Made by a program: the position numbers and the translations under genes
Virus record (IMG/VR): IMGVR_UViG_3300037467_000874
Origin: an uncultured virus (IMG/VR IMGVR_UViG_3300037467_000874)
Lineage: Duplodnaviria > Heunggongvirae > Uroviricota > Caudoviricetes
Strand: one strand, 5' to 3'
DNA length: 55,156 nucleotides
Notes under the pieces: model-generated
Databases searched by the model: none
What the model was told of the DNA's origin: nothing
What the model saw: only the letters and a program-made list of their open reading frames with translations
Shown here: positions 1 through 55,156 of the stretch, piece by piece
How positions within the stretch are numbered: the stretch's first letter is position 1
Layout of the letters: each line of letters opens with the position of its first letter

Positions 1-1
1 C

Positions 2-1780
2 GAAATAATCTCCAGTATTATAGTCAGAGCCTTCAAATACAGAGTAAGCTCCACGTTCTTGAGCCAAAAGATAACTTGCTTTTACGATATAGTAATTCCA
101 CTTTGCAAAGAACCTGTCTGCTTCTGCAATATGTGCTTCAGATTCCCAAACAATACCCTTATTAGCCATGTAAGCGTGATAGTTCATAATACCAGCACCA
201 ACAGCACGATATTTCTTATTCGTCACTTCTGCTTCTTTGATAGGATAGAAGTTTACATCAATAACATTGTCAAGCATACGCATTTGTAGATATAATGTTT
301 CTTCAAATTCTTCTTCTGTCAGATGATTTGCTCTGTCCATGTTAAAAGAAGATAGATTACAAACTACTGTATCACCAACATTTTTAACCGTATGCAATTT
401 ACCATGTCTATCAACATATTGCTCATCAAATGTAGTCTCACTCATATTTTGTTTAATCTCTGTGCATAGATTGGATGAATAAATCATTCCAGCATGTTTA
501 TTGGGATTCATTTTGTTTACTGTATCACGATAGAACATGAATGGCTTACCAGTTTCTGAAGCGCTCTCAAGGAATTTTCGCATTACATCAATTGCGTTAA
601 CTTCTGTTTTTTCAATTGTCTCGTCTTCAACAAGAGATTTATAAATTTCAGTCCACTCTTCTCCGTAGAAGTCAGCAAGATAATAACCCCTCTTGTCATA
701 TACTTCGTGAGGATCAATAAGCCACCATTTGCCACGCGCTCTTACTTGTTCCATAAAGTAATCAGATGCACACATTGCAGGGAACAAGTCAAGAACACGT
801 GTTCTCTCATCACCATTTGGTTTACTCATACCAAGAACTTCAAAAATGTCTGGATGCCAGCAATCAACATAAACAGCGATTGCACCACTACGAGAACCAA
901 GTTGGTCAACAGATTTAGCTGTAATTCCATATCCTTTCAACCAAGGAATGATACCATTGCTTAAGCCTTTGATACCTTGAATTTTAGCCCCTCGACTTCT
1001 GATTTTGCCCACATAAATTCCAATACCACCAGAGTATTTAGAAAGTTGTGCGGCATTTTGATCAACATCTTTAATACTCCAAAGATTATCTCCTGCTGTA
1101 AGAATGAAACAACTACTCATTTGTGTAAGCGGTCTACCAGCATTCAAAAGTGTTGGTGTAGCTACCATAACGTCAAGCTTGGAAATTACATCATAGAACT
1201 TTTTAGCCCAGTATACACGTTCACCCTTCTTCTCAACAGTAGCCAGAGTCATTGCAACAGCCATGAAGCGTTCTTGTGGAAGTTCAATGACATCACCTTT
1301 TCTACTTTTGACCAAGTATTTTTGATAAAGCATATCAATTCCACCATAGTTTAAAAGCTCATCACGTTCAGGTTTAATATATTTACCCAATTCTTCTAAC
1401 TCAGAGTGAGTGTAAGATTTTGTCATGTATGAACCATATAAGCCGCTTGCAACAAGTTCTTTGACCATTTTGGGATATCCATGATAACCAAATTTCTTTT
1501 TATGCCCTCTATTACGACTAGCTTCTTTATATAAATTATATGCCAATAGTCTAGATGCTACAAATTGCCATTTGGTATTTTCAACACTAGTTTTTTCTGC
1601 GGCAATTTTAATTAAGATATTCTGAATCTCCGTAGTAGTCATATCTTTTTTAACATTCATTTGCAAATCATCTGCAAATTCATTATACATATCCTCATCT
1701 TGAATTGCGTATTTTAGAACCTTCATAATTTTATCGAAATTGAAAGATTCTTTCTGACCACTTCTCTTGATAACTTCCAT
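2..1780 (-). CDS. nrdA: Ribonucleoside-diphosphate reductase alpha subunit (class I, N-terminal ATP-cone); 3' end runs off the window
   Basis: Absent from the ORF track because it has no stop in the window. Manual translation: MEVIKRSGQKESFNFDKI (ATP cone), ATPTLLNAGRPLTQMSSCF, GGIG, SSNLCTEI, VCNLSS, RMLDNVID, YRAVGAG. Confidence 0.95.
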   Translation of the reverse strand, partial: MEVIKRSGQKESFNFDKIMKVLKYAIQDEDMYNEFADDLQMNVKKDMTTTEIQNILIKIAAEKTSVENTKWQFVASRLLAYNLYKEASRNRGHKKKFGYHGYPKMVKELVASGLYGSYMTKSYTHSELEELGKYIKPERDELLNYGGIDMLYQKYLVKSRKGDVIELPQERFMAVAMTLATVEKKGERVYWAKKFYDVISKLDVMVATPTLLNAGRPLTQMSSCFILTAGDNLWSIKDVDQNAAQLSKYSGGIGIYVGKIRSRGAKIQGIKGLSNGIIPWLKGYGITAKSVDQLGSRSGAIAVYVDCWHPDIFEVLGMSKPNGDERTRVLDLFPAMCASDYFMEQVRARGKWWLIDPHEVYDKRGYYLADFYGEEWTEIYKSLVEDETIEKTEVNAIDVMRKFLESASETGKPFMFYRDTVNKMNPNKHAGMIYSSNLCTEIKQNMSETTFDEQYVDRHGKLHTVKNVGDTVVCNLSSFNMDRANHLTEEEFEETLYLQMRMLDNVIDVNFYPIKEAEVTNKKYRAVGAGIMNYHAYMANKGIVWESEAHIAEADRFFAKWNYYIVKASYLLAQERGAYSVFEGSDYNTGDYF

Positions 1781-1899
1781 TGTCAATCCATTCCCTTCTT
1801 GTCATTTGTGTAATATGTACTATAAGATGAATAAACGTGCCACCTCACTTTGGAGATGACACGTTTATAAGAATACCATATTCTCTAATGGTAACTTAT

Positions 1900-1928
1900 A
1901 TTATATCACACTTATATCCTCTTGTCAA
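1900..1928 (-). promoter_or_regulatory. sigmaA-type promoter upstream of nrdA
   Basis: TTGACA-17 bp-TATAAT with extended -10 TG on the minus strand. Confidence 0.8.
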
Positions 1929-1936
1929 AGATGCAA

Positions 1937-2776
1937 TTACTTGGAGTTAGGTAGAGGAACTTGAACCATCGAATTGCTTCCACTTACAGCAGGCAATTTA
2001 CCATCCCATTTATCGATAGTTTTATTCTGGATAACTTTGTCGGTAAGGGATTGATTCAACAGTGCATTTGCCTTAGCTTGACCTTGAGCGACAATCAGAG
2101 CAGAGTCAGCTTCACCTTGAGCAGTTACACGCTTTTGATCAGCCATGATTTTTTCTTTTTCAAGGTTAATCTTTTCTTGTTCAAGCTTTTGCTCTGCATC
2201 AACTTTTGCTTGAATAGCCTTTTGTGTTTGATCGTCAGGAGTAGGCGTTTGGAATGTTACAGATTCAATAACGAATCCAGCCGCTACAACTTTAGCATCT
2301 TCAGCAAACCCTTTTTGGATTGCAAGAGATACTTCCTGAGACTTTTCACCAAGAACCTCAAGTACAGAGTATTTCGTAGTCACATCTTTAGCCGCTTCAA
2401 TCAAACGCTGTTTCAAAAATCCTTGTTCAATTACTCCAGTACCTTGACCACGAAACTTATTGAACACCTGTGGAAGCTTGTCGAGTTCAATGTGATAGCT
2501 GTAAGAGATTGTAGTCTGAATTGGCTTTCCATCACTCGTTCCCAAACGAATGTCTTCATACTGAACAGTTTCTGTTGCTACAGGATATTCAGTAACATGT
2601 ACCAGTGGGTTTACAAAGTGCCAACCTTGACCTAGCGGCTTATCTTCAATTCCACCATTACGACTCCAAACTACACCAGCATGACCAGCACCAATCGACG
2701 TGAATGACATTGCACCAAGGATAATTCCACCAAATACTACTACTGCACCAATTGCTCCAATTACTTTTGCGTTCAT
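1937..2776 (-). CDS. SPFH/Band 7 (prohibitin-like) membrane protein
   Basis: N-terminal TM helix, GHAGVV..GWHFVNP, coiled-coil AQGEAD..AQGQAKAN, C-terminal KWDGKLP. Confidence 0.9.
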   Translation of the reverse strand: MNAKVIGAIGAVVVFGGIILGAMSFTSIGAGHAGVVWSRNGGIEDKPLGQGWHFVNPLVHVTEYPVATETVQYEDIRLGTSDGKPIQTTISYSYHIELDKLPQVFNKFRGQGTGVIEQGFLKQRLIEAAKDVTTKYSVLEVLGEKSQEVSLAIQKGFAEDAKVVAAGFVIESVTFQTPTPDDQTQKAIQAKVDAEQKLEQEKINLEKEKIMADQKRVTAQGEADSALIVAQGQAKANALLNQSLTDKVIQNKTIDKWDGKLPAVSGSNSMVQVPLPNSK

Positions 2777-2805
2777 TGTTTAAATTCCTCCGATTTGTTT
2801 TTGTT

Positions 2806-2907
2806 TTATTTGTTTTTTGTAAAAACTTTTGCCATCTTATAAATTGCTGTAACTACCAATCCAGCACCTATAAGAACTAAGATAATTCCTACAAGAAGTG
2901 AGAACAT
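2806..2907 (-). CDS. 33-aa single-TM peptide directly upstream of the SPFH gene
   Basis: Manual translation MFSLLVGIILVLIGAGLVVTAIYKMAKVFTKNK, preceded by an AGGAG RBS. Confidence 0.6.
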   Translation of the reverse strand: MFSLLVGIILVLIGAGLVVTAIYKMAKVFTKNK

Positions 2908-2920
2908 TTTATTACACTCC

Positions 2921-3244
2921 TTAACATTCGATATAATCTACCATTGACTGAAGAGCCTTGGCAAGTTGTTTTGTATCGTCTAGTGTCAAAGCTATCAAAA
3001 CTGATTCATCATCCTCAGTCGCCCTAAAACATACAATCCCTTCCTTGGTACTAGGGCATTCTTGATAAAATCGTTTTGCTGATGCAAGAGTTCCATAATT
3101 TTGACTAACCACAAGTGTGCCTTCATATAGTTCATCAAAAAATTCAATTCTCTCTACTGGCAATTCCACATCTGGCTGAACCATTCTAGTAATTTTCATT
3201 ACTGACATTTCAACATCTCCCATTGTTTTATTTGTTTTCCTCAT
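2921..3244 (-). CDS. Hypothetical protein
   Basis: 107-aa ORF on the coding strand, downstream of a promoter. Confidence 0.65.
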   Translation of the reverse strand: MRKTNKTMGDVEMSVMKITRMVQPDVELPVERIEFFDELYEGTLVVSQNYGTLASAKRFYQECPSTKEGIVCFRATEDDESVLIALTLDDTKQLAKALQSMVDYIEC

Positions 3245-3255
3245 CTACAAGTATT

Positions 3256-3284
3256 ATTCTATCATTTATTCTTTTACTTGTCAA
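3256..3284 (-). promoter_or_regulatory. sigmaA-type promoter with conserved AAGAATAAATG spacer
   Basis: TTGACA-agtaaaagaataaatga-TAGAAT. Confidence 0.8.
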
Positions 3285-3301
3285 CAAGTATTTTCAAAGT
3301 T

Positions 3302-4930
3302 TTAACCGAGCCTGTAATCGTCAGCAACTATCTGCATCGTGGTAATTATCTCTTTCTTCCAGTTCTGCCAATTATTCAACTTCAATTGTCCAATAACTTC
3401 AATAGAATCAAGGACTCCGACATCATTAGCCCAATCTTCGTCTACTTTGAACTTGATAACGTCAATGCCATCACACTTGATCTTAACTGTTTCTTTCGTC
3501 TTACCTAAGACTTTAGGGTTTTCTTCGACAAATAAATCCTTGACAAGAATGGTAGCGACTGGGAATCCCTCTCCAGTCAGGTAATCAAACTTTTCTATAT
3601 CTTTAATCAATGAAGGAGTAACGTCATTAGCGTCTAGTTCAAGATCGTAAACAATCTTTGATTCAAACTCATATCCTTCAAGTTTCTCATTAAAAACCTT
3701 TTTAAGCTTCTCAAGATTAACAGATTTTAGGCCAATTCCTCCTGCGAATTCGTGGCCTACTGAATACTGAGTATACTTTTTAATAGATTTATCATTAAGA
3801 AACTCCCTCATTGGAAATCCGCTATAAGACCTGTAACTGCCAGCCAAAGAGCCTCCATGATCACGCATGACCAATGTTGGCCTTTGAAACTCCTGCGCTA
3901 TTTTGTTCGCAATAAGACCATTAAAGCTCTTACTTTCAACATCATGAATACATATGATAACTTTATCGTTAGGATTAACTGTTGCAACAAATTTTTCGTA
4001 CAACTCCTTCTCAATATCTTTGCGCTGTTCATTAACAAGCTTCATTTCAGATGCTATGTCAAGACATGTTTGCATGTCATCAGTTATCAGTAAATCTATA
4101 GCAAGTTCAATCTTACCCATACGTGCTACTCCATTTATGAGTGGAGCAATACCAAAACCAATTGTCTGAGAATTAATATCTTTCAAATTAGTTCCGTTCA
4201 TTTGAAGAACGGCAAGAATACCAGTGTTCTTGATATTCTTAAGTCCTTGAGTAATAAGATATCTATTCTCAAGAACTGATACATCCATCATGTCGGCGTA
4301 CATACCAACTGCAACTAAATCCAAATAATCTTCGACTGTACCTGATCCAATCGTATCGTCAATAATTTGAATAACTTTATATGTTACTCCTGCACCACTC
4401 AAACTTTTATTTGGAGAATTATCCAATTGAGGATTTACAATTAGAGCATAAGGATTATCTTCCTCAAATGAATGGTGATCTATAATAACAATATCAACAC
4501 CTTTTTCTGACAACTCTTTACAAGCTTCTGTTGAGTTCGTAGATGAATCAAGAATGATTAGCAATTCTGTATCATCTGGAACTTGTTGGTTTTCAACTCC
4601 ATGTCCGTCTTCGCGTTGATGGTAGACAATATGCAAATTATCTGTAAATGGTTTTAAGTACCTGTACATAATTGCACCACTGGTTACACCGTCAACGTCA
4701 ACGTCAAAGCTAATAGCAATCTTTTTATTGTTTTTAATAGCCTCAACAATCTTGTCTGCCGCTTCTTTAATATTTGCAAGCAGACAAGGATCATTTAAGA
4801 CTTTTGATGTTGGATTGAGGAATTGCTTTTGGTCAGAAATTCCTCTAATCTTAAGAAGCTTGGCTACGATGTTGTCACTTTTATTGGGTTTGATAGAAAC
4901 CTCTCTTTTAACCCATTTCATGACAATCAC
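3302..4930 (-). CDS. recJ: RecJ-like DHH/DHHA1 single-stranded DNA exonuclease (SPbeta YorK-like)
   Basis: DVDVDGVTS, IIDHH, LSGAGV, ADMMD, GSYRS and GHEFAGG motifs. Confidence 0.9.
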   Translation of the reverse strand: MIVMKWVKREVSIKPNKSDNIVAKLLKIRGISDQKQFLNPTSKVLNDPCLLANIKEAADKIVEAIKNNKKIAISFDVDVDGVTSGAIMYRYLKPFTDNLHIVYHQREDGHGVENQQVPDDTELLIILDSSTNSTEACKELSEKGVDIVIIDHHSFEEDNPYALIVNPQLDNSPNKSLSGAGVTYKVIQIIDDTIGSGTVEDYLDLVAVGMYADMMDVSVLENRYLITQGLKNIKNTGILAVLQMNGTNLKDINSQTIGFGIAPLINGVARMGKIELAIDLLITDDMQTCLDIASEMKLVNEQRKDIEKELYEKFVATVNPNDKVIICIHDVESKSFNGLIANKIAQEFQRPTLVMRDHGGSLAGSYRSYSGFPMREFLNDKSIKKYTQYSVGHEFAGGIGLKSVNLEKLKKVFNEKLEGYEFESKIVYDLELDANDVTPSLIKDIEKFDYLTGEGFPVATILVKDLFVEENPKVLGKTKETVKIKCDGIDVIKFKVDEDWANDVGVLDSIEVIGQLKLNNWQNWKKEIITTMQIVADDYRLG

Positions 4931-4944
4931 AACCTTTATTTATT

Positions 4945-5109
4945 TTAATTTACAATCAAATCAAGTACAGCGAAGACAAGACTAAGAGCAAAAGATATAG
5001 AAAGTCCAAACCACATTCCAGCCTTAAATTGTTCTCCTTTTTTATATTCATTATTTGCAATATAAACCGTTAGCAAAGCAAAAAGTGCAAAAAGTATGAT
5101 CGAAAACAT
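4945..5109 (-). CDS. 54-aa two-TM small membrane protein
   Basis: Manual translation MFSIILFALFALLTVYIANNEYKKGEQFKAGMWFGLSISFALSLVFAVLDLIVN; fills the gap between two genes. Confidence 0.55.
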   Translation of the reverse strand: MFSIILFALFALLTVYIANNEYKKGEQFKAGMWFGLSISFALSLVFAVLDLIVN

Positions 5110-5370
5110 TTATTCTTCATCTCCATCGTTATAAATTTGGTTTATAATTCCTCTAAGATAAGCTACGACATCACCATGTTGTTTGGCTTCTTTCAAGAAA
5201 TCTGTTTTTGTACTAGTTATGATACCAAAGTGCAAGTATGAACTTGCACCATCAGTATCTTTTTGAATTGCATTATAAATCTCTTTATATAAATCTTCTT
5301 TTTCCACGTCACAACTTCCTGCGCCAATAAAGTGATCATCTTCAGAGAAGTAGATATAATGAGTTGTCAA
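5110..5370 (-). CDS. Hypothetical protein
   Basis: 86-aa ORF in a tightly packed minus-strand run. Confidence 0.6.
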   Translation of the reverse strand: MTTHYIYFSEDDHFIGAGSCDVEKEDLYKEIYNAIQKDTDGASSYLHFGIITSTKTDFLKEAKQHGDVVAYLRGIINQIYNDGDEE

Positions 5371-5371
5371 A

Positions 5372-5785
5372 TTACATCATTCCTTTTGCTACAAGTGTCA
5401 AACGAGCGTTTTCTCCATCTTCGTAACCAATATCAAATAGTTCTTGTCCTTCAAACAATTTATCGCTATTGTCAAAACCACAGGCAAATCCAAGTTGATA
5501 ATTTCTAGTGAATTTATTTACAAAATAATCGTGAGCCTCATTACTCTTTACTCCAAATTCCTTGTAATAGATTGCACCCATTGCACAAGCGCAATTATCA
5601 CCTTCTGGAATGATATATGCATCATCACGTTCTCCAAAATATGTGCCTTGATGCGGCTTAAGACCAGTATCTTCAAATGCTTGAACAACTTCTTCTGGAG
5701 TAATACGTTTGATTTCAGACATAGTGAAAACCTCCTGATTTTTTAGATACTTCACGCCAAGCTTCAACAAGTTCTGCGTATCCAA
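5372..5785 (-). CDS. Hypothetical protein (true start probably MSEIKR, about 5722)
   Basis: ORF with CACAMGA motif; AGGAGG RBS precedes the internal Met. Confidence 0.65.
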   Translation of the reverse strand: MDTQNLLKLGVKYLKNQEVFTMSEIKRITPEEVVQAFEDTGLKPHQGTYFGERDDAYIIPEGDNCACAMGAIYYKEFGVKSNEAHDYFVNKFTRNYQLGFACGFDNSDKLFEGQELFDIGYEDGENARLTLVAKGMM

Positions 5786-5969
5786 GTTCAGTCAGCGCAT
5801 TCATAATAATTCCGTCCGCTTCATTATGCGCTTTACCACTATTGGTTGTTTCAATTTCTTTCAACTGCTCAACAAATTTGGTCATATCTTGACAGGGTAG
5901 GGGTTTGGATTCTGCTTCCACTTTTTGTGTTTCTACTTTTCTTTGACTCTTTGGATTTCTACGACTCAT
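5715..5969 (-). CDS. Hypothetical protein
   Basis: 84-aa ORF with AGGAG RBS. Confidence 0.6.
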   Translation of the reverse strand: MSRRNPKSQRKVETQKVEAESKPLPCQDMTKFVEQLKEIETTNSGKAHNEADGIIMNALTELGYAELVEAWREVSKKSGGFHYV

Positions 5970-5984
5970 GATGTTAAGCTCCTT

Positions 5985-6191
5985 TTAAATTAATTTCAAA
6001 TCTTCAAGTGGCACAAACCAAGAATGATATTCTTCATCTTCAGTTTCTTGTACCATATATAAATCAGTGTTACATCCATAAAAATCAACATCAGCCATTC
6101 CATCAATAATTTCAACAATGACTCCTTCTGCGCCAATTGTGTAGAATGGAATGTCACCATTTGTAGTAATTACGCGATCTCCAACTTTCAT
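5985..6191 (-). CDS. Small SH3/KOW-like hypothetical protein
   Basis: MKVGDRV N-terminus, GGAGG RBS. Confidence 0.65.
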   Translation of the reverse strand: MKVGDRVITTNGDIPFYTIGAEGVIVEIIDGMADVDFYGCNTDLYMVQETEDEEYHSWFVPLEDLKLI

Positions 6192-6204
6192 TTTTAATTC
6201 CTCC

Positions 6205-6414
6205 TTATTTATTTAGATATTCTTGATACTGTTTCCAAATCTGATAAGTTCGTTGATGCTTTTCAGGTGGTTTAACCCACTCATAATAAGAAGCCCAATT
6301 CATTGATTCTTCGTAGTTTTTTAATTGAACTTCCTCATAACTGAAAAGATGAAAGCCAAGATAATCTCTGTGTTTAGCAAATGTAACAATGTCTACTTTA
6401 ATTTTATCTTTCAT
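6205..6414 (-). CDS. Hypothetical protein
   Basis: 69-aa ORF in the gene run. Confidence 0.55.
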   Translation of the reverse strand: MKDKIKVDIVTFAKHRDYLGFHLFSYEEVQLKNYEESMNWASYYEWVKPPEKHQRTYQIWKQYQEYLNK

Positions 6415-6436
6415 TCATGTCACATCCTAGTTGTTA

Positions 6437-6697
6437 TTATTTTTTACGTTTCAGTTCAGCGGCACGTTGAGCTTTGATACGATCTTTCAAACGAACAGTA
6501 GGAATGATTTCTGGGCGGCCTACATTAGTTCCTTGAACCAAGTGAACCTCAAGAGCATCAAGCTTTACATTATCTTGCTTTGCAATTTCACGTGCTTCTT
6601 TGATTGCCAGAAGGCGCGTAGTTGATTCCAGATAAATTACCACCGAACGTTCACTTTTGTCTTGCTTTTGTACACCAGTCGAATAAAATTTTGCCAT
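6437..6697 (-). CDS. Hypothetical protein
   Basis: 86-aa ORF, GGAGG RBS, promoter upstream. Confidence 0.65.
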   Translation of the reverse strand: MAKFYSTGVQKQDKSERSVVIYLESTTRLLAIKEAREIAKQDNVKLDALEVHLVQGTNVGRPEIIPTVRLKDRIKAQRAAELKRKK

Positions 6698-6742
6698 TTT
6701 ACTTCCTCCAATAATTTGTATTTGTTTTATCTGACATTTATA

Positions 6743-6771
6743 AGTATATCAAATGCTTGATGGTAAGTCAA
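6743..6771 (-). promoter_or_regulatory. sigmaA-type promoter
   Basis: TTGACT-17 bp-TATACT with extended -10 TG. Confidence 0.7.
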
Positions 6772-6774
6772 GCA

Positions 6775-7017
6775 TTATTTAGTAGATTCAGACCGGGATT
6801 TGATATATAAAAATAACTCAAATTTCAAATCACTATCTTGTAACGAACGATAAAATTTAGTACCTTCACTCAGAGTCATGCCATCGAGTAGCAACTTCAA
6901 TTCATCAATATTAATTGACTCCTTCTCATTATTAATTTTATCATACAATTGATCTAATTCTAATGTCAATGCTTCATGTTTTTCAACTATTTTAACTGCC
7001 TTTTCATAGTTGCCCAT
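6775..7017 (-). CDS. Hypothetical protein
   Basis: 80-aa ORF adjoining the primase stop, with RBS. Confidence 0.6.
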   Translation of the reverse strand: MGNYEKAVKIVEKHEALTLELDQLYDKINNEKESINIDELKLLLDGMTLSEGTKFYRSLQDSDLKFELFLYIKSRSESTK

Positions 7018-7019
7018 GT

Positions 7020-8132
7020 TTACCTCTCCTTTTTCTTTTTCTTATCTTTCTGTTTATTATTCCAAGTAATGAAATCTTCTAATAACATCTTTTCACTATA
7101 CAATTCAGACCAAAGAAATTCTCCTTCATCGACAGGAGAAGATTTTTCCCCTTCTAACCAGTCCATAAAATCATAAACAATATAAACTTTCCTATTTGTC
7201 AACTTGTTAGCTTGCTCTATGATTTCATCAGGAGTTTTATCTTTGTCGTAACATAGGATAATAGAGCAATCTAATCCAAAGCTTTTAATGAGATTGACTT
7301 GCAAATCGGACAAGTCATCACCTTCAATGCTGGCACAGTTACGAAAGTTGTACTGCCAAGATTTGAATACACTCTTATAACCTTCAAACAATATCAACTC
7401 TTTCTTATCTAAGATAAAAGGCAATGTCTTGTGTAAACCAAATAACTCAATGCTCTTATCCATTCTTTCAACATAAATGTATTTAGGAATATTTTTTTCC
7501 TTGTAATTCTTGTCCAGCGTTCTGCCTTTAACGCCAATAAGCTCTCCATTGATATTCCTAACCATTGTAACGATGCGCTTAGATTGCCAGTCAAATCCAA
7601 TCTCCCATTCATCCTGAGTGTCACAGTCAATTCCCTCTTCAACCCAAGCTGTATAAGGAATCATTAAGTAGCTTTTGATTATGGATTCATCAAGAGCAGT
7701 GTTTGGCCTGACATCTTGAATCTTTCTTTTCTTCTTACGTTTCTTCTTCAAATCCTTAAGCCATTTATTGTAATCCTTTGTGTCTTTTCTGTTCTTGTGT
7801 TTGTCAAGAATGTCATGATACCCAAACTCTTCAATAATCCACATCTTTGCATTTGATAGATTATCTTGACGAGCTTGTGCGGTTTCGCATTCAAATTTAA
7901 TGTAACTGACAATTGAATAAATATCTTCTCCGCTAACACCTCTTGTTCTTATTGCAGAAGAGAGCTTTTCTTGATTGTAAACTTGCACTGAACGTTTATC
8001 TTTTCCGTTAGGGAGTCTTGCTTCAAACCTTCCTCCAACATATTTAATATCGTGACAGCCAAGCTTGGTAAGTAATTCTTCTATCTTATCTTCTTCGTAT
8101 AGCCTTTGTTTAATTTTCTGCAAATCGTTCAT
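7020..8132 (-). CDS. DNA primase, DnaG-like TOPRIM (SPbeta YorJ-like)
   Basis: GELIGVKGR, KYIY, LFGLH, LFEGYKSV and CYDKD TOPRIM motifs; lies near the helicase. Confidence 0.85.
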   Translation of the reverse strand: MNDLQKIKQRLYEEDKIEELLTKLGCHDIKYVGGRFEARLPNGKDKRSVQVYNQEKLSSAIRTRGVSGEDIYSIVSYIKFECETAQARQDNLSNAKMWIIEEFGYHDILDKHKNRKDTKDYNKWLKDLKKKRKKKRKIQDVRPNTALDESIIKSYLMIPYTAWVEEGIDCDTQDEWEIGFDWQSKRIVTMVRNINGELIGVKGRTLDKNYKEKNIPKYIYVERMDKSIELFGLHKTLPFILDKKELILFEGYKSVFKSWQYNFRNCASIEGDDLSDLQVNLIKSFGLDCSIILCYDKDKTPDEIIEQANKLTNRKVYIVYDFMDWLEGEKSSPVDEGEFLWSELYSEKMLLEDFITWNNKQKDKKKKKER

Positions 8133-8143
8133 ATCTCATACAC

Positions 8144-8380
8144 CTACACGATCCAATAATGAGGACAGTCTTTGCATTGAAACTCACTAACCATTTTCCC
8201 TGTACCATGTTTTTTATATTTCTCAACTAAATAGTAATTTTCATGTTTACATTTTACATCTACTTGTTTTAGCTGTCTTTCTAGTGTTTCAACTTCTCTT
8301 TGGAGTTCTCTGATTTTGTTTCTGTGTTCATTTATTTTATTTACTATTTCTTGTTTCAGTTGTTTGTCTTCTTCTTTCAT
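8144..8380 (-). CDS. Coiled-coil protein with putative zinc ribbon
   Basis: CKH...CKDC motif after a coiled coil. Confidence 0.6.
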   Translation of the reverse strand: MKEEDKQLKQEIVNKINEHRNKIRELQREVETLERQLKQVDVKCKHENYYLVEKYKKHGTGKMVSEFQCKDCPHYWIV

Positions 8381-8417
8381 TGATCTGTCCTCCTTTACTC
8401 AAAAAAGAAAGGGAAGC

Positions 8418-8573
8418 TTATTCTTCATCTATTCGAATCCGACATGCTTCCCTCTTTTGCTTCTTTCTTTTATCTGCAATGACTCTGTTAGTTGGCTTAA
8501 ATCCCCAATCTCTACTGCGAGTTTGTTTGATTGCAGATAACAAAGTGTCATTTTTCTTTTTAATCTTTCTCAT
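8418..8573 (-). CDS. 51-aa basic hypothetical protein
   Basis: Manual translation MRKIKKKNDTLLSAIKQTRSRDWGFKPTNRVIADKRKKQKREACRIRIDEE; AGGAG RBS; promoter upstream. Confidence 0.55.
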   Translation of the reverse strand: MRKIKKKNDTLLSAIKQTRSRDWGFKPTNRVIADKRKKQKREACRIRIDEE

Positions 8574-8606
8574 AAACGAATCAACTCCTATCGGCTCGGT
8601 TCGTTT

Positions 8607-8635
8607 ATTATATCATTTGTGGCGTTACTTGTCAA
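8607..8635 (-). promoter_or_regulatory. sigmaA-type promoter
   Basis: TTGACA-17 bp-TATAAT with extended -10 TG. Confidence 0.8.
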
Positions 8636-8644
8636 GTGGTTCCA

Positions 8645-9037
8645 TTAATACCATACTCCCAATTTTTTAATTCTTTTTTCAAGCTTTTTCTTAATTCGTC
8701 TATTCTTTGTGCGATTCATAATTTTTTCAAGTCTAAAAGATTCAATGACTGAAGGATGATATGCCATATCAAATCCAAAAAGATATTTAATTCCTTTTGC
8801 ACTAATATAGACATCATCTGCTGTTAATGTGATTCCATCACTAAAACTTGAAGGTGAAAAGAAGGTGCTTTCATATTCTTTTTCAAACTCTACACTAACG
8901 TTTGAAACATTAAAATCGCTAATTGACCCAATCTCTTCACCAGTCTCAAGATCATAAAATTTTGCATCTGAAATATTTTTAGGACATTTAAAGCACATAT
9001 TAATCACCCTCTCTTTCATAACAATCTGGCAAAGCAT
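8645..9037 (-). CDS. Hypothetical protein
   Basis: ORF in the gene run; likely start MCFKCP. Confidence 0.6.
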   Translation of the reverse strand: MLCQIVMKERVINMCFKCPKNISDAKFYDLETGEEIGSISDFNVSNVSVEFEKEYESTFFSPSSFSDGITLTADDVYISAKGIKYLFGFDMAYHPSVIESFRLEKIMNRTKNRRIKKKLEKRIKKLGVWY

Positions 9038-9425
9038 TTACCCATTCGAGTAGTCTTAGATTAGACTCAGTAACAAACTTGAACTTCTCTTCTACAGAAT
9101 AATTTTTAAAATTATCATTTGTATTTCTAATTGTTATTTTATCTCCTTTATCTTTGACAAATCCATCTGGAAGTTTTTCTGGCAACAATACCCAATCATT
9201 GAAATAGATATACATATAAGAATAGTTCTCATACCAATGTCCACTGCAACAGTACTTAGTTGTATATCCTTTTTTATTTAGTACAATGATTGCTGGAGCA
9301 ATTAGCTCATCTAACCAAACTACATCTCCTTGACAATCAGCTTTTGGACAAAGGTATTCTTTGCGTTCTGTTTTGGCAATAAAACGAACATCATAATGTT
9401 CAAAACAATCCATACAGACGTACAT
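9000..9425 (-). CDS. Cys-rich hypothetical phage protein
   Basis: CMDC..CPKADC..KGYTTKYCCSGH. Confidence 0.7.
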   Translation of the reverse strand: MYVCMDCFEHYDVRFIAKTERKEYLCPKADCQGDVVWLDELIAPAIIVLNKKGYTTKYCCSGHWYENYSYMYIYFNDWVLLPEKLPDGFVKDKGDKITIRNTNDNFKNYSVEEKFKFVTESNLRLLEWVNALPDCYEREGD

Positions 9426-9441
9426 GTTTATTCATCCTTTC

Positions 9442-11058
9442 TTAATAAGCTCTATCATCAAATATTTTACACCAACCAACCTCATGCCACGAATTATTAT
9501 TCAAATCAGCCCTGAGAATAAGAATATCCTGACCCATCTTATTGTCTTTGCCACGACGATTTTTTGGAGTGAAAATGGCATAATAGATATTCTCATATTT
9601 CTTACCCTTATGTTCTGTGAATCTAGGAAGCTTAAATGTCTCTGGATTATAGTCTTTTGTTTGGTCATGGAATGGATTATCAGGGTCAGTTTTTACATAT
9701 TTCCAAGCTTCAATTGCGTTGTCTCCGCCTTCATATTCATCATCCCAAAGTGCTCTACCCATAAACATAACAGATGCTTCGTTTTTTATCTTCTTAGAGT
9801 CTCCAAGAGCATGTTCATTCAAAAACCTACGTGTCAATGCAGTGTCGGCAAGTTGTACATTAACCCACATTCTAAGGTTTAAGCCACCACCGTTAGGACG
9901 GCAAAGTTTATACAACTCTTTAAAGTCTTCAGTGAAGCGTTCCCATCTTGCCATAGAGAATGCTCCATCGCCTTCAGACGGTTTACCTGTATCAATGAGC
10001 ACAGATTTATATCCACGGTTAGCATAGTGACGAATAAGCTTCTTCACGTCGCTCATGATGTAATCTTCCATAAAAGTGAAGGCTACAACTTTTTCGTCGA
10101 AATTTTGAAGTCCTTCAAGCCATGCTATTGCATCTTCAATTTTCTTTCTTTCGTCTTCAGTAAATTCGCCTTCATTCATACGTTGACGTTTCAAGAATAC
10201 CTTTTTAATACCTAGAACAGTTGCAACCATGAGCTTCCTGAAATCTTCTATGCCTTGTTCATTCGCAATGATTAACAGCTTTTCTTTCTTGTCAATACAT
10301 GACATAATAACTTTATTAAAAATCAAACTTGTCTTACCAGAGCCACCAAAACCTCCATAGATATATAGACATCCTAAATCCCATCCTGTAGAAATATTAG
10401 TCCACATTCTGCTGTCATAGAATGGAAGTCCAATGCTAGGATTCTTATCCCAATTCTCTAGTGATTCACGCATTTTCTGTTTGTCAAGTAAGAAGTGTTC
10501 TTCGTATCTTGCGTCTCCATCCATTGCAAGTTTATTAACCTTGTCAAGCCAGTAAGTGTGCAATTGATCTTTATTCATTCGTTTATAATCATACTTATCA
10601 GTGCATTCAACAACTTGCGGGCCAAACATATTAAGTAGCTGGATAACCATTCCATACTTCTTTACCTCTTTGTAGTATCCATCAAGGTTTTCTTCAAACC
10701 CCTCTACTTCTTCTTGAACCTCTCTAACTGATTCAAAGCCTCCGTATTTATCGAAATGCTTTTCAAGCTTAAGTTCTTGAATACATTTCATGATAGAAAT
10801 GTCATCAAACTTTTTAATATGTTTTTCAGAGTACATATATCGTCCAAGTCCAAACCAAAATCCCCAATTTGGATTCAAAAACGATTCTGTATCAAGTTTT
10901 TCTTTTGGAGTAAAATCATATTGTGCTGGATCATTCCAAAATAGTGCTGTTATATATGCCTCTGGAATAATTACTTCCTCTTTAAGTTTATCAATAATTT
11001 CTTTGTTTGGATTTGGCTTTTTAGTTGGTTTAGTTGTTTTTGTATTTCTTGTAGCCAT
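9442..11058 (-). CDS. Replicative DnaB-like (SF4) helicase (SPbeta YorI-like)
   Basis: Walker A GGFGGSGKT, IANEQ, VLIDTGK, VQL and KNRRG motifs; near the primase. Confidence 0.85.
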   Translation of the reverse strand: MATRNTKTTKPTKKPNPNKEIIDKLKEEVIIPEAYITALFWNDPAQYDFTPKEKLDTESFLNPNWGFWFGLGRYMYSEKHIKKFDDISIMKCIQELKLEKHFDKYGGFESVREVQEEVEGFEENLDGYYKEVKKYGMVIQLLNMFGPQVVECTDKYDYKRMNKDQLHTYWLDKVNKLAMDGDARYEEHFLLDKQKMRESLENWDKNPSIGLPFYDSRMWTNISTGWDLGCLYIYGGFGGSGKTSLIFNKVIMSCIDKKEKLLIIANEQGIEDFRKLMVATVLGIKKVFLKRQRMNEGEFTEDERKKIEDAIAWLEGLQNFDEKVVAFTFMEDYIMSDVKKLIRHYANRGYKSVLIDTGKPSEGDGAFSMARWERFTEDFKELYKLCRPNGGGLNLRMWVNVQLADTALTRRFLNEHALGDSKKIKNEASVMFMGRALWDDEYEGGDNAIEAWKYVKTDPDNPFHDQTKDYNPETFKLPRFTEHKGKKYENIYYAIFTPKNRRGKDNKMGQDILILRADLNNNSWHEVGWCKIFDDRAY

Positions 11059-11075
11059 ACAATCACCCTTTCAAT

Positions 11076-11107
11076 AAATAAAAGAGACTAGCTTTTCAGC
11101 CAGTCTC
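11076..11107 (-). terminator. Intrinsic terminator
   Basis: Minus-strand stem-loop GAGACTGGCT-GAAA-AGCTAGTCTC followed by TTTTATTT. Confidence 0.6.
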
Positions 11108-11114
11108 GCCATAA

Positions 11115-12116
11115 TTAAACTACAATTTCAGGCAAGTCTTCGATTGTCTTTCCTTCAACCAATTTAATCTCACCATTTTCAAATTTCTGTTTAAACTTTT
11201 TTACAAAATCTTTATCGTATCGTGCAATAATCTCTGGATAATTTTCGATTGCAAAGTCTCTGAACCATCCAGAACATAGCGTAGTGCATATACGCTTCAC
11301 AGCACGTTTGTAACAGTCAAGTGGGTCTTGCCATCCTTCTGCATGTGGAATGATGTATCGTTCAAGAGAGATAGTGTACGCCTCTTCCTGTACACATTGA
11401 ATCTGCATTTCCTTTGGAAGCGCAAAGAACATATCCTTCTCGCACCAAGCCTTGTCAAAATCCCTCTTCATCATCTCATACACTGGCTTGTCATGATGTT
11501 TAACCATCTGATGGATATCATCGTGAATGAAGTACCGTTTAACCGCAAGCTTGGAACTAAAGAAATCTTCATTAGTTACATTCAGTTTAGGAGTCTTAAA
11601 CTTTTTGTAACGTTCTTTAGCTTCATCACTGCGAAGTTCGTAATATTTCTCCATAAATTTGTCTTGCTGGTAATTGAAGTTGTCATAATTGTATTTAAGA
11701 AGTTCAAGAATGTGATGATAATCTGCAATATTCTTCTCAAAGTGAACTGGATAAATAATGTGAGACTTCTTTGTCAAGAATTGATATTCCAGATAGATTG
11801 TATTATAAACTTCTCCGAACACTCCATGTACTTCTAGAGAAGAACAAGTTTCAGTCATGTTGTCAAGAAGAAAAGCAGATGATGTTCCTTTTAATCCAAG
11901 TTCAATCTCATATTGTTTCTCAGAACCGTCTTTTGTATAAACAATAGCTTTAAATTTATTGTTTCCAGTTGGATAAATCTTCTTGATGAAATCTTGATTG
12001 TCATTGCTCCACTTCTGGAAGTCTTCAACGCTCATGATGACATCAAAATCGGAGCTAATAAATCGTTTATCGCCTTGTCTATTAACAAGCATTGCCTTTG
12101 AACCAATAGCTATCAT
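11115..12116 (-). CDS. Phage protein with N-terminal nucleotidyltransferase-like GS...DxD signature
   Basis: MIAIGSKA...SSDFDVI; HDDIH motif; 333 aa. Confidence 0.6.
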   Translation of the reverse strand: MIAIGSKAMLVNRQGDKRFISSDFDVIMSVEDFQKWSNDNQDFIKKIYPTGNNKFKAIVYTKDGSEKQYEIELGLKGTSSAFLLDNMTETCSSLEVHGVFGEVYNTIYLEYQFLTKKSHIIYPVHFEKNIADYHHILELLKYNYDNFNYQQDKFMEKYYELRSDEAKERYKKFKTPKLNVTNEDFFSSKLAVKRYFIHDDIHQMVKHHDKPVYEMMKRDFDKAWCEKDMFFALPKEMQIQCVQEEAYTISLERYIIPHAEGWQDPLDCYKRAVKRICTTLCSGWFRDFAIENYPEIIARYDKDFVKKFKQKFENGEIKLVEGKTIEDLPEIVV

Positions 12117-12136
12117 CTGCTTTATCTCCCTTCTAA

Positions 12137-12460
12137 TTAATTGTGTTCTTCGTCTTCTGGATCGTACTCATCTTCATAATCCTCATCATAGTAACTATCT
12201 TCATCCTCGTAATAAGAAGAACTTTCTTCCTCTTCCCAAACATCATCACGATACTTAGCTACAAGATCATCAGAATAGACATGGAATGGAACTTGTGGTT
12301 CAACATACGCACCATATACTGGATTATATCTAAGATCATGCACTACATTATAAGCATGTTCAAGCAAATCTTCTGTTGTAGCAATCTCATTATTTTGAAC
12401 AAACTCTTCAAGTTCTGCAAGCTTACCAGCGATAAATTCTACTTTTTCTTCAAATTTCAT
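12137..12460 (-). CDS. Acidic hypothetical protein
   Basis: 107 aa with a very Asp/Glu/Tyr-rich C-terminus; RBS and promoter upstream. Confidence 0.7.
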   Translation of the reverse strand: MKFEEKVEFIAGKLAELEEFVQNNEIATTEDLLEHAYNVVHDLRYNPVYGAYVEPQVPFHVYSDDLVAKYRDDVWEEEESSSYYEDEDSYYDEDYEDEYDPEDEEHN

Positions 12461-12506
12461 GTTTTAACATCTCCCATATTTTTATTTTATCTTCCATCTG
12501 TAAAGA

Positions 12507-12535
12507 ATTATAGCACTAATTTACTAGATTGTCAA
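12507..12535 (-). promoter_or_regulatory. sigmaA-type promoter
   Basis: TTGACA-17 bp-TATAAT with extended -10 TG. Confidence 0.8.
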
Positions 12536-12544
12536 TCGGTTTTA

Positions 12545-12826
12545 TTATTCCCATCCATATTTGTTGGAAGCTATTTCCATAATCTCTTCAAGAGTTTCGG
12601 CAGAGATTGTTTCCCTGTAACTTCCGTAAACCATAATTTCACAATGGAACATAGAATCTTCATACCAAACTGATCCATAGAAATTCCATGCTGGATATCC
12701 AGCATAAGTTGACTCATTCGTTCGAAGAGTAAATTCAACATCTCTATTAACCTCATGGTCAAAGTTAGACATCACCATTTCGCTAAGTTCATCGCTATTC
12801 ATTTTGTCAAGTCTCTTATAGTTCAT
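12545..12826 (-). CDS. Hypothetical protein
   Basis: 93-aa ORF. Confidence 0.65.
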   Translation of the reverse strand: MNYKRLDKMNSDELSEMVMSNFDHEVNRDVEFTLRTNESTYAGYPAWNFYGSVWYEDSMFHCEIMVYGSYRETISAETLEEIMEIASNKYGWE

Positions 12827-12830
12827 TTGT

Positions 12831-13025
12831 TTATTCCGCCTTTTTAATGTTTTGGTTTACTTCGTTCACAAAATAATAAATCCACTTTCCACAATCTGTA
12901 TAGACAAATTTACCAATAGTATCAAACTTAATAGTTCCAGTTAGGCTAACAACATTTCTAGATTGATTGAATGGAGAATCGAGAAGAACAACTTTATCGT
13001 TAGTTTTAAGCATTGTTCTCACCAT
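12831..13025 (-). CDS. Hypothetical protein
   Basis: 64-aa ORF in the gene run. Confidence 0.5.
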   Translation of the reverse strand: MVRTMLKTNDKVVLLDSPFNQSRNVVSLTGTIKFDTIGKFVYTDCGKWIYYFVNEVNQNIKKAE

Positions 13026-13204
13026 TTTAGGCTAGTAAGATAAGCTAATGTAAAGTTATTAACGCCAGTAATCTTCTGTTCAGTCGTTGATTTATCATCA
13101 TCAATAATTGTCTTAAACATCTCAATCATAGCACGACGTTTATCTGCTTCTCCTTCATAAATCAAGAAGAAATCAAGATATGGTTGAAGTTCGCCCATTA
13201 CCAA
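13019..13204 (-). CDS. Hypothetical protein
   Basis: 61-aa ORF overlapping its neighbours. Confidence 0.5.
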   Translation of the reverse strand: MVMGELQPYLDFFLIYEGEADKRRAMIEMFKTIIDDDKSTTEQKITGVNNFTLAYLTSLKW

Positions 13205-13431
13205 ATCTCACTTTCATGTCTCTTTACTATAATCCATCCGCCTTCTTCAAAATATTTCTCAACTTCTTCACAAGCATATGCTGTAAAGCTAGGATAAGGC
13301 CTTGGATTAATTTTACTATTAAAGAATACAAGATAATCTCCACTTTCGGCTTTTACAGCATGATATACAATATCATCAGTAAACATAATGTCTTTAGATA
13401 GTTTAAACTCAATTACTTCAATTGTTTTCAT
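13198..13431 (-). CDS. Hypothetical protein
   Basis: 77-aa ORF with ATGA overlap to the upstream gene. Confidence 0.6.
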   Translation of the reverse strand: MKTIEVIEFKLSKDIMFTDDIVYHAVKAESGDYLVFFNSKINPRPYPSFTAYACEEVEKYFEEGGWIIVKRHESEIW

Positions 13432-13835
13432 TTTTGTTCTCTCCTTAAAAAGTTATCAAGTGCTTCTTTCCCACGCCAATTAAGCTCATCATATTTTACA
13501 AGAATATTCATTCCTATCAAGAAACTACAATCATCTCTCCAAGTAATTTCATCTAAACAAACAATATAAAATTCTCTGTCCTTTAATCTGGCTGTCACAG
13601 GCCAGTCAAGTCTCCATTTGACAATATAAATTTTACCTTCATGTAAAACACCTAGAGTTGTAGCGTAATTACAAACATTTCTACTAGGAAGACTTAATTT
13701 TATTTCAGATTCAGTTTCACGATCTAATCGTACAATTCTTTCATTAATTGGTGTTTCGCTTAATTCCAAATTTCTTTTAAGCCCAATTAACTCTAAAGTG
13801 TTAAGGATATTATTAAATACTTTGTTGTTGTCCAT
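13428..13835 (-). CDS. Hypothetical protein
   Basis: 135-aa ORF with RBS. Confidence 0.6.
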   Translation of the reverse strand: MDNNKVFNNILNTLELIGLKRNLELSETPINERIVRLDRETESEIKLSLPSRNVCNYATTLGVLHEGKIYIVKWRLDWPVTARLKDREFYIVCLDEITWRDDCSFLIGMNILVKYDELNWRGKEALDNFLRREQK

Positions 13836-13847
13836 TTCTTCATCTCC

Positions 13848-14465
13848 TTAATCAAGAAATTCTGAAATATCATTTACATCTTTCTGTTTCTTAAACTTGA
13901 CTTCACGTTGTTCAAATTCTACTGCATCATCATCTGTAAATTTAGCAGAAGCTTTTTCTTCTTCAATTTGTTTCTTCAGAATAGCACGTTCTTGTTTTTT
14001 CTTGACCAATGAGATTTTATCTACAACAATTGAAAGACAATACCTTAACTCTGCTACAGTTCCATCAAATTTCTTATTCTCTCGCCAGTATTTGATATTG
14101 TCTTTGCAGAAAACATAAGTGTCAGCAATTAACTTGTAAGAGAATCCTTCTTTACTTTTCTTAACTTTCTTGCCCATCTTGAAGTTGCCATTACGCAATC
14201 CTTGAAGATAACCGCTGAAGAATTGACTTGGAACTATATCTAGACCATGAATATCTTTTATAACCTCGTTTAAGTAGTCGCGTTCTTCGTTTTCTTTTTT
14301 AAGAAATTCTTTCTCTGCAAGAAACTGATTCCAGCATTCACCTTTATGATAATACTTGCGAACAACTGAACCACTATCATATTCAATTGTGTCACATTCC
14401 ATTTCTTTCTTGTCAGTGTCTTTGAGGTTACAAAAATTACACTTTACTATTGCCATTCCACTCAC
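13848..14465 (-). CDS. Hypothetical protein with N-terminal CxxC...HxxxC zinc site (replication-module associated)
   Basis: KCNFC...YYHKGEC; C-terminal DISEFLD; sits between the AAA/SSB genes and the helicase. Confidence 0.65.
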   Translation of the reverse strand: MSGMAIVKCNFCNLKDTDKKEMECDTIEYDSGSVVRKYYHKGECWNQFLAEKEFLKKENEERDYLNEVIKDIHGLDIVPSQFFSGYLQGLRNGNFKMGKKVKKSKEGFSYKLIADTYVFCKDNIKYWRENKKFDGTVAELRYCLSIVVDKISLVKKKQERAILKKQIEEEKASAKFTDDDAVEFEQREVKFKKQKDVNDISEFLD

Positions 14466-14865
14466 CCACTATATTAATTATCTGGATTGGTGAATCTTCC
14501 CCAAGACCTCTTTTAAGTTGTTTAATGTGAACGCGGGATGGTTTAATAACGCTCTTTACGAACTTGAAAGCCCTGTAGGGATCAACTGTTTCTCCACACG
14601 TATAACAATCAAACGAAATATAGCCTTTTTGCGGATAGGTATGAAATGATGCATGTGACTCTGACAAGAGAATTAATACAGTACATCCGTTTGGTTCAAA
14701 CTGTCTTGAAACTACATCCAAAACCGTTGCTCCTGCATCTTCAGCGGCACATATCAACAATCCTTCAAGATACTTTAAATTATTTGTTTTATCAAAGTCT
14801 ACTCCCCAAAAATCAACTGTAATATGATTTCCTACAGTGGAGTATTCAACTTCCCGTTCTTCCAT
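14437..14865 (-). CDS. speD: S-adenosylmethionine decarboxylase proenzyme
   Basis: GNHITVD, FEPNGCT, self-cleavage motif LSESHASFHTYP, DCYTCG. Confidence 0.95.
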   Translation of the reverse strand: MEEREVEYSTVGNHITVDFWGVDFDKTNNLKYLEGLLICAAEDAGATVLDVVSRQFEPNGCTVLILLSESHASFHTYPQKGYISFDCYTCGETVDPYRAFKFVKSVIKPSRVHIKQLKRGLGEDSPIQIINIVGEWNGNSKV

Positions 14866-14951
14866 CTTTGATCATCCTTCTCCCTTCAAGTAGAAAGGGT
14901 AGAAGAATTTTATTACAAATTAATCTACCCTTTTATTTATTCTGTCATTTG

Positions 14952-15191
14952 CTATTCGAAAAATTCTTTCAACTTGTCTTGTGCTTTCTTGTGACTATCC
15001 ATTACCAATTCAGCTTCACGAATCTGTCTTTGCAGTTCTTCAGCATGTTCAATAGCAGTTTGACGATCCTTGTTCAGAATATCAATTGCCTTACCAAGTT
15101 TCGAATGAGCCTTTGCAAACATATTTGTTGCAGAACCAGCCAATCTCCTTGCTTTTCCTAATTTAATAGAAAACAGTTTGAATTTAAACAT
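14952..15191 (-). CDS. Coiled-coil hypothetical protein
   Basis: 79-aa ORF with RBS. Confidence 0.6.
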   Translation of the reverse strand: MFKFKLFSIKLGKARRLAGSATNMFAKAHSKLGKAIDILNKDRQTAIEHAEELQRQIREAELVMDSHKKAQDKLKEFFE

Positions 15192-15223
15192 TTTAACATC
15201 TCCCTTGTTTTGTTTTTATTTGT

Positions 15224-15463
15224 TTATTTTAATGTAAGTGAAAGCCGTTCTTTCGGAACAATTTTAATTCCATATCCAAAATAATCAATAAGATCATCAA
15301 TTTCTTCAAATCCTTCTTGATCAACAACAATTGTTCTAAGATCAAGACTGTAATATAAATCTTCATACTGAACAATCATGTGATAATTTTCCGATTGATC
15401 AATAATCAAATCTCCAAGATTTGCCTCAGGTTTTTTGTCGTCAAGCATATTGATGATTTCCAT
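15224..15463 (-). CDS. Hypothetical protein
   Basis: 79-aa ORF in the gene run. Confidence 0.6.
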   Translation of the reverse strand: MEIINMLDDKKPEANLGDLIIDQSENYHMIVQYEDLYYSLDLRTIVVDQEGFEEIDDLIDYFGYGIKIVPKERLSLTLK

Positions 15464-15465
15464 AT

Positions 15466-15729
15466 TTACACTTCCTCCACAGAAATATTAATTTTGTAAT
15501 CAAAACTGTGCATTTCTCCTACATGTCTAAGTTCTTCATCAAGGTCTTCGATTGCAATAATTACATATGAAAGCTCTTCTGCAATTGTTACTGCCTTATC
15601 TTCTTCTCCGTTGTCCTCTGCAATAAGTCCTTCTTTTGTTAGATAATAAAATTGATTCAACAAATCATATTTCTGTTTTTCCATATCATTGATTTCAGTA
15701 ATAACAATTTCTTTACTCATGTTGACCAT
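15466..15729 (-). CDS. Acidic hypothetical protein
   Basis: 87-aa ORF in the gene run. Confidence 0.6.
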   Translation of the reverse strand: MVNMSKEIVITEINDMEKQKYDLLNQFYYLTKEGLIAEDNGEEDKAVTIAEELSYVIIAIEDLDEELRHVGEMHSFDYKINISVEEV

Positions 15730-16015
15730 TCCTCTCTGCCTGTTTAGCTTTAAGTTGTTTAATCATAAACAGCAATCCATTTGCAAGACATTCCGCTTCT
15801 TCAATATTGATTGAAGCTACGCTTCCAACTGGAGATTCGTCAACAGAATCCCTTACACCAATAAAAAATGGCTTGCTATACAATCCTGTATCATTAGAAT
15901 ATTTTGCAGTATCTTCAAAATCAGTGTAATTCAAAGAGATATCAACTCTTGTAGAAGAATTTTCATCAGTAATTGTCAAATCATAGGTGTTCTTATTCTT
16001 AGATTCCATAATCAT
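15713..16015 (-). CDS. Hypothetical protein
   Basis: 100-aa ORF downstream of a promoter. Confidence 0.6.
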   Translation of the reverse strand: MIMESKNKNTYDLTITDENSSTRVDISLNYTDFEDTAKYSNDTGLYSKPFFIGVRDSVDESPVGSVASINIEEAECLANGLLFMIKQLKAKQAERNGQHE

Positions 16016-16053
16016 TGTTTATCACTCCATTATTAGTTTATCTGACAAGTTCT

Positions 16054-16082
16054 ATTCTACCATTTATTCTTACACTTGTCAA
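16054..16082 (-). promoter_or_regulatory. sigmaA-type promoter with conserved GTAAGAATAAATGG spacer
   Basis: TTGACA-agtgtaagaataaatgg-TAGAAT. Confidence 0.8.
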
Positions 16083-16108
16083 TAGTTTCTTTGGAAATAG
16101 TTTTACGC

Positions 16109-16633
16109 CTACCAAATTGATAACTCCTTTAGTATTTCTTTAAATACTTGATCAGAGGTTTTTTTGGTAGTATCAATATTTATAACAAAAGTATCGGTCT
16201 TATTATTGATAAATTTATCATAATGCATTTCATTGATCTTGGAAATCTCTTCCTTTTTAATATATTCATCTCCACGCTCTAACAATCTTTCTTTTATGGC
16301 TTCATCATTAGAATATAAGTGTATAACAATAAAATTATTTTTATTCATTTGCTCTTCTAATTCAATTGCCTGTTCTGAAGTTATGATTGTATACTTCGGA
16401 TATAGTGTAGCATAGATTAAATTACTATAAATAAATCTATCTATTACAATATTTTGTTTTAGTGATATGCTTTTAAAATGATTAAATAAATCCTCATTAC
16501 TGCCAGTTGCCAATTCAAAAGATGAACCTTTCACTAGATCAAATCCAAAATAATTACTAAGTTTATTTGCTACAGTTGTCTTATAATTACATTCATTACC
16601 CTCCAAAACAATACTGAATCCGCTTTTATTCAC
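16109..16633 (-). CDS. Deoxynucleotide/thymidylate kinase-like P-loop protein (SPbeta YorR-like)
   Basis: VLEGNECNYKTT P-loop, KGSSFELA, IDRFIYSNLIYA, RGDEYI. Confidence 0.85.
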   Translation of the reverse strand: MNKSGFSIVLEGNECNYKTTVANKLSNYFGFDLVKGSSFELATGSNEDLFNHFKSISLKQNIVIDRFIYSNLIYATLYPKYTIITSEQAIELEEQMNKNNFIVIHLYSNDEAIKERLLERGDEYIKKEEISKINEMHYDKFINNKTDTFVINIDTTKKTSDQVFKEILKELSIW

Positions 16634-16688
16634 ACAGTCACCTACCTAAAGAATTAGGCGCAACCAATAAAGTCTACGCCTAAAAAAA

Positions 16689-17447
16689 TTAACTTAATTT
16701 ACCTTTCGTCCGAAGGCTATTCTGAATTCCTCTAACCTTCTTGACATATGCATGATTAACACTATGCCTCTTTGCACCAGCAACACCAAAGCGATAACTT
16801 AAAATAACACGCTTCTCTAACTCAATACCTGAATATTTACTGTCCCAAGCGTCAATAAGTGTCGCTATGTAATGAATACCAACACGAATATTGTCTTCAG
16901 CATTAAATACATCAGGATTTCTTATGCCTAATTTCTTAGCCATAGGATAGAAGGTTGTGCGTGTATTGACTTGCATTAATCCACGGCTTGAATTGTCATA
17001 TGAAACTGTTTTTGCATTAAACGAGCTTTCAGATGATATAATTGCCAATACCAATTCATAATCAACATTTTCCTTTTTACACAAATCCCAAATAAAGGAT
17101 TGCATAGAGCTTGGTAAAGGAATTTCATACTTTCTGAAAGATTCAACCTTTTTTACTGTTGCCACTCTTTTAACAGTTTCGACAGTCTTAATATTCGGCT
17201 GAGCTTTCTTCACTTCTGTTTCCTTTTTTGTAGCTTCTGCTTTTCCCTTTTGTACGTTTAACGCCATCTCATTCACATGACTGTACTTAAAGAGAGGTAG
17301 TTCTAGCATTGTTGGTACATCAGCAACAATGCTAGGAACTTCAGAAACTTCATTACTGCCTACATTTGTAGGATTGGTTGTAAAAAGCGTACCGCTCGTC
17401 ACAGCCAATGAAACAACTAGCGCAATAACTACGTTCTTTCTATTCAT
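16689..17447 (-). CDS. Lytic transglycosylase (SLT domain) with N-terminal signal or anchor
   Basis: LAIISSESSF catalytic Glu, RGLMQVN, NIRVGIHYI; hydrophobic N-terminus. Confidence 0.88.
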   Translation of the reverse strand: MNRKNVVIALVVSLAVTSGTLFTTNPTNVGSNEVSEVPSIVADVPTMLELPLFKYSHVNEMALNVQKGKAEATKKETEVKKAQPNIKTVETVKRVATVKKVESFRKYEIPLPSSMQSFIWDLCKKENVDYELVLAIISSESSFNAKTVSYDNSSRGLMQVNTRTTFYPMAKKLGIRNPDVFNAEDNIRVGIHYIATLIDAWDSKYSGIELEKRVILSYRFGVAGAKRHSVNHAYVKKVRGIQNSLRTKGKLS

Positions 17448-17500
17448 ATGCTACCCTCAAATCTATTAAGTTTTTGTTAAAACATGATGTTAGAGGTAGA

Positions 17501-18634
17501 TTATCCCACAATTTCCCCTACTAAGTCAAGGCATTTCTGAAGAAGTTCAACATCATCAATCTTAGAATAATTAGCCGTACCTCCAAGAATTGTTTTAAAA
17601 CCAGATGTGACTTTTACTTTTTGCTTGGAATCAAGAGCTTTAACAGCAGTATTGAGAGATTCAATTAGCTCTTCAGCGGTTGCAGAATCACTTCCGCTTT
17701 CGGATTTATAAGAATCAATATACTCTTGTGCCGCCGCTTCACGCTTCTCAGCTTGTTCACGCTTGATTTGTTCAAGGTTTACACCAGAATCAAATTCAGA
17801 CTGAACAGCATTTCGGAAGACTTCAAGAAATTCTTGCACATCATATTCGATACGATTAGGAACATTTTGAAAGCGAGAGCCAGCAATGGAAACGTAGTCA
17901 TCGCTACGGAAGTTGATGTACCTTTTAGATACTAAGTTTTTGCCACTCTTCTCCGCTTCAACAGTAAGGAATACAATAAAGTCTGCCATATTAACAAACA
18001 CTTCATTAGCACTTGCAGAAAGCGATAGAGTCAATTGGTCATATGTTGCACCATTTTTCTCTTCTACTTTTTTATCTTTGCTATGAGTAATTGCAAAAAT
18101 TCCATAACCAGCTTTTTGCAGTTTGGCAATAGAATCTCTTACTTTTTTCTTTGCCAGATTCGTCCCAACTCCGAAGCCTTGATTACTATTTCCCTTTGCT
18201 CCAACTCCACCAATTTCATTAGTACGTTTAGATGGATTTTTAGCATTCCACTCTTGAATTACAAGATCAATTGCCATATCCATCATAATATCAACTGTGT
18301 CTAAAGCAAGGAGCTTGAGTCCATATTCTTCTTTGTTTTCTACAAGATCGTCAACAATATCCTCCCAGTCATTCCAGTCATCAACATCAACAGCTTTGAC
18401 CTTCAGGGCCGAATATCCTTTTTCAAAACCAATAATCAATCCGCTGTCAGTATTTCCAAAGTATTCTTCAGCAACTTTTGCGAACAGTGACGACTTACCA
18501 GCCTTAGCGACCCCCGCAACTACCCAAAAATAATCTTCAATCGCAACCTTTGGTACATTTACTTTAAGATTTTTTAATTTAGACATATTATTTCCTCCTG
18601 TGAATTTTTTAGATTCACAGGAAGCATTCTTCAT
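17501..18634 (-). CDS. AAA_24-type P-loop ATPase (SPbeta YorG / Sak4-like)
   Basis: GVAKAGKSS, FEKG, LALDTVD, ITHSKD, AGSRF. Likely start MSKLKN, preceded by AGGAGG. Confidence 0.8.
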   Translation of the reverse strand: MKNASCESKKFTGGNNMSKLKNLKVNVPKVAIEDYFWVVAGVAKAGKSSLFAKVAEEYFGNTDSGLIIGFEKGYSALKVKAVDVDDWNDWEDIVDDLVENKEEYGLKLLALDTVDIMMDMAIDLVIQEWNAKNPSKRTNEIGGVGAKGNSNQGFGVGTNLAKKKVRDSIAKLQKAGYGIFAITHSKDKKVEEKNGATYDQLTLSLSASANEVFVNMADFIVFLTVEAEKSGKNLVSKRYINFRSDDYVSIAGSRFQNVPNRIEYDVQEFLEVFRNAVQSEFDSGVNLEQIKREQAEKREAAAQEYIDSYKSESGSDSATAEELIESLNTAVKALDSKQKVKVTSGFKTILGGTANYSKIDDVELLQKCLDLVGEIVG

Positions 18635-18724
18635 GCGTTGCCAAGTAAATATATTAAAAGTTTATTTTGTTTTGTTAACCTGACATTCCTGTGTGTTTAA
18701 TTTACTCTGTTATTTAGTGCTAAA

Positions 18725-19783
18725 TTAAAATGGCAATTCATCTTCCGAGATGTCTTCCTCATCATCAGAGCCAAGTCCACCTTTTTTCTTGCCTCCAAAG
18801 CTAACTTCCTCTTCGCCCTCATCTTCATCTTCAATCAATTCATCTTCAACGAAGTCTCCTTCATCGTACAACCCTTTCTTGTAAGTTGCACCATCAGCAT
18901 ACGTAATTTGAAGTTCTGTTACATAGTTTGTAACGGTATCACGCTGAACGCCCTTTGGACGTTTGCCGCCAAATGGATTCTCTTTTGGAGCTTCCTTAAC
19001 TTCTGTAACTACTGCATTGTTCATGCAAAGACCCTCAACTTGGATGAAGTCGCCAAATTTCAGCTTCTGGAAAGCCTTCAAAAGTTTAGCCAAATCTTTG
19101 TCATCTTCTGGACGAATTACAAATTGAGCAGGAGTAAATTTATTACCATATTGGATTGTGTATGCTGTAATTTCAAGAGTTTTGTCAGCACTATTGATGT
19201 TCGTTCCAGCAATAACAATCTCCTGCGAGAATCCAGCTACTTCTTCGAATTTTTCATCTTCAAAGTCAATATCAGCCTCTTTATAAATGCTGTTAATTAC
19301 ATAACGAATTTGAGGATTACCCTCATATTCTCCGAATTGAAGTTCGCCTTGAACTTTAACGCTGTCTCCGTCATTCAGATTGTCATAGATATATTCAACT
19401 GCATCATATGCAACCATAGTAGTACGAATATTTTTACCAGCTTCGTTTTGTTCAAGTCCCATATTGATACCAATCAATTGATATCCAGTAGGTAGATCAT
19501 CATGACGATCTTCAAAGTCAATGCGTTTCGTATCGCCTTTAGTACCTTTTTTCTTATTACCATGCTTGTAAGCGAATACGTGATCCATTTCCATACCAAA
19601 CAGTTCTACACTCAATTTATTAGTTGCACTCGTTTGAACTTGGAAGCGAATCGTTTTATACTCTTTGCCAGCATTTTTACCCTGATTGACATTGCCTTCA
19701 TTATATGCTCCATTCCTAGCAAGACCATCAACAATACCCTTCATTACGAACGAACCTTTTGTTTGTACTAATTCTTTACCCAT
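18725..19783 (-). CDS. Putative single-stranded DNA-binding protein (tandem OB-fold-like, SPbeta YorF-like)
   Basis: GDSVKVQGEL and GDFIQVEG OB-like strands; acidic tail ending EDELPF; adjacent to the AAA ATPase. Confidence 0.75.
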   Translation of the reverse strand: MGKELVQTKGSFVMKGIVDGLARNGAYNEGNVNQGKNAGKEYKTIRFQVQTSATNKLSVELFGMEMDHVFAYKHGNKKKGTKGDTKRIDFEDRHDDLPTGYQLIGINMGLEQNEAGKNIRTTMVAYDAVEYIYDNLNDGDSVKVQGELQFGEYEGNPQIRYVINSIYKEADIDFEDEKFEEVAGFSQEIVIAGTNINSADKTLEITAYTIQYGNKFTPAQFVIRPEDDKDLAKLLKAFQKLKFGDFIQVEGLCMNNAVVTEVKEAPKENPFGGKRPKGVQRDTVTNYVTELQITYADGATYKKGLYDEGDFVEDELIEDEDEGEEEVSFGGKKKGGLGSDDEEDISEDELPF

Positions 19784-19951
19784 TTTTAATTCCTCCTGAG
19801 TTATCTCATTTTTATATTTTCATAAAAATAAGTCTCAAGAGATCAAACATTCTTCATGTGTACCAACTGTTGTTTTGTTTATGTTACATTTGTTTGTTTT
19901 AGTTAAATCTTTTTTATGTTTTTCTAGCTGGCTGTTCTCTAAGACTTAAAT

Positions 19952-19980
19952 AGTATAGCATAACTTGTCAATCATGTCAA
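19952..19980 (-). promoter_or_regulatory. sigmaA-type promoter for the SSB/AAA operon
   Basis: TTGACA-17 bp-TATACT with extended -10 TG. Confidence 0.75.
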
Positions 19981-19987
19981 TAACTTC

Positions 19988-20191
19988 TTACAAGACTGGT
20001 AGATCATCTTCAAATTTAATAAAAGTCATTTCAATAACAGTAGATGTTCCATAGTTTGGAAAGTAGGTCACGTAACCTTCTTCGTTTTTTACATATGCAA
20101 AGCAAATTACTTCAGTATTTTGTTCTACCCAAAGATCATCGCCTTCATTGTCATGAATATAAAACCCTTTAACTGTCTTACCTTTTTTCAT
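19988..20191 (-). CDS. Hypothetical protein
   Basis: 67-aa ORF with RBS and promoter. Confidence 0.6.
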   Translation of the reverse strand: MKKGKTVKGFYIHDNEGDDLWVEQNTEVICFAYVKNEEGYVTYFPNYGTSTVIEMTFIKFEDDLPVL

Positions 20192-20222
20192 TTACCTCTT
20201 CCTCCTTAACCGATGTTTTACT

Positions 20223-20251
20223 AGTATACCATTTATTCTTACATCTGTCAA
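20223..20251 (-). promoter_or_regulatory. sigmaA-type promoter with conserved GTAAGAATAAATGG spacer
   Basis: TTGACA-gatgtaagaataaatgg-TATACT. Confidence 0.8.
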
Positions 20252-20268
20252 GCACTTAAAAATTACAT

Positions 20269-20601
20269 TTACACTTCGTTATAATAGAATGAATCTAAAG
20301 AACTTCCAACTTCATCTCTTACAATTGCTACCAACCATTCGTAAAACTCTAATTCCGTCATTTGTCTGATTTTATCAACATTATGAAGGAACATTCTCAT
20401 CATGAAATCTTCTGAAATGGCATATTCTGAAATGGCATAATCATACATTTCTTCAGTTTCTATATGAATGTTTATCGTAGTTAAACCAATATCAAATTTG
20501 CGAATGTAAGAACTGCCATAATCACAAGTATCGCATCCACCATAAGACTCACTATCATAATCCACACTCAAAATTCCACCATCAACCATTGGCAACAACA
20601 T
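20269..20601 (-). CDS. Hypothetical phage protein
   Basis: GGCDTCDYGS motif; internal 15-bp tandem duplication. Confidence 0.65.
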   Translation of the reverse strand: MLLPMVDGGILSVDYDSESYGGCDTCDYGSSYIRKFDIGLTTINIHIETEEMYDYAISEYAISEDFMMRMFLHNVDKIRQMTELEFYEWLVAIVRDEVGSSLDSFYYNEV

Positions 20602-20769
20602 TTTAAATCCACCCCGCCCATCTCAATAATAGAATACAAACACAGTTAAAAATGAATTTTCCTTTATACGATTTATCTTTTCTTTTCCATCCCATAAAGA
20701 TGTCAAGAGTAAGCCACAACAACAAGAACCATCCTACTACAATCACACTTCCTAAAAGAGTCATCCATG

Positions 20770-21117
20770 TCATGCTACTTTCCTCCAGTTAAGGCCATAT
20801 CCTTCTCTAATATAGAATCCCGTTTCAAATGAGAGAGTAGCTAAACAAATTTGAAGAACTGTTTCCATTTGTTCATGAAGCTTAGTATATTTATTCTCCA
20901 GTTCTCCAATGTAGTCATAGTAATCTTCATCTTCTTCATCGAGGAATTGTCCAGTTAAAATTTCATGCATGTCTCCAATAACATCACCATTTCCATAAGG
21001 ACGTTTGGAGTCAATAGCTGGAGCACCAAACTCACAATCATCCCAACGGACATACATATGCTTCAACAATTTAAGATGTTCTTCTGTGATTGTGAATGTT
21101 GCAGTTGTCATGGACAC
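20770..21117 (-). CDS. Hypothetical phage protein
   Basis: EFGAPAIDSKRPYGN motif; 115 aa. Confidence 0.7.
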   Translation of the reverse strand: MSMTTATFTITEEHLKLLKHMYVRWDDCEFGAPAIDSKRPYGNGDVIGDMHEILTGQFLDEEDEDYYDYIGELENKYTKLHEQMETVLQICLATLSFETGFYIREGYGLNWRKVA

Positions 21118-21563
21118 TACCTGCCTTCCAGTTCTTTCTTCACAATTTGATTTACCAATTTGCCATCAGCTTTGCCTTTAACTTTTGGTGCAAGTTCCTT
21201 CATGACATTCCCAATGTTTCTAGCACCGTCAGTCATGTTCTTAACAATCTCAGAAACAATGACATTAAGTTCTTCTTCTGTCAGTTGCTTAGGAAGATAA
21301 TTATCAAGAATTTTAATCTCGTCTTCTGCTTGTGTGGCTAGATCAAAACGCTTGGCACTTATAAATTCAAGAAAAACTTCCCTAGTTTGTTTAGATTGTT
21401 TTGCTACAATTTCAATAATCTCTTCGTCTGTAAGGTCACGTTTCAGATCAATAGACTTATTCTTAACAGCCGCTTTAATCATAGTGATAACATTCTTTCT
21501 ATTTTTATCCTTATCTTTCATTGCCTGTTTCAAATCATCGTTAAGTTTATTCATTAGTGTCAT
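21117..21563 (-). CDS. yqeY: GatB/YqeY domain protein
   Basis: DLKQAMKDKDK, EIKILDNYLPKQLTEEEL, GNVMKELAPKVKGKADGKLV. Confidence 0.92.
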   Translation of the reverse strand: MTLMNKLNDDLKQAMKDKDKNRKNVITMIKAAVKNKSIDLKRDLTDEEIIEIVAKQSKQTREVFLEFISAKRFDLATQAEDEIKILDNYLPKQLTEEELNVIVSEIVKNMTDGARNIGNVMKELAPKVKGKADGKLVNQIVKKELEGR

Positions 21564-21819
21564 TGTTTGTACCTCCTAAGTTTTTACATCCTTGTGGAAT
21601 TCCGTCTTCATTAAGAAGTGGAGTGATTCCACCTTTCCAATTAACAATATATTTGCAACCTGTATAGTTGTCAACGATAACTCCTGCGGCTGAATTAAAG
21701 TTCTCAACAGTAGAAAAATATTCTTTATTTACTGCATCAGCATCTGTATTTGTTATTACACAACCACCAATAATCATCAATACAATAAATGTTAAAAATG
21801 CGATATCAGCCTTATTCAT
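21547..21819 (-). CDS. Small exported or membrane-anchored protein
   Basis: Hydrophobic N-terminus; IVDNYTGCKY..GGITPL motif. Confidence 0.65.
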   Translation of the reverse strand: MNKADIAFLTFIVLMIIGGCVITNTDADAVNKEYFSTVENFNSAAGVIVDNYTGCKYIVNWKGGITPLLNEDGIPQGCKNLGGTNNDTNE

Positions 21820-21821
21820 AT

Positions 21822-22187
21822 TTATTCTCCTTTAATGGTATCCATAATTTCATGGATAGCGTAATATTCAGGATTGATAATGTGTTTAATCCCAATAAAG
21901 AAGAAGATCATACAGAGAATAAAACCAGCGGCAGGAAAGAGCATAAGGGCTATATATTCTGATTGATTACTTTTGATCAAATATTTAGACACCTTCCACA
22001 CAAAGATTCCAAGCACGATCATTCCAATTAGGCATCCAATCGCTGTTACAATGCCATCTATCAACTGTTGTTTTACTAGTACGATATACAAATGTTCAGC
22101 CGCAACCCCAATACCATTTGCAAGTTTCGCCATTGCATCCTGCAATTTAACTCCGAAATCTTTTCCTAAAATTTCTTTCCAATCCAT
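21822..22187 (-). CDS. Membrane protein
   Basis: Two TM segments; NPEYYAI C-terminus. Confidence 0.7.
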   Translation of the reverse strand: MDWKEILGKDFGVKLQDAMAKLANGIGVAAEHLYIVLVKQQLIDGIVTAIGCLIGMIVLGIFVWKVSKYLIKSNQSEYIALMLFPAAGFILCMIFFFIGIKHIINPEYYAIHEIMDTIKGE

Positions 22188-22368
22188 GTTTAATCGCTCC
22201 TTTTAGTTTGGGTTTAAGGTTTAATGTTCTTTTTTATTAGGAGAGGACATTGCCTCTCCCTGTTCTTCTTTCAATTCTTCATCTCTAAAAAGTGCAATCA
22301 TGCATGCAACAACGAAAAACACACCAACTATCGAAAATAATACTTGAGGATTCATTTTATCTTACACC

Positions 22369-23247
22369 TTACTGTTTACGCAAAGCGTTTTGAATTTCCC
22401 TGCGGAAAGCTTTCAGTACAGCAACTTCCAAGCCTTTATCTTTGTTGTATCTATCAGTTGGCAAACATTTTGCAATAGCTTTTCGAACTGTGCCTTCTGG
22501 ATCAGTGCTGAAGTTGTAAAAGATGATTGTAGCTGGATCATTGTAAATGACTCGTTGAAGATTCAAAGTCATTTGATACGTATAACCTGTCATATCAACT
22601 GCTTCACCTTTTTGTTTTGTAGACACAGGTTTGCTTGCTTCCTTGTTGTAATCTACATCTAGCCATAGAAAATCGTCCAGATCATCAAACTCATCTTCTT
22701 CTAAATTATCTTCTTCAGTAGCAAGTCCTTCAAACATTGCATCACACCATAACCAACCATTTTCTTCTACTACATAATCACCAAAATCGTCGGAAGCGCT
22801 TAGAATTGTAAGAGTTTTTCCAGAGAAATCAAGCATATCTAGATTACAATACAATCCTGCTTCATCATGAGAATCATAGTTTCCAACTTTCAAATCACTA
22901 CGGACCTTAACTTTGTCTCCAAATTTGTATTTGTGCATTTTAACAATCTCCTTTTCATCTGTGTTATCTTCGTCATCGTCATCAAAACCTTCTTCTAGTT
23001 CAACAAGTTCCAGCATGCCATCAGTCCAGATTACAGAATGATCATGATCTTTTAAGAAATATCCTTTTGCCCAGTAAATAGAATTTGTAACTCCAGAAAT
23101 TTCATGAACTGTTCCAACTTCAAATCCCTCTTCATTCCGCATAAAGAATACGTCATCAACATTTCCAGCCTTATCAAGAATTCTTACTTTGTCTCCAACT
23201 TTAAATTTACTATTGGCACCACGATTACTCACACAATCATCTCCCAA
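22369..23247 (-). CDS. Multidomain hypothetical protein with repeated KF(K)xGDKV modules
   Basis: KFKVGDKVRI and KYKFGDKVKVR units separated by acidic linkers. Confidence 0.7.
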   Translation of the reverse strand: MGDDCVSNRGANSKFKVGDKVRILDKAGNVDDVFFMRNEEGFEVGTVHEISGVTNSIYWAKGYFLKDHDHSVIWTDGMLELVELEEGFDDDDEDNTDEKEIVKMHKYKFGDKVKVRSDLKVGNYDSHDEAGLYCNLDMLDFSGKTLTILSASDDFGDYVVEENGWLWCDAMFEGLATEEDNLEEDEFDDLDDFLWLDVDYNKEASKPVSTKQKGEAVDMTGYTYQMTLNLQRVIYNDPATIIFYNFSTDPEGTVRKAIAKCLPTDRYNKDKGLEVAVLKAFRREIQNALRKQ

Positions 23248-23253
23248 TTCATT

Positions 23254-24261
23254 TTATTTAGCATTTGTATCGGCTTCTTTGAATCGTACAAGCATATTAT
23301 ATACTGGCTCTCCTACAAAGTCAAGCAATTTTTTCTTACCTTTACTAGAATCGCCAATTGATAAGAGTTTCATATGATTCTGTACAATGTCAACAACATC
23401 AAGAACAAAGTCAATAGAGTAACCGAGACTCATAAGGGTATTGAATGCTAACTGCGAAGAAACATTCTCATGTCCAATGAAACTTGCATATCGTTTGCCA
23501 TCTGTAAATTCTTTACAGAAATATTTACCTGTATCATGGAACAATGCCGCCCAAACCAGCACAAGTCTATCATATCCGTCATAAGTCATATAGTTATCTA
23601 CAATATCTTTCCAAACATAGTAACTGTGTCTACTTACACTGAACGAATGAAAACTATTGTCTTGTGCTAGGTTATAAATCTTTCTAAATGTTTCACTTTG
23701 AAACAAATGAAGTCCAAACAGTTCTTCATGTGTCATTTCATAATTTAGAATAATTTCTTCCAAATCCTCTTTACTATAAAGCTTACGCAACACATCTTGA
23801 TAGTAAGAAACTGCTTGAATATCATCCCATCCTTCTAAATACGTAGGAATTTGAAGAGTCTTATACATACGCTCAATGACACGTTCTGGTACAACTCTAT
23901 CACGTTTCGCATTACGTTCCAAGCAGATTTCGTATGGAAGATCAAAGTAAACTGCAACTAGTTTATCAACATGCGATCTGAATTCATCTACCAATGCCTT
24001 TCTACGCTTTGCAGATACATTTGTTGCATCATAGAATACATCTTTACCTTCTTTAAGAGCATCTTTAGCTCGTTTATGCAACTCTTTGAATACTTCGTCA
24101 TTATGCGTTTGATCGTTCACGTCTCCGTAAAGCTCAAGACGAAGTTCATCAGACGATAGAATTACAGTGTTCTCTAGTTTGCTTGCATAAGTCGATTTTC
24201 CAGAACCACACAAGCCAACAGAAACGATTAATTTACTCATTTTCGTTCCTTCCCCTTCCAT
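23254..24261 (-). CDS. Polynucleotide kinase-like P-loop domain fused to an HD domain
   Basis: GLCGSGKST, SSDELR, YDATN, RNAKRDRVVP; C-terminal H...FHDTGK...GHE...HM...D. Confidence 0.85.
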   Translation of the reverse strand: MEGEGTKMSKLIVSVGLCGSGKSTYASKLENTVILSSDELRLELYGDVNDQTHNDEVFKELHKRAKDALKEGKDVFYDATNVSAKRRKALVDEFRSHVDKLVAVYFDLPYEICLERNAKRDRVVPERVIERMYKTLQIPTYLEGWDDIQAVSYYQDVLRKLYSKEDLEEIILNYEMTHEELFGLHLFQSETFRKIYNLAQDNSFHSFSVSRHSYYVWKDIVDNYMTYDGYDRLVLVWAALFHDTGKYFCKEFTDGKRYASFIGHENVSSQLAFNTLMSLGYSIDFVLDVVDIVQNHMKLLSIGDSSKGKKKLLDFVGEPVYNMLVRFKEADTNAK

Positions 24262-24452
24262 TCTTTATGCCATTTATATGTGTCATACAATTCTAAAGCC
24301 AGTGCTCCAGTAAAAAAAGAGCCTAAAACCACACAAATTGCCATAAGAATCCATCTAAAAATATTAGGATATTCAGATATAATAACGGCAATAATAGATG
24401 CAATAAGTATAATTGAAAAGCCAATTAAAAATTGTTTAAGTGTTCTGTTCAT
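24237..24452 (-). CDS. Small membrane protein
   Basis: Two hydrophobic segments; GGAGG RBS. Confidence 0.6.
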   Translation of the reverse strand: MNRTLKQFLIGFSIILIASIIAVIISEYPNIFRWILMAICVVLGSFFTGALALELYDTYKWHKEWKGKERK

Positions 24453-24506
24453 TTTTATCCTCCAGTTTTAGCGAGAGTCATGTATCCACACAACTCTCGC
24501 TGTACA

Positions 24507-25325
24507 TTACGATTTAGAAATCTCAGAAATAATCTTATTCCTAATAATGCGATGCGAAAGTATTGTAAATCTATGTTTGACAGAGAAGTCAATTGTAGAT
24601 TCATTAATTTCAGATAGAATATTTTCTTTTACATCTTTTGCAAGATTCATGACGTAAGAAACATAGCCTTTAACAGTATCTAAATCTTCTTTGTTCGTTT
24701 TCAAATCCATTAGAGAATCATAATGCTCTTTATCTGGTTTCATTGATCTTTCCATAGTCTTGAACTCATAAAAGTAGTCAAGCATCATCAAATAAAGGCG
24801 AAGAACATGGTGAGCCTGTTTGCCGTCATACCCATATTTCTCTATCTTATCTGCAATAGAAGGGTAAGGATGGCACAATGCCTTTTCTTTCTCGCACATC
24901 ATTCCGTACATTGCTCTAACAAATTGCGCTCTCAAGGAATATACAATTTCTTCTCTTAGCGAAAGAATTTCAGAGAACTCATCAACAAAATCTTCATCAA
25001 CAATGAAGTATTCTGTGAACAACGTTTCAATATATGCAGGATTAGCTTTGAGCAGAATTTCAAAGTAAGTGCGAATATCCTTGATATCACACTGTCCCCA
25101 CTCTGTGTCAATTACTTCTGATACAGGTTTGCTGTTATAGATAAGATCATCAAGATCAGGAACTACAACGGCTTTCATATCTACGTCAGACTTGTATTCG
25201 TCAGTGTAGATGTCAAGGCCGTAATTTTGCGAGCCATAGAGGGCTATAAATGCTACTTTATAGCCCATTGACTCTAGGATAGATTTCTGTTTTTCAAGTT
25301 TGTTCATGATATCATTTTGTTTCAT
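24507..25325 (-). CDS. Nucleotidyltransferase (pol-beta superfamily)
   Basis: LYGSQNYGL...SDVD, KANPAYIETLF, GYDGKQAHH. Confidence 0.85.
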   Translation of the reverse strand: MKQNDIMNKLEKQKSILESMGYKVAFIALYGSQNYGLDIYTDEYKSDVDMKAVVVPDLDDLIYNSKPVSEVIDTEWGQCDIKDIRTYFEILLKANPAYIETLFTEYFIVDEDFVDEFSEILSLREEIVYSLRAQFVRAMYGMMCEKEKALCHPYPSIADKIEKYGYDGKQAHHVLRLYLMMLDYFYEFKTMERSMKPDKEHYDSLMDLKTNKEDLDTVKGYVSYVMNLAKDVKENILSEINESTIDFSVKHRFTILSHRIIRNKIISEISKS

Positions 25326-25339
25326 CTGGATTCCTCCAT

Positions 25340-26650
25340 TTATTCTTCTACTTGGTCTTGATTTTCTTCCATGTCAGGAGCTTCAGCATCAGCTTTAATT
25401 AATCCTTCTAAAACTTTGAAATTAAACGACTTGTGTTTGAATGCTGTAAACTTCTCTTTGTTGTCAATACGGACAATTACGCCTTCCCTAATGTGACTTT
25501 TGCCAATTGGATCAGGCCCATCAGCATAGAGGTTTACAACATGCATAAACATTTTTCGTTCATCTTCTTCTGCATCTCCAAATCCACCAATTAAATTGCC
25601 AAATGTAACTTTTGTAAGCTCTGGAACGTGCTTGACACCCATCTGTTCACAACGAGTTTTAACAAGATGCCAAGGATATTCAACAATATTACCGTCTTCA
25701 TTCGTCATAGTCATACGGTAAACATAAATATCACTTTGACCATACTCGCAACCATATGTGAATTGTGTAGTTTTGCCGTATTGCTTAATAAACTCTTTAT
25801 CTCTCGTTTTCGTGTTATCACACTCACCCATAATCAGACTACCTGTGTCTGTGTATCCTACAACCTCGTAGTAAACACTCTCCCCTTTGTGGAGCTTTCC
25901 AACGAACAGATCGTGCCATTGTTGCCTGAAGGAGTTGGAGCCGTAGAAACCACTGTCAAACGTCTTAAGCGTGACTCTACGTGTTCCAGTTACGTAATCC
26001 CAAGATGTATTAATTTTATCTTTCCTCTTGAACAACCGTGCAAGAAATCCTTGCTCTACCTTTTCTTCTTTGATCGTATAAGAAGTGCGTTGACTAGTTC
26101 CATGCATCTTAAGCGTAACAACGCACTCGTCACCAGCTTTAAACTGACCAAGGTTATAAGCCAATTGTGCTGTATCACTATGTTCTTTGAACAAAGGGAA
26201 AGACTCTTTGTCTTCAACCGCCTTCTTAGTCTTAACTTTGCTAGAAGGATTAGGATTAGATGGTTTACGATAAGGTACATATTTAGAACAAATTTCTACG
26301 CCTCCAAGTACACTAATCGTATCTCCTTCTTTTAGCTTGCTAACATCAGTGAACTTGCTCAGGCTTTCAATCCCAAGAATAAGGCCGTCCGAACGCTCAC
26401 CACGCAATTTGATAGTCGTTACATGTCTCTTGTTATCGTCCAAATATCCGCCAAGCTCACGTGTAAGCTTATTTTCTTTGGCAAACTCTTCACCCAATTT
26501 TCCATCTGTTGGGAAGTACACTACAAGATCACCTTCTTGTGTATTCAGGCCAACAATTACATCATTGCCAAACACAGTTGCCACCTGAAGACGATCAGCA
26601 TTAGAATGTTTACGAATATTTTTGATTCTAGTTACATATGCATTATACAT
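25340..26650 (-). CDS. ATP-dependent RNA ligase with N-terminal tRNA-binding-like OB domain (DRB0094-like)
   Basis: HSNADRLQ..IKLRGERSDG N-terminus; motif I TLKMHGTS, YYEVVG, REGVIVR, FKHKS. Confidence 0.85.
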   Translation of the reverse strand: MYNAYVTRIKNIRKHSNADRLQVATVFGNDVIVGLNTQEGDLVVYFPTDGKLGEEFAKENKLTRELGGYLDDNKRHVTTIKLRGERSDGLILGIESLSKFTDVSKLKEGDTISVLGGVEICSKYVPYRKPSNPNPSSKVKTKKAVEDKESFPLFKEHSDTAQLAYNLGQFKAGDECVVTLKMHGTSQRTSYTIKEEKVEQGFLARLFKRKDKINTSWDYVTGTRRVTLKTFDSGFYGSNSFRQQWHDLFVGKLHKGESVYYEVVGYTDTGSLIMGECDNTKTRDKEFIKQYGKTTQFTYGCEYGQSDIYVYRMTMTNEDGNIVEYPWHLVKTRCEQMGVKHVPELTKVTFGNLIGGFGDAEEDERKMFMHVVNLYADGPDPIGKSHIREGVIVRIDNKEKFTAFKHKSFNFKVLEGLIKADAEAPDMEENQDQVEE

Positions 26651-26676
26651 AGTTTATTTTCTACCCCTTTTTAGGT

Positions 26677-26931
26677 TTATTGTTTTTTTATAAACAAAAT
26701 TCTTTTAATTCCATTCCTTACGGCAACTTGCAAATTCCAATTGTCCGAAAAATCTGATTCCATCAAAAGTAATAGTGAAGAAATAACAACATTTACTAAT
26801 GGTATCAGAGCAATTAGTGCTAACAATACTGCTACAAAAAGACTACCAGTAATTCCTAAATATTTTGCATGAATCCTGTAGATAAAGAGAGTTAACAAGG
26901 TTGACACTCCCCAAAGTATATAGAATATCAT
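26677..26931 (-). CDS. Small membrane protein
   Basis: Hydrophobic 84 aa with IPLVN motif; resembles the adjacent gene. Confidence 0.6.
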   Translation of the reverse strand: MIFYILWGVSTLLTLFIYRIHAKYLGITGSLFVAVLLALIALIPLVNVVISSLLLLMESDFSDNWNLQVAVRNGIKRILFIKKQ

Positions 26932-26943
26932 TCAAATTCCTCC

Positions 26944-27216
26944 TTATTTAAAAAACATTATTTTCTTTATAATCTTTCCGAGCAACAAAGGACTGTTATT
27001 TATACGTCCAATGACTTCAAAAATATTTACTACAATTACTATAATTGCAACCACACTATTAAAATATGGAGTGAGAACAGCTATAAAAAATATAATAAAA
27101 TCTATCAATTTAATTCCATCAGCTTCAAGAATTTTCTTGTCTGTGATTTGCCTAAAGCCCAAGTAGGCCAGTATCACAGAAACGATATACACAATCCAGA
27201 ACCACATTGTAATCAC
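26944..27216 (-). CDS. Small membrane protein
   Basis: Hydrophobic 90 aa with TPYFN motif. Confidence 0.6.
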   Translation of the reverse strand: MITMWFWIVYIVSVILAYLGFRQITDKKILEADGIKLIDFIIFFIAVLTPYFNSVVAIIVIVVNIFEVIGRINNSPLLLGKIIKKIMFFK

Positions 27217-27773
27217 TCTCCATAAATAATTTCTTTTAAAAAGAAATCATGAACATCTTCCCAACTTTTTGCTCTTTGGAATCTATCTCCAAGATACCAA
27301 TTCCAAGGACAAGGATTATCGAAAAGCAAAACTTTGTTTGGAAACACTTCTGCATTATGTCCACCATCATCAACCAGATAATCAGCATTGAACATAAATT
27401 TATCGTTCAAGAACGTCAATCTTTTAATGTCAAAGAATGGAAGATGTTTCATAACCCACTTAGCTTTATCAGCACAATTTGCCCAATGATAAGCTGTTAC
27501 AATATAAATGTCATAGTGTTCATTAAGCCATTCCATAACATTTCTTGCACCTTCACGAATACCAAGATTGGCGAAAAATCCTTCTTCATGGAAATATTCA
27601 AAGATTCGTTGTCCGCATTCTGGCCTAACAATCTTCGACGTGTCCCAATCAGTCATGTCAAGAACCGTCTTTGTGTCGTGCCAGTCAGCGTTATAACGAG
27701 CCATCCATACTTCATCAAGATTGTTCAGCGTAGAATCAAGATCAACTGCAATTTTCTTCTTCAACAAGCTCAA
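27213..27773 (-). CDS. 5'(3')-deoxyribonucleotidase, HAD superfamily (SPbeta YorS-like)
   Basis: AVDLDSTL, GFFANL, IYIVTA, KAKWV, YLVDDG. Confidence 0.9.
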   Translation of the reverse strand: MSLLKKKIAVDLDSTLNNLDEVWMARYNADWHDTKTVLDMTDWDTSKIVRPECGQRIFEYFHEEGFFANLGIREGARNVMEWLNEHYDIYIVTAYHWANCADKAKWVMKHLPFFDIKRLTFLNDKFMFNADYLVDDGGHNAEVFPNKVLLFDNPCPWNWYLGDRFQRAKSWEDVHDFFLKEIIYGE

Positions 27774-28026
27774 CCCCTTTGGTCATAACCATTGACGGAA
27801 TGCCATTTTCATCGTACACAAGAACAGAAGATTCTGTAACTTTAACCTTGTAATCTCCATCAGATTTCATGTCTTTGCTCCACACTGCAATTGAAAACGC
27901 TGTTCCCTTGAGAATTGCTCCGTACATACACGTGTAGAGTTCAAACACTTTTTCTTCCATTTCTACCACTCCTGTTCTTGAATGCTGTTCAATACGAATT
28001 TGATAACATCCCGCACAGTTACCCAT
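27742..28026 (-). CDS. Hypothetical protein (likely start MEEKV, about 27960)
   Basis: AGGAG RBS precedes the internal Met. Confidence 0.5.
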   Translation of the reverse strand: MGNCAGCYQIRIEQHSRTGVVEMEEKVFELYTCMYGAILKGTAFSIAVWSKDMKSDGDYKVKVTESSVLVYDENGIPSMVMTKGVELVEEENCS

Positions 28027-28217
28027 CTTTCCATATCATCTTCATAGATATCAATCTCAAACTCGCTTTGAAGGTCATCTGCTACATAAACAATATCCTC
28101 TTCTGACAATCCTAAATCTTTTACAAGTCTGGATGACTTCTTGATTTCATCTGCATCACAAAGTTCCCAAATTGCATTCTTTACAAAATCTTCTACCTCG
28201 TATTTGTTATGACTCAT
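27963..28217 (-). CDS. Acyl carrier protein-like protein lacking the canonical DSL serine
   Basis: SSRLVKDLGLSEEDIV...SEFEIDIYEDDMERWVTVRDVIKFV follows the ACP pattern. Confidence 0.75.
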   Translation of the reverse strand: MSHNKYEVEDFVKNAIWELCDADEIKKSSRLVKDLGLSEEDIVYVADDLQSEFEIDIYEDDMERWVTVRDVIKFVLNSIQEQEW

Positions 28218-28255
28218 TGTGTATCCCTCTACCTTTCGCTGTTTAGTATAATTTA

Positions 28256-28483
28256 TTATTCTTGAACTTTAAAAATTTCTTTAAACGCTTTATCTTTCAT
28301 CCAATCCTTCTCTTTATTCGTTGCAACAGTACGGATACAGCCTGTTTCGTCTTTGGTAATCAGGCTATTGCCAAAAACAGAGGCTATATAAACCTTTTCT
28401 TTTTCAAAGAAAACAATTCCGCTTGCATAATGCTTTACTGTATTTGTACATTTAATTTTTAACTCTTCATGGCTCTCCAACAT
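28256..28483 (-). CDS. Hypothetical protein
   Basis: 75-aa ORF with GAGGTG RBS. Confidence 0.6.
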   Translation of the reverse strand: MLESHEELKIKCTNTVKHYASGIVFFEKEKVYIASVFGNSLITKDETGCIRTVATNKEKDWMKDKAFKEIFKVQE

Positions 28484-28526
28484 TAATCACCTCATTCATT
28501 TATTCTTTCATTTATCCTGTAAACAA

Positions 28527-28555
28527 ACTCTAGCACAAGTTGCTAGGTTTGTCAA
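28527..28555 (-). promoter_or_regulatory. sigmaA-type promoter
   Basis: TTGACA-17 bp-TAGAGT with extended -10 TG. Confidence 0.6.
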
Positions 28556-28576
28556 CAGAAAATTTCCTACCAACAA

Positions 28577-29032
28577 TTACCTTACCCGATCATGGACAAG
28601 CCTTGCAACATTTAACTGCCTTTCTTCGTCTATAAACATATCATAGATAATCTTGGAAGTCAAATCCCCACCAGCAATTTTATTTAATATTCTATTTGCT
28701 GTGTAATCGTCTATAGGTTGCTGAAACAAATCTTGAATAGAGAGTATTTCATTTTTGTCAAAAAGCTTGTGAAATTCTTCGAAGCCCATATTCATCTGCT
28801 TGATTTTGTGTCTTCTGTAGGCAGAGATGGAGAAGAATTGTCTTGCATCGCCTTGCCAGAAAAAGTCTTTAAATTCCTTTTCGTCGGAAGACGTTTGAAC
28901 CAAAAATCCCAATTGCCAGCTATTCTCTTTTGTCAAGTTCATTTCTTCATTCTCCCTACAATGGAAATTTATTTGGTTCGTGTTCTCATTATAAGAAATA
29001 AGCCAAACCATGTCAATACCCCAAATTAACAT
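28577..29032 (-). CDS. Hypothetical protein (likely start MNLTKE)
   Basis: Open frame; GGGAG RBS precedes the internal Met. Confidence 0.55.
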   Translation of the reverse strand: MLIWGIDMVWLISYNENTNQINFHCRENEEMNLTKENSWQLGFLVQTSSDEKEFKDFFWQGDARQFFSISAYRRHKIKQMNMGFEEFHKLFDKNEILSIQDLFQQPIDDYTANRILNKIAGGDLTSKIIYDMFIDEERQLNVARLVHDRVR

Positions 29033-29072
29033 TTTATGAACAAACCGGATTTATTATGCAAGTCCAAAGAAA

Positions 29073-29195
29073 AAATCCAAAAGGTTACAAAAATGGACTA
29101 ATTATAATAGAGGTAAATAACTTAATAATATATAGTATATATAAATAATAATATTATATATTATATTTAGTCCATAAAGATAACCTATTGGATTT
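29073..29195. repeat. 36-bp imperfect inverted repeat flanking a 51-bp AT-rich core
   Basis: Left arm AAATCCAAAAGGTTACAAAAATGGACTAATTATAAT (29073-29108); reverse complement of right arm AAATCCAATAGGTTATCTTTATGGACTAAATATAAT (29160-29195). Confidence 0.85.
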
Positions 29196-29217
29196 TAAAC
29201 AACAAAAAACCGCACTA

Positions 29218-30192
29218 TTATGTGCGGCATTCGTCACAATATTCATCTTCTTCATAAAGACTTTCTATTGTCTCAATGTTGCAATAGTCTTTAACGGAAT
29301 AAATATTTTTAATGTTAAATCTTTCGGCAAGTGGTCTAAACTTTTCATAATCAAACTTTCTATTATGAAACATCCCCTTTGCTCTGTGTAGTATTCCTGA
29401 ACGAAGAATATTTTTTCCTGTGAAGTATGGAATACCAAGTGTTTCACTGATAACTTTAAGTCTTCTGTATACAACTGAAGATTGAACAGCGCCACTGTAG
29501 TTATCAGTTTTGGTAACTGAGTTACGAAGTACATAATCATTTTCTACTAATGTTGTAAATTCTTTAATGTTTTCAGTGACTTCCATTTGACCATTTCTCT
29601 TTGTGTAAGTTTTTTCACTCAATGCTTCCTCGATCAATTTGATGGTTCTGTCAGAAACTTCAATGCTTCTTGCGAGCATTCCTTTTTCATTTCTTAAATG
29701 TAAGATGTTGTTTTTAAAGTCAACATCAAATTTGTTTAGATTTCTGATTTCACAAGAATCTTTACCCGCTACACCTTCGAAATATAGTCTGATAATTACT
29801 GCGTCTTGTGCATTCTCACAGAATCGCTCAATCTCTGTTATCTCTTTCTCAGTGAAGTATAACTTTACAGACTTGTCAACGAATTTGTCAAACCATTCTG
29901 AATCAACAAGCTTCAATGGATTCATGACAACCTTCTTGTATCCTGCATCAATGCACCAAGATATATAAGATGTTACAATCCTGCCATTTGATCTAGATAT
30001 GGCGCTTGTCAATGGTGCCAAATCTGAAAGAAAGTCCTCTATTTCACTCTTTGAGAATTCAGCTAAATCTTTGCCAAGAACTCTCTCTGTATCAGCACTT
30101 TTAATGAATATTCTCTTGTAGGTTGATTTAGAATCTTCATTTTCATACATATTTAAGAACAATTCTTTGATATCTGCATTGTAAAGCTCCAT
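29218..30192 (-). CDS. YopR/MrpR (SroF)-like phage repressor with tyrosine-recombinase fold
   Basis: Collinear with SPbeta YopR as I recall it: YNADIKE, KLYFT, IRLYFEGV, LVENDYV, ILRSG, YSVKDY. Lacks the catalytic Arg (GKDSCEI) and the HxxR motif. Confidence 0.8.
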   Translation of the reverse strand: MELYNADIKELFLNMYENEDSKSTYKRIFIKSADTERVLGKDLAEFSKSEIEDFLSDLAPLTSAISRSNGRIVTSYISWCIDAGYKKVVMNPLKLVDSEWFDKFVDKSVKLYFTEKEITEIERFCENAQDAVIIRLYFEGVAGKDSCEIRNLNKFDVDFKNNILHLRNEKGMLARSIEVSDRTIKLIEEALSEKTYTKRNGQMEVTENIKEFTTLVENDYVLRNSVTKTDNYSGAVQSSVVYRRLKVISETLGIPYFTGKNILRSGILHRAKGMFHNRKFDYEKFRPLAERFNIKNIYSVKDYCNIETIESLYEEDEYCDECRT

Positions 30193-30995
30193 TAGTTGAC
30201 ACTCCCTTGTAATTTGAGAATGTTGTAAAGTCTTTTGATCTCATTCAAGTTATAATTTTTTATTTCCAATTCAACTTTCATGTTAAAATCATTTTGTCTT
30301 TCTACAACATATGCAAGAGCGTTCAAATAGTGAATTCCGTTTATTATATCAATCTTTCCGTTGCTAACTGTCAGTGTTCTATGTTGAGGGCTGTAGGCAA
30401 TATTTGAGCTATCACGTAGTATATTTACAACAATTGGTCCAACAATTGCTTTATTCGCCATGATATCCTTGGCAATTGTTTTAACTTCTCTCATATTGAT
30501 GTCAATCGTTTTAACCATTTTCCCAACAACATTCTTTTCAAACTTATAATTCTTAGTTACTTCGTAATTATAGTTCAACAAATTCGCGTTGTAAAGTTTT
30601 ATTAGTGTTTTCACATTTTCAAGAAGCACATAATCATTATCATTTGACTGCATTACATTTTTGAAAACAATTGGATATTCGACAACTTCGACATCTTTCG
30701 ACTTTATTCTGCTTTTCGCTTTTTCAATTTCTTCTTTTGAGAAAAATCCGTAAGGATTGATGATCATTAATTGTGTTACATGGTGAACAGCTATTGTCAG
30801 AAGACAGAACACTTCATTGTCAAGTTTGTCAAGTCCGACAGTTCCATTGATAATTCTTTGAACTTTACCTCTCATAACTCCGTGTTTGAACATTTCTTCC
30901 TTTACCGATTCTACCTTGTGCCTGTCAAATTTGATTTCCTGAAGAACCTTTCCAAGAGTTTCTTCGAACTCTGCTTTGCTTACTTTTGTCATCAT
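30192..30995 (-). CDS. YopQ (SroE)-like ParB/DndB-fold protein, shortened, with degenerate DGxHR motif
   Basis: LLNYNYE...IIN GIHYLNA at the DGxHR position; directly upstream of the YopR-like gene, as in SPbeta. Confidence 0.6.
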   Translation of the reverse strand: MMTKVSKAEFEETLGKVLQEIKFDRHKVESVKEEMFKHGVMRGKVQRIINGTVGLDKLDNEVFCLLTIAVHHVTQLMIINPYGFFSKEEIEKAKSRIKSKDVEVVEYPIVFKNVMQSNDNDYVLLENVKTLIKLYNANLLNYNYEVTKNYKFEKNVVGKMVKTIDINMREVKTIAKDIMANKAIVGPIVVNILRDSSNIAYSPQHRTLTVSNGKIDIINGIHYLNALAYVVERQNDFNMKVELEIKNYNLNEIKRLYNILKLQGSVN

Positions 30996-31157
30996 TTCAA
31001 CATCTCCTTTTTAGTTTTTTCTTTGATGATAATAGTATATACACGAAATTCATTTTTTATAACACTTTGAAGTAAAAAAAATATGGGCAAAAAGTCTCTA
31101 GGACTTCTTACCCACAATCGTATCATAATTTATTTTATTTATCAATGGAACATAACG

Positions 31158-31373
31158 CTAATTATCCACTATGCCACCATTCTCATGTTTCCTACATCCT
31201 TCGGGAAGCTCAATGACTTCCCAATGCTTAGAAAGATATCTAGCGTCAAATCCAAGGCTCTTGGTGAGATATCCATCTTTCCATGTATGAATTGAAAAGC
31301 CAAATGTAGAATACTCTACAGTTCCATAGTAGCCGTAACGTTTATGCTTTACAACGTCTCCAAGTTTCATCAC
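31158..31373 (-). CDS. Hypothetical protein
   Basis: 71-aa ORF (MKLGDVV N-terminus). Confidence 0.6.
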   Translation of the reverse strand: MMKLGDVVKHKRYGYYGTVEYSTFGFSIHTWKDGYLTKSLGFDARYLSKHWEVIELPEGCRKHENGGIVDN

Positions 31374-31606
31374 GCTTCATCTGCCTTCATTAAAATCCAT
31401 TCTGGTTCATGAGTTTTATGTTTATACACTTCTAAAGAATGTTCGGAGGAATACAAAGTTCTAATCATTAATTTACTGGATTTTTTGTCAATGCGAATAT
31501 GGCTTCCCATAAGACTTGACCATGATACATTGATAGCATGATCATCCTCTTCGATTAAATCAACAATTTCACCAATTGTATATAATGTAAATTCTTTTTT
31601 AACCAT
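31370..31606 (-). CDS. Hypothetical protein
   Basis: 78-aa ORF with RBS. Confidence 0.55.
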   Translation of the reverse strand: MVKKEFTLYTIGEIVDLIEEDDHAINVSWSSLMGSHIRIDKKSSKLMIRTLYSSEHSLEVYKHKTHEPEWILMKADEA

Positions 31607-31621
31607 TAATTAACCTCTCCC

Positions 31622-32305
31622 TTACCATCCATAGTTTAATTCTGCATAAACTTGTTGCTGAGTACGAATAATCTTCCTTAGATCAGTTTCAGGCGCAAGA
31701 AGATCAGTTTCCGTAACCCTGATAAGATATCTCCATTCACTCTTTGTTGCAAGAACGCCTTCATGGATATCCCACCAGTCAAATTCCACAACTTGACAAC
31801 TTGGAGCAGTAAGAATGTCAAGTTCATTTCTCTTTTCATTAATTTCTTTAGAAATTTTCTGAAACAATCTAGCATCTTTATTAGGAAGTTCAATGTTAAC
31901 TCTCTGATTCACAAAGTTGGTAAGGCAACCTTCACCAGTTACCAATAAATGGAATCTAGCTGGACGCATCATATCTTGTTGTTCAATATCTGGTTTTCCT
32001 GTAAAAAAGTTATATGTTAATCCTTCGTCTGTAGTTCGTGGAGTGCCGTCAACATGCCAGCCGGGAATAGCTGGACACCACCCCGGCTTAAGCATGGTAA
32101 TTTTTGTATCCACTACAACATACTTCCTATCATTACGAATATTCATTGCACCAATGGCTTCTCTAGTAATGTCACCACCATACCTAATTGCATCCTCAAT
32201 ACTTGCACACCATAGGCCAAGTGTATTTTTAATAAGATCATTGTCTGGTTGTTCAATCGTTCCAGCAAATTGAAGAGGATTGCGATTAAATGTAAATGTA
32301 TTCAA
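31622..32305 (-). CDS. 2OG-Fe(II) oxygenase-like (double-stranded beta-helix) protein
   Basis: PAIPGWHVDG (HxD), distal IHEG and WRYLIR motifs. Confidence 0.6.
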   Translation of the reverse strand: MNTFTFNRNPLQFAGTIEQPDNDLIKNTLGLWCASIEDAIRYGGDITREAIGAMNIRNDRKYVVVDTKITMLKPGWCPAIPGWHVDGTPRTTDEGLTYNFFTGKPDIEQQDMMRPARFHLLVTGEGCLTNFVNQRVNIELPNKDARLFQKISKEINEKRNELDILTAPSCQVVEFDWWDIHEGVLATKSEWRYLIRVTETDLLAPETDLRKIIRTQQQVYAELNYGW

Positions 32306-32332
32306 AATTAATACCTCCTTTTATTTATTCTT

Positions 32333-33535
32333 TTATTTACTTTTCATAAGTTTTTCGAAAAACGACTTAGCTTTTTCTTCTTTAATATTACTTTCTCCCT
32401 CTTCTTTTATTAATTTTAAAGCATATTCTTCGTCATAATAAATATCTTCATCCTTCAGTTCCATTAAACTTTCACGTGTAGGTTCTGCAACTTCAGAAAC
32501 TCGTTTGCTTTGCGCTCTGATTGCTTTCTCAATAATATTGCGAACAGTTCTTGCATTTCCAAAATGCTTCTTTTTAATCTCAATGGAAACTACATGTTTC
32601 AGACGTTTAACAAAACTTGTAGACATTGAATAATCTCTTTCTTCACAGAATCCTTTTGCAATTCCAACAAGTTGCTCAGGAGAGTAATCTTCGAAATGTA
32701 AAACATTTGCAAATCTAGAACGAAGACCAGTATTAAAGTCAAGGAATTTTTCCATGTCTTCATCATATCCAGCGGCAATAACAATGACATGATCTCTCAT
32801 ATCTTCCATAAGCTTGACAATCAAAGCTACAGCGTTCCTAAGTTGGTTATTTTCACCTTTATCAACGAATGAATATGCTTCGTCAATAAATAGAATTCCT
32901 CCTTTTGCTTCTTCAAATTTCTGTTTGACATAACGCTCTGTCTCTCCCATGTATTTACTTGTAAAATCACTATGGGTAACTTCGACAAATGGAACACTAT
33001 CTTTATCTTTTCCTGCCTTCAAAAAACCAGCTTCGCGCATAATCTCTCCAACCAATCTAGCTACTGTAGTTTTACCAGTGCCAGGATTTCCTTTAAAGAT
33101 CATATGCAAAGTCTTTGGTGTATTTTTAAGTTTAAACTTTTCACGCATTTGTGCAACTTTTGCATCAAACATGATTTCATTGATTTCCTTTTTTACATTG
33201 TCAAGACCATTAAGATTATTTAGTTCTTCAAGAGACTTAATTTTTTTAAGATCAAATTCTTTCACTTCTTTTTTAACTTCCTTTCTGGTACCAAGAGTAG
33301 TTATTTCACTTACATATCCAATATGCTTGAAATATCTTGAATCTACAGGCCAATCCGTTCCAATATGTTCGCTGTCTATATGATCTAATACTCTAATAAT
33401 TAAATCATCATCATTACCAATAACCAACTTAACAACTTTCGCCTTCAGCATGTCTCTGCCTGTAATTACATAGGGAATAAATACACCAGTTTCAAGATTA
33501 GGCGCAATAATATCTCCAACTTTAAATCTACTCAT
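32333..33535 (-). CDS. AAA+ ATPase, CbbX/SpoVK family
   Basis: GLDNVKKEI, HMIFKGNPGTGKTTVARL, GGILFIDEAYS, VIAAGY, NTGLRSRF, FGNARTVRN. Confidence 0.9.
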   Translation of the reverse strand: MSRFKVGDIIAPNLETGVFIPYVITGRDMLKAKVVKLVIGNDDDLIIRVLDHIDSEHIGTDWPVDSRYFKHIGYVSEITTLGTRKEVKKEVKEFDLKKIKSLEELNNLNGLDNVKKEINEIMFDAKVAQMREKFKLKNTPKTLHMIFKGNPGTGKTTVARLVGEIMREAGFLKAGKDKDSVPFVEVTHSDFTSKYMGETERYVKQKFEEAKGGILFIDEAYSFVDKGENNQLRNAVALIVKLMEDMRDHVIVIAAGYDEDMEKFLDFNTGLRSRFANVLHFEDYSPEQLVGIAKGFCEERDYSMSTSFVKRLKHVVSIEIKKKHFGNARTVRNIIEKAIRAQSKRVSEVAEPTRESLMELKDEDIYYDEEYALKLIKEEGESNIKEEKAKSFFEKLMKSK

Positions 33536-33984
33536 TGGCCAACTACCTCCGCTATTTTAGTATTTTTCTCAATTCCAAGTCTTTGAAGAAAGTCATCTTC
33601 TTCAATAAACCTTTCGCCATCCTGAAGTCCAACGGGGCCATTCATTATTCCAGAGTAACAAAACGTTCTAGCATTCTTTTCGTCTTCTTCTGTAATTGGT
33701 CTAAAGTAATGTTCGCTATAACTTCTTGTAATATCTCCACGAATATCATAAATCCTTCCAGAAATTTTAAAAACAGCATGAGAAGGAAATGCGCGATACA
33801 AGATTTTACCTCTAGGAAAAACGAACTTCAATGTTCTGGCAAACATATAACAATTACCCATTAGAAACATACTCTCAATTTGTTCGTGAGCGTCTTGACC
33901 ATTTTTATTCTTATGTCCTTTGAGTAAAGCAATGAACTCCATTACACGATTATGTGTTGATGAATTTTTCATTTCTACTTTCAC
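33532..33984 (-). CDS. Hypothetical phage protein
   Basis: GNCYMFA...HAV...YDIRG pattern (possible Cys-His-Asp triad). Confidence 0.65.
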   Translation of the reverse strand: MKVEMKNSSTHNRVMEFIALLKGHKNKNGQDAHEQIESMFLMGNCYMFARTLKFVFPRGKILYRAFPSHAVFKISGRIYDIRGDITRSYSEHYFRPITEEDEKNARTFCYSGIMNGPVGLQDGERFIEEDDFLQRLGIEKNTKIAEVVGQ

Positions 33985-34025
33985 TCTCTTTCATTTATTT
34001 TTTCTTTCATTTATCTCTTGTCTAA

Positions 34026-34054
34026 ATATTACCATCGGTATGTATGCAAGTCAA
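34026..34054 (-). promoter_or_regulatory. sigmaA-type promoter
   Basis: TTGACT-17 bp-TAATAT with extended -10 TG. Confidence 0.6.
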
Positions 34055-34130
34055 TACCTTTTTATTCATCTTTTAAAACTTTTTCTATTAAATATTTTTC
34101 GACAAATTACAACAAAAAAAAGACTACTTA

Positions 34131-34459
34131 TCATAGCCATTTGAGTCCCTTGACAGTAAAAGCATCAAGAATCAAATGAGATAAGTAGCCAATAAAAAAT
34201 GAAACTGCTATATTTTTATCAAATAGAACTAAGCATGCAGTGCTGAACAAGAACAGCCCATACAGTCTATGTGTGAAGCCTCTGTGTTTGAATATAAGCC
34301 ACAACGGTATCAACCTGCCTAGTATTGACCTCTTCGTATCAGCGTCAGGCAGAAGCGCCCCTATAGCCACTGCAAGCAGGTTTAAATCTTGATTATGATA
34401 CATTGATATCAGCCACAACAAAACACCAACAGTTAAATGTACTTTGCCGCTGAAGGCAC
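34131..34459 (-). pseudogene. YdjM-like membrane metal-dependent hydrolase with apparent 5' frameshift
   Basis: GALLPDAD, HRGFTH and SHLILD motifs. The RBS-linked GTG is out of frame with the downstream SGKVH frame. Confidence 0.55.
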
Positions 34460-34502
34460 AACACCATCCTTTCAGATGATATTGTGCCCCTTTTTAATTT
34501 AT

Positions 34503-34919
34503 TTATACATCAACTTTGACTACAATTGTATCAACAAATCTGTCATGCAAAGCTTTACGCGAATCGCCAAGAGCCATAAGATAACCAATAAGGAAGATGA
34601 TTCCAGAACAAAACTTTCCAATATACTCACGTACAAACATTGTCGTTCTTGTCAGTTCACCAGTTTCTTTAACGATACGAATATGGAATAATTTCTTTCC
34701 AAGCGTCTGACCATTGTTCATGACAGGAACTTCTACATAGTAGAACCAACCGCATGCAAGACCAACAACGAAGCTTAGAAGCGTAATAAAGCCTTCATCA
34801 GCGCCAATAGTTCCAAATACGAATCCAATGATAGCTCCAATGACGGTGCTAATTACGCCTAAAATAAATCCGTCTGCTACCAGTGCCGCAAACCTTCTAA
34901 TAAAAGATGCTTTAACCAT
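34503..34919 (-). CDS. RDD family membrane protein
   Basis: ASFIRRFAALVAD, GQTLGKKLFHIRIV, KALHDRFVDTIVV. Confidence 0.92.
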   Translation of the reverse strand: MVKASFIRRFAALVADGFILGVISTVIGAIIGFVFGTIGADEGFITLLSFVVGLACGWFYYVEVPVMNNGQTLGKKLFHIRIVKETGELTRTTMFVREYIGKFCSGIIFLIGYLMALGDSRKALHDRFVDTIVVKVDV

Positions 34920-35364
34920 TTAAAATCATCCTCCTATAATGTTTTCTTAGTTTATTATATTCATTTTATGATTCATTTAGAACTACTAATATTCTTGAAT
35001 ATTCATTTTGATATCTTGGAATCAGCTTCTTTTTGATTGAGAACACCTTTCCAAGAATTAAATTTATCACTCAGTCTACATAACTTATCGTTGTCTATCT
35101 TTCCATTAGCCCACTTATCAATTAGTAATTTTATATAATCAGGCATAAATAATGTTCACCGCCTATTCATTGAATTACTTCGATTCAAAAATACTAAACT
35201 TCGATTTCTGAATCGCACTTTTTGCACCTAAGTCATTTGGGAAAACGATGTATTGTGTTTCATTTTCGTCAATGACTTCGTAAACAAGTCCATAAGTTAA
35301 TCCATCGAAATGACCTAAATCACTTTCATATCGCACTTTCACCATGAACACCTCCTTGACTATA

Positions 35365-35586
35365 TTAAATTACGTCATACCTAATTTTATATCTCTCTAC
35401 TTCCAAAAGTAAACAGTGTTTAATTTTTTCACCAGATGCATCATAAATTTCAAATTCTTGATCAATAACTTCATCAAGCAAACTTAACTCAGGAAGAACT
35501 CCATAGTTACGCTTGCTAATTCTTCCATCAGGTAATTCAATACACTCAATGAAGTTAGCTTTATTTAAAAATACCTTTGGATACAT
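35365..35586 (-). CDS. Hypothetical protein
   Basis: 73-aa ORF with AGGAGG RBS. Confidence 0.6.
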   Translation of the reverse strand: MYPKVFLNKANFIECIELPDGRISKRNYGVLPELSLLDEVIDQEFEIYDASGEKIKHCLLLEVERYKIRYDVI

Positions 35587-35907
35587 TTAAGAAACCTCCT
35601 TATATATTTTTATATTACTTACTTTATCTACAGAATCAATACGTTTGAGAGCGTCAACAATATCAACGCCTTCAAATGTATCGTTTCCGCCATCTTTCCA
35701 TTGCACTAAGTAACGTTTAAAGAAATAATCCTCTGTACGCAGATCGTATCCAGCATTTTCTTCATTGCACAATGGACAGATATAAGTGCTACCAAGCCAG
35801 CCAAGACTTCCGATAGGTATAAAATATTCTGGTATAATTTTATGTGTATATTCTTCTATTAATGACTGCTCTGTCAGCTTGTTACAACATATGCAAGCAT
35901 AAAGCAT
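35587..35907 (-). CDS. Hypothetical protein with Cys motifs
   Basis: CICC...CPLC. Confidence 0.6.
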   Translation of the reverse strand: MLYACICCNKLTEQSLIEEYTHKIIPEYFIPIGSLGWLGSTYICPLCNEENAGYDLRTEDYFFKRYLVQWKDGGNDTFEGVDIVDALKRIDSVDKVSNIKIYKEVS

Positions 35908-35911
35908 TTCC

Positions 35912-36175
35912 TCACTCTCCCACTACAACATCAACTACCCTAGTTCCAATCTTAAATGTAATAAAATCAAGTTTGTCAAATGTTTTAACTAATTCTTTTC
36001 TATTTTTTCTTATTTCTGATACAGACGGGAATACTTCAAGATCAACTAAGATACGTGGAAAGAATCTTTCTTCAGTATATAATGTCTGACATTGACAGTC
36101 AAGACCTAGACCTTCAAGAGATACGAGCGGTTTACCAATGACAACAATATAATGTTTTGGATAAGCCAATTTCAT
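35912..36175 (-). CDS. Hypothetical protein, possibly S4-like RNA-binding
   Basis: ILVDLEVFPSVSEIRKN...FKIG resembles an S4-like helix. Confidence 0.55.
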   Translation of the reverse strand: MKLAYPKHYIVVIGKPLVSLEGLGLDCQCQTLYTEERFFPRILVDLEVFPSVSEIRKNRKELVKTFDKLDFITFKIGTRVVDVVVGE

Positions 36176-36178
36176 TTT

Positions 36179-36436
36179 TCACTCTCCCATGAAATTAAAG
36201 AATTGAACAATACCATTTGGTTCACTTAACATTTTACTCAATCTAATAGCGTCAACCATCTCACCACGCATAAGCAAGGCCAACAGTGCAACAATGATAT
36301 CCTCTAATTGATCATAGTCATATTGCCGCTTGTCAAGCTCTTCTTCAATACGAAGAATGTAAAGTTCATCACTGCTTAACGTTTTGCTTCTCATTTCAGC
36401 CATTTGACGCAAACCTTTTAAAGTTAAGTTTTCCAT
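36179..36436 (-). CDS. Hypothetical protein
   Basis: 85-aa ORF with AGGAG RBS. Confidence 0.6.
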   Translation of the reverse strand: MENLTLKGLRQMAEMRSKTLSSDELYILRIEEELDKRQYDYDQLEDIIVALLALLMRGEMVDAIRLSKMLSEPNGIVQFFNFMGE

Positions 36437-36803
36437 GATGTTAACTCCTTTTTAAAATCTTTCTTCTATTGCTTCTTGTATCTTTTCAAGGGCCGAATTG
36501 TCAACATCATCATGCATGAATCCATTAACCGCTCTACCCGCATGCGCCATCGCGAACCAGTATTGTAAAGCTTTTAATTCATCAGTTGTAAATATTATGA
36601 TTTTCAAATTCTCCATGATGGTTCAGCCTCCCCGAGTAATGACACCAAGTACCACTACTACCAGTATAAAGGCAAAGAATACAACAATCAACTCTGTTCC
36701 ATCAACATTTTCTTTTGGCTTGTTCTTGTTGTCATTATTCACTTATTCAACCTCCAATAGTTTTTATAATGTATATGTTCTCTCAGGAACATTTAATACA
36801 AAA

Positions 36804-36819
36804 TGTTTCACGTGGAACA
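36804..36819. promoter_or_regulatory. parS: parS site (Spo0J/ParB binding)
   Basis: TGTTTCACGTGGAACA. Confidence 0.85.
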
Positions 36820-36820
36820 A

Positions 36821-37516
36821 TTATTTCAATGCCTTAGCTCCATAGTTGAAGTTTTTACCATCCTCAAACCCTGTTTCATATGCATCATTATCGCCAGCAA
36901 TGCCTATTTTTGTTTTACGTGCATCTTTTAATTTTATTTTATCATATTCAGAAACAACAATTTCATCTTTGACAAGTGCAAGTTGAAAACTGTCTTCAAC
37001 TTGTTTTTTGAATAATTCTGTAAGACTATCAAGATAGCCAAATATATAATCATTTTTTGTTCGTGTCATTTTCTTTGTTGAAACAAGATTGTCATTAAGA
37101 TATCCTTTAGACAAATGTTCAATGCACTTAACAGCGAAATGGAATACATCATTTGCAATTTGCGCATCTTCTTTCAGGCCAAGAAATACAAGACGTTTAC
37201 CTTTACCGTTCCTCCAATCTGTTTGTTTAAAGCAAAAGCACCTGAAGTTTTCAGATATAATCATTGCCAACGAACCGTACCACCAAGGAAGATTCATGTA
37301 ATTTGTTACAGGTTTTTTATATGCTTCTTTACGAATATTAAGCGGAATCTTTTTATCACTTTCAATCTCTTCAACATCGTCCATTGTCAAATTGTGTTGA
37401 AGCATAAGCTTTTGAGCCATCAACAATGCGGACTGTGATTCAGCCTCCGTAGCTCCATTTTCAGGCGTTTTACGGAGTAGCATTTGAATCTTACGAATCA
37501 TGTCAGACATGTTCAT
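36821..37516 (-). CDS. DUF2786-domain protein
   Basis: IRKIQMLL...EAESQSALLMAQKLMLQHNL N-terminus; AYETGFEDG C-terminus. Confidence 0.8.
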   Translation of the reverse strand: MNMSDMIRKIQMLLRKTPENGATEAESQSALLMAQKLMLQHNLTMDDVEEIESDKKIPLNIRKEAYKKPVTNYMNLPWWYGSLAMIISENFRCFCFKQTDWRNGKGKRLVFLGLKEDAQIANDVFHFAVKCIEHLSKGYLNDNLVSTKKMTRTKNDYIFGYLDSLTELFKKQVEDSFQLALVKDEIVVSEYDKIKLKDARKTKIGIAGDNDAYETGFEDGKNFNYGAKALK

Positions 37517-37540
37517 CTCTCCTTGATTTGGTTTTAATTT

Positions 37541-37569
37541 ATTATATCATTTGTAAGAAATGAAGTCAA
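37541..37569 (-). promoter_or_regulatory. sigmaA-type promoter
   Basis: TTGACT-17 bp-TATAAT with extended -10 TG. Confidence 0.75.
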
Positions 37570-37628
37570 ATTATTTTTGTATGTAGGAAGGGCACACAAC
37601 CACTTGATCGATCATGTGCCCCAATTTC

Positions 37629-38789
37629 TTATTCTTCAGTGCTTGCCGCCACTTCTTGTTGAGCCGTCAGGTTGAACGTCTCACGCGCAGAAGCTTGCAT
37701 CGTTTTGATACGTCCAGCAACCTTATTCCACTTATGCGTAGCGCTTCCGCAGTAATTGTTGTAAGTCGCTCCGTTCGTGCCATTTTTCTTCTTGTCAACT
37801 ACCAAGAATTGATATGCCCACTTGCCAAATTCGACAGGATCAACGCCAGCCGCCGCTGTTTCTTGTGCTGTCAAGAACAACACTGGAATGTGTACCTTTT
37901 TAAGCATTCTGTTACGGATTTTACGGTTCTTTTCAGCATCCGTACCATCAAATGTTTCAAAAGCTTTTTCAAGGTAATCAATCGTAGCGAAGAAAGGAGT
38001 TTCATCAACAACTGTTTCAATACCAACTTCACGAAGCGAAGAGGCAAATTCTTTGATTTCCTTGGAACCAAGATCACTTTGACGGCCTGCAAGCAACATC
38101 ATAATTTGCATGATAAGCTCATTGTCCGTGTAACGATTCCGTTGAGCTACGCTAATTGAAGCGAAGTCGGAGAAGAATGTCGTTTTGGAAATTTTATCAA
38201 CGAATTCCATCGTCTTCGTTCCAGACATTGCACGTGTCAACTCCATTGCCGTGAGAGGCGAACCAGCATTCAGACGCTGGAAAAGTTCTTCGACTTGTTC
38301 ATCAGTGATATTCTTGATTTCAACAATTGACATGCTATAATCAAGAATGTCATCTTGAAGCTCTTTGTCAAGTTCAGAGAAATACTTACCTTCAACTTCA
38401 ACTTCTTCAATGGCTGTTTGATCTTCTTTTCCTTCAATTTTGATTACGCGCTCCACTGTTACGGAAGGTGTATCTTTGTGAAGCGGGAATTTTTCATTGA
38501 TGAAGTCGAAGATTGTTGTGAAGCGCTGTTTACCATCGATCATCCAAAAGTATCCGTCATCCGTAGCACGAATGAACACCAGAGGAATTGGAAACTCTTC
38601 CATGATGGAGTTGATCAGCATCGATTTTTGAATATCGCTCCATACAGTGTTGCGCTGAATTGCCAGATCGAAGCGATACTTGCTTTCGTTTTTCATGATT
38701 TGTTTGATTGTCTTGGTGGAGTTGGTACGTTTCATCTTGCCTACTACAACACCATTACTTGGAACTGCTACCATTGTTTGATTTGCCAT
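37629..38789 (-). CDS. DUF262 (ParB/Srx-fold, GmrSD N-terminal-like) protein
   Basis: IQRNTVW, LINSIMEEFPIP, IDGKQRFTTI, LFQRLNAGSPL. Confidence 0.85.
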   Translation of the reverse strand: MANQTMVAVPSNGVVVGKMKRTNSTKTIKQIMKNESKYRFDLAIQRNTVWSDIQKSMLINSIMEEFPIPLVFIRATDDGYFWMIDGKQRFTTIFDFINEKFPLHKDTPSVTVERVIKIEGKEDQTAIEEVEVEGKYFSELDKELQDDILDYSMSIVEIKNITDEQVEELFQRLNAGSPLTAMELTRAMSGTKTMEFVDKISKTTFFSDFASISVAQRNRYTDNELIMQIMMLLAGRQSDLGSKEIKEFASSLREVGIETVVDETPFFATIDYLEKAFETFDGTDAEKNRKIRNRMLKKVHIPVLFLTAQETAAAGVDPVEFGKWAYQFLVVDKKKNGTNGATYNNYCGSATHKWNKVAGRIKTMQASARETFNLTAQQEVAASTEE

Positions 38790-38848
38790 CTTTAATCACT
38801 TCTCCTTAGTTTGGTTTGGGTTTTTCTTTCATTCATTACCTTGATTTC

Positions 38849-38877
38849 ATCTTACCATAATCATTTCTTGCTGTCAA
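38849..38877 (-). promoter_or_regulatory. sigmaA-type promoter of the DUF262 gene
   Basis: TTGACA-17 bp-TAAGAT with extended -10 TG. Confidence 0.7.
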
Positions 38878-38964
38878 ACACTTTTTATTAAGTTTATTTG
38901 TCATCTGTCTGACTTAGTTGCCGTTTGTGCTTCATGTTATCATTGTATGCCGCAGTGAACTTTT

Positions 38965-39114
38965 TTATACCTCATATTGTGCGGGAATCTTTTCGTCCAC
39001 CTGCTCTTGATTCATGAAGTCATCAGCTTCAATCATTGCCTTGACGGTACTCACATACTGCTCTGCATTCTCCTTGCCTACGATTGCCGCCAACTTTTCT
39101 TGTGGGTTTTTCAT
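38965..39114 (-). CDS. 49-aa hypothetical protein
   Basis: Manual translation MKNPQEKLAAIVGKENAEQYVSTVKAMIEADDFMNQEQVDEKIPAQYEV; RBS; TTGACA-17 bp-TACAAT at 39172-39200. Confidence 0.55.
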   Translation of the reverse strand: MKNPQEKLAAIVGKENAEQYVSTVKAMIEADDFMNQEQVDEKIPAQYEV

Positions 39115-39132
39115 GATGATCAATCCCTTCGT

Positions 39133-39429
39133 TTAATTTATTCTTTCGTTTGTCGTGTTGTTCATGTTCTTATTGTATGCGATAATCCCCAAAGTGTCAA
39201 ACGTTTTTAAAACTTTATTTTCTAACACTCCCATCCACTTCAGAAGCTGAACCAGACTGTCATAGTCTAGCTTGCGATACGTTCTGTCGTCCATACAATG
39301 CCCTCCAGAACGCCACAAGCCATCATTTAGGGTAAACCCACACCCTATCATGAGGATCGCTTTATACCTCATTTGTGAGCGTCTAAGGGCCATACGTGCT
39401 TCAATGGCGTTATTGATTAGTTGACTCAT
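39133..39429 (-). CDS. Hypothetical protein
   Basis: 98-aa ORF with ATGA overlap. Confidence 0.55.
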   Translation of the reverse strand: MSQLINNAIEARMALRRSQMRYKAILMIGCGFTLNDGLWRSGGHCMDDRTYRKLDYDSLVQLLKWMGVLENKVLKTFDTLGIIAYNKNMNNTTNERIN

Positions 39430-39617
39430 CTGCCCACCAGCTTAGCAAACCCACTTCCAATTAAGTATTCAGCAACTCTCTTCTCAACATTTTGATAAAT
39501 CTTTCCAGCATGATAATGAAGCTTATCCTTCTTTCTAAACGGAATCTTCGTAGTGGAAATAACTTCAATTGTCATTTCAATCATCTCCTTAATAAAGTTT
39601 AAAAATCTTCCTAGCAT
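39426..39617 (-). CDS. Hypothetical protein
   Basis: Short ORF; AGGAG RBS precedes the internal Met. Confidence 0.5.
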   Translation of the reverse strand: MLGRFLNFIKEMIEMTIEVISTTKIPFRKKDKLHYHAGKIYQNVEKRVAEYLIGSGFAKLVGR

Positions 39618-39795
39618 ACTTCTTGTTCTCCAAGAATTCTGCTACGCCTTTCTTACTGTCAGCAAGTCTCATGCACTTAATTGCTTCTTCCTTATTATAT
39701 CCATGCTTACTGATTAAGTATTCCACCAATTTATTATTATCCATTATATTTTCATTTCCCCAAACTTTAAATTGAGACATGCCATCACTCTCCAT
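39589..39795 (-). CDS. Hypothetical protein
   Basis: 68-aa ORF. Confidence 0.5.
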   Translation of the reverse strand: MESDGMSQFKVWGNENIMDNNKLVEYLISKHGYNKEEAIKCMRLADSKKGVAEFLENKKYARKIFKLY

Positions 39796-39839
39796 TTCAT
39801 ATAATAAGGTATATGTACGGTTTCACGCAAAACGGAAAA

Positions 39840-39855
39840 TGTTCCACGTGAAACA
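39840..39855. promoter_or_regulatory. parS: parS site
   Basis: TGTTCCACGTGAAACA. Confidence 0.85.
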
Positions 39856-39862
39856 ATTTATG

Positions 39863-40549
39863 TCACATTACGAATTCTTTCAGTGTGTCATGCGTTTCCT
39901 TAATTGAATACCCCTTACTTACATGATTTTGATAAAATTCCTTAACTTTCTTCTCATTAAGTTTATTGTCAAAACGTCTATCGGCAAAGAAGTCTTCAAA
40001 AGTTTTATAAGAGTATGTTTCACCATAGAAAGTTCCACCATTTTCCAAGAAATTGCCGACATCAACAATAACTGGAAGTCCGTTCTTGATCATTACATTG
40101 TCAGTCTTAGCGTCGAAAGGCAATAATCCTCTCTCAAATGCATATCTCAAACAATTCATATAGTGTTCTGCAAAACCCTTCTTCAAATCAAGGCTATGCA
40201 AAATTGGAGATTGATAATTATAAGTACTCAAATTTTTTGTCATCACTCGCTCGTAAATCATGAATTTTTTATGATGATAAGCATATAATTTAAGGAATGG
40301 AGAATCTTTTCCTTGAAGCTTTAACAAGTTAACAGCATCCCAATTAGATTCTTCATCTTCATTGAAACAACCTGCATAAATTTTAATTGCATAATTCCCA
40401 AGTGCATAAACAATTCCAAATGCGCCATATCCAAGTTTTTTAAGATTATTAATGCCATGTTCATCAATCATTTTTTCAATCTTTTGAACAAGCATCTTAC
40501 TAATGCCGCCGACAATAACAGTTTCATTTTTAATATGTTCCATTGTCAT
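39863..40549 (-). CDS. Ser/Thr protein kinase-like protein
   Basis: LGYGAFGIVY, YAIK, FDAKTDNVM, VIVDVG. Confidence 0.85.
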   Translation of the reverse strand: MTMEHIKNETVIVGGISKMLVQKIEKMIDEHGINNLKKLGYGAFGIVYALGNYAIKIYAGCFNEDEESNWDAVNLLKLQGKDSPFLKLYAYHHKKFMIYERVMTKNLSTYNYQSPILHSLDLKKGFAEHYMNCLRYAFERGLLPFDAKTDNVMIKNGLPVIVDVGNFLENGGTFYGETYSYKTFEDFFADRRFDNKLNEKKVKEFYQNHVSKGYSIKETHDTLKEFVM

Positions 40550-40567
40550 TATCTCCCTTATTGGTTA

Positions 40568-41203
40568 TTAGACTGCAAGTTCAAATTTACAATATTGCTC
40601 CATGAATTCCTTGCACCATCCAAGGCAATAACTCTTGCCGCCAATATTAAATGGAGGGAATTCACCTTTAAGGTAAAATGTTCCAGCATCAACAATAACA
40701 GGAAGGCCGCTTTCATTTATCATGATATTACTTTTCTTTAAATCAGTAAGCTCCACGCCTCTTTTGTCAGCATGCTCAAACGCTTTCTCTAGGTGATATT
40801 TAAAAGCTGGAGAAACTTGAAGTTTATTCTTTAACTTATCGTATTCTACACAATAATCATCTAAAGAGTATCCAATTATTCTTTCCATAATCATAAAATC
40901 TTTATCATGGGCATATACTGTAGGGAAGTACGGAGAACCATTAAGAGCTTCAAGCATTTTACCATCATTGCAATATTGTTCAGCACCAGAAAAATATTTG
41001 ACAGCATAACCTTCATATTCAAATACTTCTCCATTACACCCACCACCAATTTGCTTAGTGAAGTAGCTTGACAAAGGTTTATACATACTTGCTCTTTCAT
41101 AGTTGTCAATGTAACCTTCTCTGCCTTTTTCATATTCTTCGATTGCCTTAGCTACATAATCAACAATGGATTGATTGATAGTTTGGACAATTTTCAAGGT
41201 CAT
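40568..41203 (-). CDS. Ser/Thr protein kinase-like protein (paralog)
   Basis: IGGGCNGEVF, YAVK, IMERI, TDLKKSNIM, VIVDAG. Confidence 0.85.
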   Translation of the reverse strand: MTLKIVQTINQSIVDYVAKAIEEYEKGREGYIDNYERASMYKPLSSYFTKQIGGGCNGEVFEYEGYAVKYFSGAEQYCNDGKMLEALNGSPYFPTVYAHDKDFMIMERIIGYSLDDYCVEYDKLKNKLQVSPAFKYHLEKAFEHADKRGVELTDLKKSNIMINESGLPVIVDAGTFYLKGEFPPFNIGGKSYCLGWCKEFMEQYCKFELAV

Positions 41204-41240
41204 CTAAATCATCTCTCCTAAGATTTATTTTATCTTACAT

Positions 41241-41909
41241 CTATTCTATAAGTCCAATTACAGCACGCGCCAAACTTCTAATGGCAGATTGAATAGATTC
41301 TAGTTCTTTGGCAAAGTTAGCAATTATTGCTTCATTCTCAGCAATAATTTCTTTTTCTATTGCAATTTTCTTCTTAGAAACGGTTTTAAGAATATTTAAT
41401 TTAGAAGTATAAATTTTAGCGTAAGCATCAGTTTCAATAATAGGTTTCTTTTTTAATAATCCACGTTCTTTACGTAATGCTTTACGCAATTCTGAATTGT
41501 ACATATTTTTAACTTTATCTTTTAACACTTCTGCGAATGTCATTGTTCTGACATTGTAAACTGTTAAAATTTCCAGAAAGTCCAAACTTACAATAATGCA
41601 AATATGTCCTGAAGTTCCTCTTACTCCATACATACAAGCTCTTCTTTCAGTCTCTTCGCATACAGTTTCAGAAATAAAGATTGCACGTTTTAAAAGATTC
41701 CTGAAGTGTTCTAATGCCACTGGCTCTTCCTTAAGTCCAAAGCGTGATTTTGCACGACTGTAGGCATGGTCAGTCATTAGAATAACATCAGGATTCAATC
41801 CCTTCTTAGCTCCTTCAATAACGCTTTCAGCAACTCCATTAATTTTATTAAGCATAGATGGATTAAGAAGTTCAGCAATTGCAACAGACATTTTCATTAC
41901 CTCTTTCAT
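41241..41909 (-). CDS. Hypothetical protein (TDHAYSR motif, C-terminal coiled coil)
   Basis: 222-aa ORF; TTGACA-17 bp-TAGATT promoter at 41931-41959. Confidence 0.7.
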   Translation of the reverse strand: MKEVMKMSVAIAELLNPSMLNKINGVAESVIEGAKKGLNPDVILMTDHAYSRAKSRFGLKEEPVALEHFRNLLKRAIFISETVCEETERRACMYGVRGTSGHICIIVSLDFLEILTVYNVRTMTFAEVLKDKVKNMYNSELRKALRKERGLLKKKPIIETDAYAKIYTSKLNILKTVSKKKIAIEKEIIAENEAIIANFAKELESIQSAIRSLARAVIGLIE

Positions 41910-41955
41910 TTGTTTTATTTTATATCTATAAATCTATTAAAAATAACAATACTTG

Positions 41956-42231
41956 TCAACTACTAATTTTAGCTGGATAATATTCTGCTTCGACTAGAAA
42001 ATTATAGGCTCTTTCAATAGAGCGTTTGCAAGCCTCTATAACTTGTTCATCAGTAGTAGAGTTAATTTTGTCAAGCATTCTATCAATTTGTTCAAGGTTT
42101 TGTCTAATCTTTCGTTCACAGAACATGCTTTCAAGTTTTAAATGCGGCATAGTCTTCCTGTCAGCCAATTCGAAATCACGTTTAAACATACTTTCGTCCT
42201 TGTAATGTTCATCAGAAATAAAATGCTTCAT
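41956..42231 (-). CDS. Hypothetical protein
   Basis: 91-aa ORF with AGGAG RBS. Confidence 0.6.
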   Translation of the reverse strand: MKHFISDEHYKDESMFKRDFELADRKTMPHLKLESMFCERKIRQNLEQIDRMLDKINSTTDEQVIEACKRSIERAYNFLVEAEYYPAKISS

Positions 42232-42631
42232 ATTAACACTCTCCTATTAGAATAATATGTAGAGCGGCAAATAGCCGCTCACTATTTTGTCAAGAAGTTT
42301 GGGACACTATAAAATTCCTTATATTGCTTGGCTTCACTGGGAAGCCGCATCTGTTTTCCCACGAAAATCGTTCTATATTATCCCACGAAACGCCAGTAAC
42401 TTTGGATTTATCTGTAATCTGCTTAGTTCCATTTGGATAATTAGTTTTTTTCGTAAGCATCTTCCATGATAATTACAATTTCTCTCTCGCCATCTGTAAT
42501 GGTTACATAGACTTCATTCGTTCCATCAATAAGAATTTTTTTGATAACGTCATACTCTTCCTTGGATACTTGAATCATTTTGTTACTACTCCCTTCTAAA
42601 TTGAACTCACATTTTATTTAGACTAAATTTA

Positions 42632-43072
42632 TTACCAATTATTATTAGCCGCTTTCTTTTGTTCTGCTTTAACCTTTTCTCTTGCTGTTTTGTTAGCGGC
42701 CCACAACCATTTTTTAGCAAGATCGCCATTCACATATTCCTGCACTTCGTCAATTGTTTTTGCCAAATTCTTAAAGAAGTTTTCCGTTCTATAATGAGTT
42801 TTAAAGTTCTTGAACTTTACTTCATCTTCCGTTTTAATCCAAAGTTGAACACGAACAGCATCCTTTCCAGCGTCACGTGCTTCATTGTTTTGTCCGCTTG
42901 GAATGGTGGAGTAGATAAGACAGTGAATTGCAGGATTGGCAGTAGATAAGTCATACATGATTTCATACACGCCTGTCTTCTTGACTGTTTTAACCTTCAA
43001 TTCATTCATGTGTGCAATTGCATCAAGTTCAAGCTCAAACTCTTCACGTGTGAATGGCACATAATTTGGCAT
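42632..43072 (-). CDS. Hypothetical phage protein
   Basis: 146 aa; YSTI...RDAGKDAVRV motif; TTGACA-17 bp-TAAAAT promoter at 43106-43134. Confidence 0.7.
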   Translation of the reverse strand: MPNYVPFTREEFELELDAIAHMNELKVKTVKKTGVYEIMYDLSTANPAIHCLIYSTIPSGQNNEARDAGKDAVRVQLWIKTEDEVKFKNFKTHYRTENFFKNLAKTIDEVQEYVNGDLAKKWLWAANKTAREKVKAEQKKAANNNW

Positions 43073-43159
43073 TGTCCATCTCTCCTTTGTTATTCTGTTA
43101 CTTGTATTTTATTCCCGATTCCTAATAATGTCAAGACAAATATAAGAAAAAATTTTAAT

Positions 43160-43175
43160 TGTTTCACGTAGAACA
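43160..43175. promoter_or_regulatory. parS: parS-like site (variant)
   Basis: TGTTTCACGTAGAACA. Confidence 0.65.
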
Positions 43176-43176
43176 A

Positions 43177-43722
43177 TTAATTATGTTTGCCAGTTTTAAA
43201 TTCTGTAACATACAGGCCATAACGTTCAATTTCAACTTTAGCCTTGTTCAAGTGCTCAACACCTTCACTCACTTTAGAAGAATCAGAATTGTCAAGCCCT
43301 TCTTTCAGTAGCAAAATAGCATTATATTGTTCAGTAGTAGCTTCAAGGAAGGCATCGTGAACATCTTTCAGGCGTTCAGGATAAGGTTGTGCCTTAAGAA
43401 TTTCAATATACAATCTGTATACTTCCGTAATATCAGAAAATTGCTTTTGCCACAATTCCGTATCTTTAAGACTAAGACTGTCAAGCAATTGTTTAAGCGC
43501 ATCCAGTGACGTTTGCATATTGTTCATGTAACTACTTAAATCATCAAGATATTTCTGTTCATCAGCAGTAATAAGCGAAGCGTCAACCTGTTCAACCTTT
43601 ACATTTTGTTGCAATGCAGATTTGTTGCTGTTTAGTACGTTTCCATTGCTACCACAAGCAGACAGTGCGAACGTCATTGCAATTGCAGTGCTAATAACAA
43701 AACCCTTTTTCACTTTAATCAT
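43177..43722 (-). CDS. Lipoprotein
   Basis: Signal peptide with lipobox LSA-C; helical body. Confidence 0.8.
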   Translation of the reverse strand: MIKVKKGFVISTAIAMTFALSACGSNGNVLNSNKSALQQNVKVEQVDASLITADEQKYLDDLSSYMNNMQTSLDALKQLLDSLSLKDTELWQKQFSDITEVYRLYIEILKAQPYPERLKDVHDAFLEATTEQYNAILLLKEGLDNSDSSKVSEGVEHLNKAKVEIERYGLYVTEFKTGKHN

Positions 43723-43784
43723 CTCCCTTAATTTTTTTGGTCACGCGACACAAAAGAGGCGCATAGTTAGCGCCTCTTCACTGT

Positions 43785-44027
43785 TTAATACACTTTCTTT
43801 TCTTCTCCTGTCCACGCCTTAACTTGTTCTTGGACCATTGAAATGACACCTTTTGTAAGCTTTGCAGGTTTCATCCCTTTGATAGTCGTGACTAGTATTC
43901 TGTCCTTTTGATCAGGAATTTGGAAATGGACATAATGCCGTTTGCCAGCCTTATCATACAGGAATGCATTGCCTACAATGATTGACTTCTCCATTGTCCA
44001 AGTCGCATTAGCCGTTGCCGTTGTCAC
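43785..44027 (-). CDS. Hypothetical protein between two repeat elements
   Basis: 80-aa ORF between cores at 43751 and 44069. Confidence 0.65.
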   Translation of the reverse strand: MTTATANATWTMEKSIIVGNAFLYDKAGKRHYVHFQIPDQKDRILVTTIKGMKPAKLTKGVISMVQEQVKAWTGEEKKVY

Positions 44028-44128
44028 TGTTCATCACTCCACGTTGTTATTTGCGGTTATCCGCTACACTATTATTCTATTAATGAGAGAGTAGCTTTAT
44101 GCTACTCTCTCAAATTATTTTTACTGCC

Positions 44129-44335
44129 TTACCATTCCATATTTTCAGAAATTACTTCCTCCAATTTAACCGCTACTTTTTCCCAAAATCTAATAAGTTC
44201 AATGTAATAAAAGGCAACCACTTCACTTTGTCGTCTTGCATGCAGTGTTCTCATGTCTTCTAATTGCTTCAATTCAGCTTTTAATTCTTCTCCATCTGGA
44301 AGTGCATTGAATACTTTATCTATATTGTTCATCAC
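44129..44335 (-). CDS. Hypothetical protein
   Basis: 68-aa ORF with GGGGAGG RBS. Confidence 0.6.
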   Translation of the reverse strand: MMNNIDKVFNALPDGEELKAELKQLEDMRTLHARRQSEVVAFYYIELIRFWEKVAVKLEEVISENMEW

Positions 44336-44362
44336 AATTCCTCCCCAAAGGGAAGAAGCGGC

Positions 44363-46417
44363 TTAAACCGCTTCTTCCTCATTTTCTTCAATTTCTTTGT
44401 CTTCATCAATAACAGCTTCTAATCCCATTTCTTCAATGAATCGACTAGCACCACAATCTTTTCCATTGAATGTTGACGTTGAAGAGAGGAAGCATAACTG
44501 TTTAGCACGTGTTACCAGCACATAAGCAAGTCTTCTTTCCTCTTCAATTGCTGAATCATCACCACAAATTTCCTTTTCAATTGACTTGTAGTGCGGAAGA
44601 AGATTTTCATTTACACCAATTCCAAAAACAACTTCAGCCTCTAATCCTTTACTACGATGAACTGACATCATCTGAACGCCATTGACACTAGAACGTCTTT
44701 TCTTAATCATCATGTCAACATATTTCACAAGACTGTCAAGCTTTTCAAAACGGCTTGCAAAGTGAATCATTTTGTTAACGATTGGATTTTCCTTTTCTTC
44801 TTCGTCTTCATCATCATTCTTTTTCAAATGTTCAGCATAACCATTTTCAAGCAAGTATTTAATTAAATCTGCCGCCGTTTTGTTATCTTCTTTCATAAGC
44901 TGTTTCATGCTGTTAACCAATACTTTGAAGCTGTTACTTGCTGTTTTTTCTGTAGGCGTAAGATTTACTTTGTTTACTGCATCCCACAAAGAACACCCTT
45001 TAACTGCCTTCAATTTAGCAAGGTATGCTTTACCTACATAGCGGCTTGGAGTATTGTATACTCGTTCAAATGCTTCATCGTCACTTGTATTCAGTACAAG
45101 ACGAAGGTATGACATAATATCTTTTACTTCTTTGCGCTCATAAAATGACATACCGCCATGAATAACGTATGGAATGCCATTAGAGATAAGAACATCTTCA
45201 AATTCTTTGTTTTGAGCATTGGTACGATAAAGTACAAACATGTCTTTGTATTCAATGCCTTTAATTTCTTTCAACGTCTTAATTTCCTCTACTGCCTCAT
45301 TTGCTTCTTCTGTTTCATTTTTATGGTGCGAGTAGAAAACAGCCTTGCCATCTGCTTGACTATGCGGAATAAGCTTCTTTTGAATTCTGAATTTGTTATT
45401 TTCAATTAGTTTGTTTGCAACATTCAGAATTTCAGGATGGCTACGATAATTATGCTCCAAGCCAATCATTTGAACATTTGAAAACAGTTTGTCAAATTGT
45501 ACGAAAGATTCAGGCGAAGCGCCACGAAAGCTATACATGGATTGATCGTCATCACCAACAACAAAAATGTTGTTTTCAGGATGAATAAGTTTTTTTGCTA
45601 ATTCGTATTGCGTAGGATTGTTGTCTTGTGTTTCGTCAATCATAATGTACTTAATTTTACCTTGATACTTTTTAAGAATTTCTGGATGTTCACGAAACAA
45701 ACGAACAGTGAGGAAAAGCATATCATCACCATCAATTGCAAGCCTTGCATATTTCATTTGTTCATATTGCTTGTAAAAGTTAATGTATGCCCACATTGTA
45801 GGAGAGGCATCCATTGCGTGTTCTGCTTCAAATTGATTGCAATCCATACCTTTGTTCTTTGCATTCCCAACTACTGCTAACAACACTTTGTTGTGTGCAT
45901 CTTTTAATGCCTTCTTTACGTCTGCTTCAATCATAAAGCTTTTAAGCAAGTTCTGTTTTACTTCTTCAGCAAACCACATTTGACTGTTACCAATAAGAAC
46001 ACCGGGATTTTTTGCATCACGCTTCGGATTGCAAAAGTCCTGCAAAGGATGGTTCATTGCTTTGTATTCACGTGCCAATACTTTATAGCCAAACGAGTGA
46101 GAAGTGCCACAAAACATTGCTTCTAAATCTGTTTTACTAATAAGAGGCTTCAAACGTTCTTCCATTTCAGTAGCGGCTTTTTTAGTGAATGTCATAAGTG
46201 CAATTGAATCAGAAATGATGTTAAGTACGTTAATCATGTACGCTGTTCGCGTAGTAAGTACGCGCGTTTTTCCACTTCCCGCTACTGCACAAATTTGAAT
46301 TGCACCTTCCGTTGCAAGAACAGCTTTCAATTGCGATTCATTCAATCCTTTGAGTAATTCATCTTTCATTGGTACTACAACCTTTTTTGGTGTACGTGCC
46401 ATCTTCATCATCTCCAT
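44363..46417 (-). CDS. pcrA: UvrD/PcrA-family SF1 DNA helicase
   Basis: AVAGSGKTRVL, TFTKKAA, IDETQD, VGDDDQSMYSFRGA, NYRS, LYRTNAQ, SVHRSKGLE, EEERRLAYVLVTRAK. Confidence 0.93.
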   Translation of the reverse strand: MEMMKMARTPKKVVVPMKDELLKGLNESQLKAVLATEGAIQICAVAGSGKTRVLTTRTAYMINVLNIISDSIALMTFTKKAATEMEERLKPLISKTDLEAMFCGTSHSFGYKVLAREYKAMNHPLQDFCNPKRDAKNPGVLIGNSQMWFAEEVKQNLLKSFMIEADVKKALKDAHNKVLLAVVGNAKNKGMDCNQFEAEHAMDASPTMWAYINFYKQYEQMKYARLAIDGDDMLFLTVRLFREHPEILKKYQGKIKYIMIDETQDNNPTQYELAKKLIHPENNIFVVGDDDQSMYSFRGASPESFVQFDKLFSNVQMIGLEHNYRSHPEILNVANKLIENNKFRIQKKLIPHSQADGKAVFYSHHKNETEEANEAVEEIKTLKEIKGIEYKDMFVLYRTNAQNKEFEDVLISNGIPYVIHGGMSFYERKEVKDIMSYLRLVLNTSDDEAFERVYNTPSRYVGKAYLAKLKAVKGCSLWDAVNKVNLTPTEKTASNSFKVLVNSMKQLMKEDNKTAADLIKYLLENGYAEHLKKNDDEDEEEKENPIVNKMIHFASRFEKLDSLVKYVDMMIKKRRSSVNGVQMMSVHRSKGLEAEVVFGIGVNENLLPHYKSIEKEICGDDSAIEEERRLAYVLVTRAKQLCFLSSTSTFNGKDCGASRFIEEMGLEAVIDEDKEIEENEEEAV

Positions 46418-46453
46418 TAGCTTGTTTTATATTGCATTTGTCTAACTCTTATT

Positions 46454-46483
46454 AGTATACACGTATCCCGTTGAATTATGCAA
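46454..46483 (-). promoter_or_regulatory. Probable sigmaA-type promoter of the helicase gene
   Basis: TTGCAT-18 bp-TATACT. Confidence 0.5.
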
Positions 46484-46533
46484 GTCCATCATCATTTATT
46501 TTTGTATTTGTGTATACCGCGACACTGCTCGCA

Positions 46534-46824
46534 TTATGCGAGCACGTGAATTGAATCAATGATTGGACTATCTTCATCGTTAAGATTGAATATTCCGTAA
46601 TAATCAATTTCTTCGCCCAACTCATGAATTCCCCATTCAATCAATTCCTTCGCCACACGTTCATTGCTCCAATGTTTAGGCGTCGAATATGATTCGCCTT
46701 CAAAGACTTTGTTGTCTTCCATTTTAACAACGAAGCGCCAATAAGTACGTGTAATATCTGAATCAACTTCAACTATTTGTCCTTTAGACATACCACATTC
46801 GAATACAATAATCATTTCAATCAT
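46534..46824 (-). CDS. Cassette gene, hypothetical
   Basis: Between cores 46525 and 46852; stop codon lies within the hairpin. Confidence 0.7.
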   Translation of the reverse strand: MIEMIIVFECGMSKGQIVEVDSDITRTYWRFVVKMEDNKVFEGESYSTPKHWSNERVAKELIEWGIHELGEEIDYYGIFNLNDEDSPIIDSIHVLA

Positions 46825-46881
46825 CCCCTAAAGTTTAATGGTACCGCAACACAAGCGGACAATTAATGTCCGCTGTTTAGG

Positions 46882-47319
46882 TTAAATCATTCTATTCAGT
46901 TTCATTGAAGCAAGCAAGCGTAATGCATTTTCAAACAATAATGTAAGTTGAACATCTGTTTGATTGTAGTCGAATGGAATCTTTTTGCCGTCATACGTCC
47001 CAGCATTATATCCAACACGTAAACTAACATCCTTTTCCCATGTCTTTCTATTGTAAGTATCAGAAATTGCAATTTTCCATCCATCACTACTCCATGAAGT
47101 AGGACGATCGGCAATGCGAATCAATGCACCATAACAGCGGTCATTATTATTAATTGCATCTTTTGTTTCCACAACTTTAAAGATTGATTTAAATTCTGTC
47201 ATGTGCTTGTAACAGATGGAAAGGAAAAGTTGTTCAACTTCTTCCTTTCTTACATGTGTAGCATTAACAGCGTTTTGTTTTTCTTCTGCACGTTTTACTA
47301 CATCTGCTAACAATTTCAT
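46882..47319 (-). CDS. Cassette gene, hypothetical (start moved to the second Met)
   Basis: The MDDK prefix in the ORF track derives from the repeat's RBS segment. Confidence 0.7.
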   Translation of the reverse strand: MKLLADVVKRAEEKQNAVNATHVRKEEVEQLFLSICYKHMTEFKSIFKVVETKDAINNNDRCYGALIRIADRPTSWSSDGWKIAISDTYNRKTWEKDVSLRVGYNAGTYDGKKIPFDYNQTDVQLTLLFENALRLLASMKLNRMI

Positions 47320-47348
47320 TTTATCATCCATCCTCTATTGTTTGATAA

Positions 47349-47364
47349 TGTTCCACGTGGAACA
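47349..47364. promoter_or_regulatory. parS: parS site inside repeat element
   Basis: TGTTCCACGTGGAACA. Confidence 0.85.
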
Positions 47365-47392
47365 ATGCGAAGTCCGCAACACAAAACCCGCT

Positions 47393-47692
47393 TTATTCGG
47401 CGGGTTTAGTAATGTTTTTAAAATATTCTTGGAATTCTTCTAATCTTCCAGCCTTTTGAATCTCACCAATTGTTAATGTTAAATCATCGAATGTAGCAGT
47501 TTTTACATATTCTAATCTGTCTGCAAGCATCTTTTCCTTTGACCCATTAGTCTTGTTCTTTGCAATTACACATTTTTCTCTAATATGATACTCCAGCATA
47601 TTTCTACCGAAATATTTTTTACAATGTGGACATTCTGCTTTTGTATAAGCCACTTTTCTTCTGCCCATTTTACAACACCTTCCATTCTCCAT
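47393..47692 (-). CDS. Cassette gene with zinc-finger-like motif
   Basis: CPHCKKYF...LEYHIREKC; stop in hairpin loop; likely start MGRRK. Confidence 0.7.
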   Translation of the reverse strand: MENGRCCKMGRRKVAYTKAECPHCKKYFGRNMLEYHIREKCVIAKNKTNGSKEKMLADRLEYVKTATFDDLTLTIGEIQKAGRLEEFQEYFKNITKPAE

Positions 47693-47951
47693 CTTTGTCC
47701 TTATACTTCATGTAAGTACATCCTGCATATCCTGCCGCCCAGTCAAGCGGCTGAAATGCTTTTGATTCGCCTGCATTAATCCAAGACGTTTCACCATCGT
47801 AATACAGATTGTCATCGTCATCATAAAGTTTGATTTTTGTTTTTTCTTCTTTAGGCAATTCATCCCATTTTTTTTGATCGAAGTTAGCAGATTGAATGTT
47901 AATCTTTTTCTTGTCTAGCCAATCATAAGTAATACGCCACATATTCATCAT
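47670..47951 (-). CDS. Cassette gene, hypothetical
   Basis: KLYDDDDNLYYDG...PLDWA..YAGC motif. Confidence 0.75.
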   Translation of the reverse strand: MMNMWRITYDWLDKKKINIQSANFDQKKWDELPKEEKTKIKLYDDDDNLYYDGETSWINAGESKAFQPLDWAAGYAGCTYMKYKDKDGEWKVL

Positions 47952-48001
47952 TCCTTTGTTTTATAATGGTAACGCGACACGCGCCAATTAAGGCGCTATG
48001 C

Positions 48002-48250
48002 TTACAAATTATCTTCATCCTCTTCAACACTGGAATGAATGTTTGATATTGCATTGTCCACGTCCTGCATTGCTTCGCGCAATGTCGTAAGTGCTTCATA
48101 TAAATTCTGTAAATCATTAGCGTAATAGTCCGCTTCTTTCGTTTTATCCAGTATATCGGAAATTTTGTTTTCCAGCGCTTCAACCTTGTCAATGTTTCTA
48201 ATAAACTTGTTTGCCTCTTCACCTAATGCTACAATTCTTTTCGCGTTCAT
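48002..48250 (-). CDS. Cassette gene, coiled-coil acidic protein
   Basis: Between cores 47980 and 48296. Confidence 0.7.
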   Translation of the reverse strand: MNAKRIVALGEEANKFIRNIDKVEALENKISDILDKTKEADYYANDLQNLYEALTTLREAMQDVDNAISNIHSSVEEDEDNL

Positions 48251-48312
48251 TTTATCATCCATCCTTCATTGTTATTTGTGGTATGTACCACGACACAAGC
48301 CGCATAAGCGGC

Positions 48313-48522
48313 TTAGTCAATTTGTCCTCTAACGTCGAATGCAATTTCATGCTGTTCTGATATAGCTACAACACGTGTAAATTCTACTGTTTCGCCTTCA
48401 ATAATTATACCAAAATTATACATGTTGCTTGCAATTTGTTGTGCATTCTCATAACCAGTATGGAAATGTTGGGCATGAATTACCCTATCATTTACAAAAC
48501 AAACGAAATACCAATTCTGCAT
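48313..48522 (-). CDS. Cassette gene, hypothetical (start MQNWY)
   Basis: Flanked by identical 27-bp direct repeats. Confidence 0.65.
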   Translation of the reverse strand: MQNWYFVCFVNDRVIHAQHFHTGYENAQQIASNMYNFGIIIEGETVEFTRVVAISEQHEIAFDVRGQID

Positions 48523-48577
48523 ATCAATCATTCCTTTTTCTGTTATTTGTGGTATGTACCACGACACTAGCGGCTGT

Positions 48578-48667
48578 TTATGCCGCTAATTTGTAGAATA
48601 ATAAGAATAATCCATTAATGAATGCTAGGACCAATAAGCTACGATTTAAACGATAGTTGTAATTCAT
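48578..48667 (-). CDS. 29-aa hydrophobic peptide
   Basis: MNYNYRLNRSLLVLAFINGLFLLFYKLAA; GGAGG RBS; ATGA overlap; stop in hairpin loop. Confidence 0.5.
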   Translation of the reverse strand: MNYNYRLNRSLLVLAFINGLFLLFYKLAA

Positions 48668-48807
48668 TTAACAGCCTCCATTAACTCTTTATTGCTGTTC
48701 TGTTTAGCACGGCACCATAAACATAATGTATTATTTGGTATGTTGCTTGTAATTCGTTCTTTGCATCCAACACAAGTATAAGTATGTTTTACTTTAATCT
48801 TTTTCAT
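48664..48807 (-). CDS. 47-aa zinc-ribbon-like cassette gene
   Basis: MKKIKVKHTYTCVGCKERITSNIPNNTLCLWCRAKQNSNKELMEAVK, after the element RBS. Confidence 0.6.
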   Translation of the reverse strand: MKKIKVKHTYTCVGCKERITSNIPNNTLCLWCRAKQNSNKELMEAVK

Positions 48808-48911
48808 CATCATCTATCCTTTACTGTTTAATGTACCGCGACACAAGCCGCATGTAAAACATGCGGCTGTTTGTGTTATTTCATATCTGTAATTTCGCCG
48901 CGACTAGAAAA

Positions 48912-49166
48912 CTAGTCGCCAATAAATGATAACTGTAATGCCACTGATTTAATAGCGGAAATAATTTCATTAATCATAGTGTCATTAACTTCTTCAACGT
49001 CATAGTATTCTAATTCGATTAACTCTTTTAAGCTTTCGTGTTCTAGTCCTCTTACTGGTATGTAGAAAGCTTTAGAATATTGTTTGTCAAATAGTACAAC
49101 ATCTGTATTGCCAGCCATTTCAACGTAAACGTTAATTATTGCTGTTTTAATGTTTTTCATTTTCAT
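48912..49166 (-). CDS. Cassette gene, hypothetical
   Basis: Between cores 48844 and 49198. Confidence 0.7.
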   Translation of the reverse strand: MKMKNIKTAIINVYVEMAGNTDVVLFDKQYSKAFYIPVRGLEHESLKELIELEYYDVEEVNDTMINEIISAIKSVALQLSFIGD

Positions 49167-49317
49167 CCATCCTCTATTTTATAATGGTCACGCAACACTG
49201 CCGCGACATGCGCGGCATACTGTTTTACTCGTTAATTGTTTAATTTGTTCAATTGTCATACTTGCCATATTCATCATTCCCTTACTGTTATTTGCGGTAT
49301 GTCCGCAACACTTGGAT

Positions 49318-49333
49318 TGTTTCACGTGAAACA
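49318..49333. promoter_or_regulatory. parS: parS site (perfect palindrome) forming the element hairpin
   Basis: TTGGAT-TGTTTCACGTGAAACA-ATCCAA. Confidence 0.9.
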
Positions 49334-49347
49334 ATCCAATAAAACAT

Positions 49348-49557
49348 TTAAAGCATTACAAATGTTTCGTTCTTGCCTTCTGTTACGAATAAACTTAAAC
49401 CGTCATAATGTACATAGAGTAAATCCATGCCGAATGCTTGACGTTTATGTAATACACGTTTAACTGTTTTCTTTGTTCTGTTAAAGAGTGAAACAGGAAC
49501 AATAATATCTACACTTTGACCAACTTTGTTTAATGCGTTATCTGTTACTTTAATCAT
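49348..49557 (-). CDS. Cassette gene, hypothetical
   Basis: Between cores 49311 and 49597. Confidence 0.65.
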   Translation of the reverse strand: MIKVTDNALNKVGQSVDIIVPVSLFNRTKKTVKRVLHKRQAFGMDLLYVHYDGLSLFVTEGKNETFVML

Positions 49558-49627
49558 TTTATCATCCATCCTTTGTTATTGTAGTTTGACGCAACACAAG
49601 CCGCATGTAAAACATGCGGCATTCTAT

Positions 49628-49879
49628 TTATATTTGATAAACTTTCTTTAATGCTTTCTTTGCTAATGTTTCAATATGACTATCGTTACAGTCATATTTT
49701 TTGTACCATTCACAAATAGTATTGCTTCCAACTACTGCATATAAGCAATCCCATGCAAGCCTTGTTTCAAAGTCCTTAAATTTTCCACTTTCTTTCAATG
49801 CTATCGCGTGTTTTCCAATCTTCTCTTTAATTTCTTCCATTTTATCAACTACATTTTGAAGCTCATTTTGCAATTTCAT
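49628..49879 (-). CDS. Cassette gene, hypothetical
   Basis: KDFETRLAWD...CNDSHIET; between cores 49597 and 49919. Confidence 0.75.
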   Translation of the reverse strand: MKLQNELQNVVDKMEEIKEKIGKHAIALKESGKFKDFETRLAWDCLYAVVGSNTICEWYKKYDCNDSHIETLAKKALKKVYQI

Positions 49880-49946
49880 TTTTCATCCATCCTTTAACTG
49901 TTTAGTGGTAACGCGACACGCCACGTTATATACGTGGCATTGTGTT

Positions 49947-50234
49947 TTATTCGACAATGTAGCAATATTCTACAATCCATCGCGTTCCTTCACTTGGAAG
50001 CAATCTCATGTACAAGTCAAGGCGAACGCCTAAATCTATACCGTCCAAGCAGTTGCCAATAAGAGACATGCCAATCATACTATCATCGAACCATTTTGCA
50101 TCGCTTGAAACTTTGTAAGAACGTTCTTCATGTGTGTAAGTATTCCCGTCAAAACTCTTTTGATCGAATACAATAACAGCCGTTTTCCATTTATCTTTAC
50201 GCTGTTTCAATTCTTCAAGCGTCAATTTAATCAT
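49947..50234 (-). CDS. Cassette gene, hypothetical
   Basis: SLIGNCLDGIDLGVRLD...WIVEYCY. Confidence 0.75.
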   Translation of the reverse strand: MIKLTLEELKQRKDKWKTAVIVFDQKSFDGNTYTHEERSYKVSSDAKWFDDSMIGMSLIGNCLDGIDLGVRLDLYMRLLPSEGTRWIVEYCYIVE

Positions 50235-50281
50235 TCATTCATCCATCCTTTTTGTTTTAGAGTGTAACGCGACACAAGCGG

Positions 50282-50413
50282 CTATTTAGCCGCTAAAAAT
50301 GAGATAGCATAAATGATAGCAATTAAAGCTAATGTAAATGGGATAGATATAATAGAAATAAAAATAATTAAATCCATTTTCTTATAGTTTTTCAATTCTT
50401 GCATAGTCATCAT
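50282..50413 (-). CDS. 43-aa single-TM cassette peptide
   Basis: MMTMQELKNYKKMDLIIFISIISIPFTLALIAIIYAISFLAAK; stop within the hairpin. Confidence 0.6.
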   Translation of the reverse strand: MMTMQELKNYKKMDLIIFISIISIPFTLALIAIIYAISFLAAK

Positions 50414-50473
50414 TCCTATTCTGTTTAGTTTGGTTTAACGCGACACGGCACACTGTTTAGTGTGCCTAGTGTT

Positions 50474-50902
50474 TTAAACATCGTCCCCACAAACTTTACA
50501 ACCAAAATCTCCACATTCACATTCTTCTTCTTCAATTTTAAACCATCCAATACAAGCTCCATCGCCTTCACTACTGCCGAAATAATAGCCGCTAGGCGCA
50601 ATGTTGTTGAAATAATTATAAACGTCTTCATTCCAAACATAAGAAGCTGATTCATATGCACTTTCTTGAATTGTAGCTTCTCCATGATATTGTGACATGA
50701 ACAAGCCATGACTTTCAACATATTCCATGTCCTCAATGTTGAAGCATGTAAGGATAGAGGCGCGTAATTCTTCGTTAGCTTCCATGCCTTCTAATAAATC
50801 ATACGCTTTAGGTAATATGTGCTGAAGATTGCATGTGCCATCGCTTAAAATAAATCCACCATAAGATTTAACAATAGATTGAAAGTGTTCTACTTTAGAC
50901 AT
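50474..50902 (-). CDS. Cassette gene, hypothetical
   Basis: APSGYYFGSSEGDGACIGWF motif. Confidence 0.75.
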   Translation of the reverse strand: MSKVEHFQSIVKSYGGFILSDGTCNLQHILPKAYDLLEGMEANEELRASILTCFNIEDMEYVESHGLFMSQYHGEATIQESAYESASYVWNEDVYNYFNNIAPSGYYFGSSEGDGACIGWFKIEEEECECGDFGCKVCGDDV

Positions 50903-50954
50903 TTGTCATCCATCCTTTGTTTTTGTTTTAGCGGTTTTACCGCGACACAAGCCG

Positions 50955-51143
50955 CTATATATTAGCGGCTGTTTCTTTAAATAGTTGTTTAAGGCATTCA
51001 TAACATAGTGGAATACGCTGTTTATTAACAACACTTTCAAATGTCACTTCATGTGTAGATATTGCATGATGGCAAGAAAAGCAAACTATTTTAACTTCTT
51101 TGCCTTCGTAAAAGCTAGTTTCAATTTCATTAACTTTAACCAT
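50955..51143 (-). CDS. Cassette gene with CxxC...CxxC
   Basis: CFSC...LCYECL; stop within the hairpin. Confidence 0.7.
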   Translation of the reverse strand: MVKVNEIETSFYEGKEVKIVCFSCHHAISTHEVTFESVVNKQRIPLCYECLKQLFKETAANI

Positions 51144-51208
51144 TTTTCATCACTCCATCTATTTTAGTTGTCACGCGACACGCCACGCTGTTTAGCGTGG
51201 CAAGATTA

Positions 51209-51562
51209 TTACATGAATACTTCAATTTCAAAGAATGATTTATCTTTATAAAGAACACGTAAAACTTTACTTATTCCATACGTTTTCAATTCGAATTTTT
51301 CGAAGTTGCCGTAAAAGTTTTCTGTACCGTCAAATAATCCGCTGTTACGTTTTCTTAATTGAATGCAAAAACCTTCGCGATTGCATGATGTCTGAATTTC
51401 AAACGAATGAACGAAGCCAGCAATAACAACAAAAGTTTCATCGCTGTTAGGCATGCATGTTTTCATATGCAACTTTAGCGGTTTCCCCACTGCTTGCACT
51501 AAAAACGCTTCTACATGTTCGAAGCCTTCAACGTCTGTAATAAGTTGTTTTTGTTCTTGCAT
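51209..51562 (-). CDS. Cassette gene, hypothetical
   Basis: Between cores 51181 and 51604. Confidence 0.7.
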   Translation of the reverse strand: MQEQKQLITDVEGFEHVEAFLVQAVGKPLKLHMKTCMPNSDETFVVIAGFVHSFEIQTSCNREGFCIQLRKRNSGLFDGTENFYGNFEKFELKTYGISKVLRVLYKDKSFFEIEVFM

Positions 51563-51616
51563 TTGTCATCCATCCTTTAAGTTTTGTCGGCAGTGCCGCA
51601 ACACGTTTCACGCGAT

Positions 51617-51632
51617 TGTTCCACGTGAAACA
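51617..51632. promoter_or_regulatory. parS: parS site inside repeat element
   Basis: TGTTCCACGTGAAACA. Confidence 0.85.
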
Positions 51633-51643
51633 TTTTGTTTTGT

Positions 51644-51877
51644 TTAAATTTTCTCAAATAAATAAGCTGGCTTAACTTCGTATTCAATATATCCATATAC
51701 CTGCATACTTGAAATGCCTTCCCGTGCTGGTACTTCACTTTCTTCTATTTCCCATTTTGTCAATGGAGGGAAATAATTTGTTTTAACTGCAACATCAAAT
51801 AATCCATCGCTACGATGGGCAATTGATACATGCACATATTTATTAATTTCCACTGTTTTCCTTTTGATAATTTCCAT
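51644..51877 (-). CDS. Cassette gene, hypothetical (start MEIIKR)
   Basis: Start adjusted to follow the element RBS. Confidence 0.65.
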   Translation of the reverse strand: MEIIKRKTVEINKYVHVSIAHRSDGLFDVAVKTNYFPPLTKWEIEESEVPAREGISSMQVYGYIEYEVKPAYLFEKI

Positions 51878-51948
51878 ATTCATCATTCCTATTCTGTTTA
51901 GAGTATGACGCAACACAAGCCGCATAAATACTATGCGGCTGTTTAGGT

Positions 51949-52236
51949 TCAATCTAATTGAACGATTGTAACATTTAATGATGAAAGATATTTTCCGTGA
52001 TTACCTCCACTTACATAGTCATCTAAAAAACCATCGTTTTCTATTTCTTTTCTTTCTTCTTCTGTTAAAAATAATCCATTCCAATTTTGAGATTCTGCAT
52101 AATCAATAGCAAAATCTAATGCATCTTGTTCATAGTCAGCATTAACAATAACGTAATTAAATTCAGATAACCAAACTTTGTATGAGTGCTTCCAAAACTT
52201 CGACGTTTCGTTAACATAGATAAATTCTGTTTTCAT
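51949..52236 (-). CDS. Cassette gene, hypothetical (start MKTEFI)
   Basis: EQDALDFAIDY...GGNHGKYL; start adjusted to follow the element RBS. Confidence 0.7.
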   Translation of the reverse strand: MKTEFIYVNETSKFWKHSYKVWLSEFNYVIVNADYEQDALDFAIDYAESQNWNGLFLTEEERKEIENDGFLDDYVSGGNHGKYLSSLNVTIVQLD

Positions 52237-52291
52237 TTTCATCCATCCTTTAAGTTTTAGTGGTAACGCGACACAATGGAACATTTGATAA

Positions 52292-52307
52292 TGTTCCACG
52301 TGAAACA
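52292..52307. promoter_or_regulatory. parS: parS site overlapping element hairpin
   Basis: TGTTCCACGTGAAACA. Confidence 0.85.
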
Positions 52308-52309
52308 TT

Positions 52310-52480
52310 TTAACTAATTGATTTATTCCATTTTTCAATAATGACAAGCTTTTTAACTTTTTCGTCAACTACGTAATATGAAATGTCTTTGACTGTAAAC
52401 CCGTTTTTCTCTTTTGTTTCAATAAAAGAATCTACCTCATTCGAATTTACAACATGTTGTTCTTCTACGTATAATCTCAC
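52310..52480 (-). CDS. 56-aa cassette gene (GTG start)
   Basis: MRLYVEEQHVVNSNEVDSFIETKEKNGFTVKDISYYVVDEKVKKLVIIEKWNKSIS; flanked by identical 39-bp direct repeats. Confidence 0.65.
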   Translation of the reverse strand: MRLYVEEQHVVNSNEVDSFIETKEKNGFTVKDISYYVVDEKVKKLVIIEKWNKSIS

Positions 52481-52546
52481 TTTTCATCCATCCTTTAAGT
52501 TTTAGTGGTAACGCGACACGGCCCGCTGTTTAGGCGGGCACGTCTT

Positions 52547-52759
52547 TTAATCCTCTTCCTCTTCTTCTGTTTCCTCTTCTGTTTCCTCTTCCTCTTCAAA
52601 AGAGAAATCACATTCATAATGTGCGAATGCTTCCAGCGTTTCGCATGATGCGTCGCCGCTTAAATAATGATATAGAATGTATTCTAATATTTCTGTATCA
52701 GAAATACCACGTTCCCGCAATGCTTCCAGTCTTCTCACGGCTTCATTTCTCATGCTCAT
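52547..52759 (-). CDS. Cassette gene with poly-acidic tail
   Basis: C-terminus EEEEETEEETEEEED. Confidence 0.7.
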   Translation of the reverse strand: MSMRNEAVRRLEALRERGISDTEILEYILYHYLSGDASCETLEAFAHYECDFSFEEEEETEEETEEEEED

Positions 52760-52809
52760 TGTTCATCCATCCATTCTATTTTTTAGTGGTAACGCGACAC
52801 TGCCCAAAT

Positions 52810-52825
52810 TGTTTCACGTGGAACA
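52810..52825. promoter_or_regulatory. parS: parS site forming the element hairpin
   Basis: GCCCAAAT-TGTTTCACGTGGAACA-ATTTGGGC. Confidence 0.9.
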
Positions 52826-52841
52826 ATTTGGGCCTAGTTGT

Positions 52842-53069
52842 TTAGCCTTTTGGGGAACATGTTTCAAGCCATACAGGATGGCCCCATGAATAACATTGCT
52901 TTTCTGTTATGTCGCCGTCTTCATATAATGCCTGCACAAAGTTATTCCATGCCATGCGACGTGCTGGTTTATCAATAATTCCATTAGATTCCAAACCGCG
53001 AATAAGCCCCGGCAGTATTTCCATTTTAAACATTGTTTCCGCTTCTACTTTAGTCATACTATTCATCAT
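52842..53069 (-). CDS. Cassette gene, hypothetical
   Basis: DKPARRMAWNNF...DGDITEKQ..W.HP motif. Confidence 0.75.
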   Translation of the reverse strand: MMNSMTKVEAETMFKMEILPGLIRGLESNGIIDKPARRMAWNNFVQALYEDGDITEKQCYSWGHPVWLETCSPKG

Positions 53070-53131
53070 TCCTTTTATGTTATTGCGGTATGTCCGCTAC
53101 ACTGCCCGCTGTTTAGGCGGGCCTTACAATT

Positions 53132-53521
53132 TTAATAAGCATTAATACCATATTTGCGGCACAATACAAGGAATTCACGAATAATCAAGGAATTATAAAA
53201 CGTTTGTTCTTCATTACCTTCGCGTTCCTTGTATTCTTCGCCGCAATTTTCAAACCATTGTTGCAAAAGTGCGCTAATTGCATAGTGACGATATTCAACG
53301 CTAATTTCAGAAGGCAAGCCCATGAACCAATCAGCCATAGCCGCCCATCTGTTAGGATTCTGTTTCTTTTCATATGCATCGTACCAGTTATTGAAACCGT
53401 CTACAACGTTTTGTAATTGTTCTTTAACGTCATTTGTTTCTTCATCTGACATAATGTATAAAATATGTTCTTGTACTTGTTCCTTGAATGCTTTACGTGT
53501 CGTTACTGCCATGTTCATCAT
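53132..53521 (-). CDS. Cassette gene, hypothetical
   Basis: DWFMGLPSEISVEY motif. Confidence 0.75.
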   Translation of the reverse strand: MMNMAVTTRKAFKEQVQEHILYIMSDEETNDVKEQLQNVVDGFNNWYDAYEKKQNPNRWAAMADWFMGLPSEISVEYRHYAISALLQQWFENCGEEYKEREGNEEQTFYNSLIIREFLVLCRKYGINAY

Positions 53522-53544
53522 TCCTGTTCTGTTTAGGCTAGAAA

Positions 53545-53560
53545 TGTTTCACGTGAAACA
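53545..53560. promoter_or_regulatory. parS: parS site (perfect palindrome) inside repeat element
   Basis: TGTTTCACGTGAAACA. Confidence 0.9.
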
Positions 53561-53603
53561 TTTTCCGCAACACTGCCCACTATATCAATAGTGGGCAACC
53601 TGT

Positions 53604-53804
53604 TTAAGAAAAACGGCTTATATTAACAACATAACCAGCCTCACAAAGTAAATCTATTACTTTTGATACCTCTTGCATCGAACTAACGACATGACTACCA
53701 TTAACAGCAACGAAATATAAAATATCATAAATGCGTCCTCCATTTGACATTTCGTATGCCTCTTGTTCACGATTTATAAAAGCTTCGCATTCTACTACAT
53801 ACAT
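53604..53804 (-). CDS. Cassette gene, hypothetical
   Basis: Between cores 53573 and 53843. Confidence 0.65.
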   Translation of the reverse strand: MYVVECEAFINREQEAYEMSNGGRIYDILYFVAVNGSHVVSSMQEVSKVIDLLCEAGYVVNISRFS

Positions 53805-53851
53805 TGTTCATCCATCCTCTATTGTTTAGTGGTACCGCAACACAAGCCGCA

Positions 53852-54082
53852 TTAAAATGCGGCATAGTCATTATCGAAGTCTTTAGCAATCAATAGTTCA
53901 GCGCTATACAATCCGCTGTTCATGCTATCCAGTAAATCGCCGCATGACATTTCATAACCAAATTTGCTATGCTTCCATGTTCCTGCTTGCGTTCGTGTAA
54001 AGTAGACAGGAAAACCAATACCCGTATCCATTTTTACATACGCGTTTTTCTGTTTAAGCTGTTCCATTGTAAATTGTGTCAT
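53852..54082 (-). CDS. Cassette gene, hypothetical (start MTQFT)
   Basis: Flanked by identical 36-bp direct repeats; stop within the hairpin. Confidence 0.7.
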   Translation of the reverse strand: MTQFTMEQLKQKNAYVKMDTGIGFPVYFTRTQAGTWKHSKFGYEMSCGDLLDSMNSGLYSAELLIAKDFDNDYAAF

Positions 54083-54152
54083 TTTATCATCCATCCTCTA
54101 TTGTTTAGTGGTACCGCAACACGCTACGCTGTTTAGGCGTAGCTTATTAAGG

Positions 54153-54419
54153 TTATTCAATAGCGGCAAGCCATGGCGAACCATATTTAACGCATTCATC
54201 CAAATATACGCGCCTGCCTTGAATCGTGAAATATTGACGTTCTTCTTTGTCCTCTTGAATTTTAAATTTGCGAATATCTCCGCTGTCAATAGATGCAGTG
54301 ATGATATCAAAGTCTAAATGGTTAATAGTCCAAACTTCGATTTTAGCATGATACGAAGTTGCGCAAAGTGCATAAGGCTTGCTAGGTTGTTCTTTCATTT
54401 CCTCTTTTGTAAGTCTCAT
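54153..54419 (-). CDS. Cassette gene, hypothetical
   Basis: RQYFTIQGRRVYLDEC motif. Confidence 0.7.
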   Translation of the reverse strand: MRLTKEEMKEQPSKPYALCATSYHAKIEVWTINHLDFDIITASIDSGDIRKFKIQEDKEERQYFTIQGRRVYLDECVKYGSPWLAAIE

Positions 54420-54473
54420 TGTTCATCCATCCTTTAAGTTTTGTCGGCAGTGCCGCAACACGTTTCACGCGAT

Positions 54474-54489
54474 TGTTCCACGTGAAACA
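54474..54489. promoter_or_regulatory. parS: parS site inside repeat element
   Basis: TGTTCCACGTGAAACA. Confidence 0.85.
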
Positions 54490-54496
54490 TTTTTAT

Positions 54497-54658
54497 TTAA
54501 CTGTTTACTTGTTTTACTTTGCCTTGTTTGTATTTGTCCGGCGGATATGAAAGACGAACAGTAGAACGAGCACTTTTTTCGCTTTTCACATTATGTACAG
54601 TTATCCATTGTCCACTATATTTATTGCCGATTTCCCATACTGCTACTTGATACGTCAT
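54497..54658 (-). CDS. 53-aa cassette gene
   Basis: MTYQVAVWEIGNKYSGQWITVHNVKSEKSARSTVRLSYPPDKYKQGKVKQVNS, after the element RBS. Confidence 0.65.
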   Translation of the reverse strand: MTYQVAVWEIGNKYSGQWITVHNVKSEKSARSTVRLSYPPDKYKQGKVKQVNS

Positions 54659-54704
54659 TTGTCATCCATCCTTTAGCTGTTTAGTGGTCACGCAACACAA
54701 GCCG

Positions 54705-54917
54705 CTAAAAATCAGCGGCCATTTCTTCCAATCCTTTAACTACACTTTCGACTGTTAAGCAAGTGTAACCATTTTCGAATTCATAGCGCTCTTTGCCTGT
54801 AAAAGAATCAGACATGTCGTAAACAATTCCGAATGGCGTATGAACGGCGTTCCAATCGACATTATATTCAATAGCCGCATTATCTAACGCTTTAAGCAGT
54901 TTATTATTGATTATCAT
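54705..54917 (-). CDS. Cassette gene, hypothetical
   Basis: Stop within the hairpin; between cores 54698 and 54975. Confidence 0.7.
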   Translation of the reverse strand: MIINNKLLKALDNAAIEYNVDWNAVHTPFGIVYDMSDSFTGKERYEFENGYTCLTVESVVKGLEEMAADF

Positions 54918-54948
54918 TTTTCATCCATCCTCTATTTTTAGGCTAGAA

Positions 54949-54964
54949 TGTTCCACGTGAAACA
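54949..54964. promoter_or_regulatory. parS: parS site inside repeat element
   Basis: TGTTCCACGTGAAACA. Confidence 0.85.
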
Positions 54965-54986
54965 TTCCGCAACACAAAAGCCGCTG

Positions 54987-55154
54987 TTATTCAGCGGCTG
55001 TTTCTTCGTTTCTATCATTGAAATATTTCGTATACTTTTGCAATTCGTATTCCGTTAATTCATCATATGTAGTACGTTTCATGAATTCCAGAACAGCCAT
55101 ATTGTCAATGACTACCAAACGAAATAATGGGCTATCATCCATGCGCGTTCCTTG
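54987..55154 (-). CDS. Partial cassette gene (5' end probably outside the window)
   Basis: Open frame ...QGTRMDDSPLFRLVVIDNMAVLEFMKRTTYDELTEYELQKYTKYFNDRNEETAAE*, with stop in the hairpin loop. Confidence 0.6.
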   Translation of the reverse strand, partial: QGTRMDDSPLFRLVVIDNMAVLEFMKRTTYDELTEYELQKYTKYFNDRNEETAAE

Positions 55155-55156
55155 TT

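Follow-up and report, generated by a model that had tools for sequence, protein, structure and literature searches.

A repeated hairpin-core element between small unrelated genes in a distant Tyrovirus/SPbeta-like soil phage

Described systems closest to the array

The T4-type PeSL elements resemble the array described here in that a stop-to-start composite of a stem-loop and a ribosome-binding site (RBS) surrounds unrelated small ORFs in a plastic region, with several crossover places and the proposed use of existing recombination machinery; PeSLs contain a functional terminator and a strong sigma-70-like promoter (PMC2839356, PMC4122927). In our phage, a stem-loop and an RBS likewise lie between stop and start codons, whereas a consensus sigma-70-like promoter at each element is missing, U tracts are mostly absent, and a fixed 8-nt core and a long leader are present. 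Another arrangement is that of the early transcript of phage T7, one message with repeated structures that is cut by RNase III. The RNase III-cut early transcript of SP82 is likewise one message punctuated by repeated structures, whereas our element combines a short perfect hairpin with an unpaired core and occurs at about 27 sites rather than a few (PMC4838370). The conAn, put and EAR RNAs are large, poorly conserved cis-acting RNAs near the start of long operons in Gram-positive mobile elements, as our leader may be; conAn2, of 260-600 bp, is situated downstream of the conAn1 gene in an operon with canonical terminators, whereas our leader precedes all genes and has no known partner gene (PMC8191782). 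Integrons, with their attC sites and CALIN arrays, share with our locus the co-oriented unrelated small genes, a structured site per gene and probably expression driven from upstream, but our array lacks IntI, the GTTRRRY box and bottom-strand bias, and its element has its own RBS (PMC8618304). Finally, SPbeta, from a related phage group, has in its SPBRE/MrpR system an intergenic element that is likewise repeated, and our phage encodes an MrpR homologue; SPBRE differs in being a dispersed promoter operator, and its description, as far as it was accessible, mentions no hairpin/RBS module (PMC10516654). Neither the element nor the leader is described in the literature searched, a body without most subscription journals and supplements, and the array is a variant of PeSL-type modular arrays.

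Gene array and repeated element

The window, i.e., the whole stretch of 55,156 nt that was analysed, belongs to a soil phage that is a distant Tyrovirus/SPbeta-like siphovirus. Its main array (46480..55156, - strand) comprises 27 small genes, a cut first gene and 27 element copies, and all array genes and element copies lie on the - strand. The array continues past the window edge (55156, - strand) as expected, but not far, with a single further copy and one gene start outside (first element at G000:C1:168768, first gene at C1:168823-169023); an identical second assembly, L004, stops before the array. At its close, the array meets a syntenic anchor, a UvrD/PcrA-type helicase gene (44363..46417, - strand), preceded by a sigma-A-like promoter read by eye (TTGCAT, 18 nt, TATACT; 46455..46484, - strand). 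The layout of one gene per element was borne out, with a core 37-63 nt upstream of 26 of the 27 genes between 46.5 and 54.9 kb, gene starts being assigned by hand and two of them off by about a codon. The distance was 37-46 nt in 23 of these genes; the other three, at 58-63 nt, are those with an inserted parS hairpin. BLASTP among the 27 genes (E 0.01) gave no match, as expected of mutually unrelated genes, while the suggested host-takeover or anti-defence role found no support: no Pfam match exceeded the cut-off, and all PHROG matches were of unknown function. BLASTN of the array and leader against 50,697 phage records returned no match, and atlas searches with the first array gene, here and in the relative G002, gave no usable match. 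A 126-aa gene found in L120-L122 and L125 lies outside any such array.

The repeated element is real, with 29 copies in the window and 30 genome-wide, and consists of a hairpin, a GTGTYGCG core, a spacer, TAAA and an unusual RBS, in that order. The core pattern occurs 30 times within 11.7 kb (29 in the window and one beyond) and never on the opposite strand, whereas 200 Markov simulations averaged 0.8 occurrences and gave at most 4; the narrower GTGTYGCG has 2+2 occurrences in the remaining 155 kb. The 29 window cores read GTGTTGCG (13), GTGTCGCG (12), GTGTAGCG (2) and GTGTCGTG (2). In 28 of the 30 copies, a hairpin with at least four G-C pairs has its end -2..4 nt from the core, compared with 5 of 487 random positions, so that the hairpin claimed for every copy holds for nearly all of them, the copy at 44062..44069 being one without it. 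Stems measure 5-13 bp and vary in sequence, with 15 different stem starts among 28. TAAA follows the core after 7 to about 27 nt and stands 5-10 nt ahead of the RBS; an RBS-like word is present after all 30 cores, and GGATGGATG has 16 occurrences inside the array against one outside it, the corresponding numbers for AGGAGG being 0 and 49. Together with the CRC-TAAAC that comes after it, the core makes up a loose inverted repeat. Additionally, a Chi-like pentamer reaches 3.5 per kb in the array versus 0.83 elsewhere, an enrichment not separable from the stems because GCGGC is equally enriched. Rfam gave no match at the gathering score in the window, and the element patterns were found at no locus in viral contigs; the metagenome and genome contigs each gave a solitary match, in DNA of 62% and 53% GC, respectively, with no array, and both were judged to be chance.

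Eight copies carry parS-like palindromes, which the original prediction had overlooked. These are located in the first hairpin of the cores at 54454..54461, 52793..52800, 51597..51604 and 49304..49311, overlap the first hairpin at 52267..52274, lie in the second stem at 54968..54975 and 53566..53573, and lie downstream at 47375..47382 (all - strand, as are the cores below). The core at 53566..53573 heads the gene 53132-53512, which has homologues in PBC2, Kirov, G002 and G003, while that at 49304..49311 heads a stub of only about 14 codons (49224-49268) rather than a full gene. The 13 parS-like sites of our phage recall the several host parS-like sites in the phi29 genome, but phi29 has five, whereas ours are clustered within 18.5 kb and mostly inside element stems (PMC2731898). 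They may serve a separate DNA function, the binding of host ParB/Spo0J, placed where a stem would be tolerated. The remaining cores include those at 54691..54698, 53836..53843, 53095..53102 (GTGTAGCG), 51909..51916, 51174..51181, 50439..50446, 50268..50275, 49912..49919, 49191..49198, 48837..48844 and 46845..46852, together with one whose second stem shows a compensating change (48560..48567, GTGTCGTG) and one heading a gene pair (47973..47980). The last core of the array (46518..46525) has a degenerate RBS and no gene of its own, and the two outlying cores differ in that an adjacent hairpin is present at 43744..43751 and absent at 44062..44069.

The same slot in relatives, the leader and the promoters

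The closest complete relatives, G002 and G003 (TerL identity 72% and 71%), likewise have an array followed by the helicase. A strict promoter occurs once within the array of G002 and not at all within that of G003, and near the array end both have a promoter similar to ours. Their repeat differs from the window element, being a hairpin of about 26 bp (mean 26 pairs) without a shared core. Among hand-picked copies, the mRNA strand gives the better fold in 16 of 18 for G002 and 10 of 11 for G003 (about 0 in the shuffled control), and the same preference was found over all gaps of 45-135 nt (20 of 22 in G002, 14 of 16 in G003). In shape, this repeat resembles the long bulged stem of classic B. 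subtilis RNase III sites (PMC4838370). No such stem was found in the window phage, where the extension of the hairpin into an RNase III-like long stem was not significant (p 0.61). Among 14 records, which do not include the window phage's own (G000), the 219-aa head gene occurs only in G002 and G003.

An ORF-poor leader, also overlooked in the original prediction, is situated just ahead of the array and outside the window (C1:167999-168774; 776 nt, 52% GC). Such a structured leader is shared in kind by our phage, G002 and G003, folding better than shuffled sequences in each (z -4.1, -4.4 and -3.4), though nhmmer and BLAST detected no homology of ours to the other two, and Rfam gave only weak sub-threshold matches to the three. 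A word matching the boxA consensus exactly occurs in the G002 leader; ours and that of G003 have four mismatches. The putative start promoter before the leader, a sigma-A-like sequence read by eye near C1:167970 in our phage, is non-consensus in all three phages and was missed by the strict scan. In the relatives, the promoter-poor array, the leader and the mRNA-strand hairpin together suggest that a single long early transcript is punctuated at the RNA level.

In distant cultured relatives, the slot is occupied by repeated sigma-A promoters, a PeSL-like arrangement: strict sigma-A sites number 13 in Tsamsa and 11 in PBC2. In our array, the absence of TTGACA/TATAAT-type promoters between genes was confirmed, with no strict sigma-A site on the coding strand of 46,500-55,156 against 18 in the rest of the window (Poisson p 0.035); a looser scan of 42,000-55,156 gave 43 matches versus 49.9 in shuffles, i.e., no excess. 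Each copy could nevertheless be a promoter of another kind, activator-dependent or read by an alternative sigma factor, which would make the array a true PeSL system with a new promoter and the hairpin an attenuator. The near-constant distance from core to start codon and the repeated promoter-like words in the slot of Tsamsa, PBC2, vB_BcoS-136 and G007 are consistent with this, but we consider it unlikely: the core-to-TAAA spacing varies, TAAA stands just 5-10 nt ahead of the RBS, the closest relatives use an mRNA-strand hairpin without a common core, and no sigma-70 region 2 match was obtained in six frames, where the control matched in 10 of 14 genomes. In the search for a YonO-type polymerase, the control itself matched nowhere.

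Recombination and RNA-level punctuation of the array

The halves of the element reassort independently. How alike two hairpins are says nothing about how alike their downstream parts are (Mantel r 0.003). In three families, the identity between sister copies begins at the core, switching in its first 0-4 nt; in other families, it begins at TAAA. For example, the whole element at 54454..54461 equals that at 51597..51604 over 71 nt, whereas the copies at 54115..54122 and 52512..52519 share 36 and 39 nt downstream with those at 53836..53843 and 52267..52274, respectively, next to unrelated hairpins; conversely, the copy at 49590..49597 shares 23 nt upstream with that at 48837..48844 and diverges downstream from core position 5. 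In soil runs, one 734-nt contig (run X9) was fully resolved, with 656 identical nt, 5 new letters, 26 nt from another copy's tail and 47 nt from a gene seven units away. Its junction lies at the 3' edge (50940) of the core at 50941..50948, and the contig data fit a circle or a duplication as well as a rearranged strain. Besides X9 there are several partial joints, most of them short and at depth 2-6, including those at 48299 next to the core at 48289..48296 (GTGTCGTG; runs X10 and X11); these are a subset, as a further 118 loose ends and 251 pieces exist, and their location at elements arises partly because only element-like DNA can align. Joints at 47364-47371, 49313, 51611-51632, 52306, 52807-52830, 53541-53561 and 54969 were set aside as sharing parS-like words only and likely stem from other bacteria, and one joint inside a gene (53359-53462, depth 2.4) speaks against junctions at elements. 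As in PeSL-type arrays, gene swaps with junctions in the element are thus indicated by one resolved contig, several partial ones and the reassortment; junctions also at the TAAA and RBS blocks favour short-homology over site-specific recombination.

These data bear on the integron-like character originally proposed, of which the layout stood and the molecular hallmarks did not. The attC crossover (R') box is GTTRRRY; 13 of 29 cores contain GTT, and none of the 13 the full box. Bottom-strand folding bias was absent from the 28 first hairpins (top strand better in 15, bottom in 11) and from the second stem (mean DNA energy -2.27 vs -2.34). The expected integrase did not appear either, the best TIGR02249 score (27.4 against a cut-off of 265) falling on the MrpR-like protein, and no reverse transcriptase or HUH Y1 gene was found. 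The genome holds two tyrosine-recombinase-fold matches; the MrpR-like protein has this fold, and a tyrosine recombinase lies at C1:142105-143157. The element could be a non-canonical single-strand counterpart of attC for the latter, releasing cassette circles, and three observations agree with that: sister copies switch at the core, the X9 junction lies at a core with an adjacency as from a circle or tandem duplication of seven units, and the enzyme shows R, K, H-x-x-K, H and Y by eye. Yet switches occur at TAAA and the RBS as well; X9 is more than a joining of two reference copies, having at its junction a second stem that the reference lacks; and the strand bias and box are lacking. Moreover, the enzyme lies about 27 kb away and far below all NCBIfam cut-offs, and similar recombinases are core genes of Tyroviruses (PMC9703825), whereas the core array is absent from 10 cultured relatives and 14 further records. 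We regard such a site as quite improbable. Of the proposed capture system, modular exchange at the element and the standard RBS find support. A processing or expression role is better supported than a dedicated recombination site, since the layout persists in close relatives whose hairpin is a different one, folding on the mRNA strand.

It is very doubtful that the core and its imperfect inverted arm form an SPBRE-like operator through which a repressor would silence early genes in the prophage state. The candidate partner is the MrpR-like protein (29218..30192, - strand), with Pfam MrpR domains and E 5.6e-26 to the solved MrpR (PDB), and the intergenic element that MrpR binds in SPbeta is a repeat of 15 bp (PMC10516654); SPBRE, however, occupies about ten dispersed promoter regions, whereas our copies form one promoter-less block, their arm spacing varies by about 20 nt, and the conserved hairpin shape is left unexplained. 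A trans-acting guide or ribozyme function of the leader at the cores is barely credible, for although a large structured RNA without an Rfam match directly precedes the array in three phages, its pairing with cores was equalled by 4 of 30 shuffled leaders and no intron family matched.

Our preferred reading, which we hold to be moderately probable by analogy, is an early accessory-gene operon with RNA-level punctuation whose marks double as swap points. It builds on what was directly observed: the layout, the lack of internal consensus promoters, the structured leader, the reassortment of halves and one junction at a core. Host RNA polymerase would start once upstream of the 776-nt leader, and the folded leader would allow read-through of about 8.7 kb by processive antitermination; at least five U follow the stem on the sense strand in only 8 of 28 hairpins, so there is perhaps little to antiterminate. 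Each hairpin on the transcript would mark and shield the 3' end of the preceding gene, the unpaired GUGUYGCG would be read by a putative nuclease or RNA-binding protein, and the fixed spacer with its GGAUGGAUG-type RBS would offer a ready translation start to any new gene, genes being gained, lost and reordered by short-homology recombination at the core, TAAA and RBS in PeSL fashion. Because the window hairpin has neither strand bias nor an RNase III-like extension, RNA-level action is an analogy with relatives whose repeat is not homologous, and it may apply here. More tentatively, the clade of large Bacillales phages may possess a two-part RNA system, a read-through leader of 700-800 nt and a repeated signal, specific to each lineage, whose cutting or binding yields one message per gene, this signal being read here sequence-specifically by a factor other than RNase III and possibly also at the DNA level.

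These results suggest that, at one genomic spot, a single phage family has three or more solutions for expressing small early genes that change fast: one promoter for each gene, a long RNA hairpin for each, or a short hairpin with a fixed core for each. The last two both come with a large folded leader. By their place in the array, 27 proteins, most of them unknown, are likely to be early accessory factors. If the preferred reading is true, it would bring two novelties, a large phage RNA and a repeated RNA signal, as well as a case of unrelated genes turned into instantly expressible modules; if the two-part RNA system is true, any captured ORF would become plug-and-play.

Architecture of the element array

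The array of modular elements is real: the core GTGT(C/T/A)G(C/T)G occurred 29 times on the minus strand between 43,744 and 54,975, with a 30th copy just outside the window, against 0.8 expected and a maximum of 4 in 200 simulations, and the same pattern scan found no cores on the opposite strand. This bears out the at least 29 copies of the original prediction, while its continuation past the window edge amounted to that single further copy, the array starting at position 168768 of contig C1 in the full genome record (G000). Of the 30 copies, 28 had a G+C-rich hairpin that ended no more than a few bases from the core, as did 5 of 487 random positions; its sequence was variable and its pairing retained (15 stem starts among 28). 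The core was followed 3′ by 7–27 nt, a TAAA/AATAAC block, an A-rich stretch, and an RBS-like word; long post-core stretches usually formed a second stem. Cores preceded 26 of the 27 array genes, at 37–46 nt in 23 genes and 58–63 nt in three genes with a parS-like stem. The genes had been described as mutually unrelated, and BLASTP indeed revealed no similarity among them; none exceeded the Pfam cut-off, and the PHROG matches of seven (E 0.01) were all of unknown function.

The commonly known parS, boxA, and Chi consensus sequences and attC boxes were used. With up to 2 mismatches to the parS consensus, thirteen palindromes clustered in 18.5 kb, and a single further match lay far outside; of the 11 palindromes inside the window, 8 were ≤33 nt from a core, and none were found in G002 or G003, the closest complete relatives. 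Five parS sites serve spore entrapment in phi29, as part of PMC2731898 describes, making a similar role plausible by analogy here, separate from the main job of the element. One palindrome (53,543–53,560) precedes the 126-aa gene at 53,132–53,512, and homologues in the more distant phages PBC2 and Kirov likewise have one directly upstream (L016:8255; L019, Kirov 159623), which suggests that gene and parS may travel together. The cultured relative vB_BcoS-136 carries four perfect parS-like palindromes inside 1 kb (29256–30261).

Exchange within the lineage

First-hairpin similarity did not predict post-core similarity (Mantel r 0.003, p 0.44). Copies 52519/52274, 54122/53843, and 48567/48296 (named by core coordinate) were identical for 39, 36, and 27 nt, respectively, from the first core base and for 0 nt before it, with unrelated genes behind. 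Copies 49597/48844 shared 23 nt upstream and diverged from core position 5; other pairs had the TAAA-to-RBS tail alone in common.

The array was present in eleven 2025 soil/rhizosphere runs, perhaps from one campaign, six being flagged as a possible source, and variant joints, where a contig departs from the reference array, were drawn from four of the eleven. A 734-nt contig in run X9 (depth 5.3) comprised 50,940–51,595 without difference, five new letters, 54,423–54,448, and 53,471–53,517, its pieces being joined by equal depth and lengths summing to 734. It placed gene 53,132–53,512 immediately behind gene 50,955–51,143, with one switch at the 3′ boundary of the core and a second at the RBS; the reference arrangement upstream of the former gene was also present in X9. 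The joints at 48,299 (runs X10, X11), 50,251 (X9, X10), and 49,904 (X9) involved element versions not in the reference, some with unknown sequence in between, and one joint fell within a gene. Because variant contigs had depths of 2–6 and alignment favours element-like DNA, only the X9 contig constitutes strong evidence. Breakpoints had been predicted at the core, which holds for the first X9 switch and not for the RBS switch or the joint inside a gene. The first gene has two versions, one in the window tail and one at the contig end, which differ by a few letters at 55,065–55,101; the runs contain both alleles.

Exchange at several conserved blocks fits short-homology recombination better than a single-site recombinase. 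The genome encodes one tyrosine recombinase of the enzymes proposed to co-occur; reverse transcriptase, HUH Y1, and sigma factor gave no match in it, with positive search controls. Crossovers of PeSLs, the modular elements of T4-type phages, fall at differing places within the element according to part of PMC2839356, and the exchange seen here, spread over several blocks, resembles the short-homology type described there. Layout and plasticity are PeSL-like, although this element lacks the consensus promoter of a PeSL. As for the integron-like character once proposed, the co-oriented, cassette-like layout stands, but all integron tests that could be run were negative.

Genome context and the same slot in relatives

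The window belongs to a virus record of 169,219 bp, the two ends of which share an overlap of ~182 nt. A short C-run ~2 kb ahead of the leader recurs within the Kirov terminal repeat and at Tsamsa base 47, weakly suggesting that the array may lie near the packaged genome end. The terminase is 46–52% identical to those of Sundance, Tsamsa, PBC2, and kin and 70% identical to that of a phage-like Paenibacillus larvae plasmid, pointing to a host that is probably a spore-forming Bacillales. MrpR-like, Gp157, and AAA_24 proteins are also encoded. Genes for tubulin, an M23 peptidase, a 930-aa protein, Replic_Relax, and the tyrosine recombinase form a module (C1:132883–143157) resembling the plasmid-like block of Tyroviruses described in part of PMC9703825. 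Other loci include ten tRNA genes (C1:117348–122821), an ORF distant from the array with a Pfam match to integron cassette protein VCH_CASS14 (C1:151204–151605), Ser/Thr kinase-like genes, two in tandem (window 39,863–41,203), and an RNA repair cluster of consecutive RNA ligase, RlaP-like nucleotidyltransferase, and AAA_33/HD polynucleotide-kinase-like genes (window 22,369–26,650).

Searches of cultured phages, IMG/VR, metagenome contigs, and genome contigs turned up nothing carrying this element. In the equivalent slot, Tsamsa and PBC2 have a near-identical sigma-A promoter ahead of many small genes (13 and 11 strict sites). G002 and G003 (TerL 72% and 71% identical) carry a small-gene run ending in the same helicase as here, with one and no strict promoters, respectively. 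Their intergenic repeat, an undescribed array element distinct from that of this phage, consists of a ~26-pair bulged hairpin with an RNase III-like shape, then an A-rich stretch and AGGATGAT (L114:350–10030 in G002; L115:11494–L116:7500 in G003). The mRNA strand gave the more stable fold in 16/18 and 10/11 hand-picked copies, by ~4.3 kcal/mol, and shuffled controls showed almost no difference. By counts resting on a crude gene caller, 14 of 32 pre-helicase genes of G002 match G003, with two order changes, compared with 10 of 14 from the helicase onward, and of the 27 array genes of this phage, 2 are shared with each relative. Judged from these predicted genes, array content is fluid among relatives, in line with the expected gain, loss, or reordering.

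Leader and expression of the array

Upstream of the array lies a 3.2-kb region without long ORFs, whose last 776 nt, the leader, have 52% GC (genome ~35%). None of 20 shuffled versions folded as well as the leader (z −4.1), and no Rfam family matched it. G002 and G003 have ORF-poor leaders of 670–720 nt (z −4.4 and −3.4), homologous to each other, with shared blocks (L113:11335–12130; L115:10090–10835), and with no detectable homology to the leader of this phage. Between them, 18 of 107 predicted pairs were altered on both sides, in a comparison of two sequences only, and the G002 leader contains an exact match to the Firmicute rRNA boxA. The leader shared by G002 and G003 is itself a candidate for a new large RNA, and the conserved 219-aa gene heading both arrays (L113:12133–12792; L115:10838–11494), with no Pfam or usable atlas match, encodes a candidate partner protein. 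In the P. larvae plasmid the leader is 620 nt long (z −4.0), and inspection revealed no conserved repeat.

Since relatives keep the layout but replace the repeat, and the repeat of the nearest promoter-poor arrays is an mRNA structure, we lean slightly towards a reading in which the array is transcribed early as a single long RNA, with a leader that would support read-through and element copies that would divide the RNA into translatable units. For this phage itself we can only infer the RNA step, because its hairpin favours neither strand and falls short of the stem length of a classic RNase III site, U-rich tails follow 8 of 28 hairpins, and the start promoter is non-consensus. The comparisons draw on parts of PMC2839356, PMC9703825, PMC10516654, PMC4838370, PMC2731898, PMC8191782, PMC8618304, PMC9241854, and PMC4122927, and in the literature searched neither the element nor the leader was described. 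What is particular to this case is the switch of element type within one family, together with the leader and the variant junction.

Follow-up and report, generated by a model that had tools for sequence, protein, structure and literature searches.

Variable hairpins with a fixed eight-nucleotide core in the early gene array of a Bacillus phage as probable mRNA maturation sites

The window, that is, the whole 55,156-nt stretch of DNA analysed here, represents the early arm of an uncultured Tsamsa/SPbeta-like soil phage of 169 kb, whose hosts are Bacillus-type bacteria. Nearly all gaps in its row of about 27 small genes carry a variable hairpin and one fixed eight-letter word. These elements probably serve the maturation of a single long early mRNA; they are not canonical RNase III hairpins. 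The argument is one of positional analogy with related phages, whose own elements are putative.

The element consists of hairpin 1, 0-3 nt, the core GTGTYGCG, an A/C-rich spacer and a ribosome-binding site, in this order. The coding (minus) strand carries 27 elements between 46.5 and 55.0 kb, with 3 further copies nearby (Table 1). A search of the window for GTGT[CTA]G[CT]G gave 32 minus-strand and 2 plus-strand matches; 27 of the former lie inside the 46.5-55.0 kb region and 2 at 44069 and 43751. Three intragenic matches (34464, 29774, 23793) were left out and a copy outside the window (C1:168768) was added, giving n=30. Six of the eight core positions are fixed, which is partly imposed by the search pattern; the same repeat emerged from an unbiased search. 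Position 11 is A in 25 of the 30 elements. Each gene gap holds one element, the first directly after a leader and the last before the helicase promoter, and the genes of the array are flanked by an element on both sides. An SD-led ORF of 42-145 aa is found in 25/27 array units, and the elements occupy an intercistronic place in an early operon just ahead of the ribosome-binding site. The array extends upstream beyond the window through element C1:168768 to a structured leader of about 760 nt, preceded by a predicted sigmaA-type promoter near C1:167,970-168,000.

Table 1. Features of the early arm (positions in the window; elements are named by position)
Feature	Position	Strand	Remarks
Array of 27 elements	46514..54999	-	GTGTYGCGKWAC-type core; spacing 113-598 nt
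Element 54975	54964..54999	-	8-bp hairpin 1; parS-type palindrome 54949-54964 makes second stem
Element 54698	54687..54720	-	
Element 54461	54450..54488	-	parS-type palindrome 54474-54489 within hairpin 1; second stem 4 bp
Element 54122	54111..54143	-	hairpin 1 GCTACGC/GCGTAGC, 54123-54143
Element 53843	53832..53863	-	
Element 53573	53562..53597	-	hairpin 1 TGCCCACTA/TAGTGGGCA, 53574-53597; parS-type palindrome 53545-53560 in second stem
Element 53102	53091..53122	-	core variant, position 5 = A; second stem 4 bp
Element 52800	52789..52833	-	parS-type palindrome 52810-52825 within hairpin 1
Element 52519	52508..52539	-	
Element 52274	52263..52299	-	hairpin 1 overlapped by parS-type palindrome 52292-52307
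Element 51916	51905..51940	-	
Element 51604	51593..51631	-	parS-type palindrome 51617-51632; 82 nt at 95% identity to 54461
Element 51181	51170..51201	-	
Element 50948	50937..50970	-	second stem 5 bp
Element 50446	50435..50466	-	hairpin 1 GGCACACT/AGTGTGCC, 50447-50466
Element 50275	50264..50294	-	
Element 49919	49908..49938	-	hairpin 1 GCCACGT/ACGTGGC, 49920-49938
Element 49597	49586..49620	-	
Element 49311	49300..49339	-	hairpin 1 = parS-type palindrome 49318-49333; second stem 5 bp
Element 49198	49187..49217	-	
Element 48844	48833..48868	-	
Element 48567	48556..48588	-	core variant, position 7 = T; second stem 5 bp
Element 48296	48285..48314	-	core variant, position 7 = T; second stem 5 bp
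Element 47980	47969..47996	-	shortest hairpin 1, 5 bp
Element 47382	47371..47407	-	second stem, then parS-type palindrome 47349-47364
Element 46852	46841..46874	-	hairpin 1 AGCGGACA/TGTCCGCT, 46854-46874
Element 46525, array's last	46514..46544	-	helicase promoter comes next, no ribosome-binding site
Degenerate element 44069	44058..44112	-	12-bp hairpin 44084-44112, 14 nt away from core
Element 43751	43740..43779	-	
SigmaA-like promoter of helicase gene	46454..46483	-	TTGCAT, 18 nt, TATACT; predicted by eye
UvrD/PcrA-type helicase, 684 aa	44363..46417	-	syntenic anchor for locating related arrays
MrpR-like repressor gene	29218..30192	-	candidate binder if the core is a DNA site

Hairpin 1 is kept as structure. 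The 30 copies have 28 distinct 5' arms, with stems of 5-12 bp (44069 aside), loops of 3-10 nt and a 3' arm stopping 0-3 nt ahead of GTGT. The five arm pairs quoted in a preliminary description of this DNA are all present at their places, and its claim that hairpin 1 always pairs despite sequence change holds for 28/30 copies, which beat dinucleotide shuffles at p<=0.05, but not for 47980 and 44069. With the register set by the motif only, an upstream complement of the copy's own hexamer at -7..-2 was found in 21/27 copies vs 42/702 cross-copy pairs. The 5' flank adds no more pairing to hairpin 1 than shuffles do (-3.9 vs -4.1 kcal/mol, 37/60 shuffles as good). The elements fold equally well on either strand, the coding strand being better in 14/27, so that the elements alone cannot show whether RNA or DNA acts.

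The wider claim that structure rather than sequence is conserved is half right, because the core is kept in sequence and the second stem is found in only 12/30 copies. This stem folds at <=-2 kcal/mol in those 12, but it is absent from the other 18 and beats shuffles in only 7/30. In a fixed register on 22/30 copies, which is gapless and overlooks long-loop copies, 41% of cells pair and there are zero two-sided changes. The compensatory variants described for it come down to a single case, GCG/CGC to GTG/CAC, from two near-identical copies. Two of the second stems had been drawn with impossible loops of 2 nt and 1 nt; the real folds are 5 bp with a 4-nt loop and 4 bp with a 3-nt loop. The contig also holds 12 palindromes matching what we take to be the parS consensus, one of them duplicated through the end overlap, and 8/27 elements carry such a palindrome as RNA stem or loop.

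No sigmaA promoter was found in any of the 26 array gaps, while the remainder of the genome has many. Tsamsa and vB_BcoS-136 place per-gene promoters in the slot occupied here by the elements (6/12 and 14/16 gaps, respectively). Three relatives, G001 and G002 with 73-74% and G003 with 45% terminase identity to this phage (G000), are laid out alike: a promoter comes first, then a GC-richer leader of 700-1000 nt, the small-gene array and the helicase. In the slots that the elements take here, they carry hairpins with a median of 21-25 pairs, which fold better on the mRNA strand in 16/17, 9/10 and 34/36 gaps of G001, G002 and G003; the G003 hairpins show two-sided changes in 13/20 pairs. A model of six SPO1 early hairpins, presumably mapped RNase III sites, is narrow with only 6 sequences and matches 3 G003 places weakly (E 0.012-0.55). 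A G003 hairpin model matches the G001/G002 elements (E 4e-4 to 0.13). Neither model had a match in the window at E<=1. In Perkons, a pistol ribozyme lies in an equivalent gap (63.1 bits, cut-off 34.5), and a hammerhead II (RF02276) match in equivalent gaps is below the cut-off.

Among the functions proposed in the preliminary description, an RNA processing or stabilising site is the best contextual fit, given the promoter-free gaps and the RNase III-like hairpins at the same places in three relatives. That description could not take in the upstream promoter and leader, which are outside the window, and on these elements it makes no mention of the parS-type palindromes. The placement of the elements, the poor coding-strand U-tracts and the 4/25 array proteins with homologues in the relatives' regions also support maturation. 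It is opposed by some stems of only 5-6 bp, by a local fold which is not an RNase III hairpin, by the blank result of both hairpin models in the window, by the second stem missing in 18/30 copies and by the lack of strand preference (14/27). Cleavage of the transcript would fall at the base of hairpin 1, within or next to the core GUGU. Hairpin 1 would stay on the upstream piece and shield its 3' end from exonucleases; the core would open the downstream piece, ahead of a weak 5' hairpin and a strong ribosome-binding site. The cutter would recognize the core sequence and an adjoining stem of any sequence; since it would be indifferent to the stem sequence, parS palindromes could act as stems. 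The cutter is more likely to be a single-strand endonuclease of the host or a phage protein than RNase III working on the local fold; no nuclease candidate was identified. Minority versions would involve a leader-completed helix or self-cleavage.

The leader is more stably folded than its shuffles (z -4.3), has no Rfam match and carries at C1:168,212 a motif common to all four leaders (this phage, G001, G002, G003), which resembles what we take to be the rRNA boxA consensus. About 30 nt past this motif, CGCG[AG]CAC at C1:168,241 is the sole strict core complement on the contig's transcribed strand, and on pairing a G would face each of the two variable core pyrimidines (U/C at position 5, C/U at position 7). 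The best leader window beats 38/40 and 12/12 shuffles, alone among 8 motif-leader pairings. It is conceivable, though doubtful, that this complement guides processing at about 30 sites, with one RNA for all. The pairing would form an 8-bp helix stacked on hairpin 1, replacing the outer strand that the relatives carry locally; the processing site would be split and reusable, with the leader completing it either in trans or while tethered to the polymerase. Alternatively, it could be a docking helix for a catalytic leader. The complement was found post hoc, and chance matches in shuffled leaders run at 0.05-0.08. Six of its eight bases sit inside a local stem, the composite helix would measure only 13-20 bp, and the relatives retain the leader without needing core pairing. 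No second phage with the same core was found for a covariation test.

The elements might instead be weak, factor-dependent terminators or pause sites, which is unlikely but deserves the most weight of the other explanations. Hairpin 1 and the GU-rich core would stop or slow polymerase unless the leader RNA had modified it (processive antitermination), and such stopping would insulate toxic early genes from stray transcription. The GC-rich hairpins (28/30 on the coding strand) adjoin a U/G-rich run, 3 coding-strand elements pass a terminator scan, and the structured leader with its shared motif is consistent with this scheme. RNA-based antiterminators of 260-600 nt are described for Gram-positive elements (PMC8191782). 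However, as had been noted earlier, coding-strand hairpin 1 lacks a proper U-tract: at least 5 U occur in the next 9 nt in only 3/30 copies, and the stem runs straight into G in 13/30. Hairpin 1 on the coding strand is not an ordinary terminator. Moreover, a terminator does not need the fixed YGCG, and the relatives keep the leader though their hairpins have no U-tract.

Less probable still, the core would be bound as double-stranded DNA by a phage regulator (the MrpR homologue or a different protein), which would silence the array in the manner of an operator or "stoperator". Hairpin 1 would then be separate, ending antisense transcripts or protecting 3' ends. On the antisense strand at least 5 U follow in the next 9 nt in 14/30 copies and 13 element hairpins of the 46.5-55.0 kb region pass the terminator scan, but strand composition partly accounts for these U-tracts. 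The 12-nt core has weak dyad symmetry, the genome encodes an MrpR homologue, and 3/7 genome-wide 8-mer matches in G003, reversed, lie just past the early promoter. SPbeta MrpR is described as binding a 15-bp repeated intergenic element (PMC10516654). Core copies are, however, absent near the strong promoters listed for this phage, and G001 and G002 have MrpR yet just 2 and 1 8-mer matches, with 0 in the arrays. A protein at the hairpin foot would presumably stall polymerase ahead of hairpin synthesis, which leaves the fixed adjacency of core and hairpin unexplained.

It is very improbable that the elements are attC-like single-stranded DNA recombination sites at which gene cassettes are added, lost or shuffled. 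Each unit has one gene, gene content varies among the relatives (4/25 array proteins have homologues in their regions), and contig joints at element 48296 in 2/4 DNA runs, with sides of 43-44 nt, are a weak hint of a strain with a different cassette there. Known attC sites have invariant GTT/AAC ends and extrahelical bases. The core does not fit these ends, GTT standing at core positions 3-5 in just 13/30 copies, and the near-perfect hairpins have no conserved extrahelical bases. Nor was an integron integrase found above cut-off: the top TIGR02249 score is 27.4 bits vs a cut-off of 265 and belongs to an MrpR-like protein, and a second tyrosine-recombinase-fold protein gave no TIGR02249 match. 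Shuffling is explained by homologous recombination between the repeated core-plus-SD stretches, with no need of a recombinase.

Promoters for a phage polymerase or alternative sigma factor, possibly hairpin-dependent, would suit the slot (that of the per-gene promoters of Tsamsa and vB_BcoS-136) and the A-rich spacer starting 6-11 nt past the core in most copies, but they are hardly credible, since neither sigma region 2 or 4 (controls working) nor a polymerase family (two Pfam scans, 120 and 98 ORFs) was found in the genome, host-type promoters drive the late genes, stem and loop lengths are not constant, the core-to-SD distance varies over 24-48 nt and no gene start follows the last element. 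PF05183 and PF00940 searches also gave no match, but their positive controls were silent too, and many ORFs have no family.

To express dozens of small early genes independently, the phage family appears to use several interchangeable means: Tsamsa and vB_BcoS-136 would rely on a promoter for each gene, Perkons on ribozymes, and G000-G003 on a single promoter and long leader combined with a per-gene processing signal. Since the putative signal in this phage has no long duplex and keeps a fixed 8-nt word, it points to a cutter or guide undescribed in Bacillus phages, for which 30 natural variants form a ready-made specificity set. Should only ordinary host processing turn out to act here, the array would be a large case of an already known phage device. 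The conserved leader of 700-1000 nt is itself an uncatalogued RNA.

Several known systems resemble parts of this arrangement. RNA-based processive antitermination (rrn boxA, pLS20 conAn2, HK022 put, EAR) shares the long structured leader at the head of a long operon; the boxA complex of rRNA operons is described as keeping the 5' RNA next to the exit channel (PMC8632103). Unlike those systems, the leader here has no Rfam counterpart, no antiterminator protein was identified and the downstream hairpins are mostly not terminators. The SPbeta SPBRE/MrpR system, compared by description, is alike as a repeated, oriented intergenic motif in an MrpR-encoding phage, and mycobacteriophage L5 stoperators are a comparable repeated-site system. 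Unlike both, the core is restricted to one array, always at the hairpin foot and not at promoters. Phage phi29 has five parS sites (PMC2731898), serving host Spo0J-mediated spore entrapment; in this phage (8/27 elements) and, for some elements, in G003, but not in phi29, the palindrome serves as stem or loop of an RNA.

Phage ribozymes have been suggested to process polycistronic RNA (PMC6765202). The Rfam pistol consensus (RF02679) terminates in a hairpin and GGUuGcg, much like hairpin 1 and the core. Self-cleavage, raised in the preliminary description, gained no support from an Rfam search of the array, which gave no ribozyme family even at E<=10 with the Perkons pistol as positive control; pistol P1, the pseudoknot and the catalytic strand have no counterpart in the elements.

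The T7 early-region RNase III sites are a comparable known system. SP82 and SPO1 are alike in layout, with hairpins between small early Bacillus-phage genes a few nt ahead of a strong ribosome-binding site. SP82 RNAs with internal loops are described as cut once by B. subtilis RNase III, on the downstream side (PMC1935012). The elements of the three relatives are built like the six SPO1 hairpins, with an outer helix, a G-G mismatch, a small internal loop and an inner stem of about 10 bp. Unlike SP82 and SPO1, the element here corresponds to the inner hairpin only, followed by a fixed word on the 3' side; locally there is no outer 5' strand, and stems of 5-12 bp fall short of the approximately two helical turns of local duplex of such an RNase III site. 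It is also present in 30 copies, against the handful of sites in SP82 and SPO1.

On the coding strand, which is the minus strand of the window, every copy of the element follows one order. Behind the end of the preceding gene stands hairpin 1; after 0-3 nt comes the core GTGTYGCG, extended by a less strict KWAC, and then a spacer rich in A and C and a purine-rich SD before the start codon. Twenty-seven copies lie at 46.5-55.0 kb, two past the helicase gene and another outside the window on its upstream side; this count leaves out three intragenic pattern matches. An SD-led ORF of 42-145 aa is present in 25 of the 27 units, and a Pfam scan of the 25 array ORFs found no family, the one weak match falling below the cut-off. 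Elements outnumber the genes between them by one (n+1 against n), and after the last comes the helicase promoter and not a gene start. The element is real and uncatalogued, and probably regulatory, a variant of the signals between genes at which the mRNA of phage early operons is processed.

Two places in the array deviate. The 113-nt unit between the elements at 49311 and 49198 (window 49200-49280, minus strand) carries both SD and start codon, and its frame reads through the next element. Contigs from two studies fuse the element at window 48296-48299 to sequence like that of the 49877/52236 element, which hints weakly that some strain has another cassette at this position.

The preliminary description held that hairpin 1 varies yet always pairs. 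This was borne out: the hairpin is significant in 28 of 30 copies, with 28 distinct arms, and the complement of its hexamer occurs in the own copy in 21/27 cases vs 42/702 cross-copy pairs, the copies being paralogues whose shared ancestry these tests ignore. When 20 distinct stems were tested for mutual information, the outcome was positive but circular, because the stems were selected for pairing. The second stem proposed 3' of GTGTY is present in only 12 of 30 copies and not in the rest. Structure is therefore kept in the hairpin and sequence in the core, and the claim that structure rather than sequence is conserved applies to hairpin 1 and fails for the core. An alternative small hairpin, joining GUGU to the AC-rich stretch with a 5-8-nt YGCG loop, forms four pairs in 26/30 copies against a shuffle mean of 12.8 (0/2000) and in 20/24 distinct copies against 10.1; the design is post hoc, close to 0 kcal/mol and equally possible in several registers. 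It shows no two-sided change across copies because its 5' side is fixed, and it is kept only as a possible alternative to the second stem. An H-type pseudoknot uniting both stems was ruled out by inspection (linker of 0-1 nt).

Ahead of the first element lies a non-coding, GC-rich leader of ~760 nt whose folding beats that of shuffles (z -4.3). In front of its start stands a promoter-like sequence whose -10 is of the extended kind and whose spacer measures 19 nt; since this was read only by eye and the spacer is over-long, the leader start is a prediction. Rfam searches of the leaders gave nothing credible. Their common motif is called boxA-like after what we take to be the boxA consensus. Paired with the core, the first 60 nt of the leader beat 193/200 shuffles, but the leader heads of two related phages, G003 and G001, do equally well, and this pairing was dismissed as unspecific; an arginine-rich 73-aa ORF across the leader start, with no SD or Pfam match, was set aside. 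The first ~35 nt of the G003 leader (C1:84,206-84,238) contain three reversed copies of the core 8-mer of the phage under study (G000), and the G003 elements are without the core. Before the early promoter, another non-coding stretch (L001:~11,100-12,960; G000 C1:~166,100-167,960) shows by eye many repeats of a AAGCGCTT-centred palindrome and a TGTCGAA 0A box; a similar stretch is found in the related phages G001-G003. The palindromes resemble what we take to be CcpA cre sites, and the early promoter may be responsive to carbon status as well as to sporulation.

A parS-type palindrome, called with a consensus that we assume to be that of parS, is found in 8 of 27 elements, lying in hairpin 1 in five, forming the second stem in two and standing directly behind the second stem in one. 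The palindromes suggest that G000, like phi29, exploits host partitioning to become trapped in spores. For phi29, such entrapment via parS has been described (PMC2731898).

The window covers the first 55 kb of a single virus record of 169,219 nt, read on the reverse strand; the final 184 nt of the window belong to the opposite end of the record, which overlaps its start. Among large Bacillus siphoviruses, the phage falls in the Tsamsa/PBC2/SPbeta circle, with 38-52% identity in terminase and in the integrase-fold protein, the latter being the MrpR-type repressor at window 29218-30192. Near-identical DNA occurs in 11 soil and rhizosphere runs, of which six may have supplied the record and none listed is an RNA run. 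Its nearest relatives are fragments, by terminase L195/L196/L201 (82%) and by helicase P0005 (75%); a terminase search of GTDB genomes gave no match. A single kinase gene lies within the early arrays of Tsamsa, PBC2 and vB_BcoS-136.

Features of the phage under study and its relatives (L-numbers, extracted DNA stretches; L019, Psychrobacillus phage Perkons)
Feature	Location	Strand	Remarks
Structured leader RNAs, four related phages	L001:~13,005-13,770 (G000 C1:~168,005-168,767); L187:~11,340-12,120; L188:~14,090-14,830; L189:~7,230-8,250 (-)		700-1000 nt; A/C-rich repeats at head; common boxA-like motif; no Rfam match
Ten parS-type palindromes	window 36804, 39840, 47349, 49318, 51617, 52292, 52810, 53545, 54474, 54949		all in early arm, eight within elements
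MrpR-type repressor homologue	window 29218-30192	-	PHROGs label: integrase; homologues also in G001-G003
SASP gene	L012:10949-11191	+	
Tubulin/FtsZ-like gene	L003:2883-4013	+	
RNA-repair cluster	window 22-27 kb		kinase, nucleotidyltransferase, RNA ligase
Two neighbouring Ser/Thr kinase-like genes	window 39863-41203	-	
Perkons ribozymes	L019:3064-3136, 5064-5125, ~9350-9430		between early genes: pistol, plus hammerhead-like RNAs (one or two); unannotated in record

The Rfam search proposed in the preliminary description, run on the window and the array at E<=10, returned nothing credible, and blastn of array and leader against GenBank phages gave nothing, or short parS-type or chance matches. 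Core-array pattern searches of viral contigs yielded 0, 4 and at least 113 stretches, with neither an array nor a second genome carrying this core among the matches listed; in the metagenome scan, bacterial PcrA drowned out everything else. The literature searched, mainly open-access, yielded no description of element or leader. The sources cited are PMC4838370, PMC8191782, PMC6765202, PMC2731898, PMC10516654, PMC1935012 and PMC8632103.

A helicase profile retrieved three complete records (G001-G003) with a small-gene array immediately upstream of the same helicase, and of 160 screened loci these alone have at least 13 hairpin-bearing gaps. In each, a sigmaA-like promoter is followed by a leader of 700-1000 nt, which opens with A/C repeats and shares an internal motif with the others, and then by the array; the two leaders folded gave z -3.6 (G003) and -8.5 (G001). 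The gaps hold long imperfect hairpins that begin at the upstream stop codon and favour the mRNA strand in 34/36, 16/17 and 9/10 gaps; those of G003 covary at 13 of 20 pairs (19 copies, pattern-selected). More distant members have a promoter before most genes, and the gaps of Perkons contain a pistol ribozyme as well as a hammerhead that scores below threshold. As hairpins, promoters or ribozymes stand at the equivalent gaps of relatives, this slot appears to make per-gene RNA ends.

Mainly for this reason, the elements are best read, with somewhat better than even confidence, as mRNA-maturation sites on one early transcript. The array would be co-transcribed from one promoter and the RNA cleaved at the foot of hairpin 1, which would shield the 3' end, while a weak hairpin together with ribosome binding would shield the 5' end. 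Anatomy, position, missing promoters, scarce U-tracts and positional equivalence with the relatives are the parts of this mechanism that can be read from the DNA itself. Within the maturation reading, a host or phage nuclease recognizing core and stem is the leading, still tentative, candidate; RNase III acting on an imperfect local fold is doubtful, a site completed by the leader marginally more so, and self-cleavage very improbable. The leader-completed version is entertained because the leader holds a core complement (one, at a chance level of 0.05-0.08) and because, as published, boxA complexes retain 5' RNA beside the polymerase (PMC8632103). A long local RNase III hairpin was rejected for G000, the flank not extending the stem.

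Among other explanations, weak terminators under antitermination are the least unlikely, if still improbable; U-tracts are rare at the elements on the coding strand. A DNA operator role is unlikely by a further step, and attC-like recombination hardly probable; the attC features, T7 sites and L5 stoperators used for comparison are those we presume to be typical. Least credible of all are promoters for a phage polymerase or an alternative sigma factor. A sigmaA promoter was found in 0 of 26 array gaps, with no excess over shuffles, and sigmaA promoters are common in the rest of the genome. Pfam searches for RdRP and T7-type polymerases were blank, as were their controls, and carry no weight either way.

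Compared with known systems, the hairpins of the relatives have the layout common to six hairpins between early genes of the Bacillus phage SPO1, which we take to be RNase III sites. The SPO1 hairpin model matches three places in G003, which lends weak support, the G003 model has no match in SPO1, and the window has no match to either. Unlike its two closest complete relatives, G000 is without the long hairpin, and its fixed core occupies the position of the 3' strand of their outer helix. The G000 element thus falls outside the SP82/SPO1 class of sites. By analogy, it probably works like such a site, and it is distinctive in that the outer helix is lost, the core fixed, parS-type sites embedded and the leader conserved.

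Follow-up and report, generated by a model that had tools for sequence, protein, structure and literature searches.

In the genome of a soil phage, about 28 small genes, unrelated to one another, are joined by reusable linkers made of a hairpin and a ribosome site, and at three places the linkers on either side of one gene carry an identical half. We conclude that these identical halves most likely arose through ordinary homology-driven copying and not at a dedicated cut site. More broadly, the linkers probably punctuate a promoterless transcript at the RNA level and also serve as recombination homology, with halves copied between neighbours from the core box to the ribosome-binding site (RBS) box.

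Layout of the array and its elements

The window is the 55,156-nucleotide stretch of DNA that we analysed; the genome that hosts the array is that of a 169-kb SPbeta/Tsamsa-like phage, a Gram-positive siphophage. On the minus strand of the window, 27 elements occupy 46518..54999, nearly every one preceding one small gene, and a 28th lies just beyond the window end (G000:168768). A PcrA/UvrD-like helicase (44363..46417, minus strand) closes the array, as it does in the syntenic relatives G001 and G002, and two outlying elements lie past it (43744..44107, minus strand; cores ending at 43751 and 44069). Each element runs in the order hairpin, GTGTYGCG core, A/C-rich spacer and RBS, with a Shine-Dalgarno sequence at its 3' end, and is followed by the small gene. 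The hairpins are real (z below -2 in 25 of the 28 elements), and five or more T within 8 nt after the stem were found in three of the 28. G-U pairs in the window hairpins stood at 4:1, a strand bias that was not significant, and the antisense strand folded better in 20/28. Sigma-A-type promoter sites in the array showed no excess (37 versus 45.9 in shuffles); no consensus promoter lies between array genes, though such promoters are present elsewhere in the genome, where no match to sigma-70 region 2 was detected.

G001 and G002 carry arrays of hairpin and RBS with altered gene content, and since both lack the GTGTYGCG core we regard them as analogues of the window array. Their hairpins show a G-U bias that favours the mRNA strand (18:7 and 27:8), and their element similarity decays with distance (Mantel P of 0.003 and <0.0002); general similarity among the window elements showed no such decay (Mantel P=0.10). 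A blastn search of 46500-54400 against phages returned no match and no close relative with the array, and pattern scans for it gave zero or single chance matches (88 stretches; at least 120 stretches; 275 loci rechecked). The sole identical contig (G004) stops within the helicase, the core is absent from the Tsamsa and PBC2 early regions, the region of pPLP3 that we examined showed no element family, and the array gene 53132-53518 did not turn up in five further records checked; its homologues, once aligned, offered no stretch that could be searched for.

Ahead of the array lies a 760-nt non-coding leader that is predicted to be folded, with one loop complementary to 27 of the 28 RBS halves. 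The leader matched no Rfam family and no phage, and homology to the G001 and G002 leaders was not established (z of 1.2 and 3.1 by block shuffle; no nhmmer match; missed by a covariance model).

Identical RBS halves of neighbouring elements

The earlier note had described three adjacent pairs of identical repeats. We recovered all three at the same coordinates and lengths (27, 39 and 36 bp), with differing bases after ACAC; the features of these pairs all lie on the minus strand. The copies of pair 1 (48270..48296 and 48541..48567) cover the core and 19 nt, so that identity ends short of the RBS. They flank a 69-aa gene without a PHROG match (48313..48522), whose 3' end carries a hairpin (48297..48333), and both contain a small stem, GTGG/CCAC, that recurs as GCGG/CCGC in elements 49311 and 53102. 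Pair 2 (52236..52274 and 52481..52519) runs from the core across the RBS as far as the start codon's first base and flanks a 56-aa gene with a GTG start (52310..52480), 3' of which stands a hairpin with a parS site (52276..52311). A third neighbour (52781..52800) has 20 nt on the core side in common with both pair 2 copies. Pair 3 (53808..53843 and 54087..54122) spans the core to the RBS end and flanks a 76-aa gene (53852..54082), whose stop codon is included in a hairpin (53846..53863). Counted from the core, the identical block takes in the complete RBS in two of the three pairs; in the third it goes as far as the AATAACA box. The identical RBS halves stand before unrelated genes.

Identity of this kind is concentrated in neighbours. 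Among the 378 pairs formed by the 28 elements, four are identical over 25 or more bases leftward from the core, and three of these are adjacent (P=0.0014; 200,000 order permutations, with a mean of 0.28 adjacent pairs expected). At 20 or more identical bases, four of six pairs are adjacent (P=0.00025). With the 27 in-window elements only, adjacency gave P=0.0016, and at 30 or more bases two of three pairs are adjacent (P=0.016). The expectation that adjacent copies are more alike than distant ones, taken half by half, was borne out only in this tail of exact identity: neighbours' RBS halves were on average no more alike than others (P=0.24), and the similarity of hairpin halves showed no trend with array distance (P=0.90). 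The exact stop after ACAC, previously taken as a telling sign, proved uninformative, because the variable hairpin begins there and the next base differs in 236 of 351 element pairs, so that a stop in 3/3 has a chance of 0.30.

We found little sign that the flanked genes are newcomers. Their GC content and codon use are not atypical, and an 80-aa form of the pair 3 gene occurs on 10 contigs, as against 8-10 for the neighbour genes; recent insertion is therefore unsupported. No empty site came to light for any of the three flanked genes. No 271-bp skip was found at pair 1 in contigs built with 31-base words, a class of contig that cannot reveal empty sites at pairs 2 and 3. Tandem duplication of whole cassettes was ruled out, as array proteins are not paralogues of one another (best E 0.05) and hairpins are not duplicated. 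It is hardly credible that assembly collapse made the identical copies: although the repeats (36-39 bp) are longer than the 31-base word, X1 and X7 contigs break off at them on either side, and the depth of every flanked gene is normal, so we do not regard the repeats as artefacts.

Other repeats cut the elements differently. A 71-bp whole-element repeat comprising RBS half, core and hairpin (51566..51636, minus strand) is identical to 54423..54493 (minus strand), nine elements off; a 27-bp hairpin-side repeat (48841..48867, minus strand) is common to 49594-49620, where the RBS halves differ; and a 28-bp RBS-side repeat (47316..47343, minus strand) is common to 54079-54106 and stops short of the core. 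Whole-element, hairpin-only and RBS-only identical blocks are thus all found between unrelated genes. In run X9, the hairpin and core of element 50948 are fused, on one contig, to a different RBS half and a different gene start, and the junction directly adjoins the core. Low-depth contigs carry mosaic RBS halves; coverless bins and low-depth short joints were excluded as proof.

How the halves came to be identical

The earlier note had read the pairs as the footprint of cassettes inserted or excised by crossover at the ACAC/GTGT core, with duplication of the RBS-side half. Its cassette model survives in part – elements are cassette boundaries, their halves have separate histories, and the X9 junction lies beside the core – but the duplicating crossover does not. 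A conservative crossover transfers core-RBS half, gene and hairpin together, so that nothing is duplicated; for identical halves to stand before unrelated genes, another break is needed where the RBS ends. Moreover, three of the six exact repeats of 27 or more bases do not end at the core. The sole filled/empty site in the relatives (G001 versus G002) has a single chimeric element whose junction falls within a shared box of the hairpin arm, and the RBS halves on its two sides are not alike.

That a phage tyrosine recombinase moves cassettes by site-specific crossover at the core is quite unlikely on these grounds, as it would duplicate nothing. The core is invariant, and a tyrosine-recombinase core site has inverted binding boxes flanking a 6-8 bp spacer; here such boxes are not found, and the core lacks dyad symmetry (paired fraction 0.17-0.33 over 22 offsets). 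All four adjacent blocks of 20 or more bases end at the core, an outcome with a chance of 0.20. The abutting X9 junction and the lack of correlation between hairpin and RBS halves (Mantel P=0.27) would suit this explanation, but junctions in relatives sit in the hairpin arm and at the RBS. The genome has a second tyrosine recombinase gene (G000:142105-143157), while the nearer recombinase-fold gene (29218..30192, minus strand) encodes an MrpR-like protein, a repressor in SPbeta from a family that, according to PMC10516654, lost recombinase activity there. The genome has no serine resolvase match, and no reverse transcriptase or IS110 recombinase that would point to RNA-guided or retro-insertion. 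We consider it very unlikely that the core is instead an operator for an MrpR-like repressor or other DNA-binding protein, with the duplications incidental: SPbeta MrpR does bind a repeated 15-bp element, but as described in PMC10516654 that element lies in promoter regions, whereas the core here sits in a promoterless array, and G001 and G002 lack it despite MrpR homologues 47-51% identical.

The leader offers an unlikely alternative, in which its RNA would bind the ribosome sites of all array genes and control them jointly, and selection for complementarity would lead new genes to adopt a resident RBS half and keep neighbours alike. One leader site, predicted to be mostly unpaired, is the best match for 27/28 RBS halves (mean 31.1 versus 20.7 +/- 1.2; 0/200 shuffles) and the best among 6,767 same-strand genome windows, although scores of 25+ also occur in 34 of 173 other genes, and the site could be an inverted element relic or could serve a short antisense frame as its RBS. 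The G002 leader carries two ATCATCC loops (14/19 elements, P=0.04), but the site is missing in G001 (P=0.46), and the window leader has no complement to the core (P=0.58) or hairpins (P=0.32). Selection alone leaves adjacency unexplained. It is likewise doubtful that an exposed anti-RBS loop pairs with all RBS halves and switches the whole row, with newcomers joining through a copied neighbour core-to-RBS half; were this so, such joining would yield the observed duplication. If functional, the loop would let one RNA control about 28 unrelated early genes via their ribosome sites, for which we found no description in the literature searched.

Under the homology-driven copying that we prefer, elements would act as RNA-level punctuation in one long early transcript without internal promoters, a hairpin closing each gene and an unstructured spacer with a strong ribosome site opening the next. 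Since elements are the sole homology between unrelated genes, recombination there would swap, add and remove cassettes, as for promoter-early stem-loop (PeSL) cassettes – a process shown in relatives and presumed here. The stretch between two universal boxes, the core and the RBS/TAAAC box, would be copied between neighbours, leaving adjacent identical halves; since homology gives out after ACAC, so does the identity. Copying may have accompanied the capture of a new gene and hairpin, either through one exchange at the RBS and one at the core or through circle integration with conversion; equally, it may have been gene conversion over a short range. Several observations count against homology-driven copying, among them that no empty site was found for the flanked genes, that these genes do not look recently inserted, that similarity in the window does not decay with distance, that the window hairpins lack a significant strand bias and that the relatives lack the core; in addition, the boxes common to all elements are only 8-10 bp, and the position of the X9 junction matches the core-crossover prediction. 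Elsewhere, the genome encodes a possible Sak4-like annealing protein (17501..18634, minus strand; phrog_124, E 2e-29, with a terminase-labelled family scoring slightly higher).

Comparison with known cassette arrays

Integron attC arrays are rows of promoterless single genes with varied hairpins between them and one upstream promoter, a layout that the window array resembles. Unlike integrons, the genome yielded no integron integrase (the top TIGR02249 score was 27, the cut-off being 265), no paired core and inverse core were seen, and breakpoints are mosaic. The attC bottom strand folds with paired R boxes; inspection of the elements revealed no core complement at the hairpin base. Early regions of T7 and SPO1 produce a single RNase III-processed transcript with hairpins ahead of strong ribosome sites. 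This hairpin-punctuated early transcript is a likeness that the long bulged hairpins of G001 and G002 fit well, whereas the window array has short stems directly beside a conserved core, and RNA processing here is putative.

By analogy, the array may work like PeSL cassettes, known from T4-type phages, without their promoter. As PeSLs are described in PMC2839356 and PMC4122927, the systems have in common a repeated intergenic stem-loop with a Shine-Dalgarno ahead of orphan genes in a variable region and crossovers at several positions inside the element. PeSLs also leave one chimeric element where a site is empty, a pattern seen at one site in G001 versus G002. Unlike those PeSLs, the window elements lack a sigma-70/sigma-A promoter, have poor U-tracts and share an 8-bp core that does not vary; their array contains parS sites, is preceded by a long folded leader and is carried by a Gram-positive siphophage. 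Excised mini-circles are a PeSL feature (PMC2839356, PMC4122927); the window array was viewed in contigs, which drop rare forms. With the parS consensus given in PMC7022226, nine of 11 distinct sites sit within cassette elements. Multiple host-type parS sites recall phi29, where they serve spore entrapment; their construction into cassette elements departs from phi29 as described in PMC2731898.

With this array, PeSL-type gene shuffling would reach, in promoterless form, the SPbeta/Tsamsa-like phages, and the identical neighbours in it offer datable, PCR-testable events that bear on how orphan genes gain expression signals.

Identical RBS halves and the core-crossover model

Of the array's 28 elements, the window holds 27, with cores that end at 46525-54975; the other lies just past it. 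In gene sense, each runs from a stop codon through a GC-rich hairpin, 0-3 nt, the GTGTYGCG core (ACAC/GTGT) and an A/C-rich spacer, often with TAAAC, to an RBS and start. The earlier note reported that three adjacent pairs of RBS halves are identical (48270-48296/48541-48567, 27 bp; 52236-52274/52481-52519, 39 bp; 53808-53843/54087-54122, 36 bp), and we confirmed all three; each differs at the next base. Contigs of metagenome runs X1 and X7 break at repeats, confirming these. Long identical blocks are concentrated in neighbours: three of the four pairs sharing 25 or more bases are adjacent (P=0.0014 for 28 elements, P=0.0016 for 27 only; P=0.016 at 30 or more bases). Mean similarity is not raised between neighbours, either for RBS halves (P=0.24) or for hairpins (P=0.90). 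Identity does end at ACAC in all three pairs, but this is uninformative: 236 of 351 element pairs differ at that base, so the chance of three such ends is 0.30.

Exact repeats of 18 or more bases number 41. Six reach at least 27 bases. Three of these are the pairs above; the others are a whole element of 71 bp found twice at a distance of nine places, one block on the hairpin side, and one on the RBS side that stops short of the core. The genes behind identical halves are unrelated (best E among array proteins, 0.05), and those flanked by the three pairs (48313-48522, 52310-52480 and 53852-54082) are not atypical in GC or codon use.

The pairs had been attributed to cassette crossover at the core, duplicating the RBS half. 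A conservative crossover there would shift core, RBS half, gene and hairpin as a unit and copy nothing; each pair would therefore require a further break close to the RBS. The core lacks dyad symmetry. Two tyrosine-fold genes occur in the genome, an MrpR-like gene and one at 142105-143157 of the whole virus record (G000); PMC10516654 describes loss of recombinase activity for the MrpR family in SPbeta. No match to a reverse transcriptase, serine resolvase or IS110 was found in the genome, which possibly encodes a Sak4-like annealing protein. The observation stands, and the mechanism is supported in part. We consider it reasonably probable that these are promoterless cassettes resembling the promoter-early stem-loop (PeSL) cassettes of T4-type phages, with local copying bounded by homology. 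The array would work like PeSL, but its elements lack the PeSL promoter and it is therefore not classed as PeSL.

Six genes have their stop no more than 11 bases from the following core (46534, 50282, 50955, 53852, 54705 and 54987), so that the hairpin provides their last codons and stop. A 113-bp unit (49198-49311) carries an RBS, a start and only a 28-codon frame reading into the next core; it is possibly an emptied cassette. CTAAACA is clustered in 46500-54972 (17 of 29 gene-strand genome matches) and recurs in hairpin loops on differing stems, as if it were the target of an RNA-binding protein.

Rearrangements in metagenomes and relatives

Blastn against phages and pattern scans found no near relative bearing the array. 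In run X9, the final 656 nt of a 734-nt contig match 50940-51595 exactly, and joints of the same depth (5.32), presumably belonging to that contig's record, connect it to an RBS half of the 54461 type and to the beginning of gene 53132-53518. This rearrangement adjoins the core, favouring the cassette boundary proposed in the earlier note. Lower-depth joints contain mosaic RBS halves with breaks further in, possibly derived from a related phage. Flanked gene 53852-54082 lies on 10 contigs and its neighbours on 8-10; with the starts tried, the contig collection held neither 48313-48522 nor 52310-52480.

Two syntenic relatives, G001 and G002 (MrpR-like identity 51% and 47%), share the layout of leader, small-gene array and helicase. 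Both lack the GTGTYGCG core; their genes are separated by long bulged hairpins and AAAGGATGAT-type RBSs. Gene content of the arrays differs, and near-identical elements (90-93%) stand between different genes. Elements grow less alike the further apart they lie (Mantel P 0.003 for the 12 elements of G001, 0/5,000 for the 19 of G002). G-U pairs in their hairpins are biased to the mRNA strand (18:7 and 27:8); the window's own count, 4:1, is uninformative. One site, that of G001 gene 61310, is cleanly filled in one relative and empty in the other. Its empty side is a single chimeric element with its junction within a shared box of the hairpin arm, and the RBS halves on the filled side differ. A second loss has its end at an RBS. 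These junctions fit the PeSL pattern; PeSL crossovers were mapped to several positions (PMC2839356). In PBC2, the terminal small-gene region has a repeated hairpin and RBS linker (L091:5236-5290 and 8850-8904) and a homologue of gene 53132-53518.

Expression signals and the leader

Within the array we found no promoter excess; consensus promoters lie elsewhere in the genome. T-rich tails follow just 3 of the 28 hairpins. We infer that the array is read as a single long early transcript, in which the hairpins serve as marks for processing or stability. At G000:167971 lies a candidate promoter whose spacer is 19 bases long and which a strict scan did not pick up. Just beyond the window end is a folded, GC-rich non-coding leader (G000:168005-168770; L097:18705-19470), with no long frame, the genome's most GC-rich 700-nt window (0.52 versus 0.35) and a fold z of -3.6. 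The leaders of G001 (L265:12693-13437) and G002 (L268:13740-14532) fold with z of -6.2 and -7.0. The two are clearly homologous, and an alignment of both sequences shows 18 of the 105 predicted pairs with both partners changed. Comparisons did not establish homology with the window's leader, and none of the three has an Rfam family. The G002 and window leaders agree in the nine bases that directly follow the candidate -10 box. Literature searches turned up no description of an array or leader of this kind in these phages.

One loop of the window's leader, noticed by eye before testing, gives 27 of the 28 RBS halves their best antisense match (0/200 shuffles) and ranks best among 6,767 same-strand windows; the leader has no complement to the core. 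The antisense case is weaker in the G002 leader (14/19, P=0.04) and absent in that of G001. AAGCGCTT palindromes cluster before the candidate leader promoter (G000:167271-167866) and likewise lie upstream of the G001 and G002 leaders; we take them to resemble CcpA cre sites.

parS-type sites and phage setting

With the consensus from PMC7022226, 9 of 11 distinct parS-type sites fall inside elements. Palindromes of this type lie within hairpins or RBS halves at 47349, 49318, 51617, 52292, 52810, 53545, 54474 and 54949; further ones lie at 36804 and 39840. The examined G001 and G002 regions have none, and PBC2 has one near-match. Spore entrapment in phi29 uses parS (PMC2731898).

The window corresponds, in reverse complement, to the first 55 kb of a virus record of 169,219 bp (G000). 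The virus occurs in metagenomes from soil and the rhizosphere; 11 runs are listed, 6 of them flagged as possible sources. The closest named homologue of its MrpR-like protein (52%) is carried by a Paenibacillus phage-plasmid; Tsamsa-, PBC2- and SPbeta-like siphophages match at 40% or less. A Tubulin/FtsZ-family gene (L096:2883-4013) would fit a phage-plasmid lifestyle. Adjoining the MrpR-like gene, 30192-30995 has a predicted ParB/DndB-like fold (TM 0.72).
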